Notes under the pieces: generated by a model
Told to the model about the DNA's origin: nothing
The model's input: only the letters and a program-made list of their open reading frames with translations
Databases searched by the model: none
Program-made: the position numbers and the translations under genes
In this document: one piece after another, positions 1 through 64,000 of the stretch
Position numbering within the stretch: position 1 is the first letter of the stretch
How the letters are laid out: each line of letters opens with the position of its first letter
Assembly (NCBI RefSeq): GCF_053078305.1
Contig: NZ_CP166879.1
Length of the DNA: 64,000 bases
Strand: one strand, 5' to 3'

Positions 1-834
1 GAACCGGTGGTGGTGCCTCTTTCAGTCCGTGGCAGCAGTACGGTACAACCCGGGGCACCGGTATCCGGGATCCGGTCTGAAGTACCGGAGTGTCAACCGG
101 ATACGGATACAGAGGCGATGCCGGAAAGCACAGTCTCCATATTCCCCGGTACTGAGCGCGAGCAACATGGTATTACCCGGCCACTGAAAGCCGTGTCTGA
201 TACTGACACAGAGCGCACTGAAAAATGCAGTCGACCTTCTCAGGAAGAGAGCGCAGGCAGGGGGGACAGTGGGGCGTCTTCTGCTGAAAATGCCCTGCGT
301 CCTGAGATACAGCCGGATATGTACGGTGGTAAGCCAGTCTTCAGTGGTGATGTTATGGAAGATGGTGCTGCCGGAGCAGTACTGGCATCAGTTATGACAG
401 GAGATACTGCTCCGGGAACCACTGATGCTCTTCCCGCGTCGGTGACGCACTTTGCTGTGGGGCGGGATGATATCGAACATCTGCAGAATGAAGCGTTCCG
501 TCTGGCCTGGGAACTGGCTGAATCAGCCGGTTGTGCTGAAGAGATTGCCATGGACAGGGAAAGCGACCTGTCTGCCGGTTTCGGGGCAACAGTGGAGAAA
601 TGTTCTCCTGTAGTGGCGTTTCTGGCGGGTCTGGCCGGTGATGCACCGCGGACAGTCCTCCCCGTGAGTCTGAAAGACCTGCTTACAGGGGGCAGTGCAC
701 CGGAAGCGTGGCCACTGCTGGATGACGACCATGCCGTGAAGCTGCTGCGTCTTCTGAGTGTGCTGCGCCGCCTGAGAGCCCTGCAGCGCAGTGTATTACC
801 CGACGACGATGAGGGGGATGAGAATGATGAGTGA
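1..834 (+). CDS. C-terminal part of a larger protein entering from upstream of the window; function unknown, acidic DDDEGDENDE tail
   Basis: Frame 1 is open from nt 1 to the stop at 832-834 (track ORF 7..834). No motif recognised. Confidence 0.4.
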   Translation, partial: EPVVVPLSVRGSSTVQPGAPVSGIRSEVPECQPDTDTEAMPESTVSIFPGTEREQHGITRPLKAVSDTDTERTEKCSRPSQEESAGRGDSGASSAENALRPEIQPDMYGGKPVFSGDVMEDGAAGAVLASVMTGDTAPGTTDALPASVTHFAVGRDDIEHLQNEAFRLAWELAESAGCAEEIAMDRESDLSAGFGATVEKCSPVVAFLAGLAGDAPRTVLPVSLKDLLTGGSAPEAWPLLDDDHAVKLLRLLSVLRRLRALQRSVLPDDDEGDENDE

Positions 835-1552
835 TATGTCGCATCAGGAACGTCTGATCAGGCGGGTCAGGAAACTGCTGGAGCTGAGCCGTAATAACAG
901 CAATGCCCATGAGGCCGGGCTGGCGCTTGCAAGGGCGCAACAGCTGATGGCGAAACACGGTATCACGGAGCAGGATGCCGGACTTTCTTCGGTGCAGACC
1001 TCTTCATCACAGGGGGCACCTTCTGATGCTGAAAAAGTTCCGGCGTGGATGTTTCGTCTGGTCATGGTGGTGACACAGACATTTGGCTGCCGGGCGTATT
1101 ACGACTGGCGGGCGGTGCCCGGAGGCCGGTATCGCCGGTGTGTGACGTTTTACGGTTTCAGTGAACGTCCTCAGGTGGCGGCTTATGCGTTTGATGTTCT
1201 GTGCCGTCAGCTAAGGGAAGCAACGGATGCGTATCTTCGTACACAGAGCCGGAGACTGAAACTGAGCACCCGTCGTGCCCGGGCGGCTCAGTTTCGTGAT
1301 GGCTGGGTTCAGGGGATTCGTCAGGTGGTGATGCCATTCAGTGTGACAGAAGAGGAAAGTCGGCTGATGCGTCTCTGGATGGAGCAGCAGGATATGGTGA
1401 CGGTGGACTCCCGTGAGATGAAAGCCTGTCGCGGCGGTGACCTGGCCCGCTGGCAGGGGTATGAGGCCGGGAAAAATGCCTCACTGCATCATGGTGTGGG
1501 GGAGAGTGCCCGACAGGTGGTGCCGGGTCTGATGATACGGGAGGCGTCATGA
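824..1552 (+). CDS. DUF2786-like domain protein
   Basis: N-terminal ERLIRRVRKLLELSRNNSNAHEAGLALARAQQLMAKHGI resembles the DUF2786 helical motif (from memory). In-frame ATGs at 809, 818, 824, 827 and 836; 824 chosen because of GAGGGGG at 811-817. Confidence 0.5.
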   Translation: MMSDMSHQERLIRRVRKLLELSRNNSNAHEAGLALARAQQLMAKHGITEQDAGLSSVQTSSSQGAPSDAEKVPAWMFRLVMVVTQTFGCRAYYDWRAVPGGRYRRCVTFYGFSERPQVAAYAFDVLCRQLREATDAYLRTQSRRLKLSTRRARAAQFRDGWVQGIRQVVMPFSVTEEESRLMRLWMEQQDMVTVDSREMKACRGGDLARWQGYEAGKNASLHHGVGESARQVVPGLMIREAS

Positions 1553-2157
1553 ATAACAGCTTGTCTCAGGCAACCAACGGTCTGCTGATGCAACTGGTGA
1601 TGGACCTCAAGAGCGGCTACCTGCGTCGCTGCGAATCTCTGGGGCTGGCCCGGGAGGAAATGCAGATGCTGCAGGGACTGACCATTGAGGAAATTCATTA
1701 CCTGTCAAACTCTGAAGTGTCGGTTATCCGGCTGGACATTAATCATGAAAACCTGCTGCGTATGCTGCAGCAGGCCCGGACGGAGCAGAAACGTCTGCAG
1801 CGCATTGACCGGGCACTGGCGCTGGGAGGCTCCATTGAACTGATGGCGTTTTACTTTGGACTTTCCAGTGTGGATGTGGCAGCGCGCCGTCGCATTGCCG
1901 GTATTGATGTTCGCCCGGGACGTGGCATCACACTGAGTGATGAGGAAAGTGCAGAGCTGTGGCGTTTATGGCAGAAGAGCGGCATCACAGATGTGGAAAG
2001 TGCGGACGGACTGGATGTCATGATGCTGGCAGCTGAGCAAATGAATATCCCGCTGACGGCGGTATGGCATGCAGTGAGGGGATGGCATCAGGGAACTGCG
2101 GGGTTTAATGATGTATCGGCCAGTCGCCGGAAACTGAACCGGGAAAAAGCAGAATGA
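1549..2157 (+). CDS. ICE/pathogenicity-island replication-associated protein (DUF2857 / STY4526-YPO1902-like)
   Basis: ATGA overlap with the upstream gene. Motifs RIDRALALGGSIELMAFYFGLSSVDVAARRR and EESAELWRLWQ match my recollection of this family; unverified. Confidence 0.5.
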   Translation: MNNSLSQATNGLLMQLVMDLKSGYLRRCESLGLAREEMQMLQGLTIEEIHYLSNSEVSVIRLDINHENLLRMLQQARTEQKRLQRIDRALALGGSIELMAFYFGLSSVDVAARRRIAGIDVRPGRGITLSDEESAELWRLWQKSGITDVESADGLDVMMLAAEQMNIPLTAVWHAVRGWHQGTAGFNDVSASRRKLNREKAE

Positions 2158-2321
2158 CAAGGACAAATGACATGGCCGAAATTAACTTTCAGGTACTGCG
2201 GGAGGCTGAACAGGTGAAGCGAGAGAACCAGCCGGTTGAGGCTGGAGCGTGGAAAGATGCCGTTGAGTGGGTGCTCCAGGAGGATTGCCAGGCTGTAAAC
2301 ATTCGCATCAAAGGAGAGTGA
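2154..2321 (+). CDS. 55-aa small ORF, truncated paralogue of the C-terminus of the 2615..3013 product
   Basis: Not in the ORF track (under 60 aa). ATGA overlap with the previous stop. Its last 37 aa (EQVKRENQPVEAGAWKDAVEWVLQEDCQAVNIRIKGE) repeat the C-terminus of ORF 2615..3013. Confidence 0.35.
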   Translation: MTRTNDMAEINFQVLREAEQVKRENQPVEAGAWKDAVEWVLQEDCQAVNIRIKGE

Positions 2322-2323
2322 AC

Positions 2324-2611
2324 ATGGCTACTTTGCAGGAATTAATCGACCTGACGCCAGAACAGGAAAAAGCGTGGAAGCGCCTTGTGAAGGCTGTAAA
2401 GGATTTCAGGGCAGCCGGAGGAAAGTTTTATAGCGTCCTGGACACGCTGAGTGCATACAACGGCGAGCACGTTGCCAGCATTGATAACGATAAGGGCTAC
2501 CACACTGCAAGAGTCTATATGCCTGGCATTGATGCGCCAGGGCTAACCAGTTGGGCTGATGACTGGCACGGCATCACGCTGAAAGATGGCGTTGAAGTGG
2601 ATGATGACTAA
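2324..2611 (+). CDS. hypothetical protein (95 aa)
   Basis: ATG 2324 lies 5 nt after the AAAGGAGAG RBS embedded in the upstream gene end. The track ORF 2267..2611 extends upstream in the same frame. Confidence 0.5.
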   Translation: MATLQELIDLTPEQEKAWKRLVKAVKDFRAAGGKFYSVLDTLSAYNGEHVASIDNDKGYHTARVYMPGIDAPGLTSWADDWHGITLKDGVEVDDD

Positions 2612-2614
2612 CAC

Positions 2615-3013
2615 ATGACCACGATTACCAAAGAGCGACTGCAATGGCTGGCTAACATTTCTGGCCGCGATGACATTGACGATATAGACGGCGGTGAGAT
2701 TCGTGAGCTGGCGCTTATCGCGCTGGCATCGCTGGAAGCAGAGCCTGTGGCGTCATGCATTATTGAAGATGGGGGCATGTGTGTTGACGGGGTCGGTGAG
2801 TATGTAGGTCACTCGCTGCCTGGTGGAACGTACCAGCTATACACCGCTTCACCTGTGCCGGTAGTGCCTGAAGGACTGGTTAAAGCAGTGCGCTTTTATG
2901 AACAGGTAAAGCGTGAGAATCCACCAGTTGAAACTGGGGCATGGAAAGATGCCGTTGAGTGGGTGCTCAAAGAGGCTTGCCAGGCTGTAAATATTCGCAT
3001 CAAAGGAGAGTGA
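2615..3013 (+). CDS. hypothetical protein (132 aa)
   Basis: Track ORF, tightly packed with its neighbours. No motif recognised. Confidence 0.5.
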   Translation: MTTITKERLQWLANISGRDDIDDIDGGEIRELALIALASLEAEPVASCIIEDGGMCVDGVGEYVGHSLPGGTYQLYTASPVPVVPEGLVKAVRFYEQVKRENPPVETGAWKDAVEWVLKEACQAVNIRIKGE

Positions 3014-3015
3014 GC

Positions 3016-3507
3016 GTGCAGATTTCACCAGTCACTCTTCGTGTTGCGAAGGCGTTTATATCCAGACATCACCGACACAATAAACCTCCGGTGGTGCATA
3101 AATTCAGTATTGGTCTGAGAAATGATGCGGGTGAATTGACAGGTGTGGCGACAGCCGGCAGACCTGTTGCACGCCACTTTGACGATGGGCTGACACTGGA
3201 GGTCAATCGTACCTGTACTACTGGTGAACGTAACGCTAACAGCGCACTTTATGGCGCTGTCTGGAGGGCGGCAAAAGATATGGGCTATCGCCGTTGCATT
3301 ACATACACCAGGGCTGATGAATCCGGGGCCTCTCTTCGGGCAGATGGTTTTGTTCGTGTGAAAGAACTTCCTTCAGGAAAAAGCTGGGCAGAATCAAGTG
3401 TCGCCCTGAAGAGTACACGCGATCCGGTTGGAAGCGGTGGTGTTCCTCGTGTGCTCCGGGAAATCAGGAGAATGAGCACTACTGTCATTCACATCAAAGG
3501 GGAATGA
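3016..3507 (+). CDS. XF1762-like / putative GNAT-fold protein
   Basis: GTG start 3 nt after the upstream stop, preceded by AAAGGAGAG. RHHRHNKPPVVHKFSIGL and the overall pattern resemble phage/ICE XF1762-family proteins (from memory, unverified). Confidence 0.4.
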   Translation: MQISPVTLRVAKAFISRHHRHNKPPVVHKFSIGLRNDAGELTGVATAGRPVARHFDDGLTLEVNRTCTTGERNANSALYGAVWRAAKDMGYRRCITYTRADESGASLRADGFVRVKELPSGKSWAESSVALKSTRDPVGSGGVPRVLREIRRMSTTVIHIKGE

Positions 3508-3510
3508 GAT

Positions 3511-3978
3511 ATGGCTATTGCAGAGAGAATGGGTATCTCCTCGCGCGGCGATACTTACGAAATCTGGTTGGGAGCAAACTGTTATCACTACCGCTCTGAT
3601 GGTTATGCAGTGCTTCTGAAAGAAGGCAGGAATCGTGCTTATCCATGTCGGGTGACGAGTGAAACGATTAAATCTGCGCTGGCAGCAATTGTTGAATTGC
3701 AACAGAAATTAACTGCGGCAGAGAAGAAAAAGGAGTGTGAGAACCACGGGGTTCTTTTGCCAGCTGAGATGTTAATTCGCTGTCTGGAAGATCAAACAGG
3801 GGGACGGTGGATCCGTGCACATGAACCAGTAATGCTGATGAAACGATTAATCAGTAACCTGAAAAAAGCCAGACCAGAATGTACCGTTCCTGATGAAGCG
3901 CTGGCATATCTCCGGCGTAACTGTCTGGTGAATATGGGCGATATACCCGTTACCAGCAGACGGATGTCTGACGTATAA
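3511..3978 (+). CDS. hypothetical protein (155 aa)
   Basis: Track ORF. ATG follows AAAGGGGAA in the end of the upstream gene. Confidence 0.5.
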   Translation: MAIAERMGISSRGDTYEIWLGANCYHYRSDGYAVLLKEGRNRAYPCRVTSETIKSALAAIVELQQKLTAAEKKKECENHGVLLPAEMLIRCLEDQTGGRWIRAHEPVMLMKRLISNLKKARPECTVPDEALAYLRRNCLVNMGDIPVTSRRMSDV

Positions 3979-3995
3979 CAAAAAGGAAAAGTGTA

Positions 3996-4571
3996 ATGAC
4001 ATTACCCGTAGACAGCCTGATTGCGTACACGCTGGAAAAAATGCAAGAGCGGATAGTGCAGAAAGGCCGACAACAGGACGGAAAAATACAAAGCGGACTG
4101 CTGTTTACCGGAAATGTGCATGATGCCATTCCGCGTCGACTGCTTCTGGATACTCGACTTTCTCCGCTGGATAAGATGGCGTGGATGATGATTCGGCTGT
4201 ATGCACAGAATAATGAAGGTGCAGTTTTCCCCACATATGACGAACTGCAACTGCAGCTTGCTTCCCCGGGGAAAGGAAAAGCCTCCAGGGAGACTGTCAG
4301 CCGGGTGCTGCTGATGCTGCGGATCACGGGCTGGCTGAGTCTGTGCAAACGGGTGCGTGATGAGAAAGGGCGGGTACGGGGCAATATTTATGCCCAGCAC
4401 GATGAACCGGTGACGTGCCGGGATGCTGAAATACTGGATCCACGTTATCTGGATATGGTGGCAGATGCCTGTATGAGCCGGAACCGGACCATAAGTCAGA
4501 CGGCCCGGGATATTCTGTGCGAAATAAAAAATGATCCGGGGATGCGTCATTATCACAGCCATATCAGTTAA
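3996..4571 (+). CDS. winged-helix replication-initiator-like protein (STY4528-type island replication protein)
   Basis: RBS AAAGGAAAAG. The central segment LSPLDKMAWMMIRLYA...FPTYDELQLQL...SRETVSRVLLMLRITGWL looks like a wHTH DnaD/Rep-type fold. Family name from memory. Confidence 0.5.
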   Translation: MTLPVDSLIAYTLEKMQERIVQKGRQQDGKIQSGLLFTGNVHDAIPRRLLLDTRLSPLDKMAWMMIRLYAQNNEGAVFPTYDELQLQLASPGKGKASRETVSRVLLMLRITGWLSLCKRVRDEKGRVRGNIYAQHDEPVTCRDAEILDPRYLDMVADACMSRNRTISQTARDILCEIKNDPGMRHYHSHIS

Positions 4572-4610
4572 CTGGAAGCCCGGATAGGGAGTGCCCAGAC
4601 ACCGGGACAG

Positions 4611-5240
4611 ATGGCGGCCCGTCAGCGGGTGACTGAGGACCGAATGCAGCCGGGTTCGGAAACCGAACCGGGGGTAGAAACACAGAGTTCGGTATTGAAA
4701 ATGCTGAGTTCGGATTCCGAACTCAGTGAAAAACAGGGGCAAAAAATACTGAGTTCGGATTCCGAACCATCAGAAAAATCAGAAGGTTATCACAGAGTTC
4801 GGAAACCGAACCATTACGTACGTAATATCACACACAGTGTGATTAAAAACACGTACGTATTGCCTGAAGCGCTGACAGGGCAAATCAGGGAGGAGGAGGC
4901 CATTATGCTGACCAGTCAGTTGCAGGCGCTGCCGGAAGAACTGGCGCAGGGGGTTCTGGAAAGTCTGTCAGGGATGCTGGGCAGCCACTCGCTGCAGAAT
5001 CCTGTGGGCTGGTTGCTTGCAGTGCTGAAGCGAGCCCGGGAGGGAAATTTTTATCCGCCGAAGCAGAAACAACGTGTTGTTGTGCCAGCCTCCGTACTGG
5101 CAGGAGAAAGGGGGCGAGCTACTGCGCAATCAGTTTCATCGGGGAAACGTACGGAACCGATTTCAGCAGAACGTCTGAGTGGCATTGTGGCTGGATTACG
5201 GGCCTCGCTGCGCAGATGTTCTGCGATGAGACCTGAGTGA
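4611..5240 (+). CDS. hypothetical protein; the 5' third contains palindromic iterons, C-terminus NPVGWLLAVLKRAREGNF
   Basis: Track ORF. The low-complexity repeat KMLSSDSELSEK/KILSSDSEPSEK is caused by the DNA palindromes. The coding status of the 5' part is uncertain. Confidence 0.4.
   Translation: MAARQRVTEDRMQPGSETEPGVETQSSVLKMLSSDSELSEKQGQKILSSDSEPSEKSEGYHRVRKPNHYVRNITHSVIKNTYVLPEALTGQIREEEAIMLTSQLQALPEELAQGVLESLSGMLGSHSLQNPVGWLLAVLKRAREGNFYPPKQKQRVVVPASVLAGERGRATAQSVSSGKRTEPISAERLSGIVAGLRASLRRCSAMRPE
4654..4811. repeat. four dyad-symmetric iterons GTTCGGAWWCCGAAC plus one half-site
   Basis: Cores at 4654-4668, 4708-4722 (23-bp perfect palindrome 4704-4726), 4753-4767 and 4797-4811. Half-site at 4687-4692. 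Further palindromes TTACGTACGTAA and ATCACAC-ACA-GTGTGAT follow at 4814-4845. Confidence 0.8.
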
Positions 5241-5351
5241 TTGCGATACGGGCTATGTTCGCGGGAATAAAAATCAACCAGTGCCGCCAGCGACTGGTTA
5301 AAAAGAAAACAGAATCGGGAACTGGTCAGGTGAAACAAGGTGGTAAATAGC

Positions 5352-5582
5352 ATGCAGAAATACAAACAGGAAAGTCTGAGTGCAGCCATGAAAGAAAGTG
5401 GCCTGTTGATCGCTAAAATTTGTGCCTGCGTGATTGCCGGAGTGGTGGTTATCTGGGGACTGGTGACAGGCACAGAGACCCTGCTCACTGCGCTGAAAAC
5501 AATGCACGAACAGTACGATAACAGTATGTGTTATATCGTATGTGCCACAGGGTGGTTTTTCCTGGTGTTAAGTAACTGGCTG
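5352..5582 (+). pseudogene. 5' part of a membrane-protein gene interrupted by the IS66-family element
   Basis: ATG 5352 after AAGGTGG. The reading frame continues exactly at 8104 once 5583..8103 (IS plus one TSD copy) is removed. Confidence 0.65.
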
Positions 5583-5612
5583 GTAAGCGTCAACGGAGCA
5601 CCGTATTGACGC

Positions 5613-7205
5613 TTATTTATTGGTGAGTACTACGTTCCATGGCAAGAGTTCATCAACTCGGTTGGAAGGCCATTCCGGCAGTACGCTCAGGATATGGCGC
5701 AGATACGCTTCCGGATCGATACCGTTCAGACGGCAGGTGCCGATCAGCCCGTACAACAGTGCTCCACGCTCGCCGCCGTGATCGCTGCCAAAGAACATAA
5801 AGTTTTTCTTTCCGAGACAGACTGCACGAAGCGCTCTTTCCGCAGCATTATTATCCGCCTCCGCCAGACCGTCATCACTGTAATAACAGAGGGCATCCCA
5901 CTGATTCAGTACATAGCTGAACGCTTCGCCCAGTCTGGATTTTTTCGACAGCGTACCATTCTTCTCCACCATCCATTCATGCAGCGACGTCAGTAACACT
6001 TTGCTTCGCTGCTGCCTGACGGAAAGACGCTCTGACTCCGGTAATCCCCGTATTTCATCCTCGATGGCGTACAGTTCACTGATTCGCTTCAGGGCTTCTT
6101 CTGCCTTCGCACTTTTGCTGCTGATGTATACATCGTGGATTTTTCGCCGGGCATGGGCCCAGCACGCAACTTCTGTCAGTGCACCACCTTCACGTTCTGC
6201 ACTGAACAACCTGTCGTAACCTGTGAACGCATCCGCCTGCAGGATACCCCGGAAGGGGCGGAGGTGTTGCTCCGGGTGTTTCCCCTGCCGGTTCGGCGAG
6301 TACGCGAACCAGACCGCTGGAGGAGATGACGAACCCACATTGCGATCATCCCGGACATACGTCCAGATACGCCCTGTTTTCGCCTTTTTCTGACCCGGTG
6401 CCAGTACCTTTACCGGTGTGTCATCAGTGTGAACCTTGCGGGTGTTCATTACATAACGGTACAGGGCATCATTCACCGGTGTCATTAACTGGCAGCACGC
6501 GTCAACCCAGTTGGAGAGTAAGGCCCGGCTCAGTTCGACACCCTTGCGGGCAAAGATTTCACTCTGACGATACAGTGGCAGATGTTCGCAGTATTTTCCC
6601 GTTAACACGCGGGCAAGTAATCCGGGGCCCGCGATACCACGCTCTATCGGGCGGGACGGCGCCGGTGCTTCAACGATGCAGTCACATTTTGTACAGGCTT
6701 TTTTTACCCGTTCTGTGCGGATCACTTTCAGGGCGCTGCTCACCAGTTCCAGTTGTTCTGCACTGACTTCCCCCAGATAATCCAGCTCACCGCCACACTC
6801 CGGGCAACAGCTTTCTTCAGACTCCAGACGGTGTATTTCACGGGGAAGGTGTGCCGGTAACGGACGACGATGGCGCGACTGTCGCAACTGGCGGGGAACC
6901 TGTGGATCGTCTTCCCGCCCACTGTAACGATCGCTGTCCTGTTCGCGTTGTTTCAGCAGGGCCTCAGCCTGTTCAACTTCACGACGCAGTTTTTCAGAAC
7001 GGGTACCGAACAGCATCCGGCGCAGTTTTTCTATCTGAGCCCGCAGATGTTCTATTTCCCGTTCATCTTCTTCGATCTTTTCTTCGGCACGTGCCAGTGC
7101 AGAGCGCAGGAAGGCCTCCGTCTCTTCAACCAGACTCAGTTGCTGGTCTTTCTGACGGAGCTGGCTTTCCAGTTCTGCAATGCGAATGAGGTATTTCTGA
7201 CTCAT
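5613..7205 (-). CDS. tnpC: IS66-family transposase TnpC
   Basis: 530 aa with an N-terminal coiled coil, zinc-finger CPECGGEL...CTKCDC, and the conserved core typical of IS66 Orf3. Confidence 0.9.
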   Translation of the reverse strand: MSQKYLIRIAELESQLRQKDQQLSLVEETEAFLRSALARAEEKIEEDEREIEHLRAQIEKLRRMLFGTRSEKLRREVEQAEALLKQREQDSDRYSGREDDPQVPRQLRQSRHRRPLPAHLPREIHRLESEESCCPECGGELDYLGEVSAEQLELVSSALKVIRTERVKKACTKCDCIVEAPAPSRPIERGIAGPGLLARVLTGKYCEHLPLYRQSEIFARKGVELSRALLSNWVDACCQLMTPVNDALYRYVMNTRKVHTDDTPVKVLAPGQKKAKTGRIWTYVRDDRNVGSSSPPAVWFAYSPNRQGKHPEQHLRPFRGILQADAFTGYDRLFSAEREGGALTEVACWAHARRKIHDVYISSKSAKAEEALKRISELYAIEDEIRGLPESERLSVRQQRSKVLLTSLHEWMVEKNGTLSKKSRLGEAFSYVLNQWDALCYYSDDGLAEADNNAAERALRAVCLGKKNFMFFGSDHGGERGALLYGLIGTCRLNGIDPEAYLRHILSVLPEWPSNRVDELLPWNVVLTNK

Positions 7206-7235
7206 GACCGTTTTTATAATGCGGTCAGGATTTTT

Positions 7236-7586
7236 TTACAACATTGTCAGTGAGTTACGGCGGGATGTTTTTGGCTGACGCCAGTCCAGCTTATCGAGGA
7301 GCATTGCCAGTTGCGAGCGGGTAATGGATACCTTGCCGTCACGTACCGCAGGCCAGATAAACTGGCCTTCCTCCAGGCGTTTAGTGAACAGGCACAGACC
7401 ATCAGCATCAGCCCAAAGAATTTTAACGGTGTCACCCCGTCGGCCACGGAAGATAAACAGGTGACCGGAGAAGGGATTATCATTCAGCACATGTTGTACC
7501 TGTTCTCCCAGTCCGTTGAAGGATTTACGCATATCGGTAACGCCGGCAACGAGCCAGATACGGGTACCTGATGGGAGTGAGATCAT
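7236..7586 (-). CDS. tnpB: IS66 accessory protein TnpB (Orf2)
   Basis: 116 aa. RIWLVAGVTDMRKSFNGL...IFRGRRGDTVKILWADADGLCLF is the hallmark IS66 Orf2 sequence. Confidence 0.9.
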   Translation of the reverse strand: MISLPSGTRIWLVAGVTDMRKSFNGLGEQVQHVLNDNPFSGHLFIFRGRRGDTVKILWADADGLCLFTKRLEEGQFIWPAVRDGKVSITRSQLAMLLDKLDWRQPKTSRRNSLTML

Positions 7587-8008
7587 CTTCCCCTCCCGGT
7601 CAGTTCACGGATCAACACCGTGAGCAGCTCTGGCGATGGATTTTCCAGCGTCATGTTACCGTGACGGAATTCCACCTTGCAGGAGCTGGCACTGACTCTG
7701 GTCTGAGAGGTAGTGGATAAAGATGGCGCAATGGCCACCACAGGTTCTTTCTGCTCATCCGGCGTTATTTCTACAGGTAATAATTCAACGCCAGTGTCAG
7801 AAGAGGTCGTTACCGGAAGACGCCGCGAAACACGCCCTTCGTTCTGCCAGAGCCTGAGCCATTTGAACAGGAGGTTATCATTGATATCGTGTTCCCGGGC
7901 GATACGGGCAACAGAGGCTCCTGGTTGCAAAGCCAGTTTAACCATTTGAAGTTTAAAATTATTTGAAAATGATCTGCGGGGTTCTGCGGATAATGTTTTT
8001 TGCTCCAT
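7583..8008 (-). CDS. tnpA: IS66 accessory protein TnpA (Orf1, HTH)
   Basis: 141 aa. RRSFSNNFKLQMVKLALQPGASVARIAREHDINDNLLFKW is an HTH. 4-nt overlap with tnpB. Confidence 0.85.
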   Translation of the reverse strand: MEQKTLSAEPRRSFSNNFKLQMVKLALQPGASVARIAREHDINDNLLFKWLRLWQNEGRVSRRLPVTTSSDTGVELLPVEITPDEQKEPVVAIAPSLSTTSQTRVSASSCKVEFRHGNMTLENPSPELLTVLIRELTGRGR

Positions 8009-8103
8009 AACAGGCGTCCACTAGTTTGAAAAGGTGGGCACCTACGTTACCAATACTGGCTTAATGGCTACATACGGCAGTCGGTTTACGCTTACACTGG
8101 CTG

Positions 8104-8352
8104 TGGATCACATACAGTCTTTATAAAGCGCGTACAGGCAGTACAGTCGGAGGGGGCCTGCAATTTATGCTCCTCCTGAGTCTGCTGGCAGAATGCTTTT
8201 CATTTTTTGTGATTTTCTGGTCATTGTCTCATCTGGATATAACCGACATTCAGTTGCTCGTGATGGGGATAACAACATTAATGCTGTTTTTGTCTCTGAA
8301 CGTTAAGGTAGTAGTCATCATTAACCATGTTGCCAGTGGCAACAGTGATTAA
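8104..8352 (+). pseudogene. 3' part of the IS-interrupted membrane-protein gene
   Basis: In frame with 5352..5582 after IS removal (21 codons, then track ORF 8167..8352). The stop lies in the first unit of the 36-bp array. Confidence 0.65.
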
Positions 8353-9120
8353 AAAGCGAGCGGTGTTGCCAGTGGCAACAGAGTACAGAAAATAGTCAAT
8401 GGTGCCAGTGGCACCAGAGTACAAAAAATACTCAATGGTGCCAGTGGCACCATAGTATAAAAAATAGCCAATGGTGCCAGTGGTACCAGAGTACAAAAAA
8501 TAGCCAATGGTGCCAGTGGCACCAGAGTACAAAAAATAGCCAATGGTGCCAGTGGCACCATAGTATAAAAAATAGCCAATGGTGCCAGTGGCACCAGAGT
8601 ACAAAAAATAGCCAATGGTGCCAGTGGCACCAGAGTACAAAAAATAGCCAATGGTGCCAGTGGCACCATAGTATAAAAAATAGCCAATGGTGCCAGTGGC
8701 ACCAGAGTACAAAAAATAGCCAATGGTGCCAGTGGCACCATAGTATAAAAAATAGCCAATGGTGCCAGTGGCACCAGAGTACAAAAAATAGCCAATGGTG
8801 CCAGTGGCACCATAGTATAAAAAATAGCCAATGGTGCCAGTGGCAACAGAGTACAGAAAATAGTCAATGGTGCCAGTGGCACCAGAGTACAAAAAATAGT
8901 CAATGGTGCCAGTGGCACCATAGTATAAAAAATAGCCAATGGTGCCAGTGGCAGCAGAGGTTAAAAAGCGAACAGTGCAGCCAGTGGCAGCAGAGGTTAA
9001 AAAGTGAACAGTGCTGCCAGTGGCAGCAGAGATTAAAAAATGAGCAGTGCTGCCAGTGGCAACAGAGGTTAAAAAGTGAGCGGTGTTGCCAGTGGCAACA
9101 GCGATTAAAAAATAAGCGGC
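8325..9120. repeat. tandem array of 22 x 36-bp units, each with a 15-bp palindrome NNTGCCAGTGGCANN and an A-tract
   Basis: The CCAGTGG core recurs at exactly 8333+36k for k=0..21. Central units alternate two subtypes (..CAGAGTACAAAAAATAG.. and ..CATAGTATAAAAAATAG..); outer units are more diverged. Confidence 0.95.
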
Positions 9121-9192
9121 GTTAAATGTATATTCTGCCTGATTTGTTTTTTTGTTGTCGGTAATACGCAACCTGCGGACTATCTTCTGGTC

Positions 9193-9921
9193 ATGAAATC
9201 ATTCGGAGTAAACACAATGCCCCAGGAGAAAACCGGAGAAGTCAGAAAATCAGAACAAGTTGGTGCTCTGCAGTCATCGCTGACTATTGCCCTTCATACC
9301 CGATATGCGATCCGTCTCTGGGAGGGACGCAGGAATAATCAGAAGGAAGAAAAACAGGAAAAGCGGCCTGACATCATCAGTATGCCCAGGGCTATTGCGT
9401 TTGCGGGTCAGGCAACCAGAGATTCAGCCAGGGATAATCCTTATGCAGATATGATGTTAGTCAGGCTGGAAAATGCCCTGACGAAGGCAACTGAAACAAT
9501 TGAAAAGCATCTTGCGTGGCTTGACGGGATCCTTAAAAACCTGCCGGGACAGATCTCCCTTTCTGATATTAAATCCTCTTCGCCGGTAAATATTGGCGTG
9601 TACAGTAGTTCTCCGGTCGGTTATCGATGTGTATGGCTTCTGATCGGATATGATCGACTGGTCATGAAGGTATTTCAGGTATTTCATTACGGACTTATTT
9701 CCCGCACAAAACGGGATGAGTTGCTGAATCAGGGAGGGTATGCGGTACGCAGGATTTACGGGATTATTCAAAATTATAAATCAGTCAGTGTTACACGTGC
9801 TGATATTTTGTCCGGCACAGCCCGTGGAAAGGAGGCGGTTAACCGCATGGGGGAGCCGGATCCTGACGTGATGAGCGGTAAGAAACGTTCTGTTTATTCA
9901 CCACCGGTTAAAGCGGGGTGA
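9193..9921 (+). CDS. ICE conserved protein (PFL_4669/DUF3158-like)
   Basis: Position immediately upstream of topB with a 4-nt overlap. LHTRYAIRLWEGR matches my recollection of this ICE family; unverified. Alternative start at 9217. Confidence 0.45.
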   Translation: MKSFGVNTMPQEKTGEVRKSEQVGALQSSLTIALHTRYAIRLWEGRRNNQKEEKQEKRPDIISMPRAIAFAGQATRDSARDNPYADMMLVRLENALTKATETIEKHLAWLDGILKNLPGQISLSDIKSSSPVNIGVYSSSPVGYRCVWLLIGYDRLVMKVFQVFHYGLISRTKRDELLNQGGYAVRRIYGIIQNYKSVSVTRADILSGTARGKEAVNRMGEPDPDVMSGKKRSVYSPPVKAG

Positions 9922-11966
9922 GTATGCAACTCTTTCTGTGTGAAAAACCTTCTCAGGCGAAAGATATCGCCCGTGAACTGGCGCTCAGTAAGCGGGGCGA
10001 CGGATACATCGGAGATGACAATATTGCTGTCACCTGGGCGATAGGACACCTGCTGGAACTGGCTGAGCCGGAAGCTTACGGTGAACAGTTCGGTTCCCCA
10101 TGGCGTTCTGATGTGTTGCCGCTGATACCGGAACAATGGCAGATGGTGGTGAAGCCGAAGGTGAAAAAACAACTTATTGTGATCCGGGGGCTGTTAAAAC
10201 GCGCTTCTGAAGTGGTTATTGCCACAGATGCCGATCGTGAAGGAGAAGTGATAGCCAGAGAGTTGCTGGAGTACTGTCAGTACAGAGGGCGTGTCAGGCG
10301 TCTGTGGTTATCTGCACTGGATGAGGCCAGTATCAGGAAGGCGCTGAATAATATTCTCCCGGGCGAACAGACTGCGCTTCTCAGTGAAGCCGGTAAGGGG
10401 CGTGCCCGGGCTGACTGGCTGACAGGGATGAATCTGACCCGGTTGTATACCCTGAAGGCACGGGAACGTGGAATTTCTGGGGTTTTGTCAGTGGGCCGGG
10501 TGCAGACACCCACGCTGGCAATGGTGGTCAGACGGGATCAGGAGATCGCCACATTTGTGCCGGTTTCCTGGTGGCAGGTGATTGTCTGGCTGGAAAAGGA
10601 GGGGCTCCGTTTCCGCAGTAACTGGGTGGCAGCTGAGCAGTACTGCGATGATGAGGGACGTTGTGTGAATGTGCAGGCGGCCGGTGCTGTTCTCGGTCTG
10701 TGCCGTCAGCAGTCCTCTGCTGTTGTACAGGATGTTGTACAGAAGAGGGAGAAAACACCGCCACCTTTGTGTTTTTCGCTGGGAACGTTGCAGGACGCCT
10801 GTTCCCGGAAGTTTGGCATGGGGGCTCAGACCGTTCTGGATATCGCACAGTCCCTTTATGAGACTCACAAAGCAACAACTTATCCCAGGACAGACTGTGG
10901 TTATCTGCCTGCCTCGATGCATGAGGAGAGTTCTGAAGTGCTTGAGGCTGTCGGGCGTTCAGATCCGTCCGTGCTTCCACAACTGGCTGAACTGGAATCA
11001 GGACGGGTATCCCGTATCTGGAATGATAAAAAAATTACGGCTCACCATGCCATTATTCCGACCCGGCAGTTTTTTGACCTCAGCTTACTGAACGGTGATG
11101 AACTGAAGGTATATCAACTGATTCGTCAGCACTATCTGGCACAGTTTCTGCCGGAGCAGGAAGCCGATGTTACTGAGGCAACATTTGTGATTGGGGGGCA
11201 GTTATTCCGTTCCCGCGGAAGAGTGAATGTGATTATCGGGTGGAAACAGTTATTTCCACCGGAAAATCATGCAGATGAAGAAAAGCCTGACAGTGATGAA
11301 AGTGGAAACATATTGCCCCCTTTGATAAAGGGAGAACTCTGTGCTCTGGATGGTGCTGAACAGAAGGAGCTGAAAACCGTACCTCCCCGTCCTTTTACTG
11401 AAGGCAGTCTTATTACTGCGATGAAGAATGCTTCGTCTGGTGTAACGGATCCGGTGCTGAAAAAGATCCTGAGGGATAATGCGGGACTGGGAACGGAAGC
11501 CACACGCGCGGGGATCCTGGAAACGTTATTTGCGCGCAACTATATTGAGAGAGCGGGAAAACATATCCGTTCCACGCAACTGGGAAGAGAACTGGTGGCG
11601 GCATTGCCGGACTCTCTGACAAATCCGGGTATGACGGCTTTATGGGAACAGGCGCTGGATGATGTTGCCCGGGGGAAAATCTCACTGGAGGCGTTTATGG
11701 AGAAACAGCATCAGTGGATCAGGCACCTGGTGTTATCCGGACGTAACCAGACGGTTAATCTGTCAGTGGAATCAGGTCCTTCATGTCCACTCTGTAACGG
11801 TCCGACGGTGAAACGGAAGGGAAAAAGCGGTTTTTTCTGGGGATGCTCCCGTTATCCCGACTGCAGGGGAATTGCTGGTGAGCAGGGAAACAGCAGGGGC
11901 AGGAAAAGAAAAATTAATTTTTCTCATAAACAAAAATCTGGTGATGTCGGAGACAAACTGAATTAA
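9918..11966 (+). CDS. topB: DNA topoisomerase III
   Basis: TOPRIM N-terminus MQLFLCEKPSQAKDIA, DADREGE motif, active-site TTYPRTDC, C-terminal zinc ribbon CPLCNG...CSRYPDC. Confidence 0.9.
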   Translation: MSMQLFLCEKPSQAKDIARELALSKRGDGYIGDDNIAVTWAIGHLLELAEPEAYGEQFGSPWRSDVLPLIPEQWQMVVKPKVKKQLIVIRGLLKRASEVVIATDADREGEVIARELLEYCQYRGRVRRLWLSALDEASIRKALNNILPGEQTALLSEAGKGRARADWLTGMNLTRLYTLKARERGISGVLSVGRVQTPTLAMVVRRDQEIATFVPVSWWQVIVWLEKEGLRFRSNWVAAEQYCDDEGRCVNVQAAGAVLGLCRQQSSAVVQDVVQKREKTPPPLCFSLGTLQDACSRKFGMGAQTVLDIAQSLYETHKATTYPRTDCGYLPASMHEESSEVLEAVGRSDPSVLPQLAELESGRVSRIWNDKKITAHHAIIPTRQFFDLSLLNGDELKVYQLIRQHYLAQFLPEQEADVTEATFVIGGQLFRSRGRVNVIIGWKQLFPPENHADEEKPDSDESGNILPPLIKGELCALDGAEQKELKTVPPRPFTEGSLITAMKNASSGVTDPVLKKILRDNAGLGTEATRAGILETLFARNYIERAGKHIRSTQLGRELVAALPDSLTNPGMTALWEQALDDVARGKISLEAFMEKQHQWIRHLVLSGRNQTVNLSVESGPSCPLCNGPTVKRKGKSGFFWGCSRYPDCRGIAGEQGNSRGRKRKINFSHKQKSGDVGDKLN

Positions 11967-12148
11967 AATTGCGGGCGAGTTCTGGTATCACCCTGTTGAC
12001 CACAGTGGGGCTGACAGCCCTGAGAGGTCCGGTAACCCGTTATGCACACGGCGGGGTTACAAGGCACATGCACTCCGTGAAAACCGTGCCGGGAGTCGCT
12101 CTCTCCGGAGAAGATGAGAATCAACACCGGGATTTGGTATCCCCCTGA

Positions 12149-12179
12149 AGCACCGGCTTGCCGGTGCTTTTTTGTTTTT
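12149..12179 (+). terminator. intrinsic terminator after topB
   Basis: AGCACCGGC-TT-GCCGGTGCT stem followed by TTTTTTGTTTTT. Confidence 0.7.
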
Positions 12180-12232
12180 GGTTAGCTGTTGACTTTTTCC
12201 ATCAGTGATTTCAGTCTGTCCGGGCACATAAC

Positions 12233-12515
12233 GTCGCTCCGGCGACCACCAATGCTCCACAAGTGGCCTGAGAGGAGCGCCTTCGGGTGGCTACATGTCG
12301 CTTCGGCGACCACCAATGCTCCATAAGTGGTCTGAGAGGAGCGCCTTCGGGTGACCACATCCCGCTTCGGTGGGCACCAATGTTCCGTTGATCTGAGAGG
12401 AACGCCTTCGGGTGATCAACACCCCCGTAACCTGAAAGGGGATGTGCAGCCAGGATGTTTCTGGTGGTGGTAAATCTGCCCACCTTTGAGAGCAGATATC
12501 GTCAGTCATGACGAT
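12233..12515 (+). ncRNA. STAXI-type repeated-pseudoknot element, copy 1 (three 64-nt modules plus a conserved ~90-nt tail)
   Basis: Modules start at 12233, 12297 and 12361. Each has a tetraloop hairpin (GTCGC-TTCG-GCGAC), CCAAT, and a pseudoknot with covarying stems. G-U pairs are only possible in the + sense. Confidence 0.7.
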
Positions 12516-12644
12516 GAAGGTTTTCTTTAACTGTTACTGAGTCAGCCGGAATAGTTCTGTTCCGGCTCCCTGACGGGAATATCACAACCCGTCAGGGATG
12601 ATGATGTTCTCTGTCTTTCCGATACTGAGAATGGAGATATCATT

Positions 12645-13112
12645 ATGACTGCAAATACTTCTTCTGCAAACGCTAAAACTGAGTACTTCAATCTGACACT
12701 GAAAGGCCTGGGGTATCTCAGCAACATTCGTCAGGTTAATCATCAGAACGGGACATTTCTCAGTTGTGTTGTGAATGCACTGAGTGGTCCGACGGACAGC
12801 CCGTCCTATGTGCGTTTTGATGTGACGGTTGCCGGTAAAGAGGCAACTTCCCTGATTGCCCGCTGCCAGAAAGCGGTGGATGAAGATCGCAAGGTGCTGA
12901 TTGGTTTTACCATGAGCAACCCCTCTACTGACATTTTTACCCTTAACCGGGGTGAACATGCCGGTGAGCAACGCGTCAGTCTGAAAGCCCGCCTGATCAA
13001 GGTGGAGTGGATCAAAATAGGCCAGGACATGGTTTATAAGACTGAAAAATCGGAATCCATACCGCCACAGAATGGCAATACCCCGCGGGAATACGCAGAA
13101 AATTCTTTCTGA
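12645..13112 (+). CDS. DUF3577 / STY4534-like ICE replication-associated protein
   Basis: YFNLTLKGLGYLSNIRQV... matches my recollection of this family. Located upstream of ssb, as in related islands. Confidence 0.5.
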   Translation: MTANTSSANAKTEYFNLTLKGLGYLSNIRQVNHQNGTFLSCVVNALSGPTDSPSYVRFDVTVAGKEATSLIARCQKAVDEDRKVLIGFTMSNPSTDIFTLNRGEHAGEQRVSLKARLIKVEWIKIGQDMVYKTEKSESIPPQNGNTPREYAENSF

Positions 13113-13130
13113 TCGTATTTTTCAACTCAA

Positions 13131-13176
13131 CCTCCCTGATGAAAACAGACCAACCATCAGGGAGGTCTGTTTTCTT
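13131..13176 (+). terminator. intrinsic terminator
   Basis: 11-bp stem CCTCCCTGATG / CATCAGGGAGG followed by TCTGTTTTCTT. Confidence 0.6.
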
Positions 13177-13202
13177 ATCGTTTAACTTTAAGGAAACATG
13201 TT

Positions 13203-13406
13203 ATGAAACCGACAAGCGGAATTCTGGCCGCCAAAGCGGGCTATACCTTACCTCTGCAGATCCTCAGCAGTGCTCGTGGTTATTATATTGGTACTCAGTG
13301 CGACGAAGGGCCTGTGTCCCGGGAATCCGAAGAGTATTTCAGAAATTATGAGCAGGCAGTCCGGGCTCTGGAAAACGGCATCTGGACTCAGCGTGAATGT
13401 GTGTGA
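13203..13406 (+). CDS. hypothetical protein (67 aa)
   Basis: Track ORF with RBS TAAGGAAA. No motif recognised. Confidence 0.45.
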   Translation: MKPTSGILAAKAGYTLPLQILSSARGYYIGTQCDEGPVSRESEEYFRNYEQAVRALENGIWTQRECV

Positions 13407-13421
13407 GGATAAGGAGTTGTT

Positions 13422-13982
13422 ATGGCATCGCGTGGAGTGAATAAAGTCATACTGATTGGTCATCTGGGACAGGATCCGGAAATCCGTTATTTCCCCAACG
13501 GCGGAGGTGCAGTGGCAAATCTGACGCTGGCCACCACTGATACCTGGCGTGATAAACAGAGCGGTGAAATGAAGGAACACACTGAATGGCACCGTGTTGT
13601 GATTTACGGAAAACTGGCTGAGATTGCCGGTGAATACCTTCGTAAAGGTTCACAGGTGTATATTGAAGGTCAGTTAAGAACCCGGAAGTGGTTCGATCAG
13701 CAGAATGGTGTTGATCGTTATTCCACGGAAGTTGTTGTGAGTGTCAATGGTACCCTGCAGATGCTGGGGTCTCCGCGTCAGCAGCAGGGGGGTGGAAATG
13801 TTTCATCTGCTCCTGCTCAGGGAGGATGGGGACAACCACCACAAAATGCACAACAATCAACGGGAAAAAACGGTCAGGCTTCCTCAGGAAGCGGGGGAAT
13901 GCCGCCGATGGACTTTGACGATGATATCCCCTTTATGGGGCGTGGGTATGGCGTTGAACGACGGATTATCCATGTCATCTGA
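13422..13982 (+). CDS. ssb: single-stranded DNA-binding protein with a 15-aa extension after the DDDIPF tip
   Basis: OB-fold N-terminus [28 protein letters not shown]...TEWHRVV, Gly/Gln-rich linker, MDFDDDIPF followed by [15 protein letters not shown]. Confidence 0.9.
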
Positions 13983-14030
13983 TGTTAACCACGGGGCTTA
14001 CCGCCCCACTTTTAATTCAAGGAGGCGGTT

Positions 14031-14951
14031 GTGAATGAAAACACACCCACTACCCCCACGCCACATGATGCGGCGTTCAGAGCGATGATGGAATGTCCCT
14101 CTGTTGCGAGGGATTTCCTGAAAGGCGCGTTGCCCCCGGAACAACTGAACCGGTGCGATATGAACACCCTGCAACTGGAGCCGACCACGTTTGTGGATCC
14201 GGATCTTCGCCAGTTTGCCTGTGATGTTCTGTGGAGTATGAAAACCACAGATGGCAGGGATGGATACATTTATACGCTGACAGAGCACCAGAGCAAGGCG
14301 GATAAGTATATGGCCCTGCGAATGATGCGCTATGTTCTGGCGGTGATACATCGCCACCTGAAAGCACATGCGTGTGCTCCCGTTGTGATACCGGTGCTTT
14401 TTTACCATGGTGTACCCAGTCCTTATCCATACAGCATGAACTGGCCTGACTGTCTGGATGATCCGGCGTTTGGTCGGGAGCTTTATGGAGAAGGCAGGCC
14501 ACCCAGGGTGATTGATGTCGGTCTTCTTGATGATGAGGGTATCCGTCGCTATAAGCAGATGGCTGCGCTGATGCTTATGATGAAGCTCCGGCAGAAGAAA
14601 GTGGATCTGATGGTTCATCTTGACTTTTTGTCACAGTTGATTCAGATACAGGAAACACACACTCAGGTGGTGACATTGTTTAACTATATGGTGAAAGAAT
14701 GTGATTCAGCTTCACCTGAATTTATACGGGCGATGGCAGAACGTCTGCCAAGACATGAGGATGATCTAATGACTATTGCTGAACGACTGGAACTGGCTGG
14801 TATCGAAAAGGGCCGCCAGGAGGAGAGAGAAAAGGCTCTTCAGGAGAATTACGCATCGGCCCGTCGCATGCAGCAGATGGGTATATCGTCAGAGAAAATC
14901 AAAGAAATACTGCAGTTCTCGGATGATGATTTGCGTAATGCTCTCCGGTAA
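14031..14951 (+). CDS. Rpn (YhgA-like) PD-(D/E)XK recombination-promoting nuclease
   Basis: N-terminus PHDAAFRAMM...ARDFL, nuclease core CDVLWSMK...IYTLTEHQSK. GTG start after AAGGAGG. Confidence 0.8.
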   Translation: MNENTPTTPTPHDAAFRAMMECPSVARDFLKGALPPEQLNRCDMNTLQLEPTTFVDPDLRQFACDVLWSMKTTDGRDGYIYTLTEHQSKADKYMALRMMRYVLAVIHRHLKAHACAPVVIPVLFYHGVPSPYPYSMNWPDCLDDPAFGRELYGEGRPPRVIDVGLLDDEGIRRYKQMAALMLMMKLRQKKVDLMVHLDFLSQLIQIQETHTQVVTLFNYMVKECDSASPEFIRAMAERLPRHEDDLMTIAERLELAGIEKGRQEEREKALQENYASARRMQQMGISSEKIKEILQFSDDDLRNALR

Positions 14952-15019
14952 TCGGTAATTTATGTTAACCGCAGGATTGTGACATATTTGTTATGTTGCT
15001 TTCCTTCCTGTCAACAAAG

Positions 15020-15047
15020 CGCCTGCATGTCTGCAGGCGTTTTTTTT
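15020..15047 (+). terminator. intrinsic terminator after rpn
   Basis: CGCCTGCA-TGTC-TGCAGGCG followed by T8. Confidence 0.8.
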
Positions 15048-15136
15048 CGCCAGCGGGTAATGAGTTGTTCATTGAGCCAGCCCCGTCTTCTTCTGCACAT
15101 TGACCTCTGATTTATCACTGCAGAGGTAAATACCCG

Positions 15137-15736
15137 ATGAAAAAACGCTTTATCCTGTCCGGACTGACAGTCTGCCTCCTGATGGCGGGATGTCAGGGCA
15201 CTCAGAAACTACAGCAACGGGATGCGGCCATGCCGGTACCGTCGGTCACAGTAAACCGTAATGTACAGCCTGCCAGCCCGGATGTGTATTCACAGGCACC
15301 GGAGGTGGTGCGCTATGACCGTTACCTGCTGGTCAGCACAGAGCCGCAGGCTGTACAGCGTGATCCACTTTCTCAGGTGATCGACATTCGCATTCCCTCC
15401 TCCCTGAAACCCACGGTGGCCGATGCCATGCGTTATGCCCTGAAACAGTCCGGTTACACGCTCTGCGCCACCGGACCGGCCAACGGCGTGCTGTACCGTC
15501 AGCCTCTGCCGGCGGTGCAGTATCAGCCAGGACCACTGAGACTGCGTACTGCCCTGCAGTTAATGGCGGGGCCGGCATGGCAACTGGAAGTGGATGATGT
15601 GCAGAGGGTGGTCTGCCACAGTCTGCGTGACGGTTACCAGTTACCGGTCAGCCAGCTGGCTCCTGTTCCGGTCACCGTTCCTTTTGTGGGTCGTGAACCG
15701 GGTGTGAAGGCAACAGGAGGGTTTCTGAAAAAATGA
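15137..15736 (+). CDS. pilL: PilL-like lipoprotein of the ICE transfer region
   Basis: Lipobox LLMAGC. First gene of the transfer cluster, as in PAPI-1/SPI-7-type elements. Family call from memory. Confidence 0.55.
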   Translation: MKKRFILSGLTVCLLMAGCQGTQKLQQRDAAMPVPSVTVNRNVQPASPDVYSQAPEVVRYDRYLLVSTEPQAVQRDPLSQVIDIRIPSSLKPTVADAMRYALKQSGYTLCATGPANGVLYRQPLPAVQYQPGPLRLRTALQLMAGPAWQLEVDDVQRVVCHSLRDGYQLPVSQLAPVPVTVPFVGREPGVKATGGFLKK

Positions 15737-16482
15737 GTGAGAAACAGCCGCAGATACCGGAGGGTGCGTCTGGTATGTCGCCGGAGCGAAGAAAAAGTCG
15801 TTTCCCCGGCGTGTTGATACTGTCTGTCACTGTGGGGCTGGTCATGGGGGCAGTGGTATATGGCGTACTGATGCTTATGACCGGTCTTGACAGCCGGATC
15901 ACGACCCTGGAAGGCCAGAGAAGAGAAATGCTTTCTGCGTCAGAACTCGCGCCCCTGAGAATGAAACTGACAGAGACGGAGAAGCAACTGAAGGATATGG
16001 AAAAGCGCCTGGCAGTCCTGGAGCAGCAGCCCGTGCTGACAGCATCCTGGAAGGAACAACTGGAGAATCTGCCGGAGATGCTGGAGCAGATTGAGTCTGC
16101 CCGGGAAAAGCTTTCCCTGAGACTGGATACACTCAGCGGTCTGGTGGAGAAAATGCAGAAAGTACCGGAGTCACCGTCACAGCCGGACAGCAGGAAAGCG
16201 GGGATGAAAAAAACGGAGGAGAAAAAGCCCGCTCCGGTGACGTCCTCCCGTAAATCCCGCGCAGTTCATACAGTTCGGCAGGCTCCTTTTGTGCTGACCG
16301 GGACAGAGCTGCGCGGTGGCAGTACCCGTGCAGCCGTGGCTCCCCGGGGGTATACCAGCCTCTCTCAGGTGGCTCTGCTGGGTGAAGGAGAGAGTGTGGC
16401 CGGGTGGACGCTTGTGTATGCCGGCCATGGTGAAGCAACGTTCCGGGTGAATGGTCGTCAGACGGTGCTCAGGGTGGAGTAG
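15733..16482 (+). CDS. ICE transfer-region membrane/coiled-coil protein
   Basis: One TM segment (VLILSVTVGLVMGAVVYGVLMLM) followed by a coiled coil. 4-nt overlap with pilL. Confidence 0.5.
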   Translation: MSEKQPQIPEGASGMSPERRKSRFPGVLILSVTVGLVMGAVVYGVLMLMTGLDSRITTLEGQRREMLSASELAPLRMKLTETEKQLKDMEKRLAVLEQQPVLTASWKEQLENLPEMLEQIESAREKLSLRLDTLSGLVEKMQKVPESPSQPDSRKAGMKKTEEKKPAPVTSSRKSRAVHTVRQAPFVLTGTELRGGSTRAAVAPRGYTSLSQVALLGEGESVAGWTLVYAGHGEATFRVNGRQTVLRVE

Positions 16483-17205
16483 ATGATGAAGCGAAAAATA
16501 CTGTATCTGCTGGCACTGTGCCCCGTTCTGGCTCAGTCTGCCGGGCAGACGAATATGTCGTCAGAGGCGCAACGGACGACCGGTACGGTGGTGACGCAGA
16601 GTACCACATCCGGACTTCAGCAGCAGGCCGGGCAGTGGGGGGTGAGTGAGGAGGATTACCGGCGTTATCAGTCACTGATGTCCGGCCCCCGGGGGATACA
16701 GTCTCCCGGACTTGATCCGCTGACGGTACTCGGTATAGAGGCCAGAACGCCGGCAGAGCGACGTGTCTGGGCCGAAAAGTGGGTCAGGGCTGAATATGAA
16801 CGAACAGAGAAGGAGCTGGCGTTTCAGCAGGAGGTGAATGCGGCCTGGAAGCGCCTGTATCCCGGTATGTTGCCTGTCAGTATGGGAAAAACAGGAGCAC
16901 TTACCGGAGATACGGGGGGACGGCTGGCGCTGTTTGTGAAGGCGAAGGAATGTGGCACCTGTGATGCCCGTCTTGCCTCCGTACTGGCCACGGGACGGCA
17001 GGTTGATATCTACCTTGTCGACAGTCAGGGAAAGGATGAGATTCTGCGTCAGTGGGCGCATGCGCACAGCATACCTGTGGAGAAAGTTCGCAGCCGTCAT
17101 ATCACCCTGAATCATGATGCCGGACGCTGGCTGCGTTTTGGTGAAGGAAAAATGCCGGTGGTACTGCAGCAGGGGGCTGACGGATGGCGCGTGGCGGCAT
17201 TCTGA
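16483..17205 (+). CDS. periplasmic ICE protein with a CXXC (thioredoxin-like) motif
   Basis: Signal peptide MMKRKILYLLALCPVLAQSA; KECGTCD motif. Confidence 0.5.
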   Translation: MMKRKILYLLALCPVLAQSAGQTNMSSEAQRTTGTVVTQSTTSGLQQQAGQWGVSEEDYRRYQSLMSGPRGIQSPGLDPLTVLGIEARTPAERRVWAEKWVRAEYERTEKELAFQQEVNAAWKRLYPGMLPVSMGKTGALTGDTGGRLALFVKAKECGTCDARLASVLATGRQVDIYLVDSQGKDEILRQWAHAHSIPVEKVRSRHITLNHDAGRWLRFGEGKMPVVLQQGADGWRVAAF

Positions 17206-17864
17206 CGGTTCTGCTGATGGTGGCCTGCAGTGGTGTCTGTCGTGCTGCCGTTCAGAACGTACCGGACGGGTACGTGCGGGTGGCCCGTGCCCATGGTATT
17301 CCCGCAGAGCTTTTGTATGCCGTTTCCCTGACGGAAACGTCCATGTCTCCGGAAGCGATGTCCGGAGTACTGAAACAACGGCGTCGTGATTTTCGTCAGC
17401 CGGACGTGGCCCGCCCCTGGCCCTGGACAATAAATGTGGCAGGAAAAGGGTACCGTTATGCCACACGTCTGGAGGCCTGGCAGGCATTGCAGGTGTTTCT
17501 GAAACATTATCCGGCAAAACGTATTGATGTCGGGATAGCACAGGTCAATCTGGGCTGGAATGGACATCGTTTCCCGTCCACATGGGCGGCATTTGATCCT
17601 TACACCAGTCTGAATACGGCAGCGGTCATTCTGCAGGAATGCCGGCGTCGCCATCCGGTCAGCTGGCTGCAGGTGGCCGGGTGTTATCACCACCCGGCAG
17701 GTGGTGCGCCGGCCGCACGTTATACCGCCGTGGTCAGACGGCATCTTGCCCGGCTCCACCGGGATAATTTCCTGAATCCGTCTGATGTGCATGTGGCAGC
17801 GACCGCCATGCTGACACCATCCCCCCGTTATATCTGGACTGAACCACAGGAGGAGCTGAAATGA
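17184..17864 (+). CDS. lytic transglycosylase (SLT domain)
   Basis: AELLYAVSLTETS (catalytic Glu context) and VGIAQVN motifs. Confidence 0.7.
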   Translation: MARGGILTVLLMVACSGVCRAAVQNVPDGYVRVARAHGIPAELLYAVSLTETSMSPEAMSGVLKQRRRDFRQPDVARPWPWTINVAGKGYRYATRLEAWQALQVFLKHYPAKRIDVGIAQVNLGWNGHRFPSTWAAFDPYTSLNTAAVILQECRRRHPVSWLQVAGCYHHPAGGAPAARYTAVVRRHLARLHRDNFLNPSDVHVAATAMLTPSPRYIWTEPQEELK

Positions 17865-18379
17865 AACGAGAAAGACTGTTTTATGTACTGAGTCTGCTGC
17901 TGTTCTGTACAACAGCTGGCGCAGAACTGAAAGTGATTGCAGACCTGGGCGGCAGGGATGCCAGCCCCTTTTTTGAGGCGATAAACCGGCAGCCACCGGT
18001 TCCCGCTTCAGTTGTGCCATCACCCTCTTTTCCGCAGGGAGAGGCGGCAATGTTACCGGTCAGTACGCCTGAAATGTCACCCGGAGAGGTTGTGGCGCGC
18101 CGGCTTCAGTTACCGGGCATCGGTGCACTTTTTCTTGTGGGCGATGATGCCCATTCCCGCACATGGCTGCAGATGAATGCAGCAGTACTCAGGGAGCGGA
18201 AGGCGGCGGGAATGGTAGTGAATGTGGCGGATGAGAGCAGTCTGCGCGTACTGCGTGAGCTGGCACCGGGGGTGGTGATGGTTCCGGCATCCGGTTCTGT
18301 ACTGGCCCGCAGGTTACAGATAAGTCATTACCCGGTGCTGATAACGGACAACGGCCTGTCACAGGTACCAGCACCATGA
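17861..18379 (+). CDS. ICE transfer-region periplasmic protein
   Basis: Signal peptide; translationally coupled within the operon. Confidence 0.45.
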   Translation: MKRERLFYVLSLLLFCTTAGAELKVIADLGGRDASPFFEAINRQPPVPASVVPSPSFPQGEAAMLPVSTPEMSPGEVVARRLQLPGIGALFLVGDDAHSRTWLQMNAAVLRERKAAGMVVNVADESSLRVLRELAPGVVMVPASGSVLARRLQISHYPVLITDNGLSQVPAP

Positions 18380-18969
18380 TGCCGCTGTCTGCCACTTCTG
18401 CTGCGCTCTCTGCTTCTCCGGTACTGACAGCCTGCCTGGTTCTCAGCCTGCTGGCTGTTGTCCTGGGGCCGGCACTGTGGCGCAGCCGGCGAAAAAAAGC
18501 GTGTGTGAGAACACGCCGGCATCAGCGTTATCGTGCCACGGCCTCACGGGTAATGAAGCGGCTGAACGAATTGCAGGGCGATGCCCGGCGGCTGAAATAT
18601 CTGCGCAAAATCAGTCCGTATGTGTTTGAGGAACTGTTGCTGCTGGCTTTTGAGCAACAGGGGATGCCGGTTATCCGTAACCCCTCATACAGCGGCGATG
18701 GTGGTCTTGATGGTCAGGTGGTGATTAACGGTGAACGCTGGCTGATACAGGCTAAACGTTACGGAAGAACCATTCGTCCGGCACATATTGATGCTTTTGG
18801 CGAACTGCTGCGCCGGAAGGGATGCAGGGGCTTTTTTATCCATACGGGGCGTACGGGGAACATCAGCCGGGCACGGCTGACACTGTGGCCGGATATTGAG
18901 CTGATCAGTGGACAACGTCTGTTGCAACTGCTGAATGGCACCTTACTGAGTAATAAAGGAAGATCATGA
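18376..18969 (+). CDS. membrane-anchored Mrr-type restriction-endonuclease-domain protein
   Basis: N-terminal TM, then FEELLLLAFEQQG...GDGGLDGQVVINGERWLIQAKRY (PD-(D/E)XK D...QxK pattern of Mrr_cat). Confidence 0.6.
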   Translation: MMPLSATSAALSASPVLTACLVLSLLAVVLGPALWRSRRKKACVRTRRHQRYRATASRVMKRLNELQGDARRLKYLRKISPYVFEELLLLAFEQQGMPVIRNPSYSGDGGLDGQVVINGERWLIQAKRYGRTIRPAHIDAFGELLRRKGCRGFFIHTGRTGNISRARLTLWPDIELISGQRLLQLLNGTLLSNKGRS

Positions 18970-19448
18970 TTATGACACTGTACCGGTTTGTTATGCTGCT
19001 GCTCCGGCTTCTGATTGTCTGGCCGTCAATGCTGGCAGGATGTCTGGTAATGCTGTATGTCTGGAACAATCTGAGTGGTGGTGAGGCAGGCATGACACAG
19101 CGTTATGCGACGGAGTCATCCCGCTGGCGTGATGCGCCTGAAGGGCATGTGATGGTACAAAAATGTTCCTCCGTCATATCCGTCTCAGGTATGTATGTCG
19201 ATGAGCAGGAATGTCCGCGAACAGCGATTTCTTTCGGGGAGGCTGTTGCTGAAGATATTCGTGAACTGAAAATGCAGGCAGTGGTTCTGTTGCTGGGCGC
19301 TTTGTTTATGGAAGGTGTCTCGTCAGTCATTCTGTTTCGTGGTTGTGGTTCTGCAGCCGTATCCGGGGAAGGCAGGGGGGGCCCGGCTGTTATGCCGTGG
19401 CCTGACGGTATCGGTATCTCAAAAGTGCAGGAGAGAAGAGCTGAATGA
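18966..19448 (+). CDS. membrane protein
   Basis: Two hydrophobic segments; overlaps both neighbours by 4 nt. Confidence 0.4.
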   Translation: MIMTLYRFVMLLLRLLIVWPSMLAGCLVMLYVWNNLSGGEAGMTQRYATESSRWRDAPEGHVMVQKCSSVISVSGMYVDEQECPRTAISFGEAVAEDIRELKMQAVVLLLGALFMEGVSSVILFRGCGSAAVSGEGRGGPAVMPWPDGIGISKVQERRAE

Positions 19449-20233
19449 AGGGGGCATTTACAGAGCGGATACAGGCGAATGCTCCGGCCTGGGCACATGA
19501 ACAACTGGTTGCATGGGATACCGCAGAGTTTGCGGCAATGTCGGATTTTATTACGGAACACTACTGGACGGGACAGGGCAGTATCAATGTGTACCGCATT
19601 GTGGGGACTGACCATCCACAGTATGCCGGAATGAGCTGGCTGGAGCTGCTGGAGCGTGGTGAACGCATGGACATCAATATCCCGTTACTTGAAAAGAATC
19701 CGGGATATTACACGCAGGCAGAGCAACAGCATGCCGGGATGGGTTTTGTCAGCACGGATGGCATTCACTGGTATGTCAGTGCTGACGGTAATCACCGCAG
19801 CTGTCTGGCCCGCTTTCTGTTCCACCTGCAGGGGGAGGGGCGCACACAGCTTCACAATGTGGCCCAGAGTATTTATCACACAGACCAGGCGTTCCGGTCT
19901 GCCTGTCGGGAAATTCACAACCTGGCAGAACCGTTGTCCCGGCATGATGTGTATCTTCGTCTGCAGATCCGGCGGCAGTGTGTTTCCCGCGAAGACCTGG
20001 CCTGCTGGAAAGTGGATCGTTTCAGAACAGAGGCGCAGTTGACAGTGGATGATGTGCATGCCGGCGGACATGACGGGCCACTGGTGTATAAGGCATTACT
20101 GCTGAATGCGGCAGACGCATGGCGGGAGGTGATGGTGTTACAGCGCAGGCTGGAGGCACTGTCAGCGTCACCGGAGAAAGCGTTGCCGCGCTCATGGTGG
20201 CGGCGTCTTTTACAGAGAGGTACCCGGTCATGA
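19445..20233 (+). CDS. hypothetical protein with a ParB/Srx-like DGNHR motif
   Basis: WYVSADGNHRSCLARFLF resembles the DGxHR signature of ParB-N/sulfiredoxin-fold proteins. Weak, single-motif call. Confidence 0.35.
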   Translation: MKGAFTERIQANAPAWAHEQLVAWDTAEFAAMSDFITEHYWTGQGSINVYRIVGTDHPQYAGMSWLELLERGERMDINIPLLEKNPGYYTQAEQQHAGMGFVSTDGIHWYVSADGNHRSCLARFLFHLQGEGRTQLHNVAQSIYHTDQAFRSACREIHNLAEPLSRHDVYLRLQIRRQCVSREDLACWKVDRFRTEAQLTVDDVHAGGHDGPLVYKALLLNAADAWREVMVLQRRLEALSASPEKALPRSWWRRLLQRGTRS

Positions 20234-22326
20234 GTAACCGTTATGTGATTGAGGCTCTGCTGCGTCCGGCTGTGGAACTGAATACCGCCGTGGTGGCAGC
20301 AACGGCGGCCGGTGTCTGTGTGACAGCGCCCTGGGCGGTGGCGCTCGCGCCTTCGGTCAGCTATGTCACAGCCGCCGGCTTTGGCGTTCTGGCAGTGGTC
20401 CGTTTCCGACAGGGGATGAAGATCATCCGTTACCGTCGCAATCTGCGCCGGCTGCCCCGTTATGTGATGAGTTCCCGGCAAATTCCGGTCAGCCGTCAGC
20501 GGCTGTTTCTGGGACGCGGCTTCCGCTGGACACAGAAGCACACCCAGCGCCTTCAGGACACGCTGCGACCGGAGGTTGCGCACTATCTTCAGCCGGGCAG
20601 TCTGTACCGGACAGCGCGCTGGCTTGAAATGAAAACGGAGCGCAGTCTTCCCTGGATTGGGCAGCTTCTTCGTCGTGACTCGCCGCTGAATCCCGTCCGT
20701 CCCCTGCCGCCGGTGGGAGGAAATCCTGCCCTGCATGGTATTGAGCCGGATGAGCAGGATGTGACGCTGGCACTGGGTGAACGTGTGGGGCACACCATTG
20801 TCTATGGCACCACCCGTGTCGGGAAAACCCGGCTGGCGGAGTTGCTGGTCACACAGGATATTCGTCGGGGAGATGTCACCATTGTCTTTGATCCCAAAGG
20901 GGATGCGGATCTGTTGCTGCGTGTCTGGGCTGAAGCACACCGTGCAGGCAGGGGCGATGAGCTTTATATCTTTCATCTGGGCTGGCCGGAAATCTCTGCG
21001 CGTTATAACGCCGTGGGGCGTTTTGGTCGTGTGTCGGAGGTGGCTTCCCGTGTGGCCGGTCAGTTATCCGGTGAAGGTAACAGTGCGGCCTTCCGTGAGT
21101 TTGCATGGCGGTTTGTCAACATTGTTGCCCGTGCACTGGTGGCACTGGGGGAGCGCCCAGATTACACGCTGATTATGCGTTATGTGAATAATATTGCCGA
21201 CCTTTATATCCGTTATGCTGGTAAGGTGATCAGCGAACAGATGCCGGAACTGGAAAACGCCATTCTGAATAACATGAATGTACTGGGGGAAGCGGATGTT
21301 CCCCGGACCATGCAGAACCAGCCGGATGCTGTGCGTATCTGGGCCATTGAGGTGGCTCTCAGCAGTGAAGCCGGAAAGAAACTCTATGATCCGATACTGG
21401 ATGGTCTGCGAAGCGCGGTACGTTATGATCGTACCTATTTTGACAAAATTGTGGCATCCCTGTTGCCGTTGCTGGAAAAACTGACCACAGGAAAGACGGC
21501 AGAACTGCTGGCACCTGACTACCTGGATATGAGCGATACCCGTCCCGTGTTTGACTGGGAGCAGGTGATACGTAAAAAGGCGGTGGTGTACATTGGTCTT
21601 GATGCGCTGAGTGACAGTGAGGTGGCCAGTGCCGTGGGTAACTCCATGTTTGCGGATCTGGTGAGTGTCGCCGGGCATATCTACAAACACGGAATGAATG
21701 CCGGTCTTCCGGGAGGGAATGGTACCAAAAATCCGGTTAACCTGCATTGTGATGAGTTTAATGAACTGATGGGTGATGAGTTCATTCCGTTAATCAACAA
21801 GGGAGGCGGTGCCGGTATGCAGGTGACGGCTTACACGCAGACCTCTTCTGATATTGAGGCCCGTACCGGTAGTGCTGCCAAAACGGCCCAGGTGCAGGGT
21901 AACTTTAATAACATGATTATGCTGCGGGTCAGGGAGAACCGGACGGCCGAGTTACTGACGACCCAGTTGTCCCAGGTGGAAATTTATACCAAAACGCTGG
22001 TTTCCGGCCATCAGGACACCGCAGATGTCACGACCGGCCAGGACTTCACATCCAGTACCCAGGATCGTGTTGGTACTGTGAAGGTGCCTTTGCTGGAGCC
22101 GGCAGATATCGTGACCCTGCCGAAAGGACAGGCCTTTGCTCTGCTGGAAGGGGGACAGTTGTGGAAAATCCGTATGCCCCTGCCTGCAACTGATGCAGAT
22201 GACGCGCTGATGCCGGAGAGTATTGCAAAAATTGCAGAGGCCATGCGGCGTAATTACCACACCGGAGAGGGATGGTGGAATGAGACTCCCTCCGTGAACA
22301 TGCCGGAAGGAGAGCAGAATGGCTGA
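20230..22326 (+). CDS. traD: type IV coupling protein TraD (ICE class)
   Basis: ATGA overlap start (MSNRYVIEALL). N-terminal TMs, Walker A YGTTRVGKT, Walker B LHCDEFNEL. Confidence 0.85.
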   Translation: MSNRYVIEALLRPAVELNTAVVAATAAGVCVTAPWAVALAPSVSYVTAAGFGVLAVVRFRQGMKIIRYRRNLRRLPRYVMSSRQIPVSRQRLFLGRGFRWTQKHTQRLQDTLRPEVAHYLQPGSLYRTARWLEMKTERSLPWIGQLLRRDSPLNPVRPLPPVGGNPALHGIEPDEQDVTLALGERVGHTIVYGTTRVGKTRLAELLVTQDIRRGDVTIVFDPKGDADLLLRVWAEAHRAGRGDELYIFHLGWPEISARYNAVGRFGRVSEVASRVAGQLSGEGNSAAFREFAWRFVNIVARALVALGERPDYTLIMRYVNNIADLYIRYAGKVISEQMPELENAILNNMNVLGEADVPRTMQNQPDAVRIWAIEVALSSEAGKKLYDPILDGLRSAVRYDRTYFDKIVASLLPLLEKLTTGKTAELLAPDYLDMSDTRPVFDWEQVIRKKAVVYIGLDALSDSEVASAVGNSMFADLVSVAGHIYKHGMNAGLPGGNGTKNPVNLHCDEFNELMGDEFIPLINKGGGAGMQVTAYTQTSSDIEARTGSAAKTAQVQGNFNNMIMLRVRENRTAELLTTQLSQVEIYTKTLVSGHQDTADVTTGQDFTSSTQDRVGTVKVPLLEPADIVTLPKGQAFALLEGGQLWKIRMPLPATDADDALMPESIAKIAEAMRRNYHTGEGWWNETPSVNMPEGEQNG

Positions 22327-23080
22327 ACCCCGTCGTGAGGTGAACAGAGCAGCACAACCCTCTCCGCCACGTCAGCACGGACTGCTCTGGAATCTGTTGT
22401 GGGGCTGGCCGTGGATGCTGGTCGGGATCCTGTTTTCCTCCCTGCTGCTGAGCCTGCTGGTTGAGTATATCGGGATTGCTTTTTTCTGGCCGGAGCAGGG
22501 GGCAGCACACAGTGAGGCAGTGATGAAGACAGAACTGGGGTGGCTGTCTTCGGAATTCACCCGCAGTCTGCTGCTGTCGGCACCATCGGTAACGGTGACA
22601 GAATGGATAGCAACGGCGTATCAGTGGCTGTTTGTGGAAACAGGTTTTCTGTCGTGGCTGAAGCAGCAAAATGCCGGTGCCGTGGTGGGTAACAGTGTGT
22701 CACAGTACAGTGAGGATGTGGGGCGCTGGCTGAGCCATTATCTGTATGAGTACCTGATGGCCACAGTATATGTCACGGTGGTCACACTGATACGGGTGAC
22801 GATCCTGGTGTTGTCTGTTCCGCTGTTTGTGATGGTGATACTGATCGCGGTTGTGGAGGGACTGGGGCGTCGTGATCTGCGCCGGTATGGTGCTGCGTAT
22901 GAGTCCAGCTTTGTTTATCACCATGCAAAAAAGTCTATTAAACCGGCGATATATATTCCCTGCATTCTTTACCTGTCCTGGCCGACGTCGGTGTATCCGA
23001 ACCTGCTGATATGGCCGGCAGCCATGCTGCTGGGGGTGGCCATCACCGTGACCATGGCATCCTTCAAGAAATATTTATAA
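22319..23080 (+). CDS. ICE integral membrane protein
   Basis: Multiple TM segments; overlaps the traD end. Confidence 0.5.
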   Translation: MAEPRREVNRAAQPSPPRQHGLLWNLLWGWPWMLVGILFSSLLLSLLVEYIGIAFFWPEQGAAHSEAVMKTELGWLSSEFTRSLLLSAPSVTVTEWIATAYQWLFVETGFLSWLKQQNAGAVVGNSVSQYSEDVGRWLSHYLYEYLMATVYVTVVTLIRVTILVLSVPLFVMVILIAVVEGLGRRDLRRYGAAYESSFVYHHAKKSIKPAIYIPCILYLSWPTSVYPNLLIWPAAMLLGVAITVTMASFKKYL

Positions 23081-23171
23081 TCCACAGAGGCCGGACACCC
23101 TGATGCAAAACTTGTTTTGTGGCAGGGTGTCGGCAGACAAGCCACGCCCTTACGGTCAGTGCGCGTCAGTG

Positions 23172-23357
23172 TCAGAGTAACGACAGCGCCGGAATGACAA
23201 CAATGTTGACGAAAATAATGAACAGAGTGATGGCCCTGATGACGTCATAGATCCACGGGGGGCAACGAGGTTCTTCATAAATGAAAAAATACACAACACA
23301 AACCCAGGTCAGAAGGAACAGGGCCCAGAACGGAAGGGCAGTACGGAGAAATTCCAT
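23172..23357 (-). CDS. small membrane protein (61 aa)
   Basis: Two TM helices. Opposite strand to the transfer operon, in AT-rich DNA. Confidence 0.4.
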   Translation of the reverse strand: MEFLRTALPFWALFLLTWVCVVYFFIYEEPRCPPWIYDVIRAITLFIIFVNIVVIPALSLL

Positions 23358-23463
23358 GCTGATGTGTTTCCTCTTTAAATTGTTAATGCGGTGCCATTAA
23401 CGGGAAACAGTAGTGATGCCGTGTTTTAATAAACAGGAATAAATCATTCAGGCTGGAATAAAT

Positions 23464-24030
23464 TTATTTGAACAGAATCTGGAACAGCGAGATGCAGAAA
23501 CTGGCTATGCTGACAGCCCCCAGAACATAGTTTATTCTTCTGGCCAGCTTCTCTTTTTTCTGACAGGAATTATAAATGTCATGAAGTGACATGGCTAATA
23601 ACTGCACTTCTGACTCACTGACATCGGGTAAACTGATTATATTTTGTAACTGTTGTTTTATATCCTCAGGGAGTTCTGTGAATGGGGCATATTTCTCGTA
23701 CCATGTGATCAGTTCTCTGACCCGGGGGACGTGATGTGAAAAGTTGTTATCAGTCAGAAAATCATTGAAAACAGACAGCAGTGCGCTTTTGATATGTTCA
23801 TGACTGGCAGACCAGCGTTCGGCCAGTAAACAGATATCATTATTTTGTAAACTGCCATTTATTATCGCTTCTTTCAGTTTTTTCTCGTACTTTCTCTTTT
23901 TTGATGATCTGTCTATATCATTGATAGTCAGGATAATGAATATCAGGCCGATGAGATAGACTGTCAGGAGAATGATTATACTGATGATGTCGTTCATGCC
24001 AGGAGTTCCGGGTTGTTTGCCTTCATCCAC
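23464..24030 (-). CDS. hypothetical membrane-anchored protein (188 aa)
   Basis: N- and C-terminal TM helices, AT-rich codon usage. Confidence 0.45.
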   Translation of the reverse strand: MDEGKQPGTPGMNDIISIIILLTVYLIGLIFIILTINDIDRSSKKRKYEKKLKEAIINGSLQNNDICLLAERWSASHEHIKSALLSVFNDFLTDNNFSHHVPRVRELITWYEKYAPFTELPEDIKQQLQNIISLPDVSESEVQLLAMSLHDIYNSCQKKEKLARRINYVLGAVSIASFCISLFQILFK

Positions 24031-24136
24031 ACCAGTGTATTCTCCCGTAAAAATTTTCTGTTTTGCAAATAGAGTTTATCGCTGATCCAGTCCCCTGCCT
24101 TACGCATCCTGTACGCACTGTTTAACTCTGACGGAG

Positions 24137-24484
24137 GTGCGTATGTTTTCTTTTCCGGCATCATCCTGCCGTGCCGGCCGTCTGGCCGGTGCCGTGGGGA
24201 TGCTGTTTCTTTTGTCCTTTGCATTACCTGCGCAGGCTGCCGAAAAGGATGAACTGGCCACTGTAATGCGCCAGCTTGACCACGTGCAGGCAGCGCTGGA
24301 GCGGGCCAGAACGGCCTCTCTGCAGGCTTCTTCACAGGGGGAACGCTACTTTTTTGATTATCTGCGTGCCCGTGCAGATTTGCAGACCATTCGTGACGGT
24401 ATTGACCATTATCTGGCCCCTTCCCGGGCGCAACCCCGGTCTTCCGCAGCCGTGATCGGTGACTACCGGCGGGAGCGTCCCTGA
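24137..24484 (+). CDS. RAQPRD-family ICE protein
   Basis: Signal peptide and the name-giving motif region SRAQPRSS near the C-terminus. Confidence 0.6.
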   Translation: MRMFSFPASSCRAGRLAGAVGMLFLLSFALPAQAAEKDELATVMRQLDHVQAALERARTASLQASSQGERYFFDYLRARADLQTIRDGIDHYLAPSRAQPRSSAAVIGDYRRERP

Positions 24485-24726
24485 TGGCGATGACGGCCCT
24501 GCAGAATACGGCCTTCCGGGCTGCTTCAGGTGAAGTGGATCTCAGTGTGCTGCATCTCATCACGCTGGGATTTCTGCTGGCAGTCGTGTTCCTCTGGGCA
24601 GCGTGGAGTCTGACGGATGCCTGGGCAGGCTGGCGTAGCGGTGATGTCCGGGATGGTGTGTTCGGCTGGTTTATGTTCCGACTCGTCCTGCTGCTGATCT
24701 GCAGTATCTGGATGTTTGCGGGTTGA
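24484..24726 (+). CDS. small ICE membrane protein
   Basis: 80 aa, two TMs, coupled to its neighbours. Confidence 0.5.
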   Translation: MAMTALQNTAFRAASGEVDLSVLHLITLGFLLAVVFLWAAWSLTDAWAGWRSGDVRDGVFGWFMFRLVLLLICSIWMFAG

Positions 24727-24760
24727 TTTCAGTGTCTTGTTTAAGTTTCAGGAGGAAATA

Positions 24761-25117
24761 ATGCATAAAAAAATGCGCATCTGTCGCCAGGCCTGGTATG
24801 CCATGGCGGTGTTTCTGTGTACCGGGATCACACCTGCTCTGGCTGATTTGCCTCAGATAGAGCCGCCAACATCCGGTGGAGGTGGTGGACTTTTCGGACA
24901 GATCAAAGGCTATCTCCAGGATGGTGTTGTGCTGTTTGGTCTTGTACTCAGTGCAGTTGCTTTTGTGAAGGTGGCGGAAGCGGCGCTTTCCACCTTCTCA
25001 GAGGTTCGTGACGGGAAGGCCGGATGGGGGCAGTTTGGTGCCATCGTGGTGGTTGGTGTTGTTCTGCTGGTCGCCATTATCTGGCTGCTGGGCAAGTCGG
25101 CCTCCATCATTCTGTAA
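24761..25117 (+). CDS. pilin-like ICE membrane protein
   Basis: RBS GGAGG; signal peptide ending ALA; GGGG stretch and two TM segments. Confidence 0.5.
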   Translation: MHKKMRICRQAWYAMAVFLCTGITPALADLPQIEPPTSGGGGGLFGQIKGYLQDGVVLFGLVLSAVAFVKVAEAALSTFSEVRDGKAGWGQFGAIVVVGVVLLVAIIWLLGKSASIIL

Positions 25118-25129
25118 GGAGACATCCCC

Positions 25130-25492
25130 ATGCAGACCATTCGTTTTTTGCCCGATCGTCTGAACGTGGAGCCTGCGGTTTTTCGTGGTTTTACCACACC
25201 GGAACTGGGGCTGGCGGCCCTGACAGGCGCTGTGGCAGGGGGGATCTGGCCGTTACCGCTGATTCCGCTACTTGGCTGGGTGATTATCCCGACCGGGATG
25301 TTGCTGACTCCCCTGCTGCTGGTCTGGTTCGGTGGCGTCTGGATCAGCCGGCTGAAGCGGGGAAAACCTGACAACTGGCTCTGGCAGCATCTGGCGAAGA
25401 AAAGCAGTGCATGGGGTGGTGGCCGGAAAACATTTATCCGGGAGGCGCATGGCTGGTCCCTGCGCCGTACCCGTAGCAGGGGGAAAAAATGA
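25130..25492 (+). CDS. ICE membrane protein
   Basis: 120 aa, two TMs. Confidence 0.5.
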   Translation: MQTIRFLPDRLNVEPAVFRGFTTPELGLAALTGAVAGGIWPLPLIPLLGWVIIPTGMLLTPLLLVWFGGVWISRLKRGKPDNWLWQHLAKKSSAWGGGRKTFIREAHGWSLRRTRSRGKK

Positions 25493-26151
25493 GTCGTTTT
25501 CGTCATGCTCTGCGGGATCGCGACCAGCATATCCTGACACTGCGTATTTTCAGCGGTGTGCTGGCCGGAATTCTGATGCTGGTCTGTATCGGGTGGATGA
25601 CGGCACCGGACAGACTGACAATTCACAATCCGCCGGATCTGCGTTCCGGCAGTACCCGTCCCTGGTGGGAAGTCCCGCCGTCAACGGTTTATTCCTTTGC
25701 CTTTTATATCTTTCAGCAACTGAATGCCTGGCCGAAGAACGGAGAGGTGGACTACCCGGCGAAAATTCATGCGCTCTCCGCCTACCTGACGCCATCCTGT
25801 CGGGAGATTCTGGAGAGTGATGCCCGCCGTCGCAGTGATGCGGGGGAGCTGCTGGAGCGTGTGCGCGTGGTGTATGAAATTCCGGAACATGGCTACGGGG
25901 GCAGGTACAACAAAAATCCGGTGACGGTGGAAGGGCGGGATAACTGGCAGGTACAGCTGGATCTGGTGGCAGATGAGTATTTTCATGCTGAGCCGGTAAA
26001 ACGGGCACTTGTCCGTTATCCGATAAAGGTGGTGCGCATGGAGGGGGATCCTGAACGTAATCCGTTCGGACTGGCGCTGGACTGCTACAGCAGTACACCA
26101 CAGCGGCTGGAAGCAGCCTCCCCGGCAGCCGGGAAGGGGGATAATCAGTGA
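25489..26151 (+). CDS. ICE transfer-region protein (single TM)
   Basis: Coupled ORF with an N-terminal TM. Confidence 0.5.
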   Translation: MSRFRHALRDRDQHILTLRIFSGVLAGILMLVCIGWMTAPDRLTIHNPPDLRSGSTRPWWEVPPSTVYSFAFYIFQQLNAWPKNGEVDYPAKIHALSAYLTPSCREILESDARRRSDAGELLERVRVVYEIPEHGYGGRYNKNPVTVEGRDNWQVQLDLVADEYFHAEPVKRALVRYPIKVVRMEGDPERNPFGLALDCYSSTPQRLEAASPAAGKGDNQ

Positions 26152-27059
26152 TGAACGGAGCTGAACGTTGTTTATACCGTAGTATTGTGATGGTCCTGTC
26201 ACTGCTGGTTTTACCACTGAGCGCACGGGCTGATGAGCTGATGAAATGGGAGCGCATTCCCTTACCCGTTACCCTGATGGCAGGACAGGAGCGGGTTATT
26301 TTTGCAGATAAAAATGTGCGGGTGGGCTTCCCGCCAGCACTGAACGGAAAGTTGAGGGTACAGAGTACCGGTGGGGCAGTCTATCTGAAAGCAGAGAGTG
26401 TTTTTCCGCAGACGCGTCTGCAACTGCAGGATGTGGAGAGCGGAGAAATTATTCTGCTGGATGTGACAGCAGCAGAAAAAGGGCCCACAGAGCCCGTACG
26501 GATTGTGTATGAGGGAAGCGTCAGTACGGTCAGTCAGGCTGGCACAGCGGCGTCTGCACGCTCTGCAGAACACAAAAAGGTGGTACCCGGCGGGGATGAC
26601 GGCTCGCAGGCCCTCCGTCAGCCGGTGAAGTATGCAGAGCCTTTACCCGTTCTGTTGACCCGCTATGCGGCACAGTCGCTGTACGCACCGTTACGGACGC
26701 TGGAAGCGGTACCGGGTATCCGGCCGGTTAATACACATCTGCCCGGGAAAATCACCACACTCTATCCGTCAGAGCCACTGACAGTCACGCCACTGGCAGC
26801 CTGGGCTGCGGGTGGGCGTGCAGTTGTTGCACTGAAACTGACGAGTACGGTAAGCCGCAAAATTATCCTTGATCCGCGGGCACTTCAGGGAAAATTCATT
26901 GCCGCGACTTTCCAGCACCGCTGGCTGGGTGCAGCAGGTACCCCTGAGGATACCACCACGCTCTATGTGGTGACGGCAGAACGGCCGGAACAGGCGTTTA
27001 TCGCGGAGCCTGCCTCCCGTCGCATTCCTTCACGGGGGGAGGTGAAGCATGCAGATTAA
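26148..27059 (+). CDS. periplasmic T4SS component
   Basis: Signal peptide ...LPLSARA. GTG 26148 or ATG 26151 start. Confidence 0.5.
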   Translation: MMNGAERCLYRSIVMVLSLLVLPLSARADELMKWERIPLPVTLMAGQERVIFADKNVRVGFPPALNGKLRVQSTGGAVYLKAESVFPQTRLQLQDVESGEIILLDVTAAEKGPTEPVRIVYEGSVSTVSQAGTAASARSAEHKKVVPGGDDGSQALRQPVKYAEPLPVLLTRYAAQSLYAPLRTLEAVPGIRPVNTHLPGKITTLYPSEPLTVTPLAAWAAGGRAVVALKLTSTVSRKIILDPRALQGKFIAATFQHRWLGAAGTPEDTTTLYVVTAERPEQAFIAEPASRRIPSRGEVKHAD

Positions 27060-28536
27060 ATCCAATACGATCGTGAAGTATGTGGTGCCCTGTGTGGTGG
27101 TGGCGGGGATCCTGACGGGATTAAAAAGCTGTGGAGGAGATACCGGGGAGCCCTCGTCTGCGGAAAGCTCAGGAACGCTGGCCGGACTGTCACCGGATGA
27201 ACTGAAGGCCCTGGGCGTGGAAGGAGACACACCTGAAGATACCCTGCGCACACTGATTGGGCGTATGAATCAGGTGAGGGAGCGGCAACTGGTACTGGAC
27301 AAACAGAATGAAAAGTTGCTGAAAGAAAATGAAATGCTGCGCAAGCGGGGCACGGATGTTTCCGGTCAGGTCAGTGAGGCAGTGGCAGGATTGCAGAAAA
27401 ATTATGAGCAGTCGCAGCGCCAGTTCCGGAATGAACAGAACGCGTTAATGACACAGGTTCAGTCACTGACAGAGCAACTGAAGCGTCAGCAGGAGAGTGC
27501 TGATGCCGGCGCCGGAGGACAGGAGAGCGATATTCCAGCAGGTCTGGGCCTTGACGGACTGGGGAGCGTGACAGGATCGGCAGCCTCACCGGGAACGGAT
27601 GGTCTGATGTGGGTGACACCGGCCGATCAGGTGCAGGATGAAGCGTCGTCGGTGGGGGATAAGAGCGGACCGCGTTTTCCAGTCTCTTTTCTGGATGACA
27701 ATCCACTGACCCGTCAGAAAGCGGCTTATGAACAGCAGGTGAAGGGATACAGCAATGAACAGCAGAAGGCGAGCACCCGGGCAGTGTATACCCTGCCGGA
27801 GAACTCGACGCTGGCAGGCAGCCGGGCGATGACAGCGCTTCTGGGACGGGTTCCGGTGAACGGAACCGTGACGGATCCCTATCCGTTCAAGATCCTGGTG
27901 GGTAAGGATAACCTGACGGCAAACGGAATAGAGCTGCCGGATGTGGAAGGTGCAGTGGTGTCCGGTACTGCGAGTGGTGACTGGACGCTCTCCTGTGTCC
28001 GTGGGCAGGTGAACAGCATCACGTTTGTTTTTGCCGACGGGACAGTGCGTACGCTGCCGTCATCAGACGTGAACGGCAGCAGTAACGCACAGGCAAAAAA
28101 TAACAGCAGTACAGGAGGCATTGGCTGGATTTCGGATGATGACGGGATCCCGTGTATCAGCGGAACCCGTAAATCCAATGCCTCCACGTATCTGCCGACA
28201 ATATTTGCCCTGTCTGCAGCCGGCGCTGCGGGTGATGCACTGAGTGAGGGGCAGTACACCTCACAGAACAACGTCAATGGCATCACATCAACACTGACCG
28301 GCAGTGCCGGAGAGGCGGCACTTGGAAAAGCCCTGTCCGGCGGGATGAATGAAACCGCGGAATGGGTGAAACAGCGATACGGGCAGACGTTTGATGCCAT
28401 TTATGTTCCCCCGGGGCAGACGCTGGCGGTGCATATCACGCGTCAACTGGCCATTGATTATGAAGATCAGGGGCGCCGGGTACGTTACGACTTCACTCTG
28501 CCGGGGGAAGTCCACGGTACCGGTGGTCTGGACTGA
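27049..28536 (+). CDS. T4SS envelope-spanning protein (possible TraB/VirB10 analogue)
   Basis: N-terminal TM, coiled coil, large periplasmic C-terminal domain. The analogy is positional. Confidence 0.45.
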   Translation: MQIKSNTIVKYVVPCVVVAGILTGLKSCGGDTGEPSSAESSGTLAGLSPDELKALGVEGDTPEDTLRTLIGRMNQVRERQLVLDKQNEKLLKENEMLRKRGTDVSGQVSEAVAGLQKNYEQSQRQFRNEQNALMTQVQSLTEQLKRQQESADAGAGGQESDIPAGLGLDGLGSVTGSAASPGTDGLMWVTPADQVQDEASSVGDKSGPRFPVSFLDDNPLTRQKAAYEQQVKGYSNEQQKASTRAVYTLPENSTLAGSRAMTALLGRVPVNGTVTDPYPFKILVGKDNLTANGIELPDVEGAVVSGTASGDWTLSCVRGQVNSITFVFADGTVRTLPSSDVNGSSNAQAKNNSSTGGIGWISDDDGIPCISGTRKSNASTYLPTIFALSAAGAAGDALSEGQYTSQNNVNGITSTLTGSAGEAALGKALSGGMNETAEWVKQRYGQTFDAIYVPPGQTLAVHITRQLAIDYEDQGRRVRYDFTLPGEVHGTGGLD

Positions 28537-28550
28537 TGTAAGGAGATCCC

Positions 28551-28964
28551 GTGAAACGACAGTTATCTGTAATGACCGTCATGGTGGCGGTATTTATTCT
28601 GTCCGGCTGCTCGACATCGAAAGAGGAGCTTCTGCCTCCGGGTGAACAGAGTATGCTGGAGATCTGGCAGGGGAAAGGAAGCGGAGGACATTCGCGGCAC
28701 ATGACAGCGGCCAGGGACACCCTGCGGCGTCCGCTGACAATGCCGGAGCAGCAGGCAGATGCGCACGGAGCCATAAGCTACAGCCGGACACAGGAAAGTG
28801 AGATCAGTCAGCAGTTTCCGCGGCTGCCCAATCCTGACATGGTGATGTATGTTTTTCCGCATCTGGCTTCCGGTACGTCACCGGTTCCGGGGTACAGCAC
28901 AGTATTTCCTTTTTACAGCCGGACGCAGTATGCCATGCCGGGTGAACGAACGGAGGCGTTGTGA
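28551..28964 (+). CDS. T4SS lipoprotein
   Basis: Lipobox ILSGC. Confidence 0.6.
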   Translation: MKRQLSVMTVMVAVFILSGCSTSKEELLPPGEQSMLEIWQGKGSGGHSRHMTAARDTLRRPLTMPEQQADAHGAISYSRTQESEISQQFPRLPNPDMVMYVFPHLASGTSPVPGYSTVFPFYSRTQYAMPGERTEAL

Positions 28965-31798
28965 TGCGATTTTCCCTGTTTACAGACACAAAAAAACGGG
29001 TTTCTTCCCCGGTGTCGCAGCATGACGGAGAAGCGGTATCTCCGGATATGAAAGAAAGAGTGGACCCTCAGGTACGAAAGCCACTGTCAAGGCCGGGGAA
29101 GATGACCCGACAGGATGAGACGAAGGTTTACCATGCCTGTCCGTCGGTGATTGATTTTCTGCCATGGGTGGAATATCTGGACGAAGAGCAGTGCCTGCTG
29201 CTGGATGATGGGGTGTCGGTTGGTGCCGTGTATGAGGTGAGTCCGGCTGCTACGGAAGGGCGGACCGCAGAGCGTCTGGAGCAAATCCGGGATACGGTGG
29301 AGGATGCGCTGCAGGACAGTTTTGATGAATATGACTCACATCCCTGGGTGGTGCAGTTCTTCTGTCAGGATGAAAACGACGTGGACACGTATGTTGACCA
29401 GCTCAGGGGGTACGTGAAACCTCATGCAGAAGGCTCCTCATTTACGGAGGCCTGGCTGAGGGAGATGGAGCGCCATCTGAAGGGGATTGCCCGACCGGAA
29501 GGTCTGTTCAGGGATACGCTGGTCACAGGTCAGCCATGGCGTGGTCAGCAGCGGCGCACGAGGATGGTGATTTACCGGTGGATCGGGAAAAACAACCACG
29601 ATCCGATGCCGCCGGTGGCAATGCTGAACCAGGTCTGTTCGCGGGTCGTGGGGGCGCTGGGTGGCGCAGGCGTCCGCTGTACACGGATGAACGGGCAGCA
29701 GGTGCATGGCTGGCTGCTGAGGCTGTTCAATCCCCGGCCGGAATGGGTGGACAGGGATATTCTGTACCGTATGGCATCCCGTGCAGAACCGCAGGAGACA
29801 CCGGAGGGAATGATGCCGGTGATGACCGATTTTGCAGAAAGCCTCTGGTTCACCCCACCGGTATCTGATCCGGAAAACGGCGTGTGGTGGCTGGACGGGC
29901 TTCCGCATGCCGCTGTTGTGGTGGAGAAACTGCGCACACCACCGGAGCCGGGAACCATCACAGGGGAACAGGCCCGGGGCGAAAAGACAGTGAATGCCCT
30001 GATGGACACCTTTCCGGAGGGAACGGTGCTGTGTATGACAATTGTGGTCCAGCCACAGGACACACTGGAAGAGCGCTTCACGAGGTTGTCGAAAAATGCG
30101 GTCGGGGAGAACAGTGAATCCCTGCGTGCCCGGGAGGATGTGGCGACCGTGAAGAAATATCTGGGAAACCGGCACAAGCTCTACCGTGCCGGGATCACGT
30201 TTCTGCTGCGGGCAGAGGATATGGAGAGTCTGAAGCGCAGACGGGTTGAACTGACGACGGTGCTGCTGGGCGCGGGCTTACAGCCAGTGCGCCCGGAGTT
30301 TGATGTCGGACCGCTGAACAGCTGGCTGCGCGCGCTGCCCATGTGTTTTGATCCTGATACGGATAAAAAACAGTGGTACACGCGTCTGATGTGGGTACAG
30401 CATCTGGCAGGGCTCCTGCCGGTGACGGGAAGGGAAACCGGTACGGGGCATCCCGGATTCAGTTTCTTTAACCGTGGCGGGGATGTGCTGACCTTTGATC
30501 CGCTGAACAAGCTGGACCGGACCCAGAATGCACATCTGCTGCTTTTCGGGCCTACCGGAGCCGGTAAATCGGCCACGCTGTGTGGTTCGTTGTCGCAGAT
30601 AATGGCAGTTCATCGTCCCCGTCTGTTTATCGCTGAGGCCGGGAACTCGTTTGGTCTGCTGGCGGATTATTTTGAGAGTCTCGGGCTTTCGGTTAACAAA
30701 ATCAGTGTCAAACCGGGAACGGGGGTGTGTCTTCCTCCATTTGCGGATGCTCATCAACTGGTGGAGCAGGGAGAGACGCTGCAGAGTGTGGATGAGCATT
30801 CACTGCCCGATCTTGATGAAGATGAGGGGGATGAAGAGGCAGAGAAACGCGACATTCTGGGGGAGATGGAAATCTCTGCCCGCATGATGATCACCGGAGG
30901 GGATCCGAAAGAAGAAGCAGCGCTCAAACGTGCGGACAGGGCGATGATCCGTGAGGCACTGCTGATGGCCACGCACACCACGTACCGGGAGGGGCGTCAG
31001 ATGCTGCCGGTGGATCTGCAGAGTGCGTTGTGGGAAATTTCGCGGGACACTCAGCGTAATGATGTTCGCCGGGCTAAAGCCGCAGAGATGGCAGAGTCGC
31101 TGGGGATGTTCACCCAGCCGGGCAGTTTTGAAGCGGAGCTGTTTAACCGGGAAGGAAAACTGTGGCCGGAAGCGGATGTGACCCTGATTGATCTGGGGCA
31201 TCTTGCCCGTGAAGGTTATGAAGCCCAGATGGCACTGACCATGGTGTCAATGACCAATATGATTAACAACATTGCCGAGCGCGATCAGTATCTGGGACGG
31301 GATATTCTGTTTGTGGTGGATGAGGCGCATATCGTGACGGTAAACCCGCTTTTGTCCCCGTATATGACCAAAGTGGTGAAAATGTGGCGCAAGCTGGGGG
31401 CCTGGCTGTGGCTGGCCACGCAGAACCTGAAGGATTATCCGGATGTTTCAGAGAAGATGCTGAATATGGCAGAGTGGTGGGTGTGCCTGACCATGCCGCC
31501 GGAGGAAGTGAACAATATTGCCCGTTTTAAATCCCTGACGGAGGAGCAGAAGGCGGTACTGCTGTCAGCCAGTAAACTGTCCGGCTGCTATACGGAGGGG
31601 GTGGTACTGGCGAAGCGCACAGAAGCGTTGTTCCGGGTTGTGCCACCGAGTCTGTATCTGGCTCTGGGGATGACGGAGAAAGAAGAGAAGGCTGAACGCC
31701 GCGCCCTGATGAAGGTGCACCAGTGCAGCGAACTGGAAGCAGCGTTTCATGTGGCACGAAAGCTGGACGGGCTACGTGGTCTGGCTGGCAGGGAGTGA
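28961..31798 (+). CDS. conjugative transfer ATPase (VirB4/TraC-like, ICE class)
   Basis: 945 aa. Walker A GPTGAGKSAT, Walker B ILFVVDEAH. Confidence 0.85.
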   Translation: MMRFSLFTDTKKRVSSPVSQHDGEAVSPDMKERVDPQVRKPLSRPGKMTRQDETKVYHACPSVIDFLPWVEYLDEEQCLLLDDGVSVGAVYEVSPAATEGRTAERLEQIRDTVEDALQDSFDEYDSHPWVVQFFCQDENDVDTYVDQLRGYVKPHAEGSSFTEAWLREMERHLKGIARPEGLFRDTLVTGQPWRGQQRRTRMVIYRWIGKNNHDPMPPVAMLNQVCSRVVGALGGAGVRCTRMNGQQVHGWLLRLFNPRPEWVDRDILYRMASRAEPQETPEGMMPVMTDFAESLWFTPPVSDPENGVWWLDGLPHAAVVVEKLRTPPEPGTITGEQARGEKTVNALMDTFPEGTVLCMTIVVQPQDTLEERFTRLSKNAVGENSESLRAREDVATVKKYLGNRHKLYRAGITFLLRAEDMESLKRRRVELTTVLLGAGLQPVRPEFDVGPLNSWLRALPMCFDPDTDKKQWYTRLMWVQHLAGLLPVTGRETGTGHPGFSFFNRGGDVLTFDPLNKLDRTQNAHLLLFGPTGAGKSATLCGSLSQIMAVHRPRLFIAEAGNSFGLLADYFESLGLSVNKISVKPGTGVCLPPFADAHQLVEQGETLQSVDEHSLPDLDEDEGDEEAEKRDILGEMEISARMMITGGDPKEEAALKRADRAMIREALLMATHTTYREGRQMLPVDLQSALWEISRDTQRNDVRRAKAAEMAESLGMFTQPGSFEAELFNREGKLWPEADVTLIDLGHLAREGYEAQMALTMVSMTNMINNIAERDQYLGRDILFVVDEAHIVTVNPLLSPYMTKVVKMWRKLGAWLWLATQNLKDYPDVSEKMLNMAEWWVCLTMPPEEVNNIARFKSLTEEQKAVLLSASKLSGCYTEGVVLAKRTEALFRVVPPSLYLALGMTEKEEKAERRALMKVHQCSELEAAFHVARKLDGLRGLAGRE

Positions 31799-31802
31799 GA
31801 CT

Positions 31803-32180
31803 ATGCTGTGTCTGAAGTATCCGGAACCGGAAGTGGTGTCTGCTGTTCACCCCGCCGGAAGTGTGTTTGTTCTGCCGCCACAGGGTGCGCCGGGGATAAG
31901 TTGCACCACACGGGATAATCTTGAACGTCTTCGCGGGCATCTGGCGGCGCAACTGGGGCGGGTGGAGTGTATCCGTTGCCAGCCACAGAGGGTGGGTCTG
32001 AACAGCAGTGTGGCGGTGATGCTGGAAGGTCAGCGGGGTCAGTATGTGCATATTCTGCTTACTGTGAGTGGGCATGAGAGCTGGCCGTCGGAGGAGGAGT
32101 ATATTCATCCCCGCTGGTATATATCAGTGACTGATGCGGCGGATTTGTTCTATCTGCTGTTGTGGCTGGGAGAGGGGTGA
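31803..32180 (+). CDS. hypothetical protein (125 aa)
   Basis: ATG after GGGAG; the track ORF extends upstream in frame. Confidence 0.45.
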   Translation: MLCLKYPEPEVVSAVHPAGSVFVLPPQGAPGISCTTRDNLERLRGHLAAQLGRVECIRCQPQRVGLNSSVAVMLEGQRGQYVHILLTVSGHESWPSEEEYIHPRWYISVTDAADLFYLLLWLGEG

Positions 32181-32181
32181 T

Positions 32182-32397
32182 ATGAGGAGCGATATCGATT
32201 TTCCGGGACCACTGTATCCATCGCTGTCAGATCAAATTGCCAGTGAACCTGTGCTGTTTCTGGCGGGAGCTGTGGGTGTGGCTGTGTTTTCATGGGTGCT
32301 TGCGAATTTTTCATGGATGCTTACGAATGTACTGGCCCGGATGCTGTCAGGGTTGTACTCCCGTGTCAGGAGGAGGGTAAAGAACTCTGAAAAATAG
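32182..32397 (+). CDS. small membrane protein (71 aa)
   Basis: One or two TMs (PVLFLAGAVGVAVFSWVLANFSWML). Confidence 0.4.
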   Translation: MRSDIDFPGPLYPSLSDQIASEPVLFLAGAVGVAVFSWVLANFSWMLTNVLARMLSGLYSRVRRRVKNSEK

Positions 32398-32521
32398 CGG
32401 GAGAGAGGTGCTGCCCTGATGCCTTCGTTGTATTCTGCGACGCTGTTGGTGCCCGTATTTTGTGCGGGTACCGTACAGAATCACCGCATGAGCCATTGCT
32501 GAGACGCTCACTTTTTTTCGC

Positions 32522-32767
32522 ATGCATTACCGGAGTGATGGCTCAGCCGGTGATTTTGGTGTTGAGATGAGAGCCAGTATGGGAAAGCGATATAAAATAA
32601 CTGCGACAATAATCAAACCAGGCAATATGCCGGTTCAGTGGCTGCGTTACCAGGATGAAAAAATGACTCAGGATGAATGTGAAAAACTGTTTGCGCCCGC
32701 AAAAGAGCCGGGACGGTATATTGGCGTCAGGGTGGAGGACTTCCGGTGTGAAGTGGTGAAGGCCTGA
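32522..32767 (+). CDS. hypothetical protein; start uncertain (32522, 32567 or 32579)
   Basis: Track ORF only. Confidence 0.3.
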   Translation: MHYRSDGSAGDFGVEMRASMGKRYKITATIIKPGNMPVQWLRYQDEKMTQDECEKLFAPAKEPGRYIGVRVEDFRCEVVKA

Positions 32768-33151
32768 GTATGAAAATAAAAACCTCCGGCGGAGTCGGAG
32801 GGGGCAAAAACAGATAGTCCCGGAGTGTATCTGTGTAAATGGTGTTATTGGTATAATAATGGTGGTAAAGACCACGGGAGAATTTATTCATTTTATTCGT
32901 CATGAAATCAACGGTAATAGTGTGTTTCTGTGACGGGAATAAAAAAATACAGCACCGCCGATGACCCGGTGCTGAAAACAGGTTAAATGTAGTGGGCACA
33001 TTTCCGGTAATATCAGGAACAGCATGTTATGGTTATAAAAGCATATACCGGGAGTGTGCCCTGGCACTGTGATGTTCTGGTTGTCTTTTGACCATTTTCC
33101 GGGGACGAAATATAAGCTGTTCTGCGTTAACACTTAATAATGAGAGATTGT

Positions 33152-33601
33152 ATGCTGAAAAAAACAATTCTGGCGTTATGTATTTCCGCACCATTTCTGG
33201 TTGCGGGCTGTGATGATGCGACAAAGGAGAATGTAAGTAAGAAGGCGGCAGATATAAAGGAAGCTGCGCAGACTCAACTCAGTGATGTGAAGGATGCCGC
33301 GGAGGAAGTGAAAATGCAGGCTGTCGGAAAGGTGGCAGAGGTTTCTGAAGCGGCTCAGTCCGGGCTCAGCGAGGTGAAGGATGCCGTGGAGGAAGTGAAA
33401 ACACAGGCAGCCGGAAAGGTGGCAGAGGTCTCTGAAGCGGCTCAGTCCGGGCTCAGCGAGGTGAAGGATGCCGTGGAGGAAGTAAAAACACAGGCAGCCA
33501 GAAAGGTGGCAGAGGTCTCTGAAGCGACTCAGTCCGGTCTCAGTGATGTGAAGGATACCGCTCCTGAAAAGGGGGCTGAAATATCCGTAACGGAGGAGTA
33601 A
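33152..33601 (+). CDS. lipoprotein with three 28-aa LEA/apolipoprotein-like amphipathic repeats
   Basis: Lipobox LVAGC. An 84-bp DNA repeat encodes VAEVSEAAQSGLSEVKDAVEEVKTQAAGK three times. Confidence 0.6.
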   Translation: MLKKTILALCISAPFLVAGCDDATKENVSKKAADIKEAAQTQLSDVKDAAEEVKMQAVGKVAEVSEAAQSGLSEVKDAVEEVKTQAAGKVAEVSEAAQSGLSEVKDAVEEVKTQAARKVAEVSEATQSGLSDVKDTAPEKGAEISVTEE

Positions 33602-33705
33602 AAGAGCGCCGTCGGTGCAGTTTTTTTCAGCACCCGGTGACACGGAATTTTATATACGGGGCATGTCTGTCTCTTTAATAAATCAGCATATTTACCGGAT
33701 ATCCG

Positions 33706-34425
33706 ATGCCCTGTACCTGCGCTGTCATTATGGCTCTCAAACAGACAATGCTTTGTCTGGAGCACAGGAACTCTGTCATACCTGCCGGCACAATGCTTCT
33801 GATTGCCGGGCATCTGCGCCCTGCTTTTCAGGCTCATACCGGACGTTTCCTTATCGCTGACCTCAGTGAGGAGGTGGTGAGGCGGTATCTGCGGTTCTGC
33901 ACGCCATTATCCGGTATGGCAGTCAGCCCGTCGTCTTTGCTTTTACAGATCCGGCCACAGATGTCCGTGCTGGCGGAATGTCTGATCAGACAACTTATTA
34001 CAGATGAACCATCGCCGGTGTACTTCAGGGATGCGGTGGCTTTTTCCAGTCTGGCGCTGTTTGAGGAACATCCGGATTTCCATGCCCTGCTCACGGGGTG
34101 TATCCGGAGCTGCACTGTCCGGGTGAAGAATATTATCAGTGCTGATTTGTCCCGTCCATGGATGCTGGGTGAAGTGGCCAGTCTGTTATATATAAGTGAG
34201 AGTTTACTGAAGAAAAAGCTTCAGGAAGAGCTGACGACCTTCAGTGAGCTTCTTCTGAAAGAGAGAATGCAGTATGCCGTTCAGCTTTTGTCTGCGGGAG
34301 AAAACCGTATTTCCCGGGTGGCAGAGTTGTGTGGCTATGCCAGTGCTTCTTATTTTATTTCTGTGTTCAGGCGTTATTATAGTATTACCCCGAATCAGTG
34401 GCTTCCTGTGATGCAACCGGATTAA
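33706..34425 (+). CDS. AraC-family transcriptional regulator
   Basis: C-terminal double HTH: LGEVASLLYISESLLKKKL... and ISRVAELCGYASASYFISVFRRYYSITPNQW. Confidence 0.7.
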   Translation: MPCTCAVIMALKQTMLCLEHRNSVIPAGTMLLIAGHLRPAFQAHTGRFLIADLSEEVVRRYLRFCTPLSGMAVSPSSLLLQIRPQMSVLAECLIRQLITDEPSPVYFRDAVAFSSLALFEEHPDFHALLTGCIRSCTVRVKNIISADLSRPWMLGEVASLLYISESLLKKKLQEELTTFSELLLKERMQYAVQLLSAGENRISRVAELCGYASASYFISVFRRYYSITPNQWLPVMQPD

Positions 34426-34560
34426 TTTGATTCAGATGCAGAGTGTGCGTTATTCAGAGGAAGAGGCTTAATTTTTATCATCCGGTTTTGAATTTATTGC
34501 TGATTGTCCCTTTGCCTTTGCGCACGCTGTCAGATACCAGTTGTCTGACGGAGTCGCATC

Positions 34561-34956
34561 ATGTACCGACTGTTACTGTATTCCTTCCTGATACTACCGG
34601 TGGCAGCATCTGCCGGTACAACAATTTATACCGATTCGCACCAGCGCCCCATGAACCCGCCAGCAGGTGTTCGTGTTGTCCTGCTTGATGCTCCTGAGCA
34701 GACGCAGGATACATTTTTCGGGGTACTTCCCGCAGAGCCTGCAGAAGCATCTGCCCGTGTCATGGAACGGATGCAGTCGCCTGAATGGCAGTCGTTTCAG
34801 GCAGGGCTTGCTGAACACTACCGTGCATTAGCACATGCCTGGTCCCTTGGACTGAAAAAATATCCGGCTGTGGTTTTTGATGACAGTGAAGTGGTCTACG
34901 GAACCACAGACGTGGTGCTGGCAGAACAACTGCGTACAGGGGGAGGGCAGCCATGA
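34561..34956 (+). CDS. ICE periplasmic protein (DUF1525-like)
   Basis: Signal peptide; position upstream of the TraU-like gene. Confidence 0.45.
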   Translation: MYRLLLYSFLILPVAASAGTTIYTDSHQRPMNPPAGVRVVLLDAPEQTQDTFFGVLPAEPAEASARVMERMQSPEWQSFQAGLAEHYRALAHAWSLGLKKYPAVVFDDSEVVYGTTDVVLAEQLRTGGGQP

Positions 34957-35927
34957 TTTCCTGCACATCACGTCATCGCGCCGGTGTTCTGCTGTTAAGT
35001 ATGGCGGTATTGCCGGTGGCAGAGGCATCGCTGAACACCGCGCAGATAGTGGCCAGTGCAGCCTCACAGAGCTGTATCAGCTGGCGGGTCAGCGGGATTT
35101 GCTACTGGCTGTTCTGCACCAAATTCAGTTGCAAGGTCAGAACATCAGTGAAAGTTTCCCATTATATCCCGGAAGTGGTTGTTTCCACCTATACCGCACC
35201 TGGCGGAAATCCCTGGCGTGAAATGTCGGCGGTCAGCAGTACAGCCGGTGGTCCGGAGAATGCCATAAGCAAAGGTATTGCCGGTCTGTCAGCAGGAGGA
35301 GGGAACCCCGCAGACATGAAGGTACAGGGGGAACGTCGTTCGTCAATCCGTTTTAAATATGCCGATGCAACAGGGCACCCGGCCACCACGCTTATCGGAG
35401 GGATGGTGCCGGGATATTCCTGTGAGTCACCGGTGACACCTTTTGTTCCTTATTTTCTCAGTACGCTTGACAGTATTGCCTGGCGTACAGGACTGCCGGA
35501 GTCACTGTACCCGGAGGCCCTGATCCCCGGTAAACGCGAAATAGGCAGCCAGGAAGAAGAGAATATGTGGGGCAATGTGTATCCCCGCTCCGGGTTCGTG
35601 ACCCAGACAGATGATGATAAAGCTGCTGCGGTGGTGGCCCAGCGGGTGGCTGACATTATCACCCGCACCGGTGAGCCACATGTCTATCAGCCGGTGAAAG
35701 CAGGGAAGAAGGACGGTTACTGGCCACCGGATCCGGTGGAGGAAAATACGGGCACCCGGAACCATAAATGGCAGAGACTGACGCCTTCAGTCTCCACGTC
35801 CTGCGCAGTCTTCCCTGACGGAGAGCATGAAGCGGCTGAAACAGGTAATGCTGCCTTTGCCCTGTGGCAGCCCTACAGTTGCTGCAAGAAACGGGGACAG
35901 ACATTCCTGGGCAGTACGAATTTTTAA
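34953..35927 (+). CDS. TraU-like mating-pair assembly protein
   Basis: Signal peptide; Cys/Trp-rich SCISWRVSGICYWLFC motif typical of the TraU family (from memory). Confidence 0.55.
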   Translation: MISCTSRHRAGVLLLSMAVLPVAEASLNTAQIVASAASQSCISWRVSGICYWLFCTKFSCKVRTSVKVSHYIPEVVVSTYTAPGGNPWREMSAVSSTAGGPENAISKGIAGLSAGGGNPADMKVQGERRSSIRFKYADATGHPATTLIGGMVPGYSCESPVTPFVPYFLSTLDSIAWRTGLPESLYPEALIPGKREIGSQEEENMWGNVYPRSGFVTQTDDDKAAAVVAQRVADIITRTGEPHVYQPVKAGKKDGYWPPDPVEENTGTRNHKWQRLTPSVSTSCAVFPDGEHEAAETGNAAFALWQPYSCCKKRGQTFLGSTNF

Positions 35928-35937
35928 GTAAGGGGAA

Positions 35938-37362
35938 GTGATGAAACAGAAAATGACGATACCTGTTCTGGCTGTGGTGCTTTGTGCGGGTACGGTACAG
36001 GCTGACGGAAACTTTTTGTCCCTGCCGAAAGTGAATGACAGTGCGTTTGGCTACGGTAAATCCGTGGACGGCGCAGTATCAGACAAACTGTTTTATACCC
36101 TGGGAGGGGGCTCGGTGATATCGCAGCCGGCAACGCGCAGCAATATGCAGAAACTTGGGGTGGATCTCGGGTGGAGCAGTGATCTGATGTGTGGCAATTT
36201 TGACCTGAAAACAACAGTGGGTAACCAGCTGAACGGGATCACTGATGGTTTCAAAAACCTGATGGGGGATGTGATTCAGGGGGCGAGCGGAGCCGTGGCG
36301 AGTCTGCCGGCAATGGTGATACAGCGGGCTAATCCGGGGCTGTATGACATGCTGACCAACGGTGTACTGCAGGCGAATGTGGCATTCGACAAAGCGCAGC
36401 TCAATTGTCAGAACATGGCGAAACGCATGATGGAGTTCACGGACAGCAATAAGTGGACGCAGGCGGCCATGCTCGAGGAGTACAAAAAAATTGTGAATAC
36501 GGGGGACGGTGATGCGATCAAAGGGGATGAAGCAGGTCGTCAGGTTACCGGGGAGGAGGGGCAACGCTGGATCGGAGGGCAGCAGCGTGGTGGAGCGGGA
36601 CAGTCTGCTATCCGGCCGACACATGATCTGACAGCTGCCGGTTTCAATATGATGAACAGTCTGCCTTCGACCAGTACATCCAGTGTCAGTCCCGGGAACT
36701 GTAACGGGAGTGCCTGCATGAAATACCGTAATGCAGAGGAAGCTGCCCGGGCGGTGGTGAAGGTTCTGGGGGATAAATCCATGCGGACCTGTGGTGATGC
36801 AAAGGCATGTACCAGCGGGGATGCTGATCAGCAGCCGGGGACCAGTATTGCCGGCACGGGGTTTGCGCCGATGCTTGAAGAAGCGACGCGGGTTAACACG
36901 GAACTGCTGGCAGGTATGGTCAATGGTCGTGACAAGCCGACAGCCGGGAATCTGGCAAAACTGAAAGCCGGGAGTCTGTCTGTGACAGCGGGAGTGATCC
37001 GTGCCCTGCAGCGTGATCCGGACAATGGTGCCCTGACGTCGCGTCTGGCGGGAGAACTGGCCATGGCGGATACCGTTGAAACGGCGCTGCTGATGCGCAG
37101 GATGCTGCTCACGGGGATGGCCGAGCCGTATGCTGCAGCTCAGCCTGCTGCACTGGAAGAGGGGGAACGCCGTATTGAGGCGCTGGATCGGGAAATTATG
37201 GCGCTGAAAAACGAGATGGAGCTGAAGCGGGATCTGGCGCGTAACAGTGTTCTGACCATCATTGAACGGGATAACGAGCGTGTGGGGAATAACCCGATGA
37301 TCCAGCAGGCTGACAATGCTGACAGCCGTATCCATTCTCTCGATGCCCCGGATAAGGAGTGA
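35938..37362 (+). CDS. ICE periplasmic protein (PFL_4711-like)
   Basis: Signal peptide; 474 aa; conserved position between the TraU-like and TraG-like genes. Confidence 0.45.
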   Translation: MMKQKMTIPVLAVVLCAGTVQADGNFLSLPKVNDSAFGYGKSVDGAVSDKLFYTLGGGSVISQPATRSNMQKLGVDLGWSSDLMCGNFDLKTTVGNQLNGITDGFKNLMGDVIQGASGAVASLPAMVIQRANPGLYDMLTNGVLQANVAFDKAQLNCQNMAKRMMEFTDSNKWTQAAMLEEYKKIVNTGDGDAIKGDEAGRQVTGEEGQRWIGGQQRGGAGQSAIRPTHDLTAAGFNMMNSLPSTSTSSVSPGNCNGSACMKYRNAEEAARAVVKVLGDKSMRTCGDAKACTSGDADQQPGTSIAGTGFAPMLEEATRVNTELLAGMVNGRDKPTAGNLAKLKAGSLSVTAGVIRALQRDPDNGALTSRLAGELAMADTVETALLMRRMLLTGMAEPYAAAQPAALEEGERRIEALDREIMALKNEMELKRDLARNSVLTIIERDNERVGNNPMIQQADNADSRIHSLDAPDKE

Positions 37363-37366
37363 GAGG

Positions 37367-37708
37367 ATGAGCAGAATTTATGGCCGGGTGAAAAAGAGGA
37401 TGAAGGTATTCGCCCTGTATACGCTGTTGCTGACAGGGATTACCGTGTTTTCCCTCTGGCTGGCCGATACCGGTATACGTCACGCAGAAGGATTTGCGGC
37501 CCTGCGGGAGTGGATGTATGAGACACGTTATGGCTGGCTGGGATGGCGTCTGTGTCTTTACAGTGCGATCGGATGGCTGGGGTGGAGGATCTGGCATGCG
37601 CCGGGGTTCAGGGCAGAATACCGGGCTTCTTTTCTGCGTATGGCCACAGTCAGTGTTCTGTTTATCCTGCTGTGTGAATACGCCATTTTTGCTGAGCCGG
37701 GGCGTTGA
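37367..37708 (+). CDS. membrane protein (113 aa)
   Basis: ATG after GAGAGG; three TMs. Confidence 0.45.
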   Translation: MSRIYGRVKKRMKVFALYTLLLTGITVFSLWLADTGIRHAEGFAALREWMYETRYGWLGWRLCLYSAIGWLGWRIWHAPGFRAEYRASFLRMATVSVLFILLCEYAIFAEPGR

Positions 37709-37714
37709 GCAATC

Positions 37715-39233
37715 ATGACCACAAATAACTATCTGGAATATTTTCTGACTCTGCTGGGCTGGGTGGTGAATAACGGTCTGTGGAATGTGTTGATCAGCAC
37801 AGGACTGTTTGCCCTGCCACTGGCATTCAGGATCATCGGGATCTGGCTGAAAGTCAGGGAAGAAGGTGCGGATGAGGGAAACAAAGGGATGCTTTCCCTG
37901 CCGCGTATTGAGCATGTTCTCTATGGTGCTTTTTTTGTGATGATATCCTGCTGTGTTCCTCTGGTACAGGTGACGCTGGATACGCTGTCATTCGATAAAT
38001 CCAGGGCACAGACCTGTGGGGTATGGACACCTGAAGAGCCCGGAGAGACGGGGTACAGTGGGGTGATCAGCAGTATAGGGGATCAGACTGCTGCAGCCCC
38101 GGTATGGTGGGTGGTGGTTCATAAATTGTCGAAAGGTGTCACCCAGGCGGCAGTGGCTTCGATTCCGTGCCGGCCTGATTTGCGCCAGTTGCGTTTTGAG
38201 ATCCAGCGAACGTTTATAGAAAACAGGGCACTTGCTGATGAGCTGCAGGACTTTATGAACGACTGTTATTCACTGGCACTGTATGTGGAAACAGCGTGAT
38301 CAGGGGCAGAGTAAAGATAAAAAAGTGCTTGATGATATCTCCTGGATAGGGAGCGCCACATTCATGCAGGGGGATTACGGGACGCTGCAGTCAAAGATGC
38401 CGCGGGCTGCGTTCCCGTGGAATACAGCACGTGACAGCGGACGACCGGATACGGGGCGGGGAGGCTATCCGACATGCCGGGAGTGGTGGAGTGACAGTAG
38501 TGTGGGGCTGAAAAAACGGGTCATGGAGGAGGTCAGTGACCATTACTGGTTACGTCTGTCAGCTGCAATGAAGATGATTGGCAGTAGTCAGGTGGATTAT
38601 AAGGAGGAGGTGATCAAGCGTCTGGTGAGTCCGGCAAACCTGACGCTCTCTCAGGGGGGAGAGGTGTATCGTGGCTATGGTGGCAATGCAGATATGACGA
38701 CTATGAATGCGGTGGCCCGGATTGCGGGAACGGCGGGCAGTGCGGTAGCAGCACTGGGTGCGTTTCCGGCACTGGATGCAATGCGGCAGGCACTGCCGAT
38801 GGTACAGTCGATAATACTGATGGCGATTTACATCATGATACCGCTGATTCTGGCGTTTGCGGCATATGAACTGTCGACGTTAATCACACTGACGTTTGTG
38901 GTGTTTGCGGTACACTTTCTGACGTTCTGGTGGGAGCTTGCACGGTGGCTTGACAGCTGGATGCTGACGGCGCTGTACAGTTCGGATACACATACCCGGT
39001 TCAATATGATGGGATTCCAGAACACATCGGATGATCTGATAATGAATCTGGTGATGGGGACAATGTTTCTCGTCTTGCCGGCAGTGTGGCTGGGTGCGTT
39101 GTCCTGGGCTGGGGTGAATATGGGCTCTGTGGTTGGTGATACTTTTGGAAAAAGTACAAGTCATACCTTTCAAGCTGCATCAAAAAGTGGTGATCTTGCA
39201 TCTAGTGGAATTTCAAAAGGTATGAATAAATAA
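37715..39233 (+). pseudogene. traG: TraG-like (F-type TraG N-terminal domain) mating-pair protein, split into two frames
   Basis: 194-aa and 316-aa ORFs overlap at 38283-38299 in different frames. The downstream frame is open only from 38259 and ATG 38283 has no RBS. The two sum to about 510 aa, the size I recall for intact homologues. Confidence 0.5.
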
Positions 39234-39234
39234 G

Positions 39235-39267
39235 AAAAAGTCCAGTATAATTTATACTGGACTTTTT
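39235..39267 (+). terminator. bidirectional intrinsic terminator at the end of the transfer cluster
   Basis: AAAAA-GTCCAGTATA-ATT-TATACTGGAC-TTTTT. Confidence 0.75.
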
Positions 39268-39279
39268 GAATAAGTATCA

Positions 39280-39579
39280 TCATATGAAAGGCGTTTTTAT
39301 TTGTGTTGGTGAAATAAATGGAGATTCAATTTCTGATACAAATGGTGATTTATAAGATAGGTCTAAGGGCATGTCGTTATTATTTTTAATAACTGAAGCA
39401 GATTGTTTATTAGCCAAAAATGCACAAGTGACCTTTTTTACAAGGGAGTTGAAGGTCCATGGATTATCCATCGGCTTACAACGCCACATTGCTTTTTCAG
39501 ATTCGTTATTCATATCTATACCCTCGGCGCAGGATAAATAACACAGTGTTATCATACGTCTTGTATGATAAATGTGCAA
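39280..39579 (-). CDS. hypothetical protein (AT-rich)
   Basis: Track ORF only. Confidence 0.25.
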   Translation of the reverse strand: MHIYHTRRMITLCYLSCAEGIDMNNESEKAMWRCKPMDNPWTFNSLVKKVTCAFLANKQSASVIKNNNDMPLDLSYKSPFVSEIESPFISPTQIKTPFI

Positions 39580-39673
39580 TCACATGTCTTCCATTTGATG
39601 AGAGGCTGTGACGCCACATTACCTTGGGACACGGGGATTCTGTTGAAATGATCCATCTGAGAATGTATCTTGT

Positions 39674-39689
39674 TGTTATGTTATAACAT
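39674..39689 (+). promoter_or_regulatory. putative Zur box upstream of ykgM
   Basis: TGTTATGTTATAACAT, 13 nt upstream of the ATG, matches the TGTTAT..ATAACA core of the enterobacterial Zur operator (from memory). Confidence 0.55.
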
Positions 39690-39701
39690 GGGTGAAGACA
39701 G

Positions 39702-39965
39702 ATGAAACCAAATATCCATCCTGAATACCGCACAGTAGTGTTCCATGACACGAGTGTGGATGAGTACTTTAAAATAGGTTCTACCATCAAAACAGAGCGC
39801 GAGATTGAACTGGACGGTGTGACGTATCCGTATGTGACGATTGACGTTTCCTCCAAATCGCATCCGTTCTATACCGGTAAACTTAGAACGGTGGCATCAG
39901 AAGGCAATGTTGCCCGCTTTACTCAGCGTTTTGGTCGTTTCGTTGGGACTCAGAAGGGGGAATGA
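39702..39965 (+). CDS. ykgM: ribosomal protein L31 type B (zinc-independent paralogue)
   Basis: [31 protein letters not shown]...[20 protein letters not shown] is near-identical to E. coli YkgM as I remember it and lacks the CxxC zinc motif. Confidence 0.9.
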
Positions 39966-40105
39966 TGAAAGTGCTTAATTCTCTGCGAACGGCCAAAGAG
40001 CGACCTCCTGACTGTCAGATAGTGAAGCGCAAAGGGCGATTGTATGTAATTTGTAAATCCAATCCTCGTTTTAAGGCTGTTCAGGGACGCAAAAAAAAGC
40101 GTTGA
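39965..40105 (+). CDS. ykgO: ribosomal protein L36 paralogue
   Basis: Not in the track (46 aa). [46 protein letters not shown]. The start overlaps the ykgM stop by 1 nt. Confidence 0.85.
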
Positions 40106-40320
40106 TTCCGAAGCTTGTACATAGACTGTGAGCAGTGCTCAGACATGATTTATGTCGGTACATTAGCATTGATGTGTGTCGGCATTAATTAATTTTTGTG
40201 GATGCGTTCTATCATTCATATCTTCCTGTGCTTTGCTGCTTGATGGGAAATCCTCTTCCAATATCACGGCGATGTTCACTTTTTGCGTAAGTGGACATCG
40301 CTGCGTATTTTTTGTTAGTT

Positions 40321-40584
40321 GGGGTTTGAGGCTCAGTGGAACAATAACCGCCGTTAAGCGGTCATTTTAAATAGCCAAAAATCAACCCAAAAATCAACCA
40401 GCCAATTTACATCGTGAATCTGCGTTCTTGGCTATCTGTTTTGGGGGGGCCAAGTTGGCTTTAGTCATCCTGGCCGTTTGCGGAACAAAAGACGTTGTTG
40501 ATCTCAACAGATTGATTTACCTGTTATTGACCATTCAATTGAACCGCTTAACCGCCTTTTGAGTTCCACTACTCCCCAAACCCC
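40321..40584. mobile_element. Tn3-family-derived miniature inverted-repeat element (TIME), 264 bp
   Basis: Terminal IRs GGGGTTTGAGGCTCAGTGGAAC...GTTAAGCGG and (reverse) GGGGTTTGGGGAGTAGTGGAAC...GTTAAGCGG resemble the Tn3 38-bp IR. 5-bp direct repeat TAGTT at 40316-40320 and 40585-40589. No transposase. Confidence 0.8.
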
Positions 40585-40588
40585 TAGT

Positions 40589-41683
40589 TTAGTTTTTAGT
40601 TTCCAACGGTGGTAATTTTTCAAGTGTCAGTAGTTCCTGCCCCTTTACCCGACGGCATTGGGAAGCTGCATCCTGAAGTTTTTCGCGAACGTTATTATCA
40701 TAGTCGGGATCCAATAGTTGGTATTGAAGACTATCTTTGTATGATTGAATGATATTTAGTGGACAGATAAGGCGTATATCACCGAGTGAATAAAGTTTTA
40801 CTGCCTTAAGTAAATAGTATTTTTCATCTGAAGAGCGAGCACTCTGCCAGGCTGAGTTTCTGAAATATTCAGCAGGATATGAGGTGGTCGGTATTCCATA
40901 AACATGAGGAGTCAAGTCCATGATTCCTGATATTTTAAGGAAAATAGTTAGTATTAGAGCTGGAACCATATGCACAAACGTAAAAATGAAGGCTAATATT
41001 CCAGCCATGATTCCGCCAGTCACAATTACCTGATTTAGCAAGCTGGTGCGGGTTCTTAACCTGAGGAAAACAATACAGGGAATAAGTGAAAAAATAATCA
41101 GAAGAATTGATAATACTATAACACTCAACACCTGCCAGAACTCGTTTATTCCTTCCGGGAATTCCAACGTATGAAGAAATAACTCAAGAGGAATAATATA
41201 TATGCAGGCTGCGTGGGTGAATAGCGTTGACTGTACAATATGCATGGAAAGAAACTTTTTGATCTGCTTCCACTTACCCTCTGTGCTTATCTGTCTATAA
41301 GTAATAGAGCCATTGAGACACAGAGAAAGTATAAAACTGCAAATCCAGATAATGCTTAACTGAAGTAGCACATATTGTTCAATTTCTTTTCCTGCGTTGT
41401 ACATGAGGAAAAAATAACCAAAAAATATCAGTGTTGATAATAGCGAGGTCAGAAGAACGATTTTGATGTTGTTTTCCGTCAGTTCATTCCGGAAATCACT
41501 TTCCCCTGGATAATTGGAAATATAGAATCCTGCCACTAGTGAGGGCATAAATAACGCCATGCAAAATAGGAGTACGCTGATACAAGCAAAGACCATCAGA
41601 TAACTGAACAATGATGAAAAAGAAATACTGTCAAAAAAAAGTCCTGTTTGTCCAATACGCGCAAGATGTGACCATATAAACAA
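40589..41683 (-). CDS. polytopic membrane protein (364 aa), unknown function
   Basis: About 8 hydrophobic segments plus a roughly 90-aa soluble C-terminus; AT-rich. Confidence 0.5.
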   Translation of the reverse strand: MFIWSHLARIGQTGLFFDSISFSSLFSYLMVFACISVLLFCMALFMPSLVAGFYISNYPGESDFRNELTENNIKIVLLTSLLSTLIFFGYFFLMYNAGKEIEQYVLLQLSIIWICSFILSLCLNGSITYRQISTEGKWKQIKKFLSMHIVQSTLFTHAACIYIIPLELFLHTLEFPEGINEFWQVLSVIVLSILLIIFSLIPCIVFLRLRTRTSLLNQVIVTGGIMAGILAFIFTFVHMVPALILTIFLKISGIMDLTPHVYGIPTTSYPAEYFRNSAWQSARSSDEKYYLLKAVKLYSLGDIRLICPLNIIQSYKDSLQYQLLDPDYDNNVREKLQDAASQCRRVKGQELLTLEKLPPLETKN

Positions 41684-41881
41684 TGCTACAATAGAAGTTG
41701 ACGCGATCGGTGTAAGGATTGTTAAAAACCAAGCACATAGTTTTATAAAATGTTTGTTTACTCTGTAATTTTCTATATTTTAGTGTCCATTCAAAGTTTG
41801 ACATATGATCTAGCTAATGACTCCATTTTTGGGCATTGCTTACCAACATACCTCTTATGTGTATTACTGTGAAGGAGAACG

Positions 41882-41998
41882 ATGAATAGCGACTATTCAC
41901 GTGGATCTCCACAACAACCATCAATATTCCAGCCATTATCATTCCCGGTATCCTTACCGGCATTACCTGTAGAATCGGTTATTGTTGTTGCCCTATAA
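41882..41998 (+). CDS. possible 38-aa small protein
   Basis: Strong RBS GAAGGAGAACG before the ATG. Not in the track. MNSDYSRGSPQQPSIFQPLSFPVSLPALPVESVIVVAL. Confidence 0.2.
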   Translation: MNSDYSRGSPQQPSIFQPLSFPVSLPALPVESVIVVAL

Positions 41999-42026
41999 CA
42001 CACTTTTGTGGCTATAACGTTTATAG

Positions 42027-42521
42027 CTATCGACAAAAAACCATATTAATTCTTTTGGAAAAAAGAAAATAAGGTATCCATATAACAACACCAAATATTC
42101 CACTCACTAATAATCTGATATTATCTGAATCCAGCTGTACGTCAAAAAGAATAGCCGGTAATAAAGTAAGATAGAGAGCAATAATCAGTCCTGTTGCATA
42201 ATAAGCGATCATGGCTTTTCGAGTTCCTTTTTTGCGTCTGAAAAACAACCACGTTGCATAAAGGGAAACAATGAATCCACATATCAGCAACACAAATGCC
42301 CCCATAGCGTAATAAGATAAAAAGCCAGTTTCATTGAAATAATTGAATGCAGTTATGGTAAAACTGTAAAGTTCAATAGTACTACCAATAACACCCAAGA
42401 TAAGTCCCAGAGCAGGAAGATATAATAGTCCATTAATTTTACTTAACTCTTCTCTTTCACAGGCATCACACAATCCCGACTCTTTGTTTGCTTCTGACAT
42501 TTTACATTTTATACATTCCAT
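42027..42521 (-). CDS. DUF2569-like membrane protein with an N-terminal CxxC...CxxC zinc ribbon
   Basis: CIKC...CDAC followed by four TM helices. The layout resembles YdgK/DUF2569 (from memory). Confidence 0.5.
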   Translation of the reverse strand: MECIKCKMSEANKESGLCDACEREELSKINGLLYLPALGLILGVIGSTIELYSFTITAFNYFNETGFLSYYAMGAFVLLICGFIVSLYATWLFFRRKKGTRKAMIAYYATGLIIALYLTLLPAILFDVQLDSDNIRLLVSGIFGVVIWIPYFLFSKRINMVFCR

Positions 42522-42606
42522 TTTTTATTCCATTATTCATTGCGTTACGATAATGTTTAGTTTTTTAAACATCCCCCACCACATGTATGGGGATTGTTGC
42601 AAATCT

Positions 42607-42862
42607 CACTTAGGATCTGATGGTGTTTTCTTACGGGAGTTAAATTTATCTATTAAATTAAATACTATTGTAGCTAATGTTATTGCTGTTCCTGCTATAC
42701 AACCAAAAACGATAGCTCTTTTAAACTGATTCACTGGAAAATAAAACCCATCACCTTTAAAAAATAAAAGATTGAAACCGCCCCTCCCAGAAATAGTAAC
42801 ATGACTATAGATGATAAACAGCTATAAAGGAACAATATCACATAACTATATAGTTGTTTCAT
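42607..42862 (-). pseudogene. cdiI: orphan cdiI homologue, frameshifted
   Basis: DNA and protein homology to cdiI 43100..43348 in two different frames: N-terminal MKQLYSYVILFLYSCLSSIVMLLFLGGAVSIFYFLK, C-terminal GDGFYFPVNQFKRAIVFGCIAGTAITLATIVFNLIDKFNSRKKTPSDPK. The shift is near A6 at 42759-42764. Confidence 0.65.
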
Positions 42863-43061
42863 TTTTTCTTATCCTCTGACGAACCTTTCGGTTTATTGAG
42901 TTATTGGCTCCTTCAGGTAACTCACCTTTGGCAAGTTTATCCAGTCCTGCCTGCTTCTGTTCCGAGGTGAGATTATTGGCATCAGCATACTGATTCCATG
43001 AGGAAACCGCCTGACCATAACTCACCATTCCTGATGGAAGACTGAGCGAGTTATTCTCAAC
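42846..43061 (-). pseudogene. orphan cdiA-CT remnant (VENN plus about 45 aa of CT, toxin core deleted)
   Basis: VENNSLSL...SSWNQYADANNLTSEQKQAGLDKLAKGELPEG parallels the cdiA sequence VENNALSF...TSWNKYAVDNNLTPEQTQAGLDKIAKGDMPDS, then ends after 17 unrelated codons. Confidence 0.65.
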
Positions 43062-43099
43062 AACAATCCTAACCGCAAAGGTTGGGATTGTTGTTAATC

Positions 43100-43348
43100 T
43101 CACTCAGGATCTGATGGAGGTTTTTTACGAGAATTAAACTTATCGATCAGATTAAAAACTATCGCTGCTAGTGTTATCGATGTACCTGCTATGCACCCAA
43201 ACACAATAACTCTTATCATTTGGTGGGTCGGGAAAAAAAAGAATCCTTTTGTTAGGTAAATAAATAAAGCTCCTCCCCCCATCAAAAGAAATCCACTGAT
43301 GATACAAAAGAGGCATGCATATATGAACAATACAATGTAAGCAATCAT
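43100..43348 (-). CDS. cdiI: CdiI immunity protein (82 aa, integral membrane)
   Basis: 4-nt overlap with the cdiA stop. Hydrophobic helices IVLFIYACLFCIISGFLLMGGGALFIY and VIVFGCIAGTSITLAAIVF. Confidence 0.7.
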   Translation of the reverse strand: MIAYIVLFIYACLFCIISGFLLMGGGALFIYLTKGFFFFPTHQMIRVIVFGCIAGTSITLAAIVFNLIDKFNSRKKPPSDPE

Positions 43349-46300
43349 TTCCCCTCCTCCTTCTTCGCGCTAGAAGAGAACTGATTATTACTACTTGCTT
43401 CTTTTATATATCCACCAAGAAATTCACTACCAAAAGATCCTGTCGCATCAAATATAAATCCCGGAAACTCTTTCCCAGTAACTGAGTTTACTATTCCGGG
43501 AGCATATACTCCAAATGCTCCACCCAATCCGGCCCCGGCAGCAGCCCCTCCAATAGAGCCTGTATTTGGACCATCGGTAAAGAATGCACCACCCATCGCA
43601 ATTCCGACGTTTTGTCCGACAGTTCTCCCCGGCGCAAGCATACCCGCAATGCCTGAACTGGCACTGCTTTTCCAGTCCCAGTTTTTGTTTTCATTACCTG
43701 GCTGGCTTAAATCAAACCACTGGTAACTTCCATTGGCTATCTCCGCGACGACTCCACCACTGACCATTTTACCGACCGAAGCAGCAGGCCCCAGATACCA
43801 TGCCCCGGCAATCATTACACCATCCTGATATCCATCCACGATCACTTTCGTGATATTGGTGCTGTCCGGCATATCACCTTTCGCTATCTTATCCAGTCCA
43901 GCCTGTGTTTGTTCCGGTGTCAGATTATTGTCCACCGCGTACTTGTTCCATGATGTAGCCGCAGCAGCATTGCTTTCAAAACCATCACCGAAGCTGAGCG
44001 CATTATTCTCAACCGTCGTCTTACCTGACTGTGCTCCGGCTACCGCTGAAGCTCCCGAATCTCCCACCAGACCACCGGCCAGGCCGGCAGCAACCGTTGC
44101 CAGTGTCGAGACCGTCTGCTTCTCTGTCCCGCTCAGTTCACTCACCGGCTTACCGTACATCTGTGTGGCTATCATTCCCACCACCTCGCCGGTGGCTGCG
44201 CCTGCGGCACCAGCCAGAGCATTCTTACCCTGTGCCAGAGACAGGGCTGCATTCACTACTGCATGAGCTGCCACACGTCCCGCACCGTCCGGGGTGGTCT
44301 GTTTGATAATTTCAGCAATATACGGTGCTGCACCACCTGCCAGGGCTGCACTCAGATTACCGCCGGCCAGCCCCTGTACTGCTGCCGTTGCGGCCTGTAT
44401 CGCCTGCTGGTATTTGCCTCCCGTTCCAAAACCTGAGGCCGCCATACCGTTATTGTAGGCCCGCTGCGCCACATCCTGTTCCGTGAACGGTTTTCCTGCT
44501 GCCTCAAGCTCCTCACGGGCCTGATTCAGTGCTGCCGGGTCCCGCTTCGCTTTCTCACCAGCTATCTGGCCTTCCGTTCTGGCAATATCTGCCACCTGGT
44601 TACCAATCTCACCAATGAGCTGCGCCTGCTGCAGTCGCTGCTGCTCTTTTTCCCTGTCAAAGATGGGGGACAGCGTCTGGTTTGCATGTGCTGCGTCACG
44701 GTTCAGGTCTGCCACATCCTGTTTCTGGCTCTGCGTATCCCGGATGGTGATATTCCCGGCAGACACAGCCGACTGAGTGGTGCTTTCTGCATGGCCTTCA
44801 TGATTTGCACCAACCAGCAGATTGTTGGCCATATTTCCCGCGAACTGGCCACCGATGCTGCCGCCAGTGCTGATACCCACGCTCTGGTGTTCAACTTTGT
44901 AATCAGCACGATTTTCGATATCACGGAAGCCCAGTGTACCGGTATCCAGCCGGTTTTTATCTGCCGTTGCCGTGGACGCAATCACCGCACCGTTCAGTTG
45001 CGTATGCTGTCCGGTGGTGACATCAAACCCGCCCCTGCCGGCAAAAATCCCCGTCTGCTCCTGCACACTGTCATAGTTACTGTGCATTTTATCCCGGCTG
45101 AGGCTCACACTCGCCGAACCGCTCATGGACCCGAAAGTGAAGCTGCCTCCGGCACTGGCATTCTGCTGCTTACTGTCATAACGGTCACTGTCCTGCTCAC
45201 TGGTCAGTGTCAGATGACGACCGGCATCCACTTTCACCGTTTCACCGCCGGCCTGCACGCCGGTAAGCGTGGTGTCCCGCCCGCTGATAATGGTCAGGCG
45301 GTTTCCCGCATCCACCGTGGTTTCTGTATGGGTGGTACCGTTGCCTTTTTCACTGCCCTTACCCTGGTTTGCGCTGGCTGAAACACTGATACCCCAGCCT
45401 CCGGCCCCCACACCGATACCGACACCCACACTGCCGCCACTGGATGAGTTCTTTCCTTCCAGCTTTGACGTGTTTTCTGCTGATACCAGATTCACGTCAC
45501 GGTTTGCCTGCAGCAGAACGTTGTTCCCTGCCTTTATCTGACTGCCCTGTATCGTCAGGTCACCATCCACGTCCTTCACGCCGGAGCCGGTGGCCTGAAT
45601 ACTGAGGTTATTACCTGCGGTCAGGGCGCTGTTCTTCGCCACCGTCTGCTCTGACTGCTGTTCTGATTTCGAAGACTGGCTGCCGTAAGAGAGGCTGATA
45701 CCCACGGCATTGTTATTCTCTTTCTGGTTGCCCTGTGCTTCTGCCAGTCGTCCGGCCTGCACGGCCTGAGCCCCCGAGAGCGCGGCCTTCACCCCCTGCA
45801 GGGCTTCAAGCCGGCTGTTTCCGGCAGATTTCGCCGCCTGCACGGTCTCCACCGTCGTGTTCAGGGCGCTGCCCACTGTGCCGGACAGGGCAAGCGTCAG
45901 ACCGGAGGTTTTCTGCTCCACCGAATGCGTCTGCACATGCCGGTCTGTGACGGCGCTAATGCTGACCTCCTTACCACTGAGTGCCATGTCCCTGCCGGCA
46001 ATCAGGTCAGCACTGTTGGCGCTCAGCCGGTTACCTGCCTGAAGGGAAACATCACCGTGAACACTCCCCACCGTGCTGCCTTTCTGTGTGCTGTCTGTTG
46101 CGGTGTCCGTGACTTTCAGACTCTGGCTGCCCACACTGAATCCCACACCTCCGGAGCTCATCAGCCCGGATTTTTTCTCCTGTTTCAGGTGTGTTTCACG
46201 GTTGCTTTCTGTCAGCGTGCCGATACTCAGGTCATTTCCGGCAGCCAGGGAGACACGGTTATCCCCGGCCACACTGCTGCCCGTGACGTTCAGATTATGT

Positions 46301-49300
46301 CCGGCACTGATACTGACCGTATCCCCGTTCAGTTCACTGCCCGTCATGGTCCGGCGGTCAGTGACATCATGCGTGGTTGTGGTGGTTTTCGATAACATCC
46401 CGCTGCTGCCGGTCACTTTATGGTATTCATCCAGCGAGCGGGTATTCTGTGCACCGGTCAGCGTCACGTCATGACCTGCCATCAGGGCCAGGCCTTTCTG
46501 AGCTGACAGCGATGCCGCCTGTGACGTCATATCCCGTCCGGCGGTCAGCGTGACATCACCGTTACCGGCAAGCGTGCTGCCCGTACTCTGTGTGACGCCC
46601 TGCGACAGACGATTATTTTTATCCCAGATAATATTGTCCTGCGCGGAAGTGGTCACTGTGGAAAGCGTCATATCCCTGCCCGCACTGAGTTGCGTCAGGC
46701 TGTCCTTACCCTGATTCACCACCGTTGCAGCCGTCAGATTCATATCCCGTCCGGCCTGCAGCACCAGTCTTCCCTGGTCGTTCTGCACATACACGCCGGC
46801 CACACTGTCGATACTGGTACGTTCAAAATGGTTCTGTCCGGCGTCGCGCTGTGCCGTACGGGTGGTGGTGGTCAGACTGATATCCCGTCCGGCCATCGCC
46901 AGCAGGCTGTCCGTGGCCTGCAGCAGCCCGCCGGTACTGTTAATATCCGTCCGGGCCGTCAGGCTGACATTTGCTCCCTGAATGGAGCCGGCCTGGTTGT
47001 GAATGTTTTCTGCACTGAGCTGCACGGTCTGCTTCCCGGCCAGTTTACCGCTGTTAAACAGGTCACCATCCAGCTTCATCACCATGTCCCTGCCGGCAAT
47101 CAGCGCACCGGCACTGTTCACATCACCGGGTTTTACACGGGCATACACCTGAGGTACCTGAACTGTCTGCGTGCTGCCGTCCGGCAGTGTCACCGTGGTG
47201 TTAACCAGCCAGACAATATCCCCGGTCAGTAACGCCATCTGCTCAGCCGTCAGCGCCACACCCGGTTTCAGGTTGTATTGCTTACCAAATGCAATACCCG
47301 CATCCATTAATGCCTTAAACTGCTCTTCATCACTGCCGTATCTGTCCAGGTACCGTTGCCCGGTCAGAGCGACAACCTGCTCTCGAATCAGACGCTGCTC
47401 GTAAAAACCGTCTCCCAGACGTTTGAGCATGTTATCCCCGTTCTGAGAAAACGCCTTCTGCATGTAATCACTGCCCAGCCACATCTTCTGGTTCGTAAAA
47501 CGCGGGTCCGTTTCAACCAGATATGGCACATTCACTGCCGGATTTGTTTTAAACAGACTGCTGTCCGGCAGACGGGTATCCGGCCCGGCAACATGGATAC
47601 TGCCCTGAGGTGTGCTGACTTCAAACTGCTGCCCCGGCAACAGAATGACCGGTTCACCGGCAGACACCACCGGGCGAAGCGGTATCCGGTCAGTAGCGGC
47701 TACTGCCGCATCCACATTTCCGGCCTGTCCTGTCTGTACATCCGTTCCCTGTGGCTTCAGAGGAGAAAGCGTGACCTGGCTGCCCTGAATCTGTCCGTGG
47801 CTGGTGAGCTCTCCCGGCTTCAGCGTAATGCTCTGAATTACAGTGGGCGGAGTGTACTGAGAGGTTTTCTCCCCCTGCTTATCCTTTCCTTTTTTCCTGA
47901 TACGGTAATAATACGTGGATGTTCCTGAGTCCGTAACATGCCGCTCGCCACTGACACTGACATTTTCCACGCTTCCTGACGGAATGGTCAGCAGGCCGCC
48001 TGCAACAACCTGACTCTTATCATTAAGCAGTTTGTCTGCCACAATCGTCATGCCGGCACCGGACAGAATTTTTCCCGGGTCGGAGTCTTTTACCCGGGTT
48101 TCTTCCACGGTACGGGTGTAATCATACTGCGTGAATTTATCTCTGGCGCCTTCCGGTGTATGCAGTTTTTTCAGTGAGTTACTGGAATCGTTATCCACAT
48201 AAACGCCCGGTTCACCGGCGCTCCAGCGTTTATCTGAGCCGCTGAGCTGATACTCAGTCACCTTTTCCGTGGAAACCACCACGCGCTCCGTGGTGAAATG
48301 GTCATTGACGTTATTGATTTGTCCGGCACTCAGTACCAGATATCCGGCGGCTTCAATAGTGGCACTGTGATTATTCAGTACACCGGCTTTCCCCGTGGCG
48401 GCACCATTCGCATCCAGCATGCCACCAGTATGCATATCACCTGCACTGTAAATCAGGCTGTGCGTCCGGTTATTCAGGGTCTGTACCCCTAAGTCCACAC
48501 GCTCACGCCCGGCCAGCGTCGCCGCCACGCCATTTTCTTCCAGATTATTAAATGTGGCAGCGCTGACACCAACAGCATCGCCGTAGATTCGCCCGGTACC
48601 GGAATTCGTCAGGGTGTTCGCCTGAAGATGCGTATATTTCCCGTCAATCAGCCCACGGTTCAGCAGTGTGTCCGTCACGTTAAGCCAGGTCTGCCCGGCA
48701 CTGATTTCACCTTTCTCTGTGTTTTCAAGGCGGATGCTGTTCAGGTCAAGCCGGCTGCCTGCCAGCAGGCTGCCGGTATTAGAGACATCGCCATTAACGG
48801 AAAGCGTAAGGTTTCCGTTCGCAATAGTCTGACCACTGTTGCTGAACGTTGTGTTACTTTTCAGCGTCATATCGCCCAGCGAAAGCAGTTTCCCGTCACC
48901 ACCGAGCTGACCGGCATCCACAGATACTGACTGCCCGGCCTTAACCACGCCGTCACGGTTCGAAAACGCCAGCTGACGGCCACTGACAGACAATGTCGCG
49001 CCGGAAGAGAGGACGCCGTCATTATTACTGAGCGTCCTGTCTGCCATAACCGTAAGCGCCCTGTCTGCCAGAATACTGCCCTCCTGGTTATCAAGGTCCT
49101 GCGTCGTGATGTGTATTGTCTGCGCTTCCAGCCCCTGACCGGTATTCTGCGTGTGGCGATTGATAAACTGCAGGGCGTTCAGCGTAATGGCGGAACCACT
49201 GCGAATCAGACCAGAGACGTTGTCCACAACGCCCCGTACACTGTTGAGCAACATGTCGCCCACAGACTGTATTTGTCCGTGGCTGTTCTGCAGACCTCCC

Positions 49301-52290
49301 GTATGCAGACGGAGTTCACCTTCACTGACCAGCCGGCCCCCCTCACGGTTATCCAGCGAGGTGGTGCTCAGGTCAGCTGTCGTTTTCGCCCCCACGGTCC
49401 CGCCCCGGTTATCCATTGCTCCGGTACTGACAGTCAGTTCCTGCAGGCTGTTCAGCGTACCGCGTCTGTTATCCAGCGTCTGGCCTGCGGTATTAATGCT
49501 GATACCCCTCCCCTGAATAAGACCGGACTGATTGTTCAGCGCCTGGCTGTTCCAGCCGAGCAGACCGTTTGCCACCATCTGACCGGATGTATTGTTAACC
49601 ACGCCTGCAGTCAGGGACAGAGCATCTCCCGACAAAAGCACACCGGCAGTGCTGTCCAGTGTGCCGGCATTCAGCGTCATCGGACCCTGACTGATAACCC
49701 CGCCCCGGTCACCACTATTACGGTTACTCAGTGTGTCAGCACGGAGATTCAGCGATGCACCGCTCTGTATCAGGCCGCCGGCATCGTTGATGATATCCGT
49801 CGAGGAAAGTGTCAGTGACTGCTGTGCCACCAGTCTGCCGCCCTGATTATCAAACCGTGTGACATCCAGCCTGCTGTTACCGTTGCTGACCACCGTCCCC
49901 TGCTGATTTTCCAGCACACTCAGGTGCGTATTCAGGTCCCCGCCGGCGGCAAGCGCCCCTTCCTGATTACTGACATCACCACCACTCAGCAACATATCCG
50001 TCCCGGCCTTCAGTGCGCCTTTCTGGTTCATCAGCGTACCTGACGATATCTGTAATGACGTCTGACTCCCCAGCACGCCCTGACGGTTATCGAGCGTTCC
50101 GGCGTTCAGGGTCATATCCTTCTGACCCGCCATAAATCCCTGCTGGTTATTCAGCATACCGGCCCGCACTGTCAGGGTACCGGCGCTGCTGATACCACCC
50201 CGTGTTTTCGTGTTCCGGTTACTGAGTACCCCGTCCTGTACATCCAGCGTCATGTCACTGCCGGACTGAATCAGACCATCATCAGAGACCAGTTCGCTGC
50301 CTGACACAGACAGCGTTTTCTGTGAAAGCAGTCTGCCGGACGTATTATCCAGCGCACCATCCAGCGTCACAGACAGCCCGTCAGCCACCACCGTACCCTG
50401 GTGGTTATTCAGATTCCCTGCCGAAATATCCAGCCTGCCGGCGGACTCCATTCGTCCCTCAGTATTGCTGACAGCCTGCTGTGTTTTTATCCTGCCCGTT
50501 CCGGCAGCAGCTGAAATCAGTCCGTTGTCGTTATTCAGCGCCTGTGTATTAATCAGGATGTCACGGCTGGCAAGCAGACGTCCCTGCTGGTTATCCACGG
50601 CGCCGGTTGTCCTCACCTGCAGACTGCCTGACTGCGCCGCCTGCACTTTCCCCCTGCGATTATCAAGGCTCAGTGCATCCAGACGCACCGCGCCATTTGC
50701 CGCAAACAGCCCTTCCCGGTTATCCACGCTTCCCGGCAGACTCAGCGAAAAATCCCCTGTTCCCGTCTGAGTCAGACTGCCTTTACGATTTGACAGGCTT
50801 TGTGCCGATATCTGCAGTGTGTCGGCATTTATCGTGCCACCATTATTGCTGAAGTGCCCGACAGTCCGGGCGGAAAGCGTACCGGCACTCAGTTGCGCAT
50901 TCTGTGTGGACAGATTTCCACTGGTTGCATCCAGCTCAGTATGTTGTCCCTGTATCCGGCTGTTGCTTAAATCCAGCCCCTGCCCCTTCAGTTGCATGTC
51001 CCCACCGGACAGAACCTGTCCGTGTGCCGCCAGTTCGCCGGTGGTACTGACAGTCAGGTTGCCCGCTGCCGCCAGACGTCCGTCATCTTTCACCCCGGCG
51101 GCCAGCAGACTCCGCTCACCGCCGGTCAGACGCGCTGTCTGAATCCGGGTGTTGCGACGTGATGCCACAGAGCCTGTATGGGTGAAGACACCATCACTCT
51201 GTATCTGCGTATCCTGCCCCGCATAAACAGAACCACTGTTATGCAGCTCCCGGGTTGTCGCCAGATGCACATCCGTTTTCGCACTGATACTGCCACTGTT
51301 TTCAATACGTCCGTCAGCCGTCAGGGTAACCGCCCCTGCCTGTGCACCAATATGACCGGCGTTACGAACACCCACCCCCGTTTCCGTACCGACAAGGCGA
51401 ATTTTTCCGGCATACATTCCGCCAAGACTGGCCACATCCAGTGCCATCTGAGGCTGTGAAGAGACATCACCGGTCTTTTTCTCAATCTGCCCGTGCGCGA
51501 TATCCACATTGTTACGTCCTGTGGTCACTTTCAGATCCTGCGCCCAGATACCCGCATTAATCTTCACAGACCGGGCAATGATATCGGTATAATCCGTGCG
51601 CGAGGCATCCATCCCTTTGCCCGTAACCTGAATCTCACCACGTTCAACACTGAATCCGGTCAGACTGCCGTTTTTCATCTGCGGCTGCCCCGTGGTCAGC
51701 GTGGCCCGGTTCGCATTAATAAAACCGCACCCGTCGCAACTGATGCCGGCCGGGTTCGCAATCACCACCTGCGCCTTTTTACCGGCAACCTCAACAAAAC
51801 CGTTCAACTGGCTGGGATTGCGACTGTTCACTTCATTAAGAATGATTCTGGCCTCTCCCTTAGCCAGCCACGGGTTCCCGGCCACCATGCCACCCAGTTG
51901 AGTCTGCACATTGTTATGGGCATTATTCAGAATGACGCCCTGGTTACCGACGTCGAACTGGCTGTATGCGTTATGTGAAACCCCGCCGGCAGAAGGCGTC
52001 TGAATATTCACCTGCGGAATGCCGCTGGCCGTCTGCGTAATCGTGGGCTGCTGATACCCTGGTGCGCCATGGTCTGCGACAATGCCTGCAGCACTGACAG
52101 AATGCACCATCCCCGAAGCCAGCCACAAAGAGAATGCAAGCGGCGTGACACGGCAGATACGTTGCCTGTGTGGATATCCTGTGCGGGAGGACAGTGATGT
52201 ACCGGCGCGACCGGAACGGGCAATATCTGCCACCACCATCAGCATTCCCCGGGCTTTGTTAAAAATAATGCGGTAACAATTTCTGTTCAT
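43345..52290 (-). CDS. cdiA: CdiA contact-dependent inhibition exoprotein (2981 aa)
   Basis: ESPR signal MNRNCYRIIFNKARGMLMVVADIA; TPS domain (NAYSQFDVGNQGVILNN, IANPAGISCDGCGFINA); long FHA-type repeats; VENN at 44002-44013 followed by a 218-aa CT. Confidence 0.95.
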   Translation of the reverse strand: MNRNCYRIIFNKARGMLMVVADIARSGRAGTSLSSRTGYPHRQRICRVTPLAFSLWLASGMVHSVSAAGIVADHGAPGYQQPTITQTASGIPQVNIQTPSAGGVSHNAYSQFDVGNQGVILNNAHNNVQTQLGGMVAGNPWLAKGEARIILNEVNSRNPSQLNGFVEVAGKKAQVVIANPAGISCDGCGFINANRATLTTGQPQMKNGSLTGFSVERGEIQVTGKGMDASRTDYTDIIARSVKINAGIWAQDLKVTTGRNNVDIAHGQIEKKTGDVSSQPQMALDVASLGGMYAGKIRLVGTETGVGVRNAGHIGAQAGAVTLTADGRIENSGSISAKTDVHLATTRELHNSGSVYAGQDTQIQSDGVFTHTGSVASRRNTRIQTARLTGGERSLLAAGVKDDGRLAAAGNLTVSTTGELAAHGQVLSGGDMQLKGQGLDLSNSRIQGQHTELDATSGNLSTQNAQLSAGTLSARTVGHFSNNGGTINADTLQISAQSLSNRKGSLTQTGTGDFSLSLPGSVDNREGLFAANGAVRLDALSLDNRRGKVQAAQSGSLQVRTTGAVDNQQGRLLASRDILINTQALNNDNGLISAAAGTGRIKTQQAVSNTEGRMESAGRLDISAGNLNNHQGTVVADGLSVTLDGALDNTSGRLLSQKTLSVSGSELVSDDGLIQSGSDMTLDVQDGVLSNRNTKTRGGISSAGTLTVRAGMLNNQQGFMAGQKDMTLNAGTLDNRQGVLGSQTSLQISSGTLMNQKGALKAGTDMLLSGGDVSNQEGALAAGGDLNTHLSVLENQQGTVVSNGNSRLDVTRFDNQGGRLVAQQSLTLSSTDIINDAGGLIQSGASLNLRADTLSNRNSGDRGGVISQGPMTLNAGTLDSTAGVLLSGDALSLTAGVVNNTSGQMVANGLLGWNSQALNNQSGLIQGRGISINTAGQTLDNRRGTLNSLQELTVSTGAMDNRGGTVGAKTTADLSTTSLDNREGGRLVSEGELRLHTGGLQNSHGQIQSVGDMLLNSVRGVVDNVSGLIRSGSAITLNALQFINRHTQNTGQGLEAQTIHITTQDLDNQEGSILADRALTVMADRTLSNNDGVLSSGATLSVSGRQLAFSNRDGVVKAGQSVSVDAGQLGGDGKLLSLGDMTLKSNTTFSNSGQTIANGNLTLSVNGDVSNTGSLLAGSRLDLNSIRLENTEKGEISAGQTWLNVTDTLLNRGLIDGKYTHLQANTLTNSGTGRIYGDAVGVSAATFNNLEENGVAATLAGRERVDLGVQTLNNRTHSLIYSAGDMHTGGMLDANGAATGKAGVLNNHSATIEAAGYLVLSAGQINNVNDHFTTERVVVSTEKVTEYQLSGSDKRWSAGEPGVYVDNDSSNSLKKLHTPEGARDKFTQYDYTRTVEETRVKDSDPGKILSGAGMTIVADKLLNDKSQVVAGGLLTIPSGSVENVSVSGERHVTDSGTSTYYYRIRKKGKDKQGEKTSQYTPPTVIQSITLKPGELTSHGQIQGSQVTLSPLKPQGTDVQTGQAGNVDAAVAATDRIPLRPVVSAGEPVILLPGQQFEVSTPQGSIHVAGPDTRLPDSSLFKTNPAVNVPYLVETDPRFTNQKMWLGSDYMQKAFSQNGDNMLKRLGDGFYEQRLIREQVVALTGQRYLDRYGSDEEQFKALMDAGIAFGKQYNLKPGVALTAEQMALLTGDIVWLVNTTVTLPDGSTQTVQVPQVYARVKPGDVNSAGALIAGRDMVMKLDGDLFNSGKLAGKQTVQLSAENIHNQAGSIQGANVSLTARTDINSTGGLLQATDSLLAMAGRDISLTTTTRTAQRDAGQNHFERTSIDSVAGVYVQNDQGRLVLQAGRDMNLTAATVVNQGKDSLTQLSAGRDMTLSTVTTSAQDNIIWDKNNRLSQGVTQSTGSTLAGNGDVTLTAGRDMTSQAASLSAQKGLALMAGHDVTLTGAQNTRSLDEYHKVTGSSGMLSKTTTTTHDVTDRRTMTGSELNGDTVSISAGHNLNVTGSSVAGDNRVSLAAGNDLSIGTLTESNRETHLKQEKKSGLMSSGGVGFSVGSQSLKVTDTATDSTQKGSTVGSVHGDVSLQAGNRLSANSADLIAGRDMALSGKEVSISAVTDRHVQTHSVEQKTSGLTLALSGTVGSALNTTVETVQAAKSAGNSRLEALQGVKAALSGAQAVQAGRLAEAQGNQKENNNAVGISLSYGSQSSKSEQQSEQTVAKNSALTAGNNLSIQATGSGVKDVDGDLTIQGSQIKAGNNVLLQANRDVNLVSAENTSKLEGKNSSSGGSVGVGIGVGAGGWGISVSASANQGKGSEKGNGTTHTETTVDAGNRLTIISGRDTTLTGVQAGGETVKVDAGRHLTLTSEQDSDRYDSKQQNASAGGSFTFGSMSGSASVSLSRDKMHSNYDSVQEQTGIFAGRGGFDVTTGQHTQLNGAVIASTATADKNRLDTGTLGFRDIENRADYKVEHQSVGISTGGSIGGQFAGNMANNLLVGANHEGHAESTTQSAVSAGNITIRDTQSQKQDVADLNRDAAHANQTLSPIFDREKEQQRLQQAQLIGEIGNQVADIARTEGQIAGEKAKRDPAALNQAREELEAAGKPFTEQDVAQRAYNNGMAASGFGTGGKYQQAIQAATAAVQGLAGGNLSAALAGGAAPYIAEIIKQTTPDGAGRVAAHAVVNAALSLAQGKNALAGAAGAATGEVVGMIATQMYGKPVSELSGTEKQTVSTLATVAAGLAGGLVGDSGASAVAGAQSGKTTVENNALSFGDGFESNAAAATSWNKYAVDNNLTPEQTQAGLDKIAKGDMPDSTNITKVIVDGYQDGVMIAGAWYLGPAASVGKMVSGGVVAEIANGSYQWFDLSQPGNENKNWDWKSSASSGIAGMLAPGRTVGQNVGIAMGGAFFTDGPNTGSIGGAAAGAGLGGAFGVYAPGIVNSVTGKEFPGFIFDATGSFGSEFLGGYIKEASSNNQFSSSAKKEEGK

Positions 52291-52305
52291 TCTGATAAAC
52301 CTGAC

Positions 52306-52833
52306 TTATCTCTCCGGCACATCCACAGCAAGCGGGTGCTGCACACGCCACTGGCGCGCCTCTTCACGACTGACCTGTGCACCCCGGAAATTCATCACCC
52401 GTAACCCGGTCTGCTGCCCACGGTGGTACAGCGAACGCCAGCACAGACGGGGAAAAATATCCTGCCGGACAAGACGACTCATATCCGGAGTGTGTCCAAA
52501 AGGGGCAACCCAGTCACAGACCCACATCCGGTCGCCGCTGTTCCAGTCCGACTGAGGCATGAGAATTGCCGGCTGCGTAAGATAACGCGCCTCTGCCTCC
52601 GGGCTGAGCCAGGCCTGGCTCATGAAGAAAACCGGTCGCCCCTGCTCTGTTGCCACCACATACTGTCGGTGCTTAATCACCGGCAGCTGCAGGTCCGGCA
52701 GGGTATGCAGTGGCGCATCACGATGCAGGGGGGAGTGCATCCACAACCAGACGGCCGCCCCCAGGACTTCCGCCTCATTGACCGGCTCACCGGAATACAG
52801 GGGACTCAGAACGTCATATTTCCCGTTACGCAT
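52306..52833 (-). CDS. cdiC: CdiC, HlyC/TAAT-family toxin-activating lysine acyltransferase
   Basis: LGAAVWLWMHSPLHR, WNSGDRMWVCDWVAPFG parallel the HlyC motifs LGHVSWLWASSPLHR, WTSGDRKWFIDWIAPFG. Located between cdiB and cdiA. Confidence 0.85.
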   Translation of the reverse strand: MRNGKYDVLSPLYSGEPVNEAEVLGAAVWLWMHSPLHRDAPLHTLPDLQLPVIKHRQYVVATEQGRPVFFMSQAWLSPEAEARYLTQPAILMPQSDWNSGDRMWVCDWVAPFGHTPDMSRLVRQDIFPRLCWRSLYHRGQQTGLRVMNFRGAQVSREEARQWRVQHPLAVDVPER

Positions 52834-52842
52834 GAAACTTTC

Positions 52843-54582
52843 TCAGAAATCCCGGAACAGATTAAAACCGGCTGTCACATCACTCGTCATAAAACCCGCC
52901 GGCTTTGAAAACGGACGACCGATGAAAACGTCATAATCCGTACTGAACAGTTGCCCCCTCAGCCCCACAACACCACCGGCCAGATGACGTCCCACCAGAT
53001 ATTCACTGCCGGCTCCCCCCACCTCGCCGTAATCCATTCCCAGATATAACGCCTGCTCCGGCAGTGGCGTACGCCAGGCCAGGTCGTTGCGGATATACCA
53101 GCCGTTACTGGCATTCAGCGTTCGCTCCCCGTCAAAACCACGAACCGTCCAGCGGTTACCGATGGCAAACTGTTCCTGTGGGGTCAGCGGGGTATTGCTC
53201 AGCTGGCGCTGATACCGGAAGGAATAACTGAAGGGCTGCTCTGCCAGTGTAAAGGGCAGATTAAAGGATGCATTCATCTGCAGGATCTTACTGAGCGCCG
53301 TTGCCTCACCGAAGATTTCCTCCGGTGCCGGCTGTGCACCAAACCAGCGGGTTCCCCGTTGCCAGCTGACACCAGCATCCAGTGTGGCCTGAGAAATATA
53401 ATGACGGTGCTGCAGCCCAAGTCGCCAGGCCGCTGTCTGCCGGCGCTGCACCTGGATTTCCGTATCATTAATGTAGTTACGCGACCTGCGGGCCTGAACA
53501 TCGTAAGTCAGCACCGTTTTCTGCGTCCCGTTACGATGCAGTACCCGGCTCAGCTGCATGCCCAGATTCTGACTCTCGCCACTGTACTGGTAATCCTCAA
53601 CCGCACCAGCTACCGTCTGATGGTAATCGTAATCACTGGCGGTGACGGAAAACTGCCAGTAACCGAAAGGCACAGAGTAATGGGCCGTGTAGTTTTTACT
53701 GCCCTTACCCCCGTAATGTGGAAAATTATGGGTGGCAGAAACATACAGCAGGTCACTCAGGGAAAAAGGATTATCCAGAGAAAATGTTATACCACCGAGA
53801 TAACGCCCTGTGCTGCGGGTACCTGAATCATCAAGCGAAAACCCCAGTCGCCAGTATTTATCCTGTTTACGGGTAATAAGAATATCACTTTCCCCTGGCT
53901 GCTCACCGGGCACAATTTCCATATCAGCCTGCACACCCGGCAGTCGTTGCATATTCTCCAGCCCCTGCTCAATGTCCCGTAAATCCAGCAGAGAACCTTC
54001 GTGTGCCGGGAATGAGGAATACAACTGAATATAGTCATCACTGTCCGGTGTCAGACGCACATGTCGCACAACACCGGGAATAACAACCAGCCGGAGGATA
54101 CCGCTTTTTAAATCCTGCGAAGGTGCCAGAACACGGGTGGTGACATAACCATGATCGACAAGACGGTTCTGCAATGTACTCATCAGCAGATTAATTCCTT
54201 TCGCCCCCAGGCAATGCCCGACCGCCCCGTTGGCGATTTTTTGTAAAGGCAGCCAGTGTGGTAACGCATCAGCCCCCTTCAGTTCCGTCTGTTTAATCTG
54301 AAAACAGGGCGTTTCAACAGGAAAATTAATCTTATGGGCAAAAGAGCCAGGTGCAGAAAGGCGAACATCAGGGGCTGAAGGCGTCAGTTGTTGCTCAAGG
54401 GCTTCCTGACGCTGCTGCTGAATGATAAATGTATCCTCTCCACTACGCCGGATATCCGCGGCCTGAAGAGATAAAGGCGATAATAAAACAGACATCAGTG
54501 TCAGTGATAAAATGAACGGACAGCGCCGGAATAAGCTTTGTTCCTCAGCCCTCTCGTTCCTGCAACATAATTTTCCAGCCAA
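52843..54582 (-). CDS. cdiB: CdiB TpsB-family (ShlB/FhaC-type) outer-membrane transporter
   Basis: Signal peptide ...[15 protein letters not shown]-type N-terminus, beta-barrel ending in ...GFNLFRDF. Alternative start at M30 (54495). Confidence 0.9.
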
Positions 54583-55203
54583 ACGAAAAACCTTTTATGC
54601 ATGCTGTGTCAACAATCACCAGCCTCCTGACGATGTCTGCCGCCATTTTGGCAATAACACACTACCGCCCTTCCGGAATTCCCCGTATCAACCGGTACCA
54701 GAATGCTGAGTAACCAGTCAGCCAAATCAGGCTGGTTTAATTTTGCTCATTATAGAATAATGATCTGAAAAATATCAATATAACAGGTGTATCGATCGTA
54801 ATTGCAGATGCTTGCAGATCTTTATTCCAGTATATGTTGTCAAGCTGGAATATTTAGAAATATATATCCATGACTAATGTGGAAATACAGAAAATTATTC
54901 CAGTGAATGCTTTTTATACGGTCTCCTGGCACAGAAAATGGTGATTTTTGATTTGAATCATTGAAATCAGTTCTGCTAATAAGAAGACATGCTGAAAAGC
55001 CGATTTTCAGGGGGTGATTGAAGGGATTGTGAGTTTTTCCTTCGGCTTTTAACGTAACTTCCTGTTTTCCTGATATTCCACGGCAAGATTAATTTTTAGC
55101 GGAGCAGAATGAATAAAATCTTCATCTGGTGTTTTTGCTGCGCGTAAATGCAGGTGTAACTGTGGATGTTATCCACTGAAGAGCTGCTGATGAGGATGAA
55201 GAC

Positions 55204-55776
55204 ATGCTGACTAAAAAAATGTTACTCGTTTGTGCTTCGTGTGTTGCGCTGAGTGCCTGTTCTGCACAGGAAATTGCAGAGCTGAACAGGCAGATAAGTG
55301 ACGGTGCATTTGCTGTGACAAAAGTACTGAACGTAGGTGTAAACCAGGCAGATGATGATCTCAAATATCTGTCTCAGGCACCCCGGGCAAAAAGAGAGAA
55401 ACGTGATCATGTCATAGAAGTCCCTGTTGATGTGGATACAGCTGCGGGAAGACTGAAACGGTACTATAAGTTTTATTCAAATGAAGAAGTCGATGCGATT
55501 CGTAATAACGGACATGCGAACGGGAAGTGGGCCGCAGCAGCAATAAGTCAGAACGGACATATGTGGGATGCCATGCCCGGTAGTTATTATAAAATGGGCA
55601 GTGACTGGGATGGTGGCGAATTTGATGATCATCTGACGCTTGAACTTGAAAAAAATGGCAAAGGAAGTCGGATATATATAACGTATGCATCTCCGGCACC
55701 GGGGCATCTGAAAGATAAATTTATTGAGCCATTAGTTAAACGTGTGAAGGATGTGGCTGAAGGCCGGGTCAGGTAA
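55204..55776 (+). CDS. lipoprotein, unknown function
   Basis: Lipobox ALSAC. Confidence 0.55.
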   Translation: MLTKKMLLVCASCVALSACSAQEIAELNRQISDGAFAVTKVLNVGVNQADDDLKYLSQAPRAKREKRDHVIEVPVDVDTAAGRLKRYYKFYSNEEVDAIRNNGHANGKWAAAAISQNGHMWDAMPGSYYKMGSDWDGGEFDDHLTLELEKNGKGSRIYITYASPAPGHLKDKFIEPLVKRVKDVAEGRVR

Positions 55777-56165
55777 CGTGTACTATATAATATATCCCCT
55801 GGCATACTGCCAGGGGATGTTGTTTTTCTGTATGTCATTTTATGATGATACCTTTGATATTCTTATAGATGTTTAGGTGAACTGTTAATGATAAATATTG
55901 TCCGATATTATACTTTCTTGTAAGTATATTTTGGGGAGGTTATTTTTATTAAGGTTTTAAATGTTTTATTTTGTTCGCTTTTTCTTTCTCTGTTTGTTGT
56001 TTCTTGCTATTACAACTATCTTGTGATTGTTTATATGCTAAACATAATTCTGATGTTTTAGTACATGTAACATATTGACACATTCTTTATCTGTTTGTAT
56101 TTTACGTGTTAGCAGTGTTTTTATTTTGACATTGCTGTTAACAACCGATTGCTGGAGAGGTGAAA

Positions 56166-56444
56166 ATGAATAAAATGTTCAGTCAGTGGATTGATTTTGA
56201 TGAGATGATTACTCCGAAGATCATCAAGGTAATATACTGGTTTTTTCTTTTTATTACAGTGGCCGGTGGTGTTATAGGTATGATAGCCAATCCGTTTGTC
56301 GGACTGCTTGGTCTTATTATGGGTATTATTGGTCTGAGGATTGGGTGTGAAATGATAATTCTTCTTTTTAATATTTATAAGCAGGTTAAAAAGATTGCTG
56401 ATGCGGTACCGGATAAAATAAACGAACAGGCTGAGGATAGTTAA
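56166..56444 (+). CDS. DUF4282-like small membrane protein
   Basis: RBS GGAGAGG. FDEMITPKIIKVIYWFFLFITVAGGVIGMI... matches the DUF4282 pattern (from memory). Confidence 0.55.
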   Translation: MNKMFSQWIDFDEMITPKIIKVIYWFFLFITVAGGVIGMIANPFVGLLGLIMGIIGLRIGCEMIILLFNIYKQVKKIADAVPDKINEQAEDS

Positions 56445-56474
56445 TTATCTCAGAATAAACATTGATGAATGGTA

Positions 56475-56511
56475 ATAACAGGGACTGTTAATACTGTCCC
56501 TGTTATTTTTT
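56475..56511 (+). terminator. intrinsic terminator
   Basis: ATAACAGGGAC-(10 nt)-GTCCCTGTTAT followed by TTTTT. Confidence 0.8.
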
Positions 56512-56559
56512 CTGCAGACTGTTTTCTGTTCTTCCTGGTTATGTTCTGAGTGATGATGA

Positions 56560-56588
56560 TTGACGCCTTTTATACGCTCTGATATGCT
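56560..56588 (+). promoter_or_regulatory. sigma70-like promoter in front of STAXI copy 2
   Basis: TTGACG-17 nt-TATGCT. The -35 lies 44 nt upstream of the first STAXI hairpin, the same spacing as TTGACT in copy 1 and within 1 nt of TTGACA in copy 3. Confidence 0.45.
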
Positions 56589-56603
56589 CAGAATGCATTA
56601 TCT

Positions 56604-56822
56604 GTCGCTTCGGCGACCACCAATGCTCCATAAGTGGTCTGAGAGGAGCGCCTTCGGGTGGCCACATCCCGCTTCGGTGGGCACCAATGTTCCGTTGATC
56701 TGAGAGGAACGCCTTCGGGTGATCAACACCCCCGTAACCTGAAAGGGGATGTGCAGCCAGGATGTTTCTGGTGGTGGTAAATCTGCCCACCTTTGAGAGC
56801 AGATATCGTCAGTCATGATGAT
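56604..56822 (+). ncRNA. STAXI-type repeated-pseudoknot element, copy 2 (two modules plus tail)
   Basis: Near-identical to modules 2-3 and the tail of copy 1. The differences are G-U-compatible in the + sense (GTGGTC/GGCCAC; ATCGTCA/TGATGAT). Confidence 0.7.
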
Positions 56823-57467
56823 GAAGGTTTCTTTTAACCGCGCCCTTTATTACGGGCAATACACAGCAGTGGTTGTGTGATCCTTATCTATCCGGTGATG
56901 CCGGAATGTTTTTACTGCGTAATGGCGGTATTGACTTCTTTTATTCTTTTCATTTGTTTGCCAGCACTTCCTGCGACTGTGCGCGCTGTATAAGACCATT
57001 TGAAATTTGGTCGCTTACGCGTGTACCTGGCGTCTGAAGCTGCGCGGCGTCACTTTCGTCAGCGTGTCACGATGACAAAGTGACGCACGCGCGTCTGCTT
57101 AACGAACCCGCACGAACTGCCGTTTCACGTGATGTTTTTTAACATTTGAAGAAGTGACCCGGCGTGAGAGTGTTTTTTCAACCTCTTCTGCAAATTTACG
57201 GACGATTTTGTGAATAACGTCCATAAATGGTTTTTTGCAGAATTAATTGTTTTTTAAGGAGTTTTATGTAGTGAGATGCCGAATCGGCGATACCACTTAT
57301 TAGAGGTGGTGTCGGGGGCGACCTGGAGACAGGTACAGCAAATGCTGCAGTCGGTGTGCAACACCGATTTGTTACCCCTCAATACCTAAACAATCTGCGC
57401 TACCCTGGCGCACAGGCAGTCACTACCCGAAGGATCGCAACGTTTAACCGTGTCGTCAGGGAGAAAT

Positions 57468-57518
57468 GCAGATGAGTTTTTCTGTTGTGTTCACGGCACA
57501 ACAGAAAAACTCATCTGC
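57468..57518. repeat. perfect 22-bp inverted repeat with a 7-nt spacer (lox/FRT-like architecture)
   Basis: GCAGATGAGTTTTTCTGTTGTG-TTCACGG-CACAACAGAAAAACTCATCTGC, 49 nt upstream of the recombinase ATG. Confidence 0.9.
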
Positions 57519-57567
57519 CGAACGTACAGCTGTTTAAGGTAAAAATTATTATGTGCAGGAGAAGTTG

Positions 57568-58470
57568 ATGTCCAGACGTGAAAAATTACTGAAACAGGAT
57601 CTGGTTGCTCACATTCGAAAAGACAAAGGCAGCTTCAAGAAGCTGAGTGATTACACCAGGATCATGCACCGCTTTGCTGAAAGTCTGGCAAAAATGAATG
57701 TACAGATCAGTTCTGCCGCGCAGGTAAAAGTCCGGCATATTGAGCTATATATGAGAAGCCGGAGTAATGTTTCTGGGCGAACAAGGGAAAATGAAATGTC
57801 TGCAATACGGGTTATGTTACGTCAGGCAGGTAAATATAAGATGGCTGATCCCGAACATCCTCGTCTCAGCAATAAAGCGTTAGGCATTTCCGGCTCCAGT
57901 CGTAAGGGAACAAAAAAATTAATCACGGATGAGCGTTTTCGGGAGATTCTTCAGCGTGTGGAAGCAAAAGATAAAGGGGTGGCTGCTGTTGTTAAACTGT
58001 CACGTTACCTCGGTCTGAGAAATGAAGAAGCTATCCAGTCGGCCAAATCATTACGAACCTGGAAAAAAGCGTTACAACGGGGAGATGAAAAAATAAGAGT
58101 GATTTTTGGTACGAAAGGGGGACGGGAAAGAATGACAACGGTTGTTGACCGGGATAACGTTCTTGATGCTGTTAATTATGCACTCAAATATGCCAGTGAA
58201 CATAATGGACGTCTTATAGACAGAGATAATCTTAAGTCGGCAATGGATTATTATCTTAATACATTACGTCGTTATGGAGAACTGAAAGGCGGAGATGAGA
58301 CTGCACACAGTTTTCGGTACAGTTACGCTGCAAGTGCCATGAAATATCATATTATGAACGGTTACAGTTATAAGGAGGCACTTGCACTGACATCAATTGA
58401 TCTTGGTCATGGTGATGGCAGAGGACGATATATTGAACAGGTTTATTGTCAGTTGTTAGGCTATGAGTAA
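57568..58470 (+). CDS. tyrosine recombinase / integrase-family protein
   Basis: RBS AGGAG. Catalytic-type residues in LGLRNEE (R), GTKGGRER (K), AHSFRYSYA (HxxR), LGHGDG (H), RYIEQVY (Y). Confidence 0.75.
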   Translation: MSRREKLLKQDLVAHIRKDKGSFKKLSDYTRIMHRFAESLAKMNVQISSAAQVKVRHIELYMRSRSNVSGRTRENEMSAIRVMLRQAGKYKMADPEHPRLSNKALGISGSSRKGTKKLITDERFREILQRVEAKDKGVAAVVKLSRYLGLRNEEAIQSAKSLRTWKKALQRGDEKIRVIFGTKGGRERMTTVVDRDNVLDAVNYALKYASEHNGRLIDRDNLKSAMDYYLNTLRRYGELKGGDETAHSFRYSYAASAMKYHIMNGYSYKEALALTSIDLGHGDGRGRYIEQVYCQLLGYE

Positions 58471-58502
58471 TAACTCATGGCGATTTCGTACGGGTAAATA
58501 TT

Positions 58503-58826
58503 ATGGATTGTACTATTTTGCTGAAAATAATCTCTGTAAAAGAGATTACAAAAAATTCGCCTTTGTGGTCACACTATCTGGCGCGATATGTTGATTCCGG
58601 ATATCAGGCCGAGTTTGAATGTGAAGGAACAGCAGATAAATGGGATATCTATGATGAATGGGACATCTATGAATCCATTGCGGATTATTTTGATGTGGTA
58701 GGAGATTTTAACTGTGATGTCAGATGGTCGGGAAGAAAAATACTGATTAAAGGGACCTGTGTTTTTCCTCTGGGAGAACCCGTTAAGGGAATACATAATA
58801 TTCCTCTTTGGATTGATGTTGAATAA
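58503..58826 (+). CDS. hypothetical protein (107 aa)
   Basis: Track ORF, AT-rich. Confidence 0.4.
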   Translation: MDCTILLKIISVKEITKNSPLWSHYLARYVDSGYQAEFECEGTADKWDIYDEWDIYESIADYFDVVGDFNCDVRWSGRKILIKGTCVFPLGEPVKGIHNIPLWIDVE

Positions 58827-58827
58827 C

Positions 58828-58856
58828 TTGACATTCATCTTTTGTGATTTAAAAAT
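58828..58856 (+). promoter_or_regulatory. sigma70-like promoter in front of STAXI copy 3
   Basis: TTGACA-17 nt-AAAAAT; -35 is 43 nt upstream of the first hairpin. Confidence 0.4.
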
Positions 58857-58870
58857 ATACAGGCTTATAT

Positions 58871-59089
58871 GTCGCTTCGGCGACCACCAATGCTCCATAA
58901 GTGGTCTGAGAGGAGCGCCTTCGGGTGACCACATCCCGCTTCGGTGGGCACCAATGTTCCGTTGATCTGAGAGGAACGCCTTCGGGTGATCAACACCCCC
59001 GTAACCTGAAAGGGGATGTGCAGCCAGGATGTTTCTGGTGGTGGTAAATCTGCCCACCTTTGAGAGCAGATATCGTCAGTCATGACGAT
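58871..59089 (+). ncRNA. STAXI-type repeated-pseudoknot element, copy 3 (two modules plus tail)
   Basis: Near-identical to copy 2 and to modules 2-3 of copy 1. Confidence 0.7.
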
Positions 59090-59227
59090 GAAGGTTTCTT
59101 TATAACTGCGCCCTTTATTAACGGGCTTTTTCTGACAGCAACACCATGCTGTACTGGTGGTGTTTTAACCCTGACGGGAGTTTTTGTCCGTCGGGGCGAA
59201 GGCTCCCGTTTTTTTACAGGAGTCTTT

Positions 59228-59620
59228 ATGTCAACGTTTATTTTGTGCCCTGAACCGGGCATCTCTTCTTTTTTCCGGCGAATGACGGCTCAGTTGCGGG
59301 TGTTTTTTTCCCGCAATAACCTGTCATATTACAGTCGCTGGTACACTAATCCGGCCGGCAATCTGAGCGTGCGGGTCTGTATGTTCCGTCGTGGCGGTGT
59401 CTGGACACCCTGCCTGTATTACCGGCAGGGAATGTATCGCAACGAGTACACAGGATGGTATCAGCCGTTACCGCGTGAGGTCATTTATCTGAACCGGTTT
59501 ACCGGACGGATATCCCGTCGCAGGACATGGCATGCTGCCTGCCGTATGGCGGAGCAACTGACCACCCTGCGTTACCGGTTTGGTCTGCAGGGTGATGGAA
59601 TCGTCGCACAGCCCTGCTGA
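59228..59620 (+). CDS. hypothetical protein (130 aa)
   Basis: ATG after CAGGAG. The track ORF 59060.. runs in from the STAXI element and is trimmed here. Confidence 0.45.
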   Translation: MSTFILCPEPGISSFFRRMTAQLRVFFSRNNLSYYSRWYTNPAGNLSVRVCMFRRGGVWTPCLYYRQGMYRNEYTGWYQPLPREVIYLNRFTGRISRRRTWHAACRMAEQLTTLRYRFGLQGDGIVAQPC

Positions 59621-59640
59621 TTTATCATTTATTACCCTGT

Positions 59641-59685
59641 CGGGAACACGCTTCCCGCAGGGCAGGTGTGTTCCCGTTATTTTTT
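59641..59685 (+). terminator. intrinsic terminator
   Basis: CGGGAACAC...GTGTTCCCG followed by TTATTTTTT. An alternative hairpin CCCTG...CAGGG overlaps it. Confidence 0.6.
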
Positions 59686-59702
59686 GTATCTGAGGTGAAC
59701 AC

Positions 59703-60182
59703 ATGCATAGTCTGTTAATACTCCTTTACGTTGTTGTATGGCGTGCCTGCACCATTCTTCGGGTAATCGCACCAGTGTCGGCTGTCCGTGCGTGGTGTGA
59801 GTATCAACTGGAAGGTATGACGATACTTCGTGATGCGTACAGCTCGCTGGCTAAGGCGGCTGGAATGCAGAATGATGCATTTGAATATACTGAAAGTATT
59901 GCACGTCATCTGGGCTACAAAAGCGGTGGTGACCAACTGAAATCAGGACTTTTCCGGCCGTTTCTGTGGCATATACGTGTGAAAGGCCACAGGCTGGGGG
60001 CTGTCATGGAGATGGAGGCATGGAAGACATGGAAGAATGGCTGTAACGATGTCTGCAATCCATGGGAGGATGTCTGTAATCCATGGGAGCGTGGATGGAA
60101 CGATGGCTGGACGGAATGTCTGAATCAACGTATAGCCGGGCTCCTGAAGCAGGCCTGTATTGAATTTTCCGACGCAGACTGA
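59703..60182 (+). CDS. hypothetical protein with a duplicated DVCNPWE motif; start uncertain
   Basis: Track ORF only. Confidence 0.4.
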   Translation: MHSLLILLYVVVWRACTILRVIAPVSAVRAWCEYQLEGMTILRDAYSSLAKAAGMQNDAFEYTESIARHLGYKSGGDQLKSGLFRPFLWHIRVKGHRLGAVMEMEAWKTWKNGCNDVCNPWEDVCNPWERGWNDGWTECLNQRIAGLLKQACIEFSDAD

Positions 60183-60377
60183 CGGGCAGGATGCCAGTCA
60201 GTCACAGGAAGGATGTCAAATCGTGAGCGATGCAACTGCCATTTTGCAATGATGGCTGTTTTGCTCCCGTAACGGTTTTTCTTTTACTTACTGCACCGTG
60301 TTTTTGCGCCGGTGTTTTCCCTGACGGGAGTTTTGTTCCGTCAGGGACAGGACTTCCTTTAAGAGACGGAGGTCATC

Positions 60378-60755
60378 ATGTATTCACCTTTAATTGCTCA
60401 TTATTCAGCGCTTCAGACGCAGTCTGCTCTGCTGGCTCATATCAGTCAGATGGAAGGCGAGCTGATGCGGTTACGTGCCTGGCAACGGCTGGGTATTACC
60501 CCGGAGCCGGATGATGAGACGGAGCCTTCACTGGTATACGTGTATCTGTGGGATACCGGCGAGGCGCTGGGCTGGCTGTTGTATGACCTGGAGCAGGAGG
60601 AGATTTCCGCACCGGGAATTCAGGCCCGTCAGGCACTCGACAGTCTGATGGCTCTGGGGCGTGAAATTAATCATGAAATCTGGGCTGACAGTATCAGTAC
60701 CGGAAAGATGGTGGCCGGAGCGGATGAATATTTTGCCCGGCACGACATGATGTAA
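60378..60755 (+). CDS. hypothetical acidic protein (125 aa)
   Basis: RBS GACGGAGG. Confidence 0.5.
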   Translation: MYSPLIAHYSALQTQSALLAHISQMEGELMRLRAWQRLGITPEPDDETEPSLVYVYLWDTGEALGWLLYDLEQEEISAPGIQARQALDSLMALGREINHEIWADSISTGKMVAGADEYFARHDMM

Positions 60756-60836
60756 TTCATGACCTGACTCTGACGGGGGAGTTCTCCGTCCGGGAGACAT
60801 TCCCCGTTGTTTAGTTTTAACCATGAGGAATGTTCC

Positions 60837-61466
60837 ATGTCTGAGTTATCTTCACGTCCGGTCCGTGAGCCGGTGGTATATACCCTTGAGCAGGTTTCCA
60901 CAATACCGGAAAAGCAGTGGCATGCTTTTGTTCTGGCTGTCACTGAAACCTTCTGGCAGTTGCCGGAGGCGTTACGGCCGCAGAATGCGTATTTCGGCTC
61001 CCTGACCCGGGCGTCAGAGTTGTTTCCGGTAACGGACACGCTGGCGTTTTACTGCCGGTCTGCCGACGGGCTGTGGTCGGTGAATGTCACTATTGAGCGG
61101 GAGCACAGCCGGAATATCCTGGCTCTTAATGAGCTGAATTTCGGACGTCAGCCGGGAGATTTCTTTGCCCGTACAGTCTTTGTGCTGTTGCACAATCTGT
61201 GTCCGGACTGTTTTCGTATTCATTCCACTGTCGGTGGTGCCAGCTGGTCGCTGCCGCTGAAATGGATAAAACGGTACCTGGGGCATGAGAATTTTTCTGC
61301 TCCGGAGTCTGTATTAACCACCCCGGTAAGGGGAGATGCGTTTGACAGCTTACTGCTGCAGTTTTTGTCCGGTCAGGGGCGACAGTTATCCCCGGATGAC
61401 TGGGCAGCACTGGAAGAGGCCGAATATCAGCTTTACTGGCTGCGGGCTCTTGCCGGTGGGCGGTAA
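60837..61466 (+). CDS. hypothetical protein (209 aa)
   Basis: ATG after GAGGAA; the track ORF is trimmed. Confidence 0.5.
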   Translation: MSELSSRPVREPVVYTLEQVSTIPEKQWHAFVLAVTETFWQLPEALRPQNAYFGSLTRASELFPVTDTLAFYCRSADGLWSVNVTIEREHSRNILALNELNFGRQPGDFFARTVFVLLHNLCPDCFRIHSTVGGASWSLPLKWIKRYLGHENFSAPESVLTTPVRGDAFDSLLLQFLSGQGRQLSPDDWAALEEAEYQLYWLRALAGGR

Positions 61467-61581
61467 CAGAACGCCGTAGTTTCTTTATCCGGAATAACGT
61501 CATCACGTATTCCGTCATTATATCACCCGGCAGGGACATATCCCTGTGGGGAGAGTCCCGGCTTTATTCAGGAGAATTGTT

Positions 61582-61965
61582 ATGGGACTCGATATTTACT
61601 TTCTGGCTCGTGATAACCATCACAGTGGTGCCGTTGTGGGAACACAGGAACATCAGGAGGTGGGGGCTTTCCGTAAGGTGAAACCGCTTCTGACATGGTT
61701 TCGTGAACATACCGGTGCTTCAGATGAGCAGCATGCTTTCCCTGTAACCCGCAGTTCACTGGCTGCATTATTGCGCGACCTCAGTATGCTGACACCGGGG
61801 AACTGCCACAGGCTGTTTCCTTATGTCACAGGCTCGTGTTTACGGGGGGAAGATTATGCCGGTGATTACTGGTATGACGTGGATGACGTAAAAGCGTGGG
61901 TCAGCAATACGCTGAAGACGTTTGATTTTGAGCGTCGTTCACTGGTGATGCTGGCGTTGTGGTAA
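61582..61965 (+). CDS. hypothetical protein (127 aa)
   Basis: ATG after CAGGAGAA. Confidence 0.5.
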   Translation: MGLDIYFLARDNHHSGAVVGTQEHQEVGAFRKVKPLLTWFREHTGASDEQHAFPVTRSSLAALLRDLSMLTPGNCHRLFPYVTGSCLRGEDYAGDYWYDVDDVKAWVSNTLKTFDFERRSLVMLALW

Positions 61966-62057
61966 TTCTGGCCAGTCTGATTTTCGTTATTAATTTAACT
62001 GTACGGTGCACTCTCACCGTACAGGGAGCGTGCATCTTTTTCAGGGGGCATGCTCTT

Positions 62058-63035
62058 ATGAAAACGAAAAAACATACTTCACGTACCGCGATTAAAACTC
62101 CGGAACGTGACCTGTATCAGCTTGTGACCGACAGGGTTGTTACGGCCATTGAAAATGGTGTGCCACCCTGGAAACGTCCCTGGCGCTCTGCGCGTAATGG
62201 CGTGGGGCTTCCGGAGATGATGCCGGCAAATGCCCTGACCGGGAAGCCTTATACAGGGGTGAACGTCCTGTTGCTGTGGCTGGCCGCGGATGAAGCCGGG
62301 TATGTCAGCAATGACTGGCTGACGTACCGTCAGGCGCAACAACTGGGTGGCCACGTCCGTAAAGGGGAGGTGGCCACGCTGGCGGTGATTTACAAAGACT
62401 GGAAAAAACAGGCTGTGGATGAACACGGTAACCGGCTGACGGACAGTGAGGGGGAGCCTCTCATGGAAATCGTACCGGTACTGAAATCGAATCCTCTGTT
62501 TAATGTGGGGCAGTGTGACGGTTTACCTGAACATCTGATGGTGAAGGCGGAAGGCAGCGCGGATGCACTGCCGGCAGATACCTTCAGTGAGCGGGTGCTG
62601 CAGGTACTGAATGGCAGCGGCGTCAGCGTCTCGTCACTTCCACAGGACAGGGCATTCTACCGGCCTGATCTTGACCGTATCGTGATGCCACTGTCGTCGC
62701 AGTTTGACCAGGTGGCTGATTACTGGACCACCCTGCTGCATGAGCTGGTACACAGTACCGGTCATGAAAAGCGCCTGCGGCGGGTGGGGATAAGTACCTT
62801 TACCGGTCGCAAAAGCCCGGAATATGCGTTTGAAGAGCTGATTGCCGAGATGGGCAGTGCTTTTCTGTGTGCACATCTCGGGATTGCCGGTGACGTACAG
62901 CACGAAAGTTATATTGACGGATGGCTTAAGGTTCTGAAGTCTGACAAAAAAGCGCTGTTTCGCGCCTGCCGGCAGGCACGTGAAGCATCAGAGTATTTAC
63001 TGACGCGGCGAACTTCGCAGGAGTGCGCAGCATAA
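62058..63035 (+). CDS. ardC: ArdC-like antirestriction protein (ssDNA-binding N-domain plus zincin metalloprotease)
   Basis: DLYQLVTDRVVTAIENGVPPWKRPW and NDWLTYRQAQQLGGHVRKGE (ArdC-N); HELVHSTGH HExxH motif. Confidence 0.8.
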   Translation: MKTKKHTSRTAIKTPERDLYQLVTDRVVTAIENGVPPWKRPWRSARNGVGLPEMMPANALTGKPYTGVNVLLLWLAADEAGYVSNDWLTYRQAQQLGGHVRKGEVATLAVIYKDWKKQAVDEHGNRLTDSEGEPLMEIVPVLKSNPLFNVGQCDGLPEHLMVKAEGSADALPADTFSERVLQVLNGSGVSVSSLPQDRAFYRPDLDRIVMPLSSQFDQVADYWTTLLHELVHSTGHEKRLRRVGISTFTGRKSPEYAFEELIAEMGSAFLCAHLGIAGDVQHESYIDGWLKVLKSDKKALFRACRQAREASEYLLTRRTSQECAA

Positions 63036-63081
63036 TTTTTACTACCGGTGGCGGTTATAACCTGACCGCCATTTATCCCGT

Positions 63082-63118
63082 GAGGGCATTGTACCTCACG
63101 GGACAATGCCCTCTTTTT
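63082..63118 (+). terminator. intrinsic terminator after ardC, with a competing upstream hairpin
   Basis: GAGGGCATTGT...ACAATGCCCTC followed by TTTTT. The mutually exclusive hairpin is CCCGTGAGG/CCTCACGGG (63077-63102). Confidence 0.7.
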
Positions 63119-63148
63119 ACATCTGTATAAAAAAGAGGAGCGTAAACA

Positions 63149-64000
63149 ATGTCTGAATGGTGCAAAAACCGTTTTGAAATTACCGGTAAATCAGTCTGTC
63201 TTGATGTACTTACACAGTGGATTGAAGGGCGTGAGACCCCGCGCTACCGTCATGCCATACAGCAGAGTATACAGCTGTTTCTGGCCGGTTGTGCAGGGCT
63301 GGTAAAACCCACACGGACGACGCAGTATCCGCCATATCCGGCGCTGGTTCGTCAAGGAACGGGGTTGTCATCTCCGGCTAACCAGGCGTTTGAGCAGTGG
63401 CTGGGGTTGCTGGTAAAAAATGCCGTTCTGGATGGTGAAACGATAAAGACCATTGAGCGTCTTTATCACCAGTCATGTATCGGCGCTGTTCGCTGGGGTA
63501 ATCTGCCGGATAATGCCAGGGAGATCATCACCACGCTGATGAGCCGTCAGTATTCTGACTGGTTTGGTCTGGCCGGGCTGAGTGAACACATTGATGCAGA
63601 AGCCTGCTGGAGCTGGTTGTCGGATTACCCGGAACAGGCGCAGCCCTGTGACATGCTGATGGTCATACCCTCCCGTCTGGCTACAGAGCTGAATGGTTCA
63701 GGTGGACTGCTGCAGGGTATTTCCACAACGACCAGCCTTTACAGCCGGATATACGGTGTGGAGTGGCCGTCAGGAAATAATGTTCGCCATGCGCGTGATG
63801 AGATGAGCAGTCTGGTGCTGCTGATCGACACGCCCTGGTATCCGCCTTCAGGCGAACTGGTTGGTGAGATCTCGAAGGTGTTTGACTGCGAGGTCCGACA
63901 CTGGTACAGCGAGCCGGTACACGGTATACAGGGTTACAACTGTTACGATGGCGGAGAGCATACGGACAGTGATCTGCAGGCCGAATGGCCGGGCAGGGAA
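63149..64000 (+). CDS. hypothetical protein, 3'-truncated by the window end
   Basis: RBS AAGAGGAG, ATG 63149. I translated 284 codons to nt 64000 without a stop. Not in the ORF track, presumably because no stop is reached. Confidence 0.55.
   Translation, partial: MSEWCKNRFEITGKSVCLDVLTQWIEGRETPRYRHAIQQSIQLFLAGCAGLVKPTRTTQYPPYPALVRQGTGLSSPANQAFEQWLGLLVKNAVLDGETIKTIERLYHQSCIGAVRWGNLPDNAREIITTLMSRQYSDWFGLAGLSEHIDAEACWSWLSDYPEQAQPCDMLMVIPSRLATELNGSGGLLQGISTTTSLYSRIYGVEWPSGNNVRHARDEMSSLVLLIDTPWYPPSGELVGEISKVFDCEVRHWYSEPVHGIQGYNCYDGGEHTDSDLQAEWPGRE

Follow-up and report, generated by a model that had tools for sequence, protein, structure and literature searches.

A replication-protein gene with internal palindromes

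The window (the whole stretch of 64,000 nucleotides that was analysed) carries an interrupted gene of the STY4528 family of pathogenicity island replication proteins, with a cluster of palindromic repeats in its interior and both an insertion sequence and a tandem repeat array downstream. The features are as follows, palindromic elements being given without strand.

3996-5240, plus strand: STY4528-family ICE 'replication protein' gene, 414 codons in relatives, interrupted in the window
4569-4571, plus strand: premature stop TAA (CAA in relatives), splitting the gene into 3996-4571 and 4611-5240
4654-4668: iteron 1, GTTCGGAAACCGAAC, translated as GSETE; position kept in homologues
4681-4692: decayed iteron with half-site, CACAGAGTTCGG, 33 bp past iteron 1 and 21 bp ahead of iteron 2
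4704-4726: iteron 2, a perfect 23-bp palindrome, CTGAGTTCGGATTCCGAACTCAG, translated as SSDSE
4753-4767: iteron 3, GTTCGGATTCCGAAC, translated as SSDSE
4777-4789, plus strand: IHF-consensus-like site AATCAGAAGGTTA (consensus WATCARNNNNTTR) between iterons 3 and 4; a consensus match only
4797-4811: iteron 4, GTTCGGAAACCGAAC, in another reading frame after a 44-bp step, translated as VRKPN
4812-4862: AT-rich, imperfectly palindromic 51-bp segment, candidate unwinding element
4814-4825: TTACGTACGTAA, in the AT-rich segment
4827-4843: inverted repeat ATCACAC-ACA-GTGTGAT, in the AT-rich segment
4851-4858: ACGTACGT, preceded by an A-run (A5), in the AT-rich segment
5583-8095, minus strand: ISEc23 (IS66-family) insertion, standing between the gene and the repeat array further downstream; absent in near-identical ICEs
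8328-9100: tandem array of 22 repeats of 36 bp, the palindrome TGGTGCCAGTGGCACCA in each, immediately upstream of a PFL_4669-family gene (9193-9921)

The two open reading frames 3996-4571 and 4611-5240 share one frame, and alignment with the SI-NP020 and KE41 alleles reveals the CAA to TAA change that separates them. Against the 323-position NCBIfam profile NF040582 (cutoff 130 bits), the N-terminal half scores 302 bits over profile positions 1-159 and the C-terminal half 88.5 bits over positions 173-322, placing the window gene above the family cutoff; the intact allele of a 99.7%-identical E. coli ICE scores 414 bits. In 18 near-identical E. coli ICEs the RefSeq annotation gives one CDS of 1245 bp. 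The common frame, the common profile and the single CDS of the relatives rule out two separate genes. The earlier note had correctly placed the repeats inside ORF 4611-5240, beside a replication-type gene; because the two reading frames are one gene, the repeats lie in the middle of the initiator-like gene itself and not in a neighbour. Unlike the window copy, the gene is intact (390-441 aa) in all 82 relatives examined, and a search of 5,426 complete E. coli genomes did not turn up the TAA allele (98% identity over 101 nt in the 18 best matches), such that the window copy is either a pseudogene or a sequencing error. With its nonsense codon and an IS66-family insertion 340 bp downstream it looks disabled, and it would probably be unable to fire the candidate origin described below without help in trans.

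Annotation of the near-identical E. coli ICEs identifies the element as having the SPI-7/PFGI-1/pKLC102-type backbone (ParA, dnaB-PI, ParB, DUF2857, STY4528, PFL_4669, TopoIII, STY4534, SSB and PilL2, with an MPF_G transfer system), in an order shared with pUM505 and with Pantoea, Ralstonia and Stutzerimonas records. The STY4528 gene thus keeps company with ParA, dnaB-PI, ParB, topoisomerase III, the STY4534 'ICE replication protein' and SSB, the element's DnaB-type helicase gene lying ~6 kb upstream.

An AlphaFold model of the protein, built on a deeper alignment (a shallow one gave an unusable pLDDT of 53), has a pLDDT of 78 and resolves into a winged-helix N-domain (89-97) and a C-domain (94-97), with residues 222-283 below 50. 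By this model the STY4528 protein has an initiator-type fold, and the repeats fall in the DNA for a predicted disordered linker between the winged-helix N-domain and the helical C-domain. The window protein has no Pfam match, and no Pfam Rep family matches 58 diverse members above threshold; sub-threshold matches to RP-C_C (the RepC C-terminal region) occur in 20 of the 58, and six match HTH_36. The RP-C_C matches (best E 1.4e-5; 15-16 bits where scores are listed, against a gathering threshold of 32.6) fall at a conserved NPxGYL...A..G.F motif. Foldseek comparison of the whole model with the PDB returned nothing under E = 0.28, and a sequence search of PDB chains gave no meaningful match.

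The dyad GTTCGGWWWCCGAAC / GTTCGGAWWCCGAAC occurs exactly four times (4654-4668, 4708-4722, 4753-4767 and 4797-4811), centred at 4661, 4715, 4760 and 4804 with start-to-start steps of 54, 45 and 44 bp, and no other GTTCGGAWWCCGAAC site is present in the 64-kb window with up to two mismatches allowed. The eight strand-matches observed, a number that none of 100 shuffled sequences reached, compare with 0.36 expected and rule out a chance origin of the four dyads. The half-site GTTCGG at 4687-4692 and repeat 4 have a common left flank, CACAGAGTTCGG, and in some relatives (L057, L063) a full dyad stands at the position of the decayed iteron. As the earlier note had read from the letters alone, there are four dyads at these centres with the last three 44-45 bp apart, one copy is a perfect 23-bp palindrome, a half-site lies between the first two, and the repeats encode the peptide SSDSE(L/P)SEK, in both its variants (SSDSELSEK and SSDSEPSEK). 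Its AT-rich stretch with palindromes at 4814-4850 is likewise apparent, as a fall in GC to ~0.38-0.43 over 4812-4862 against 0.55-0.68 in the flanks. No DnaA box (TTWTNCACA) was found in 3900-5400, and no sigma-70 promoter inside the repeat region.

Constraint on the DNA of the repeat region

We compared 80 homologous loci and four plasmid records from Enterobacterales, Pseudomonas and Ralstonia. All 82 loci carry between one and six dyads, confined to 650-900 nt into the gene, and none has a dyad elsewhere in flanks of 7-18 kb. Across the family the spacings are quantised at 21, 33, 44/45 and 54 bp (~n x 11). In Enterobacterales the 13-nt core TTCGGNNNCCGAA is used in two reading frames (242 dyads, 200 in frame 1 and 42 in frame 0); the pUM505 plasmid has dyads in frames 0, 1, 1 and 0, and in Stutzerimonas the core occurs in all three. 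The dyads are conserved as DNA, in three frames, down to ~30% protein identity: relatives at 29-38% identity retain the peptide footprint SSxSE...VRNPN, and in a betaproteobacterial copy two dyads persist at a 44-bp spacing. At least 47 of 76 homologous genes have the IHF consensus at one and the same position, with a single match elsewhere in the 140 kb of those genes on both strands.

A check proposed in the earlier note, conservation of the iterons against synonymous drift in homologues, comes out in their favour: the dyads are kept and third-position variation collapses. Third-codon-position entropy is 0.65 bits over amino acids 264-287, compared with a gene mean of 1.38, and several codons in the region vary at positions 1 and 2 while position 3 is invariant. 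There are natural alleles in E. coli from which exactly one or two repeat units (18, 33 or 7 aa) are missing, and the repeat peptide is therefore dispensable. Frame switching, frozen synonymous sites and these unit deletions together rule out a repeat maintained at the level of protein. Position-locked dyads, their use of several frames and the third-position collapse show, across the relatives compared, that the constraint acts on the DNA and not on the peptide.

The outer flanks of the dyads display no covariation beyond the consensus, a pattern more in keeping with binding by a protein dimer than with a hairpin; their complementarity equals that of shuffled partners, which excludes selection for hairpins at the iterons.

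The most conserved DNA of the gene is the segment at 4812-4862, where third-position entropy falls to 0.39 bits (amino acids 271-280) against the mean of 1.38. In GC-rich relatives the GC minimum of the gene (0.26-0.30) comes immediately past the last dyad, and in pUM505 the segment has a GC of 0.26 inside a gene of 0.60. Folded as single-stranded DNA, 4790-4870 forms a long hairpin (z = -5.8), the inner inverted repeat of which is symmetric across at least five sequence variants. Covariation of the two ACGTACGT motifs as a hairpin was rejected, since the changes seen in Xenorhabdus do not fall at pairing partners.

Putative origins published for related elements, and origins inside initiator genes

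The palindromes have been met before. A putative oriV of PFGI-1, from Pseudomonas fluorescens Pf-5, contains four copies of the palindrome CTGAGTTCGGAATCCGAACTCAGT (Mavrodi et al. 2009, PMC2647930), and the oriV of pKLC102, SPI-7 and ICEHin1056 has been postulated (Mavrodi et al. 2009, PMC2647930; Juhas et al. 2007, PMC2258188); pKLC102, whose oriV is again termed 'postulated', can be present as an episome in up to 30 copies (PMC7685784). PFGI-1 belongs to the same element family and its palindrome is essentially the same, iteron 2 differing at the central base alone; its palindromes likewise lie upstream of a PFL_4669-family gene and ahead of a second repeat block made up of longer, direct repeats, four of 46 bp as against the 22 of 36 bp in the window (~11 in the relative SI-NP020). 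The array at 8328-9100 corresponds to that second block of the published 'putative oriV', and is possibly a centromere. An origin at this locus is hence not a proposal new in kind, the same palindrome having been part of the PFGI-1 putative oriV in 2009. Relative to that study, what our sequence comparisons show anew is the position of the palindromes inside a conserved gene that today bears the name of a replication protein, selection at the level of DNA, and a conserved AT-rich palindromic segment after them.

Origins inside the linker-coding region of an initiator gene have precedents in pSK41 Rep (PMC5703833), ori-lambda in O (PMC3349717) and repC (PMC3155836). As in ori-lambda, four dyad-symmetric iterons are followed by ~40-50 bp of AT-rich DNA, all inside an initiator gene (PMC3349717), with the candidate origin between the coding parts for N-domain and C-domain. 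The lambda iterons differ in being 18 bp long and closely packed, where the window sites are 33-54 bp apart; further, a gene for a P-like loader is not evident, and the element has its own DnaB homologue. Lambda O itself comprises a DNA-binding N-domain and a helicase-recruiting C-domain. Neither the window protein nor the 58 diverse members match Pfam Phage_rep_O, and the likeness to lambda is one of architecture only.

The RepA_N type, for its part, resembles the STY4528 arrangement in its DnaD-like winged-helix N-domain, in origin boxes central to the rep gene and in a dispensable linker. The RepA_N replicons, pSK41 among them, are theta replicons of Gram-positive plasmids (Kwong et al. 2017, PMC5703833; structure 4pta), whereas the host here is Gram-negative and the element an ICE that encodes its own DnaB-type helicase; the window iterons are palindromes of 15-23 bp set 33-54 bp apart, and the C-terminal domain is weakly RepC-like, not like the DnaG-binding domain of pSK41. 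RepA_N (PF06970) gives no Pfam match to the protein and is absent from the 25 families listed of the 43 matched by the 58 members. RepC of the repABC replicons shares an origin at an AT-rich region within the initiator gene, an initiator that acts in cis (PMC3155836), and a place after parA/parB-type genes; iterons, however, are missing from the origin in repC (Cervantes-Rivera et al. 2011, PMC3155836), and joint matches above gathering score to RP-C (PF03428) and RP-C_C (PF11800) were not found, the RP-C N-domain giving no match. pSK41 Rep (RepA_N type) and RepC rank with lambda O as the nearest precedents. The earlier note's reading of an ICE vegetative origin organised like ori-lambda fits the comparative evidence, which appears stronger for an embedded ICE origin than could be seen from the window by itself, but its lambda likeness is shared by two equally close precedents and its palindrome had already been published.

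A candidate vegetative origin and its alternatives

The region presents several phased copies of one sequence (four exact dyads plus a half-site, at ~n x 11 bp) and an adjoining AT-rich segment at 4812-4862, both expected of an oriV. We consider it probable, on these comparisons, that 4650-4862, a conserved cis-acting element, forms the core of the vegetative origin in SPI-7/PFGI-1/pKLC102-type ICEs, comprising the iterons to which the initiator binds and the segment where the DNA unwinds. STY4528 dimers would bind the palindromic sites via the winged helix, the sites lying on one helical face through their spacing at multiples of ~11 bp, and a host bending protein may work at the IHF-like site that separates iteron 3 from iteron 4. 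The initiator complex would then open the adjoining AT-rich 50 bp, and the C-terminal domain would recruit the element's own DnaB-type helicase, with SSB and topoisomerase III.

Literature searches on STY4528, the motif, the SPI-7 and pKLC102 oriV and pUM505 returned no experimental origin test, nor any replication assay, footprint or marker-frequency data for a family member. A circular Stutzerimonas record of 95.5 kb has this backbone and no other annotated initiator; a Pantoea plasmid with the STY4528 module has a second annotated replication initiation gene too, and because of this the plasmid records are not proof of origin function.

It is possible, if unlikely, that a different ICE protein instead recognises the dyads GTTCGGNNNCCGAAC as centromere-like sites or operators and that the array at 8328-9100 is the true initiator-binding array; the dyads could then serve as a parS cluster for the element's large upstream-encoded ParB, take part in autoregulation, or mediate copy control by 'handcuffing'. 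Short palindromes close to parB are the usual form of parS, and a ParB-family gene lies ~2 kb upstream of the STY4528 gene in all relatives; the published 'putative oriV', moreover, covers both repeat blocks and assigns neither to a protein. Set against this, the dyads are tied to the interior of the STY4528 gene in all relatives, even where other genes are rearranged, and the conserved AT-rich segment and IHF-like site are origin-like rather than centromere-like. It is the 36-bp array, with its internal palindromes, that more resembles a centromere of the type of F sopC, and that array differs among elements in both unit length (36 bp here, 46 bp in PFGI-1) and sequence.

We regard as improbable a transfer-related or single-strand site, whether an oriT accessory or an ssi/primosome assembly site serving conjugation or relaxase-driven rolling-circle replication. 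The hairpin at 4790-4870 and the symmetry that its inner repeat maintains through sequence turnover would suit such a site, as would ICEclc, the experimental model of the wider family, in which the excised element needed the TraI relaxase and oriT1 for its extra copies; this dependence points to relaxase-driven replication and against an initiator-dependent origin. The ICEclc oriTs flank traI, however, not parB, and in related elements the relaxase gene is tens of kb off. Sequence conservation of the iteron arms, beside flanks free of covariation, speaks for recognition of a duplex, and the Xenorhabdus changes in the ACGTACGT motifs miss the partner positions. A feature of RNA or protein (mRNA hairpins, antisense terminators, or an acidic Ser/Glu linker with palindromic codons) is very improbable: the encoded peptide is repetitive and two dyads with T-runs score as terminator-like on the minus strand, but the same DNA core yields unrelated peptides in two or three frames, synonymous positions are frozen, stems lack covariation, whole units of the predicted disordered linker are lost in natural in-frame deletions, and no Rfam family rose above chance (sub-threshold eukaryotic miRNA noise only).

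Returning to the origin reading, our judgement is evenly balanced on its wider form, in which STY4528 proteins would be the Gram-negative equivalent of the RepA_N and lambda-O initiators, with the origin in the family's own linker-coding region, forming a self-contained, superfamily-wide theta-type replicon that uses the element's DnaB. Nothing is overturned by either form; the repeats were already suspected of being an origin, and lambda, pSK41 and the repABC replicons all offer examples of an origin within the initiator gene. The ICE superfamily concerned (SPI-7, PAPI-1, pKLC102, ICEclc, ICEHin1056) carries pathogenicity, resistance and catabolic genes, and the persistence and amplification of its excised members are only partly understood, all of them carrying a DnaB helicase, SSB, topoisomerase III and putative 'replication proteins'. 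A family-wide candidate origin of ~210 bp offers a precise target for tests of replication, incompatibility and copy number, and a sequence signature by which genomic copies, functional or decayed, may be recognised. If the wider proposal is true, the SPI-7/PAPI-1/pKLC102/PFGI-1 ICEs would possess an initiator-driven replicon separate from, and additional to, the relaxase/oriT-driven replication of ICEclc, which would account for multicopy episomes (pKLC102) and plasmid forms (pUM505), and a motif conserved in betaproteobacteria and gammaproteobacteria alike would be defined as the replicator.

One gene around the repeats

The repeats lie within a gene of the STY4528 family, an ICE replication-protein family (NCBIfam NF040582), which the earlier note had read as two separate ORFs (3996..4571 and 4611..5240). 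These share a common frame and are two halves of a single NCBIfam profile, divided by a lone TAA at 4569-4571 that is CAA in relatives; the two ORFs are one replication-protein gene, and the repeats therefore sit mid-gene, at codons 220-272 of 414. A near-copy of the region (98.6-99.7% identical by megablast) is carried by 18 complete E. coli genomes, with the same annotation beneath the match in 17/18. The setting in these relatives and in the window is as follows.

E. coli relatives, 5' neighbours in order: ParA, dnaB-PI (annotated 'SPI-7-type island replicative DNA helicase'), ParB, DUF2786, DUF2857, small ORFs, then the 1245-bp CDS
3996-5240 in the window: equivalent of the single 1245-bp CDS, annotated 'STY4528 family pathogenicity island replication protein'
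E. coli relatives, 3' of the 1245-bp CDS: PFL_4669-family gene, topoisomerase III, 'STY4534 family ICE replication protein', SSB, PilL2, then an MPF_G-type transfer system
5583-8095: ISEc23 (IS66-family), with tnpA, tnpB and a 530-aa transposase on the minus strand, 340 bp 3' of the STY4528 gene and within a small hypothetical gene
8328-9100: tandem array of 22 head-to-tail 36-bp units, each with a 17-bp palindrome TGGTGCCAGTGGCACCA

The tandem array lies directly 5' of the PFL_4669-family gene (9193..9921), and ISEc23, an insertion absent from 18/18 near-identical E. coli ICEs, stands between the STY4528-family gene and this second repeat block. All 82 relatives examined hold an intact STY4528-family gene (390-441 aa), and the TAA-4569 allele occurs in 0 of 5,426 complete E. 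coli genomes; the stop is either a strain-specific inactivation of the window ICE copy or a sequencing error. Unless it is the latter, the window copy can probably no longer initiate its own replication, while its origin-like DNA is intact. The cargo of the near-identical ICE of E. coli SI-NP020 (L087:38134-42445) encodes consecutively a nucleotidyltransferase, a ThiF-family adenylyltransferase, an MPN/JAB protein and a SAVED-domain protein, which together resemble a CBASS anti-phage gene set of that related ICE.

Conservation of the dyads and the AT-rich segment

A pattern scan of the 64-kb window places exact copies of GTTCGGAWWCCGAAC at 4654-4668, 4708-4722, 4753-4767 and 4797-4811 (start-to-start distances 54, 45 and 44 bp), with none beyond these four sites when up to two mismatches are allowed; the 8 strand-matches compare with 0.36 expected, a count reached by 0/100 shuffles. 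Position 4704-4726 is a 23-bp perfect palindrome, and a half-site CACAGAGTTCGG at 4681-4692 has its left flank in common with repeat 4. The lowest GC of the region falls in the ~50 bp directly after the dyads (4812-4862), which contain TTACGTACGTAA, ATCACAC-ACA-GTGTGAT, an A-run and ACGTACGT. The repeats, half-site and AT-rich palindromes described in the earlier note were thus all recovered on re-scanning. No DnaA box was found near the repeats.

We compared 80 homologous loci, species representatives from Enterobacterales plus one Pseudomonas, at 49-84% protein identity. In every locus TTCGGNNNCCGAA dyads occur 650-900 nt into the gene, and none occur elsewhere in the 7-18 kb examined per locus; each gene has 1-6, most commonly four, with one mismatch allowed. 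Family-wide, they are spaced in discrete steps of 21, 33, 42, 44/45 and 54 bp, approximately multiples of 11, which places the sites on one helix face. As a consensus the site reads (C)TGAGTTCGG-WWW-CCGAACTCAG, an extended palindrome whose centre is A/T-rich. The IHF consensus WATCARNNNNTTR is matched, as a consensus match only, between the last two dyads (window 4777-4789); the match keeps the same position in at least 47/76 genes, and the 140 kb of those genes contain just one other.

The most conserved DNA of the gene is the AT-rich segment, with consensus (T/A)ACGTACGT(A/T)-N-TTCACAC-N3-GTGTGAA-TAAAAAAACGTACGTA, which is the gene's GC minimum in GC-rich relatives (for example 0.26 within the 0.60-GC gene of pUM505). 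Its inner inverted repeat stays symmetric in the variants ATCACAC/GTGTGAT, TTCACAC/GTGTGAA, TACACA/TGTGTA, TATTACAC/GTGTAATA and TATTGTTA/TAACAATA. In the Xenorhabdus loci (L027-L047, equivalent of 4814-4858) both ACGTACGT motifs have changed, the left one reading ATGTACGT and the right one ACATACGT; these changes, CG>TG and CG>CA, fall at positions unable to pair in a hairpin.

Reading frame is not fixed with respect to the dyads: in the genes compared, 200 are read as xS[ED][ST]E and 42 in a second frame as VR[KNQ][PS]N, the last dyad entering this frame because the preceding 44-bp step shifts it. The four dyads of P. aeruginosa plasmid pUM505 lie in frames 0,1,1,0, those of a Stutzerimonas element occupy all three frames, and a betaproteobacterial Ralstonia replicon has two, 44 bp apart, in two frames. 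Iteron conservation, which the earlier note had proposed to weigh against synonymous drift in homologues, is evident when 76 distinct genes are aligned codon by codon: third-position entropy (mean 1.38 bits) collapses to 0.65 at codons 264-287 and 0.39 at codons 271-280; the N-domain, much better conserved at 94-96% amino-acid identity, still shows 1.1-1.2 bits. Some codons vary at positions 1-2 and are invariant at position 3. Natural E. coli alleles lacking exactly 18, 33 or 7 residues are iteron-to-iteron deletions with the remaining protein unchanged; as these deletions (protein clusters P0002, P0003, P0004, P0022 and P0034) take whole iteron units, iteron number (2-4) is polymorphic within the species. 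The family comprises 628 clusters at 50% identity (E <= 1e-3), and representatives at 29-38% identity keep the footprint SSxSE...(15 aa)...VRNPN at the equivalent position. These comparisons are strong evidence that the constraint acts on DNA rather than peptide, and that such selection extends over beta- and gammaproteobacteria; the feature is real and well conserved, a cis-acting DNA element of this architecture permanently linked to an initiator-type protein.

Modelled architecture of the STY4528-family protein

An AlphaFold model built from an alignment of 58 diverse relatives was usable (mean pLDDT 78) and comprises the following parts.

Residues about 40-180: N-domain, pLDDT 89-97, winged helix (helices 57-72, 81-87, 98-110; hairpin 114-134)
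Residues 222-283: linker, pLDDT below 50, coinciding exactly with the stretch that the iterons and AT-rich segment encode
Residues 290-350: C-domain, pLDDT 94-97, three-helix domain
Residues 391-413: tail, pLDDT about 66-89 (block means), terminal helix

In structural comparison, winged helices of ORC/Cdc6 and generic winged-helix regulators came lower in the ranking. A Foldseek query using the entire model gave no significant match, sequence search of PDB chains gave none, and Pfam none above threshold. Of the 58 diverse members, 6 matched HTH_36 (Pfam) and 20 gave weak matches to RP-C_C (RepC C-terminal region), at a conserved NPxGYL...A..G.F motif. As modelled, the fold is of the DnaD/RepA_N initiator type.

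Proposed origin function and its alternatives

The best-supported reading, which we think probable, is that the element's vegetative origin has its core, iterons plus unwinding segment, at 4650-4862, with the STY4528 protein as initiator; the earlier note's functional guess of an origin was a reasonable one. In this scheme the N-domain would contact the palindromes through its winged helix, the bound complex would open the AT-rich segment, perhaps with IHF, and the DnaB-type helicase that the element itself encodes would be recruited through the C-domain. Both the identity of the binding protein and the start of replication at the element are what we infer. Origins within the initiator's own gene have clear precedents: ori-lambda, where gene O contains four 18-bp iterons and 38 bp of AT-rich sequence (PMC3349717); pSK41 Rep, with four Rep boxes in the central part of rep, where the ori-encoded portion is a linker whose protein sequence is dispensable for replication and the C-domain binds DnaG (PMC5703833); and RepC, whose oriV lies inside repC at an AT-rich region and acts in cis, without iterons (PMC3155836).

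An alternative that we consider unlikely, if the strongest of those weighed, is that ParB or a control function is served by the dyads, the true iterons being those of the downstream tandem array. The 36-bp array resembles a sopC-like centromere, and its copy number varies, since the SI-NP020 ICE has about 11 copies. Its counterpart in PFGI-1 is the latter half of the putative oriV published for that island.

The PFGI-1 putative oriV, directly 5' of PFL_4669 and with four 46-bp repeats in its second half (Mavrodi et al. 2009, PMC2647930), is the same element as the window repeats. Iteron-like putative oriVs are also mentioned for ICEHin1056, pKLC102, SPI-7 and PAPI (Juhas et al. 2007, PMC2258188), and a 2020 review still calls that of pKLC102 'postulated', with up to 30 episomal copies (PMC7685784). 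The literature searched contained no experiment that tests either the predicted origin or binding by STY4528.

That the region is a single-strand or transfer-related site is a good deal less probable than the ParB or control reading. The AT-rich segment folds well as ssDNA (z = -5.8), and in ICEclc the TraI relaxase and oriT1 are needed for extra copies of the excised element, in a study that also hints at additional, alternative modes of replication (PMC6561031). Outer-flank complementarity of the dyads is not above that of shuffled partners, so that what is conserved is sequence, as in a dimeric protein site, and not a stem. An RNA-level or peptide-level feature is very improbable: no Rfam family matches the repeat region, and synonymous positions are constrained. 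A scan of the region found no promoter-like site.

Plasmid records give mixed support to the origin reading. A 95.5-kb Stutzerimonas circular record has the same backbone without another annotated initiator or recognised replicon type; Pantoea agglomerans pNBBC01-4 (71.6 kb) carries the entire ICE-type backbone together with a conventional 'replication initiation protein' adjoining a TrfB-related gene (L088:43897-44583), and has the appearance of a plasmid replicon that has captured, or fused with, an ICE backbone.

The element is not new in kind: these repeats have been in print as a putative origin since 2009, and other initiator genes are known to contain origins. What is added here is the placement of the repeats in the linker-coding part of an initiator-like gene, the conserved AT-rich palindromic module and IHF-like site beside them, a predicted DnaD/RepA_N initiator-type fold for the protein, and strong evidence that selection acts at the DNA level in beta- as well as gammaproteobacteria.

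Follow-up and report, generated by a model that had tools for sequence, protein, structure and literature searches.

Genes and features at the locus

The window, i.e., the whole 64-kb stretch of DNA that was analysed, belongs to an E. coli ICE and opens with the end of a ParB-family gene (positions 7-834, + strand). This segment codes for the C-terminal 275 amino acids of the ICE ParB protein, a homologue of BisD of ICEclc that is 99% identical to the ParB of the relative L003; for the N-terminal ParB/HTH part, which the window does not include, the sequence of relatives that are 96-99% identical was read. The ParB gene is located about 6-7 kb upstream of the array described below. A gene for a DUF2857 protein follows at 1549-2157 (+ strand; PF11198, E 1.6e-66, with a weak FlhD match). 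The BisC protein of ICEclc, the partner of BisD, is a DUF2857 protein, and the gene product is its homologue. The STY4528-family 'island replication protein' gene occupies 3996-5240 (+ strand) and is by position the orthologue of ICEclc orf96323. The family carries the NCBIfam name 'replication protein' and has no Pfam domain. NF040582 matched both halves of the window copy, which is a pseudogene: it is interrupted by an in-frame stop at 4569-4571, after codon 191, with no indel relative to the intact gene of L003.

Within the STY4528 gene, four TTCGGAwwCCGAA palindromes were found between 4655 and 4810 (no strand assigned), spaced by 54, 45 and 44 bp; a search with this motif returned 8 matches versus 0.8 expected. 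These palindromes are the second repeat set of the putative oriV of the family, and are also found in pKLC102, P. veronii and PFGI-1. The same set equals candidate bisS-3 of ICEclc, at which BisD foci were absent (PMC12409273). Further downstream, an IS66-family insertion (5583-8095, - strand), bordered by an 8-bp target duplication (5575-5582 and 8096-8103), splits an E. coli-specific 159-amino acid gene (5352-5582 and 8096-8352) whose stop codon falls in the first repeat unit of the array. Both the 159-amino acid gene and the IS66 element sit inserted upstream of the array, between it and the STY4528 gene. The product of this gene was discarded as a reader of the palindromes because it is specific to E. 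coli.

Downstream of the array, a promoter is predicted at 9155-9183 (+ strand), with a -35 TTGTCG at 9155-9160, a 17-nt spacer and a -10 GACTAT at 9178-9183. It would be the equivalent of the PinR promoter: the conserved Enterobacterales block TTGTyG...GGACTATCTCA aligns with the TTGACT -35 of the ICEclc-type PinR. A generic sigma-70 scan did not call the 9155-9183 promoter. The operon that follows is headed by a PFL_4669-family gene (9217-9921, + strand; TIGR03761, E 5e-76; PF08900, the Pfam AcaB family, E 1.7e-81), which is by position, on the gene order of L089, the orthologue of ICEclc ORF95213. An earlier note on this DNA had placed the start of the operon at 9193; an ORF does open there, but in the RefSeq relatives the start is the ATG at 9217, with the RBS GGAG at 9205-9208. 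The second gene of the operon codes for DNA topoisomerase III (9918-11966, + strand; from the RefSeq annotation of relatives, with 99-100% identity), and the same module contains a STY4534-family (DUF3577) gene (12645-13112, + strand) and a single-stranded DNA-binding protein gene (13422-13982, + strand). The array heads a stretch of some 30 kb in which the core genes are co-directional. In PDB sequence searches PFL_4669 had no match, and ParB matched only at E = 0.8.

Anatomy of the array

The array (8325-9116, no strand assigned) consists of 22 units of 36 bp, as judged by sequence reading, TRF and homologous arrays in relatives. On the + strand of the 64-kb window CCAGTGG occurs 22 times, always at 8333+36k and at no other position, and TRF reported a period of 36, 20.8 copies, 91% matches, no indels and a score of 1030. 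The 22 phased, indel-free units described in the earlier note were thereby confirmed. When up to 2 mismatches were allowed, the 11-mer core was matched 79 times, against 28.5 ± 5.5 in shuffled sequence, and no shuffle reached 79.

Each unit contains an odd-centred palindrome of 17-19 bp, with the core G[G/T/C]TGCCA-G-TGGCA[C/A/G]C, followed by an A-tract. The central units (block 8397-8936) are homogenised to GGTG..CACC, and the flanking units are of the GTTG..CAAC and GCTG..CAGC types. Covariation inside the window is limited to palindrome positions 2 and 14 (G-C, T-A, C-G). The palindrome had been described as 15 bp long and as varying always symmetrically. The dyad actually extends to 8+1+8 in most units and to 9+1+9 in the 'CAT' units, and the symmetry was overstated: a perfect 7+1+7 palindrome is present in 17 of the 22 units, and the other five, which start at 8469 (TGGTACC), 8829 (G..A), 8937 (G..G), 8973 (GCAGCCA) and 9045 (C..A), carry a single asymmetric change. 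The A5-6 tract attributed to every unit is found in 20 of them, and the remaining two have GAAAA.

The spacing of 36 bp corresponds to 3.43 helical turns. From the end of the array there are 100 bp to the ATG at 9217 and about 40 bp to the predicted -35, and the 45-bp stretch just after the array is 37% GC. A core search of the window found no further unit near ssb/topB between 9117 and 16000, the sole other exact core being at 37815, and a search for long palindromes elsewhere in 1-16 kb did not reveal a separate bisS-like pair. A CRISPR is out, as the earlier note had held, because the whole 36-bp unit repeats and there are no unique spacers.

Arrays and palindromes in related elements

The same array was present in all relatives examined. 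In E. coli elements with near-identical proteins its copy number ranged from 2 to 65 (2, 7, 11, 14, 20, 22, 28 and 65), so that the copy-number variation that the earlier note had suggested looking for in related ICEs does exist, and a recent slippage expansion limited to this isolate, which it had named as a refutation, does not apply. Given the presence in all relatives and the range of 2 to 65 copies, it is the size of the array, not its presence, that probably reflects slippage or unequal exchange. Copy number is probably set by either process together with concerted homogenisation, and the requirement appears to be limited to at least one or two sites. Spacings of 35, 37 and 73 bp were also observed among the relatives.

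In 80 enterobacterial loci the unit GTTG-NNN-N-NNN-CAAC followed by TTAAAAA, with a 36-bp period, was found ahead of the PFL_4669-family gene, with symmetric variation of its inner bases. In a scan with the anchors only (G.TG N7 CA.C), 27 of the 64 unique upstream sites had complementary bases at all three inner pairs, versus 13 of 453 background sites, and at least 8 symmetric inner classes were distinguished. With the relatives included, the maintenance of dyad symmetry, first proposed from the window, is strongly supported. The sequence of the palindrome is lineage-specific, and position and 36-bp spacing are retained. In Photorhabdus, for instance, the palindrome is TGATTAGAgTCTAATCA, and the ParB recognition helix is also divergent. 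Most species have homologous sites as 1-3 intergenic copies, and Pseudomonas has a 57-bp period. Inserted cargo leaves sites on both flanks (bisS in L086, GTTG-type sites in 11 enterobacterial loci), and additional palindrome copies distant from the PFL_4669 promoter were found in L032 and L088. At several loci, inner-triplet classes are mixed within one array. Such mixing counts against the ParB reading, since it would not be expected under a single strict specificity.

The array corresponds to the 'oriV' repeats of pKLC102 and PFGI-1

The P. aeruginosa clone C plasmid/island pKLC102 carries 16 repeats of 57 bp that have been published as a predicted 'oriV', and PFGI-1 carries 4 repeats of 46 bp as a putative oriV. 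The cores of the window (GGTGCCAGTGGCACC), of pKLC102 (GTGGTGCCACTGGCACCAC) and of PFGI-1 (AGTGTTGTGGGCCACACCACT) have in common an odd-centred GTG-TTG/GTG...CAA/CAC-CAC framework, which in PFGI-1 takes the form AGTGTTG-NNN-N-NNN-CAACACT. The core GGTGCCAsTGGCACC of the pKLC102 repeats is shared with the E. coli array and occupies the same position. In both pKLC102 and PFGI-1 the repeats occupy the slot between the STY4528-family and PFL_4669-family genes, are homogenised in the centre and vary symmetrically at the flanks, and are accompanied by a set of about four TTCGGAAnCCGAA palindromes upstream, in the STY4528 gene, all as in the window. The array differs in its 36-bp period with an A-tract spacer, versus 57 or 46 bp with a G+C-rich spacer, and in its copy number (22 here and 2-65 in E. 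coli, versus 16 in pKLC102 and 4 in PFGI-1).

By virtue of the core and position that it shares with the pKLC102 repeats, the array joins a repeat region that had already been described, with a function that was a prediction only: it is the copy, in this E. coli element, of the palindrome-repeat region found across the pKLC102/SPI-7/ICEclc family. The origin role of the pKLC102 and PFGI-1 repeats is, in the literature consulted, a prediction. The remark in the earlier note that no function was known to be described does not hold for the homologues, which have been assigned a predicted 'oriV' function in pKLC102 and PFGI-1 and a demonstrated one, BisD loading, at bisS of ICEclc.

Positional equivalence to bisS and the candidate reader

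The bisS site is the experimentally shown loading site of ICEclc BisD, a ParB-like CTP clamp (Antar et al. 2025, PMC12409273), and bisS-1 and bisS-2 of ICEclc were published as '2 kb apart' (PMC12409273). Locus L089 is of the ICEclc type and has exactly the gene order published for ICEclc. There, bisS-type palindromes follow the STY4528-like gene at a distance of 38 bp, precede the PFL_4669-family ATG by 139 bp and recur just behind ssb; 1994 bp separate the last two of these sites, in agreement with the published distance. A second ICEclc-type locus, L086, has the same layout. The slot of these sites is also the one occupied by the enterobacterial palindromes and by the pKLC102 repeats. Array and bisS are alike in their position relative to orthologous genes (downstream of the orf96323/STY4528 family, upstream of the ORF95213/PFL_4669 family) and in consisting of long odd-centred palindromes at the head of co-directional core genes, and the E. 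coli element and ICEclc both conserve a BisD-type ParB and a BisC-type DUF2857 protein. In contrast, the array palindrome is unrelated in sequence to the bisS consensus GAGCTATCCCCnGGGGATAGCTC. Among the fetched loci this pattern was matched in L086 and L089 alone, and the palindrome of the window, read directly, did not match it. Furthermore, ICEclc-type elements have 2-3 dispersed single sites, whereas the E. coli element has a tandem array.

The full-length relatives of the window ParB matched TIGR03764 (E 2e-114) and were 41% identical to the ICEclc-type ParB over 356 amino acids (E 2e-77). The CTP motifs GGNTR (GxxR) and ENxxR are kept in these full-length E. coli ICE ParB proteins.

A covariation scan of 7 conserved proteins linked the region around the ParB helix-turn-helix to the identity of the palindrome: the top 5 windows for a shared palindrome half-site, scored over non-independent pairs, were all in ParB residues 129-206, around the HTH. 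ParB accounted for 15 of the 25 top windows, in a comparison in which pairs are non-independent and ParB is the fastest-evolving protein; STY4528 windows ranked second and PFL_4669 third. Comparison of the recognition helices gave a mixed outcome, with counter-examples. In the minimal trio of L033 and L050 versus L036, recognition helix and palindrome change together, and the same helix is found with different palindromes in L023 versus L040 and in L072 versus L061. In an exclusion test we asked which protein stays near-identical between loci with different palindromes. DUF2857, STY4534, PFL_4669 and TopB were disfavoured in this way, and ParB and STY4528 were left unseparated because ParB was always the most divergent.

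The array as a candidate loading site for a ParB-type clamp

On balance, and by analogy with ICEclc, we favour the reading that the array consists of tandem, duplex, dyad-symmetric sites of the bisS/parS type, on which the ParB-family CTP clamp encoded by the element itself, the BisD homologue, binds and loads. ParB dimers would recognise each palindrome, close there as CTP clamps and then slide into the element. Together with the DUF2857 (BisC-like) protein, the clamps would switch on the transfer-competence promoters and/or, with ParA, position the excised circle. ParB binding, clamp loading and a downstream effect at the array are what we infer from this comparison. That the sites act as duplex is favoured by palindrome pair 7/9, which a hairpin with a 3-nt loop would leave unpaired and which is complementary at 48 of 64 sites versus 144 of 453 in the background, and by mismatches that show no strand bias. 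A range of 2 to 65 copies is tolerable for a loader or a centromere. The gene set is of the partition type, with ParB in the element and ParA at the island start in the relative L085, outside the span of the window. The central proposal of the earlier note, a dyad-symmetric site for a dimeric DNA-binding protein, is upheld, and the module around it is one of maintenance and regulation; among the functions the note had listed, a ParB-related, centromere-like one fits best, and an iteron-type origin lacks its usual hallmarks here.

The F plasmid sopC comprises 12 repeats of 43 bp, in each of which SopB binds an inverted repeat with 7-bp arms, and its copy number is not critical for basic function. 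Array and sopC are alike in being tandem direct repeats with, in each unit, a short inverted repeat for a ParB-family dimer (here the candidate reader), yet they have no sequence similarity. In addition, sopC lies directly downstream of sopAB, whereas the ParB gene of the array is kilobases upstream, and the ParB of the characterised homologue, unlike the sopC system, carries an extra activator domain. Antar et al. (PMC12409273) likened the BisD system to KorB-OB of RK2, in which a ParB-type clamp loaded at palindromes acts on distant promoters. Each OB site is a single 13-bp palindrome, the sites are dispersed and KorB is a repressor, whereas the E. coli sites are tandem and the homologous ICEclc system activates.

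A broader proposal, to which we give slightly less than even credence, is that the roughly 20-year-old 'oriV' annotations across the pKLC102/PAPI-1/PFGI-1/SPI-7-type ICEs denote lineage-specific bisS-type arrays for BisD-like clamps that license transfer competence, and not origins. If so, the 2-65 tandem sites of the E. coli elements would amount to a natural variation in loader dosage, and the copy number of clamp-loading sites could tune the firing frequency of the bistable transfer switch. ICEs of this family are vehicles of virulence and resistance islands in Salmonella (SPI-7), Pseudomonas (PAPI-1, pKLC102), Haemophilus and pathogenic E. coli, and the decision to excise, replicate and transfer is understood for ICEclc only. 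Because the E. coli array, the pKLC102 'oriV' repeats and ICEclc bisS are tied by position and architecture, the old annotation becomes testable as an origin, a clamp loader, or both. The elements with 2 to 65 copies offer a natural allelic series, and the lineage-specific palindrome/ParB pairs are material for studying the evolution of ParB-type specificity and the avoidance of cross-talk between co-resident elements.

Alternative readings of the array

The array could be a vegetative origin (oriV), its units serving as iteron-like sites for an initiator of the ICE, for instance the STY4528-family protein, and the excised circle would start to replicate there with help from the island's DnaB, SSB and topoisomerase. 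The region has traditionally been annotated in this way in pKLC102, PFGI-1, SPI-7 and ICEHin1056, and the array is a homologue of the published putative oriV region. The neighbours include named replication proteins, SSB, TopB and dnaB-PI, the stretch after the array is low in GC, and records list family members as circular plasmids of about 72-104 kb, one of them without a typed replicon. Moreover, pKLC102 persists as a plasmid and needs an origin somewhere, which the literature puts in these repeats. Like iteron-type origins, the array has multiple repeats beside genes named as replication proteins. However, that published assignment is itself a prediction. Iterons are direct, non-palindromic repeats of 17-22 bp at whole helical turns, whereas the units are palindromic, 36 bp long, and not on the same face of the helix. 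Such origins also have DnaA boxes and an A+T-rich unwinding element; here there is only the 45-bp stretch, and no DnaA box within about 800 bp, the nearest TTWTNCACA being at 9939 (8 boxes in the window versus 5.1 expected, not above chance). The variation in copy number between near-identical elements is unusual for iterons that set copy number, validated ParB-loading sites lie at the same position in ICEclc-type elements, and the array is intact although the STY4528 gene is a pseudogene here. An origin seems unlikely, and it would be compatible with ParB binding, the two not being mutually exclusive.

Rather improbable, in our view, is that the units are operators or upstream-activating sites through which another ICE regulator, PFL_4669 (AcaB family, by autoregulation) or STY4528, controls the adjacent promoter. 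The short distance from the array to the predicted -35, the membership of PFL_4669 in the AcaB transcription-regulator family and the second and third ranks of STY4528 and PFL_4669 in the covariation scan speak for it. AcaB is reported to have a ribbon-helix-helix-like fold and to activate a promoter of IncC plasmids. Against it, PFL_4669 proteins are 96-99% identical despite different palindromes (L017/L069, L023/L027), the extra palindrome copies of L032 and L088 are far from the PFL_4669 promoter, and InrR, the DUF3158 protein of ICEclc, when expressed alone activates none of the tested promoters.

There is a slim chance that the units act through structure, as a hairpin in the transferred ssDNA or a duplex cruciform that would be used for priming, as a single-strand promoter or as the target of a structure-specific protein. 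Each unit as ssDNA folds into a 7-8-bp stem (dG -7.4 to -8.3 kcal/mol, z about -4.5), symmetry is retained through sequence change even inside a single array, and SSB and topoisomerase genes are nearby. Nevertheless, the innermost pair, which the minimal 3-nt loop of a hairpin would keep from forming, equals the other pairs in symmetry, single mismatches have no G.T strand bias (6 versus 7) and half are of the transversion type, and arms of 7-9 bp are short for cruciform extrusion. An Rfam search gave no relevant match to the array, and the reading as a known RNA family was dropped. Intrinsic terminators were also rejected, with marginal minus-strand matches only; the T-run is displaced by 5-7 nt from the stem, so that the units would be poor terminators. 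Generic sigma-70 promoters inside the units were not above chance.

That the array codes for a minus-strand repeat protein (ORF 8278-9171, 297 amino acids, with a 12-amino acid repeat) is suggested by the one minus-strand frame that is open through the whole array and by RefSeq/PGAP CDSs over some arrays, but it can practically be dismissed, since the openness follows from composition (one stop in frame +0, none in -2, four in -1), the ORF has no Pfam domain, the annotation is inconsistent or missing among relatives, spacings are not confined to 36 bp, the sites elsewhere are few and intergenic or have the 57-bp period of Pseudomonas, and the variation between units is dyad-symmetric and not codon-patterned. 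The RefSeq CDS calls over the arrays, which bear the names 'hypothetical', 'saposin' and 'beta strand repeat-containing protein', are probably spurious.

Organization of the array and its surroundings

The window belongs to a chromosomal integrative conjugative element (ICE) from the SPI-7/PFGI-1/pKLC102 family. To the left of the array lie ParB-family, DUF2786 and DUF2857 genes, element-specific genes including an XF1762-family gene, an STY4528-family gene and an E. coli-specific 159-aa gene that adjoins the array; after it come genes for a PFL_4669-family protein (Pfam AcaB), topoisomerase III, STY4534/DUF3577, SSB, pilL2 and further products. The array (8325-9116) is made up of 22 units, each exactly 36 bp long and joined head to tail. 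The phased, indel-free arrangement described in the earlier note was borne out by CCAGTGG, whose 22 plus-strand copies in the 64-kb window all lie at 8333+36k, and by TRF (period 36, 20.8 copies, 91% matches, no indels, score 1030). Allowing two mismatches at most, the 11-mer core matched 79 times in the window, against 28.5 ± 5.5 in shuffles. The palindrome is odd-centred, G[G/T/C]TGCCA-G-TGGCA[C/A/G]C, and reaches 8+1+8 in the majority of units; some go to 9+1+9. Seventeen units are perfect, but five (starting at 8469, 8829, 8937, 8973 and 9045) have one asymmetric position, and the claim that the palindrome varies always symmetrically was too strong; among the window's units covariation occurs only at positions 2 and 14. 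An A-tract follows the palindrome in each unit; the A5-6 length ascribed to all holds for 20 and fails for two. A further exact copy of the core, TGCCAGTGGCA, the sole one outside the array (∼0.03 expected by chance in the window), lies at 37815-37825 on the minus strand within an ORF without family match (37715-38299), and lacks the outer GTTG/CAAC arms.

An IS66-family element (5583-8095; tnpA/tnpB/tnpC on the minus strand; 8-bp target duplication at 5575-5582 and 8096-8103) interrupts the 159-aa gene immediately upstream of the array, which is itself intact; none of the fetched relatives carries this element at the same site. The STY4528-family "replication protein" gene (3996-5240) has an in-frame stop at 4569-4571, after codon 191, and no indel when compared with the intact copy of the E. 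coli locus L003. This ICE copy may be decaying while its array is kept intact. At 8016-8126 (plus strand), Rfam gives a match to the AfaR small RNA that stays below threshold (43.6 bits, gathering score 100, E 8e-6); it falls mostly inside the right end of the IS66-family element, extending ∼30 bp beyond. Farther along, a 2981-aa filamentous-haemagglutinin-type protein (43345-52290, minus strand; TIGR01731 and TIGR01901) and an adjoining 579-aa ORF without family match (52843-54582, minus strand) are likely two-partner-secretion cargo of the island.

Array length varies among E. coli elements

An equivalent array occupies the equivalent place in nine E. coli elements, with 2, 7, 11, 14, 14, 20, 22, 28 and 65 units. 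The array is thus not limited to this isolate, so that the expansion private to one isolate which the earlier note would have counted against its claim does not apply, and the copy-number change that the note proposed to look for in related ICEs is documented by this 2-65-copy series. The flanking proteins are 93-100% identical among these elements, and conserved core proteins at least 96%. Individual arrays are homogenised to different symmetric variants: to GGTG..CACC in the window, L001, L002 and L092, to GCTG..CAGC in L003, and to GTTG..CAAC in L091 and L095; spacings of 35, 37 or 73 bp occur in some. We conclude that: i) array length is very labile, and ii) the units evolve in concert.

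Symmetry, position and spacing are conserved across the family

A search with the PFL_4669 protein supplied 80 Enterobacterales loci, each from a different species. Almost all contain the unit cAsT-GTTG-NNN-N-NNN-CAAC-AsTG followed by rTTAAAAA, usually in 1-5 copies and at 100-300 bp before the coding region of the PFL_4669-family gene, with a period of 36 bp, or 105-108 bp in some Pectobacterium and Xenorhabdus. The inner triplets vary symmetrically, both between loci and inside single loci (CCA/TGG, GCA/TGC, CCC/GGG, CAC/GTG, CAG/CTG, ACA/TGT, TCA/TGA and GAG/CTC). To avoid circularity, symmetry was tested with the outer anchors alone (G.TG N7 CA.C). Of the 64 unique sites found upstream, 27 had complementary bases at each of the three inner pairs; in the rest of the loci this held for 13 of 453 sites. 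Photorhabdus elements carry an unrelated palindrome, TGATTAGAgTCTAATCA, at unchanged position and 36-bp spacing. Hence dyad symmetry, position and spacing are conserved, whereas the sequence is lineage-specific, and the sites evolve symmetrically within that frame.

The periods of 36 bp (Enterobacterales), 46 bp (PFGI-1; Mavrodi et al.) and 57 bp (the family loci L084, L087 and L088) differ by ∼1 or 2 helical turns, and adjacent palindromes are always 0.38-0.43 turn (137-154 degrees) out of phase. This constant offset suggests that the geometry of adjacent bound proteins is constrained. Additional palindrome copies lie near topB or ssb in some elements (L032, L088). In eleven enterobacterial loci cargo sits at the repeat region, with GTTG-type palindromes split to both sides; 2-3.5 kb of cargo separates palindrome copies in L016, L047, L053, L054, L059-L061, L070, L074, L075 and L086. 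Accessory genes appear to have inserted into the repeat region repeatedly. The element of L004 (NZ_JBQPOM010000022.1), labelled Vagococcus sp., is essentially identical to that of Salmonella enterica L005, in proteins and array type alike; this Gram-positive label is odd, and possibly reflects contamination or mislabelling.

The array shares its position with a BisD loading site

The BisD protein of ICEclc is a ParB-like CTP clamp that loads at two 11+1+11 palindromes (bisS) 2 kb apart, then spreads ∼50 kb co-directionally with transcription, and acts together with the DUF2857 protein BisC to switch on transfer-competence promoters (Antar et al. 2025, PMC12409273). Two ICEclc-type loci, L086 and L089, were retrieved. 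The gene order of L089 is that published for ICEclc (alpA, parA, shi, bisD, bisC, orf96323, ORF95213, inrR, ssb, topoisomerase), which fixes orf96323 as STY4528 family, ORF95213 as PFL_4669/AcaB family and InrR as DUF3158 (ORF95213-inrR region, 5001-6307). In L089 one bisS-type palindrome is found 38 bp beyond the STY4528-like gene, a second precedes the PFL_4669-family ATG by 139 bp, and a third comes directly after ssb, 1994 bp from the second. TTGACT, resembling the published PinR -35, follows the second of these sites. L086 is arranged likewise, its first and second sites being separated by a cargo gene. Thus, the experimentally validated ICEclc loading site and the E. coli array share their position. 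An Enterobacterales-conserved block 3′ of the array (TTGTyG, ∼17 nt, GGACTATCTCA) can be aligned to the -35 of ICEclc-type PinR, and on this basis a promoter of the PFL_4669 operon is predicted at 9155-9160 (-35) and 9178-9183 (-10), followed by an RBS (9205-9208) and the ATG (9217). Since no DUF3158 gene separates the PFL_4669 gene from topB (9217-11966), an InrR homologue may be missing from this part of the E. coli element.

The ParB of the E. coli element matches TIGR03764 and shares 41% identity across 356 aa with the BisD-like protein of L086 (E 2e-77). GGNTR and ENxxR are conserved in it, and the GGNTR arginine is residue 95 in L086, the one mutated in BisD-R95A (Antar et al. 2025, PMC12409273). 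As readers of the palindrome, DUF2857, STY4534, PFL_4669 and TopB are disfavoured, since loci whose palindromes differ can have versions of these proteins that are 96-99% identical; ParB (79-87% between such loci) and STY4528 (86-94%) remain candidates in this pairwise exclusion. Half-site sharing rises with the identity of the recognition-helix segment inside strata of overall ParB identity. When windows were slid along seven conserved proteins, the rest of each protein being controlled for, the top five all covered ParB residues 129-206, around the HTH, and ParB supplied 15 of the top 25, in comparisons where locus pairs are non-independent and ParB is the fastest-evolving protein. L033 and L050 combine the palindrome GCTGCCACTGGCAGC with the ParB helix HNSSISRMEDA, and L036 combines GTTGACAGTGTCAAC with HSSNISRMEDT; there are counter-examples in which different palindromes accompany identical recognition helices. 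This covariation is suggestive of ParB tracking palindrome identity. We conclude that the finding is real and biologically meaningful, and that the array represents, in E. coli, a palindrome-repeat region already described for the family. Its most likely role, proposed with moderate confidence by analogy with ICEclc, is that of a multi-copy set of bisS/parS-type sites at which the BisD-like ParB would load.

Alternative functions of the repeats

The main rival, that the array is a vegetative origin (oriV), has a literature of its own. The "oriV" repeats of pKLC102 are published as 16 x 57 bp; in NC_019202 the STY4528-family and PFL_4669-family genes flank them, and every unit contains GTGGTGCCACTGGCACCAC, the core of the E. 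coli array, with symmetric variants in the flank units. For PFGI-1 a putative oriV was placed "immediately upstream of PFL_4669"; it has 4 x 46-bp repeats with AGTGTTGTGGGCCACACCACT and four copies of the palindrome TTCGGAATCCGAA (Mavrodi et al.). The window shares this four-palindrome set: TTCGGAwwCCGAA occurs four times, 44-54 bp apart, in STY4528-family coding sequence here (4655-4810) and in L084 (5004-5101) and L087 (5266-5407), where it encodes SSDSE-type repeats; these palindromes are conserved from E. coli to Pseudomonas. The motif is that of ICEclc "bisS-3", which failed to recruit BisD (Antar et al. 2025, PMC12409273). Putative oriVs of like kind were described for ICEHin1056, SPI-7 and PAPI-1 (Juhas et al.). 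In the literature located, origin function was predicted from sequence rather than shown. The earlier note knew of no described function, but the region had already been published as a putative oriV in pKLC102 and PFGI-1; the present data connect that old annotation with the new bisS biology. Because pKLC102 exists as a plasmid and family members are on record as circles of 70-100 kb, an origin, perhaps an unconventional one, is retained as a rival, and ParB binding would be compatible with it. We consider an origin unlikely: there is no DnaA box within ∼800 bp of the array, and the count of such boxes in the window is at chance level; the only A+T-rich DNA nearby is a single 45-bp stretch of 37% GC; the units are palindromic and 3.43 helical turns apart; and copy number is far from constant among the E. 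coli elements.

That each unit acts as a hairpin in single-stranded DNA is argued against, although it can fold as such with a dG of -7.4 to -8.3 kcal/mol. Pair 7/9, which would be a loop position in any real hairpin, is equally symmetric (48 of 64 sites, against 144 of 453 in the background), G.T strand bias is absent among the single mismatches (6 vs 7), half of which are transversion-type, and the repeat units match no RNA family. These patterns favour a dimeric protein reading duplex DNA. Quasipalindromes undergo template-switch "correction", which could add symmetry at weakly read positions and might explain mixed inner classes within single arrays.

A 297-aa minus-strand ORF over the array was rejected as a gene, being a by-product of the stop-free repeat (one stop in frame +0, none in -2, four in -1), and a domain search with it found no domain. 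RefSeq treats the arrays inconsistently: some have no call, while others are labelled "hypothetical", "saposin" or "beta strand repeat-containing protein". The 65-unit array of L095 (NZ_AP042483.1, 1514-3955) is annotated as an 813-aa protein of the last kind and the 20-unit array of L002 (6022-6648) as "saposin"; both are probably spurious CDS calls over non-coding repeats.

Follow-up and report, generated by a model that had tools for sequence, protein, structure and literature searches.

The STAXI copies and their gene neighborhood

Copy 1 of the element studied here lies in a 64,000-nt stretch of DNA (the window), in an E. coli integrating conjugative element (ICE); its locus shares 99.6% identity with E. 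coli chromosomes that bear an SPI-7/PFGI-1-type ICE. The topB gene (9918-11966) is immediately upstream, and behind it the terminator scan and the sequence both place an intrinsic terminator on the + strand (12147..12178), with a 10-bp stem (GAAGCACCGG/CCGGTGCTTT) followed by a T-run, which is predicted to isolate copy 1 from topB transcription. Downstream of copy 1 there is a second, separate leader element (12568..12644, + strand), made up of a hairpin (CCCTGACGGG-N10-CCCGTCAGGG), a pyrimidine-rich tract and a ribosome-binding site; it lies ahead of the start codon of the first downstream gene and matches no Rfam family. This gene (12645..13112, + strand) encodes a DUF3577/STY4534-family "ICE replication protein" according to Pfam, NCBIfam and the RefSeq annotation of the 99.6%-identical locus, and is followed by a 70-aa ORF and then by ssb (13422-13982). 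A sequence search for a PDB relative of the DUF3577 protein found none, and its single-sequence AlphaFold model has a pLDDT of 34.

Two more copies lie far downstream on the same strand. Copy 2 with its promoter TTGACG-17-TATGCT (56560-56588) occupies 56560..56832, the element itself being 56604-56832, and copy 3 with its promoter TTGACA-17-AAAAAT (58828-58856) occupies 58828..59099, with the element at 58871-59099. Copy 2 is followed after ∼440 nt by an EFASI motif (RF02957, 57268-57425), which ends 128 nt before a PF12835 integrase gene (57553-58470), and ArdC (61959-63035) is encoded 2.9 kb after copy 3. Hence every gene class named in the acronym is present in the window (topB, ssb, the PF12835 integrase and ArdC), as the earlier note on this DNA had stated, and these ssb, topoisomerase, anti-restriction and integrase neighbors are those expected of the family in Enterobacterales.

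The element is a catalogued structured RNA

Copy 1 is a genuine STAXI RNA, belonging to a family of structured RNAs from mobile elements of enterobacteria that Weinberg et al. described in 2010 (PMC2864571) and that Rfam lists as RF01728 under the class "Gene; sRNA". The family was already known, and copy 1 is one of its members. The earlier note had recognized the motif and proposed a search with the Rfam covariance model as the check; cmscan returned STAXI at 12360-12525 on the + strand with 76.2 bits and E = 3.2e-14 (computed for the whole window), and the other two copies, starting at 56603 and 58870, with 90.9 and 93.6 bits, against a gathering threshold of 40.5 bits. The three copies that the note had counted are thus all recovered, and the matches, at 76-94 bits, are restricted to the + strand. 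This result lies far beyond chance. Permissive E-values brought up other Rfam families near the copies only as chance-level matches. A search of 50,697 phage records gave no match, and a phage origin was discarded.

Copy 1 shares with the Rfam family the repeated pseudoknot units, the UUCG-capped inner hairpins (GCC-TTCG-GGT in all three canonical units), the compensatory changes in both pseudoknot stems, the enterobacterial host and the gene neighbors. The family has at least two, usually three, repeated units, and copy 1 has five where the Rfam model has three: the 153 positions of the model span just module 3 and the tail units, modules 1 and 2 being extra.

Architecture of copy 1

Copy 1 is a five-unit array of H-type pseudoknots at 12233-12521, composed of three canonical units, one degenerate unit and one terminal unit. 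Module starts were read from the sequence at 12233, 12297 and 12361, and Tandem Repeats Finder reported 12233-12415 as a repeat of period 64 with 2.9 copies and 86% matches, which confirms the three modules of the earlier note. The exact 64-nt period that it assigned to them holds for modules 1 and 2, but module 3 is 61 nt long and without the 3-nt linker, so that the pseudoknot cores are spaced by 64 and 61 nt. The tetraloop hairpin, CCAAT and H-type pseudoknot that had been described for each module could be read with coordinates in all three.

Module 1 (12233..12296, + strand; model match 12249-12294, 53.4 bits) begins with the 5′ hairpin GTCGC-TCCG-GCGAC (12233-12246, loop TCCG), followed by CCAAT (12249-12253), S1a GCTCC (12254-12258), S2a GTGGCC (12263-12268), the loop TGAGA (12269-12273), S1b GGAGC (12274-12278), the hairpin GCC-TTCG-GGT (12279-12288) and S2b GGCTAC (12289-12294). 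Module 2 (12297..12360, + strand; model match 12313-12358, 54.8 bits) has the 5′ hairpin GTCGC-TTCG-GCGAC (12297-12310, loop TTCG), CCAAT (12313-12317), S1a GCTCC (12318-12322), S2a GTGGTC (12327-12332), TGAGA (12333-12337), S1b GGAGC (12338-12342), GCC-TTCG-GGT (12343-12352) and S2b GACCAC (12353-12358). Module 3 (12361..12421, + strand; matched by cmscan and, at 12377-12419 with 66 bits, by the model) consists of the 5′ hairpin CCCGC-TTCG-GTGGG (12361-12374), CCAAT (12377-12381), S1a GTTCC (12382-12386), S2a (G)TTGATC (12387-12393), TGAGA (12394-12398), S1b GGAAC (12399-12403), GCC-TTCG-GGT (12404-12413) and S2b GATCAA(C) (12414-12420).

The sequence that follows had been taken for a conserved tail ending in ATCGTCA-GTCA-TGACGAT. 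That hairpin is present, at 12498-12515, but the tail is not a plain one: it is two further pseudoknot units with the same topology as the modules, a result that is new here. The degenerate fourth unit (12422..12471, + strand), which the Rfam alignment places on model unit 2 and which has an equivalent in other genera, contains S1a CCCC(C) (12422-12426), S2a ACC (12430-12432), TGAAA (12433-12437), S1b GGGG (12438-12441), an enlarged loop with a hairpin CCAG...CTGG (12450-12464) and S2b GGT (12469-12471), the assignment of its stem 2 being weak. The terminal unit (12474..12525, + strand), which is well formed, was identified by testing pairing with its own partner against pairing across sequences and corresponds to Rfam model unit 3; it contains S1a ATCTGC (12474-12479), S2a ACCTT (12482-12486), TGAGA (12487-12491), S1b GCAGAT (12492-12497), the hairpin already given and S2b AAGGT (12517-12521), and then runs into TTTC. 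The extent of 12189-12515 given in the earlier note is amended at both ends, the motif ending at about 12521-12525 and the segment 12189-12232 lying outside it as a promoter-like site and a short 5′ leader.

The number of units varies from 3 to 5 across STAXI arrays. Copies 2 and 3 lack module 1, and copy 2 is formed by two modules and the same two tail units as copy 1. In copy 1 each of the three canonical units bears a 5′ hairpin, and the period is therefore 64 nt; in most genera there is a single 5′ hairpin, and the units measure ∼46 nt. The boundaries of the array are sharp: near-identity among the three copies in the window begins 3 nt ahead of the hairpin and stops shortly after the terminal unit, and the sequences on either side are unrelated.

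Covariation and the functional strand

The fold was assessed on 84 distinct modules, which come from over ten genera and were collected with a model that carried zero information on stem 1; the figures quoted are taken from set A2 instead of set A1, which had been pre-filtered on pairing. In the 84 modules 97.9% of cells are paired, compared with 84.1% in shuffles, none of 500 shuffles being as high, and sliding the partner column lowered pairing to 32-51%. All 11 pairs changed on both sides (5/5 in stem 1 and 6/6 in stem 2), which demonstrates the fold and bears out the covariation of both stems that had been noted between the window modules. The loop sequences CCAAU, UGAGA and UUCG are invariant, although the genome scan pattern fixed loop bases and left the stems free, and the invariance of CTGAGAG and GCCTTCGGG is in part by construction. 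Likewise, the near-invariant C(UUCG)G loop and the conserved G·U closing the 3-bp stem occur in 78/84 modules with a search pattern and a model that favored UUCG. The 5′-hairpin loops were dropped as an RNA signature (UNCG/GNRA switching), as they are too varied (UCU, CAU, UUCG, GUAA, UACG and others).

Every non-Watson-Crick pair in the modules of the window reads as G·U on the + strand, and in STAXI modules G·U/U·G pairs outnumber A·C/C·A pairs by 132 to 18. The functional strand is the + strand, in the same direction as the genes, as had been argued from the same asymmetry. Pseudoknot-free folding of the element and of single units, for both strands and as RNA and DNA, separated neither strand nor chemistry, the z-scores being weak (RNA -2.4 versus -1.5; DNA -2.75 versus -1.9).

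A promoter at fixed distance and the absence of a conserved terminator

Upstream of copy 1, a promoter-like site TTGACT-17-CAGTCT (12189..12217, + strand) was read from the sequence and is below the threshold of the promoter scan. Its -35 is good and its -10 (CAGTCT) weak, 15 nt separate its end from the first hairpin, and the predicted transcription start is ∼12224. In register it agrees with the promoter that is conserved in other arrays. When the best TTGACA-type site of each array was taken, 62/81 arrays had a sigma-70-type promoter whose end lies 28-36 nt upstream of the first CCAAT, compared with a mean of 2.5 (maximum 7) in shuffled upstream sequence and 3 on the opposite strand, so that promoter and array are demonstrably coupled. 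The promoter-bearing arrays have 55 distinct spacers in 33 clusters, and the hexamers are therefore conserved while the spacers drift. Between the conserved promoter and the first STAXI hairpin the distance is constant at 14-15 nt, and copies 2 and 3 and a 3.1-kb plasmid described below show the same register.

At the other end of the array, no conserved terminator was found in other genera. In the window copy a U-rich tract follows the terminal unit, which the terminator scan scored as a weak terminator-like site at most, but this tract is not conserved in other genera. Because no conserved terminator stops transcription, we take STAXI to be the 5′ part of a long DUF3577-ssb leader. The genes downstream of STAXI arrays are diverse but co-directional (DUF3577 at ∼200-260 nt, integrase at ∼750-840 nt, various small proteins at ∼190-200 nt), a pattern that fits a generic 5′ module. 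Terminator-like hairpins are enriched after copies 2 and 3 (10 versus 2.4±1.4; 17 versus 4.9±2.1, 14 co-directional). There is no such excess downstream of copy 1 (8 versus 7.4 expected in 12.5-22 kb), which gives a prediction of antitermination for this copy no support.

STAXI on plasmids and in published RNA data

The best STAXI score that we saw, 139 bits, comes from the non-coding part of a 3,140-bp plasmid (NZ_CP059920.1), which also carries EFASI. The only recognizable gene of this plasmid is a Rep_1 rolling-circle initiator; it has no establishment gene and no protein gene downstream of STAXI. On a Klebsiella IncF plasmid STAXI heads a unit with an integrase only. Given that STAXI persists on plasmids without ICE proteins, a host factor is favored as its partner. 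A search of the Rep_1 plasmid for the pC194/phiX-type nick consensus (CTTGATA and variants) gave no match, which leaves the displaced strand unoriented.

RNA from STAXI loci has been reported elsewhere. Strand-specific RNA-seq of Pectobacterium atrosepticum lists a 228-nt transcript as "3′ UTR: topB, STAXI sRNA", together with an adjoining 228-nt segment (PMC4710047), so that the orthologous site is expressed as RNA in another genus. STAXI was found in E. coli vesicles by DNase-treated RT-qPCR, and in one E. coli strain the most abundant vesicle RNAs included STAXI and EFASI (PMC12370729). E. coli EDL933 grown in LB, on the other hand, gave only 1-6 RNA-seq reads at STAXI loci (PMC5331693), and for this reason the consensus-like STAXI promoter is not simply constitutive.

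A promoter-coupled RNA leader as the preferred reading

We consider it very likely that STAXI is transcribed as an RNA leader from a promoter of its own; most likely it forms the 5′ part of such a leader and is not an Frpo-type ssDNA promoter. The earlier note had left the choice between RNA and transferred ssDNA; the fixed-distance promoter and the RNA-seq data (PMC4710047) favor the former, and of the latter the Frpo form is argued against and priming on ssDNA is possible. The + strand of STAXI would be transcribed from the sigma-70-type promoter with an RNA start ∼7-9 nt before the first hairpin. The compact pseudoknot array would form as it leaves RNA polymerase and act through a host factor, helping polymerase past the terminator-like hairpins of long untranslated leaders, and/or keeping Rho off these leaders, and/or shielding the 5′ end from decay. 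Copies 2 and 3 would do likewise, one for the EFASI-integrase unit and the other for the operon leading to ardC. As a whole, this explanation of a promoter-coupled leader array acting in cis is held tentatively, at somewhat less than an even chance. That the promoter and STAXI form a portable cis-acting cassette that secures expression through a host factor, a mechanism that we infer, is possible but more doubtful.

Several observations speak against the preferred explanation. A single 5′ hairpin would be enough for 5′-end protection, so that an array of five conserved pseudoknots, with loops that do not vary, looks more elaborate than this role needs. The scarcity of STAXI reads in EDL933 (PMC5331693) and the simple two-stem-loop form of known antiterminators such as put also count against it. 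On the 3.1-kb plasmid the cargo of STAXI is EFASI or nothing. Copy 1 itself has no enrichment of terminators downstream and a weak -10.

Alternative explanations

The array could instead be an operator for a single-stranded DNA-binding protein (Ssb, DUF3577 or an ArdC-type protein, of the element or the host) that would bind the leader when ssDNA is absent and shut off the establishment genes. STAXI-adjacent genes do encode ssDNA binders (ssb, topB, the ArdC N-domain), repeated identical units would suit cooperative or multimeric binding, the invariant loops suggest a conserved partner, and near-silence in established cells would fit repression (PMC5331693). However, 120-250 nt of structured sequence separate STAXI from the ribosome-binding site, whereas the corresponding tract of the T4 gene 32 leader is unstructured, and some STAXI-headed units, such as those of the Klebsiella IncF plasmid and the 3.1-kb plasmid, contain no gene for an ssDNA binder; we hold this reading to be unlikely. 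We regard as unlikely, too, an abundant, nuclease-resistant RNA acting in trans, where it would sequester a host protein or a defense factor (a sponge or decoy), with the downstream genes merely co-transcribed. The "Gene; sRNA" class in Rfam, the abundance of STAXI and EFASI in the vesicles of one E. coli strain (PMC12370729), the retention of STAXI on a plasmid with no gene behind it and the terminator-like score of the window terminal unit with its U-rich tract are all in line with such an RNA. Yet there is no consistent terminator, the U-rich tract not being conserved in other genera, a co-directional gene or RNA regularly comes after STAXI, and no known sponge motif survives the covariation, the bases adjacent to the loop varying (GGAGC, GAAAC, GAATC); a CsrA-type sponge was rejected because variants with GAAAC or GAATC have lost the GGA where loop and stem meet. 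Tandem ligand-sensing aptamers or a type III antitoxin-like repeat RNA are very improbable. Tandem compact pseudoknots with invariant loop bases do resemble small pseudoknot aptamers, and ToxI likewise has tandem pseudoknot repeats between promoter and gene, but the unit number of STAXI varies from 3 to 5, no expression platform overlaps the units (50-150 nt separate them from the next regulatory hairpins, which occur also without STAXI), and Weinberg et al. scored the motif "switch: no" (PMC2864571). As to an antitoxin, the units diverge by compensatory changes and are not near-identical processing repeats, and the downstream proteins differ between copies and match no defense or toxin model, with no PADLOC matches and DUF3577/STY4534 alone from Pfam and NCBIfam; a ToxI/ToxN-like type III system was rejected on these grounds.

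In the remaining alternative it is the + strand as ssDNA, exposed by conjugative transfer or rolling-circle replication, that folds, and synthesis of the complementary strand would be primed there (an sso/ssi signal). Weinberg et al. raised this possibility (PMC2864571), and covariation would also be expected of it, as sso function depends on structure and not on sequence (PMC4595007). The Rep_1 rolling-circle plasmid carries the 139-bit STAXI along with EFASI, the neighbors elsewhere include ssb, topB and "ICE replication" genes, and there are several same-strand copies per element. Such a role would nevertheless leave unexplained both the RNA-seq transcripts (PMC4710047) and a duplex-type sigma-70 promoter conserved at a constant spacing of 14-15 nt to the first hairpin, the C(UUCG)G loop stabilizes RNA and not DNA (the argument of PMC2864571), folding energies separate neither the strands nor RNA from DNA, and the unmatched nick site on the 3.1-kb plasmid gives no orientation of the displaced strand; we judge it improbable. 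The Frpo form of the ssDNA reading is ruled against more directly. Frpo requires the transferred strand as template (PMC11541004), but the folding strand of STAXI is the coding strand: STAXI and the genes are on the + strand, and the pair counts are 132 G·U against 18 A·C. There is also no long imperfect hairpin rebuilding -35 and -10 but an array of short pseudoknots, and no complementary partner of the upstream hexamers was seen in the downstream sequence of STAXI, the hexamers being ordinary linear sequence. In view of the 3.1-kb plasmid, on which STAXI and EFASI stand without an establishment gene, ssDNA and trans-acting roles retain some probability. A dual use, in which the ssDNA fold, on the strand entering the recipient or displaced by rolling-circle replication, recruits host priming and the promoter, once duplex, transcribes the leader of the establishment genes, is a distinctly improbable extension. 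If true, the block of STAXI, inverted-repeat site and EFASI, retained on the Rep_1 plasmid with no accessory protein, would be a minimal cis-acting establishment or mobilization module, and one common to ICEs and small plasmids.

Significance and comparison with known systems

STAXI, catalogued since 2010, marks the heads of operons in SPI-7/PFGI-1-type ICEs and in some Enterobacterales plasmids, and these operons provide ssDNA handling, recombination and anti-restriction, the functions that decide establishment in a new host. New here are the coupling to a promoter, the exact boundaries, a tail in the same repeated fold and the lack of a conserved terminator of its own. If the reading as a host-factor-directed cassette is true, STAXI would represent a novel type of RNA element, one that governs how pathogenicity and resistance islands spread, and the promoter with STAXI could be a useful portable part; if not, the locus is an ordinary member of a known motif.

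EFASI is a partner motif of STAXI, placed before the integrase as its family description says, but it has a different fold and accompanies only the integrase-linked copy 2, not copy 1. Frpo/ssi and sso elements are, like STAXI, structured non-coding sequences beside ssb and anti-restriction genes, present in several copies and folding in one orientation, and one STAXI sits on a rolling-circle replicon as an sso does; Frpo, however, is a long hairpin rebuilding -35 and -10 on the template strand, whereas STAXI is a pseudoknot array of the coding strand behind a duplex promoter. Type III antitoxins (ToxI) consist of tandem repeats, each of which folds into a pseudoknot, and stand between promoter and gene. 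Their repeats are near-identical and cut by the adjacent toxin, whereas STAXI units differ by compensatory changes and have varied genes beside them. The gene 32 protein of T4 uses a 5′ pseudoknot in its own mRNA to repress that message, and this operator resembles STAXI in being a 5′ pseudoknot that heads the mRNA of a single-strand DNA-binding protein; it has one pseudoknot and an unstructured tract, in contrast to the five units and structured RNA of STAXI, many copies of which head genes other than ssb. Cis-acting RNA antiterminators are known in put of phage HK022 and in EAR of Bacillus. The put RNA consists of two simple stem-loops, not a pseudoknot array, and has no resemblance to STAXI in sequence or structure. 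By functional analogy alone, put RNAs would be like the proposed STAXI leader in lying close to the promoter at the heads of mobile-element operons and acting in cis on polymerase with no element-encoded protein; STAXI is promoter-proximal in the same way, with terminator-like sites enriched after copies 2 and 3 and not after copy 1.

STAXI copies and their setting in the ICE

A cmscan search of the whole window against Rfam at gathering thresholds returned four matches, all on the + strand. Three are to STAXI (RF01728), at 12360-12525 (copy 1, 76.2 bits), 56603-56768 (copy 2, 90.9 bits), and 58870-59035 (copy 3, 93.6 bits), and therefore the identification made in the earlier note was correct; copy 1 is a member of a catalogued family. 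The fourth is to EFASI (RF02957), at 57268-57425, 128 nt 5' of the PF12835 integrase gene, with 53.2 bits, slightly over its cut-off of 51.2. Pfam matches, together with the genes annotated by RefSeq on an E. coli chromosome of 99.6% identity, place the copies in an integrating conjugative element (ICE) of the SPI-7/PFGI-1 (ICEclc) family, with the order dnaB, parB, STY4528, PFL_4669/AcaB, topB, STAXI copy 1, DUF3577/STY4534, a small ORF, ssb, Rpn, pilL2, traD, type IV secretion genes, cargo, DUF4282, STAXI copy 2, EFASI, the PF12835 integrase, a small ORF, STAXI copy 3, five small ORFs, and ArdC. The namesake classes topB, ssb, PF12835 integrase, and ArdC do lie near STAXI copies, as had been proposed.

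RefSeq carries no STAXI annotation. Antisense to all three copies, on the - strand, are mechanical ORFs of 72-162 aa (12211-12483, 12291-12509, 56539-56790, and 58569-59057); they are probably artefacts of structured G+C-rich repeats, and the two over copy 1 are almost certainly spurious. In Pectobacterium, the annotated ORF ECA0527 has been reported as "antisense" to the STAXI transcript.

Elsewhere in the ICE, 20.8 copies of a 36-bp repeat unit, TGCCAGTGGCACCAGAGTATAAAAAATAGCCAATGG, with 91% identity fill 8367-9114, just 5' of the AcaB/PFL_4669 gene and adjoining an IS66 insertion. Possible readings are an iteron array, a centromere-like array, or the coding sequence of a repeat protein (- strand ORF 8278-9171). 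Within the conjugation-gene region, 33278-33560 holds 3.3 copies of an 87-bp tandem repeat at 92% identity. The cargo (43345-54582, - strand) holds a 2,981-aa ORF beside an ShlB/FhaC-type transporter (PF03865), a two-partner secretion pair between the conjugation genes and copy 2.

Covariation and the folding strand

Homologues were collected from one genome per species with a pattern fixing loop bases only, so that loop invariance is partly built in. The scan gave 120 loci, ~90 of them genuine STAXI, from Xenorhabdus, Photorhabdus, Pantoea, Erwinia, Citrobacter, Cedecea, Yersinia, Mixta, Tatumella, Superficieibacter, further genera, and occasionally Pseudomonas; high-GC matches were rejected as chance terminators. 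A single-unit covariance model, built on stem 2 and the inner hairpin only, found 184 units, and covariation was measured on an alignment of 84 distinct units that included the pseudoknot. Standard pairs fill 97.9% of cells compared with 84.1% in shuffles (0 of 500 shuffles reach this value), and both sides change in 12 of the 14 pairs, including every pair of stem 1 (five) and of stem 2 (six). When the 3' partners were slid by 1-3 columns, pairing fell to 32-51%. The covariation in both stems that had been read from copy 1 is thus borne out among homologues. Non-canonical pairs are G·U in 132 cases and A·C in 18, and therefore the + strand is the folding strand, in agreement with the earlier strand call.

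Anatomy and boundaries of the array

The region 12000-12700 contains a strong topB terminator on the + strand (12147-12170 plus a T-run; terminator scan), followed by a promoter-like TTGACT-17-CAGTCT (12189-12217, + strand) and by + strand modules starting at 12233, 12297, and 12361. Tandem Repeats Finder gives a period of 64 and 2.9 copies; module 3 has 61 nt because its linker is shorter. Every module consists of a 5-bp hairpin (loop TCCG or TTCG), CA, CCAAT, and an H-type pseudoknot, in which the 5' half of stem 1 (GCTCC/GTTCC), a linker of 1-4 nt, the 5' half of stem 2 (GTGGCC/GTGGTC/TTGATC), and a TGAGA loop are followed by the 3' half of stem 1, a GCC-TTCG-GGT hairpin, and the 3' half of stem 2. 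All of the module pairings proposed in the earlier note hold on sequence reading. In copy 1, the 153-position Rfam model covers module 3 and the tail, and therefore modules 1 and 2 are extra units.

In every genus compared, two further units follow the canonical ones, the first weaker and the second, terminal one conserved. In copy 1 the terminal unit comprises, on the + strand, ATCTGC (stem 1, 12474-12479), ACCTT (stem 2, 12482-12486), TGAGA, the stem 1 partner GCAGAT, the hairpin ATCGTCA-GTCA-TGACGAT (12498-12515), and the stem 2 partner AAGGT (12517-12521). Among 77 sequences, 6/6 pairing of its stem 1 occurs with the sequence's own partner in 71% and with other sequences' partners in 10%, and the two halves of stem 2 switch in step between ACCTT/AAGGT, ACCTC/GAGGT, TTCTT/AAGAA, ATCTT/AAGAT, and ACTTT/AAAGT. 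The hairpin that ends the conserved tail described earlier is present, but the tail itself is made of further pseudoknot units of the same fold; thus copy 1 is a five-unit array, 12233-12521.

The best match to TTGACA-16/18-TAnnnT ends 28-36 nt 5' of the first CCAAT, leaving 13-16 nt to the 5' hairpin, in 62 of 81 non-redundant arrays, compared with a mean of 2.5 (maximum 7) for shuffled upstream sequence and 3 on the opposite strand. Spacer sequence drifts among these 62 promoters, with 55 versions in 33 clusters, whereas the hexamers are maintained. The promoters of copy 2 (TTGACG-17-TATGCT) and copy 3 (TTGACA-17-AAAAAT) are both in register, and copy 1, with a poor -10, retains its -35 and the register. 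From a promoter at this fixed register, the STAXI RNA should begin ~7-9 nt 5' of the hairpin. No conserved intrinsic terminator was found at the 3' side of STAXI in the other genera compared; in the window the terminator scan gives a weak terminator-like site, a U-rich tract 3' of the terminal unit, that is absent in other genera. Copies 1-3 are near-identical over 12294-12529 (two substitutions and one indel) between unrelated flanks, which delimits the functional unit and points to recent duplication or gene conversion inside the ICE, as the near-identity shows.

Leader context

STAXI sits generically at the head of transcription units. The first real genes 3' of it are co-directional and of three classes, encoding DUF3577 (~200-260 nt away), the PF12835 integrase (~750-840 nt away, beyond a CATTTGG-type repeat, an inverted repeat, and EFASI), or varied small proteins (~190-200 nt away). 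Many start codons are separated from STAXI by a second conserved leader element, uncatalogued in that it has no Rfam match. It comprises a CCCGACGGGAA...TTCCCGTCGGG hairpin, a segment with complementarity to two sites, the hairpin loop side and the ribosome-binding region, and in most cases a T-run. It also precedes STAXI-less window genes (59636 and 60320), so it is a separate device, and looks like a terminator/anti-terminator/SD-sequestering switch. Its window sites are 12568-12644, 59170-59230, 59636-59706, and 60316-60380 (hairpin CCCTGNCGGGA...TCCCGNCAGGG). Across genera its three segments vary in concert, and all three parts match strictly at 8/85 loci and in 0/30 shuffles.

Terminator-like sites are enriched against shuffles around and after copies 2 and 3 (10 versus 2.4±1.4 and 17 versus 4.9±2.1), with no enrichment after copy 1 (8 versus 7.4) or in the secretion-system genes. 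By these counts, terminator-like hairpins at 56400-64000 reach three to four times the shuffle frequency. Most of them lie on the coding strand, and the remainder of the ICE does not share this pattern.

STAXI on plasmids

STAXI-like sequence is on 41 plasmids and in none of the phage records. The window's order of STAXI, EFASI, integrase, and STAXI, with ArdC further on, recurs in pSGI4, which is the Salmonella ICE SGI-4 in its circular form; a Klebsiella IncF plasmid has STAXI and then the integrase alone. The sole recognizable gene of the 3,140-bp E. coli plasmid NZ_CP059920.1 is Rep_1 (PF01446, a rolling-circle initiator), and its ~900 nt of non-coding DNA carry a promoter, STAXI (139 bits), a repeat plus inverted-repeat site, and EFASI (77 bits). 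STAXI persists without element-encoded proteins, and this plasmid shows its retention where no establishment protein exists to regulate. No pC194-type nick site that would orient the displaced strand was found on this plasmid, and PLSDB types it as "mobilizable" though it has no relaxase gene.

Between copy 2 and EFASI, the window has a CCATTTGAAATTTGG motif and an inverted repeat, GCGTCACTTT...AAAGTGACGC (56985-57095); the same pair is at 431-530 of NZ_CP059920.1, again between STAXI and EFASI, and in many other genera it appears as "GACCATTTGGAACATTTGG." The pair is possibly a recombination site for the PF12835 integrase, or an oriT. A perfect 20-bp hairpin lies at 57468-57518, between EFASI and the integrase.

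Possible modes of action

The earlier note had allowed for either RNA or transferred ssDNA. RNA is backed by the coupling of STAXI to a duplex-type promoter and by published transcripts: strand-specific RNA-seq of Pectobacterium atrosepticum lists a 228-nt "STAXI sRNA" as a topB 3' UTR, adjoined by a further 228-nt segment, with three STAXI loci expressed in all (PMC4710047), and STAXI has been detected in E. coli vesicles by DNase-controlled RT-qPCR (PMC12370729). In E. coli EDL933 grown in LB the STAXI loci are almost silent (PMC5331693). Weinberg et al. argued for RNA from a C(UUCG)G loop whose 3-bp stem is closed by a conserved G·U (PMC2864571). We consider it probable that STAXI is an RNA leader transcribed from its own promoter.

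How such a leader would act can be proposed only tentatively. Promoter and STAXI may form a portable cis-acting cassette that, via a host factor, would ensure that long, structured, untranslated leaders are expressed, through read-through of terminators or Rho, 5' stabilization, or both. A gp32-like operator for ssDNA-binding proteins seems unlikely, and a trans-acting stable RNA equally so. Slightly less probable again is a priming site on ssDNA, which would suit the presence of STAXI on the Rep_1 plasmid and its replication and ssDNA-handling neighbors; the activity of single-strand origins depends on structure (PMC4595007), so covariation alone is compatible with DNA. A riboswitch or type III antitoxin-like RNA is very improbable; the downstream proteins match no toxin or defense model.

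The promoter coupling, the five-unit anatomy with exact boundaries, the leader context, and the rolling-circle plasmid case, all added here, together make STAXI function experimentally tractable. As for known ssDNA systems, an Frpo-type single-stranded DNA promoter is excluded on two defining features: Frpo has a promoter-bearing long hairpin, which STAXI lacks, and Frpo folds on the template strand (PMC11541004), whereas STAXI folds on the coding strand.
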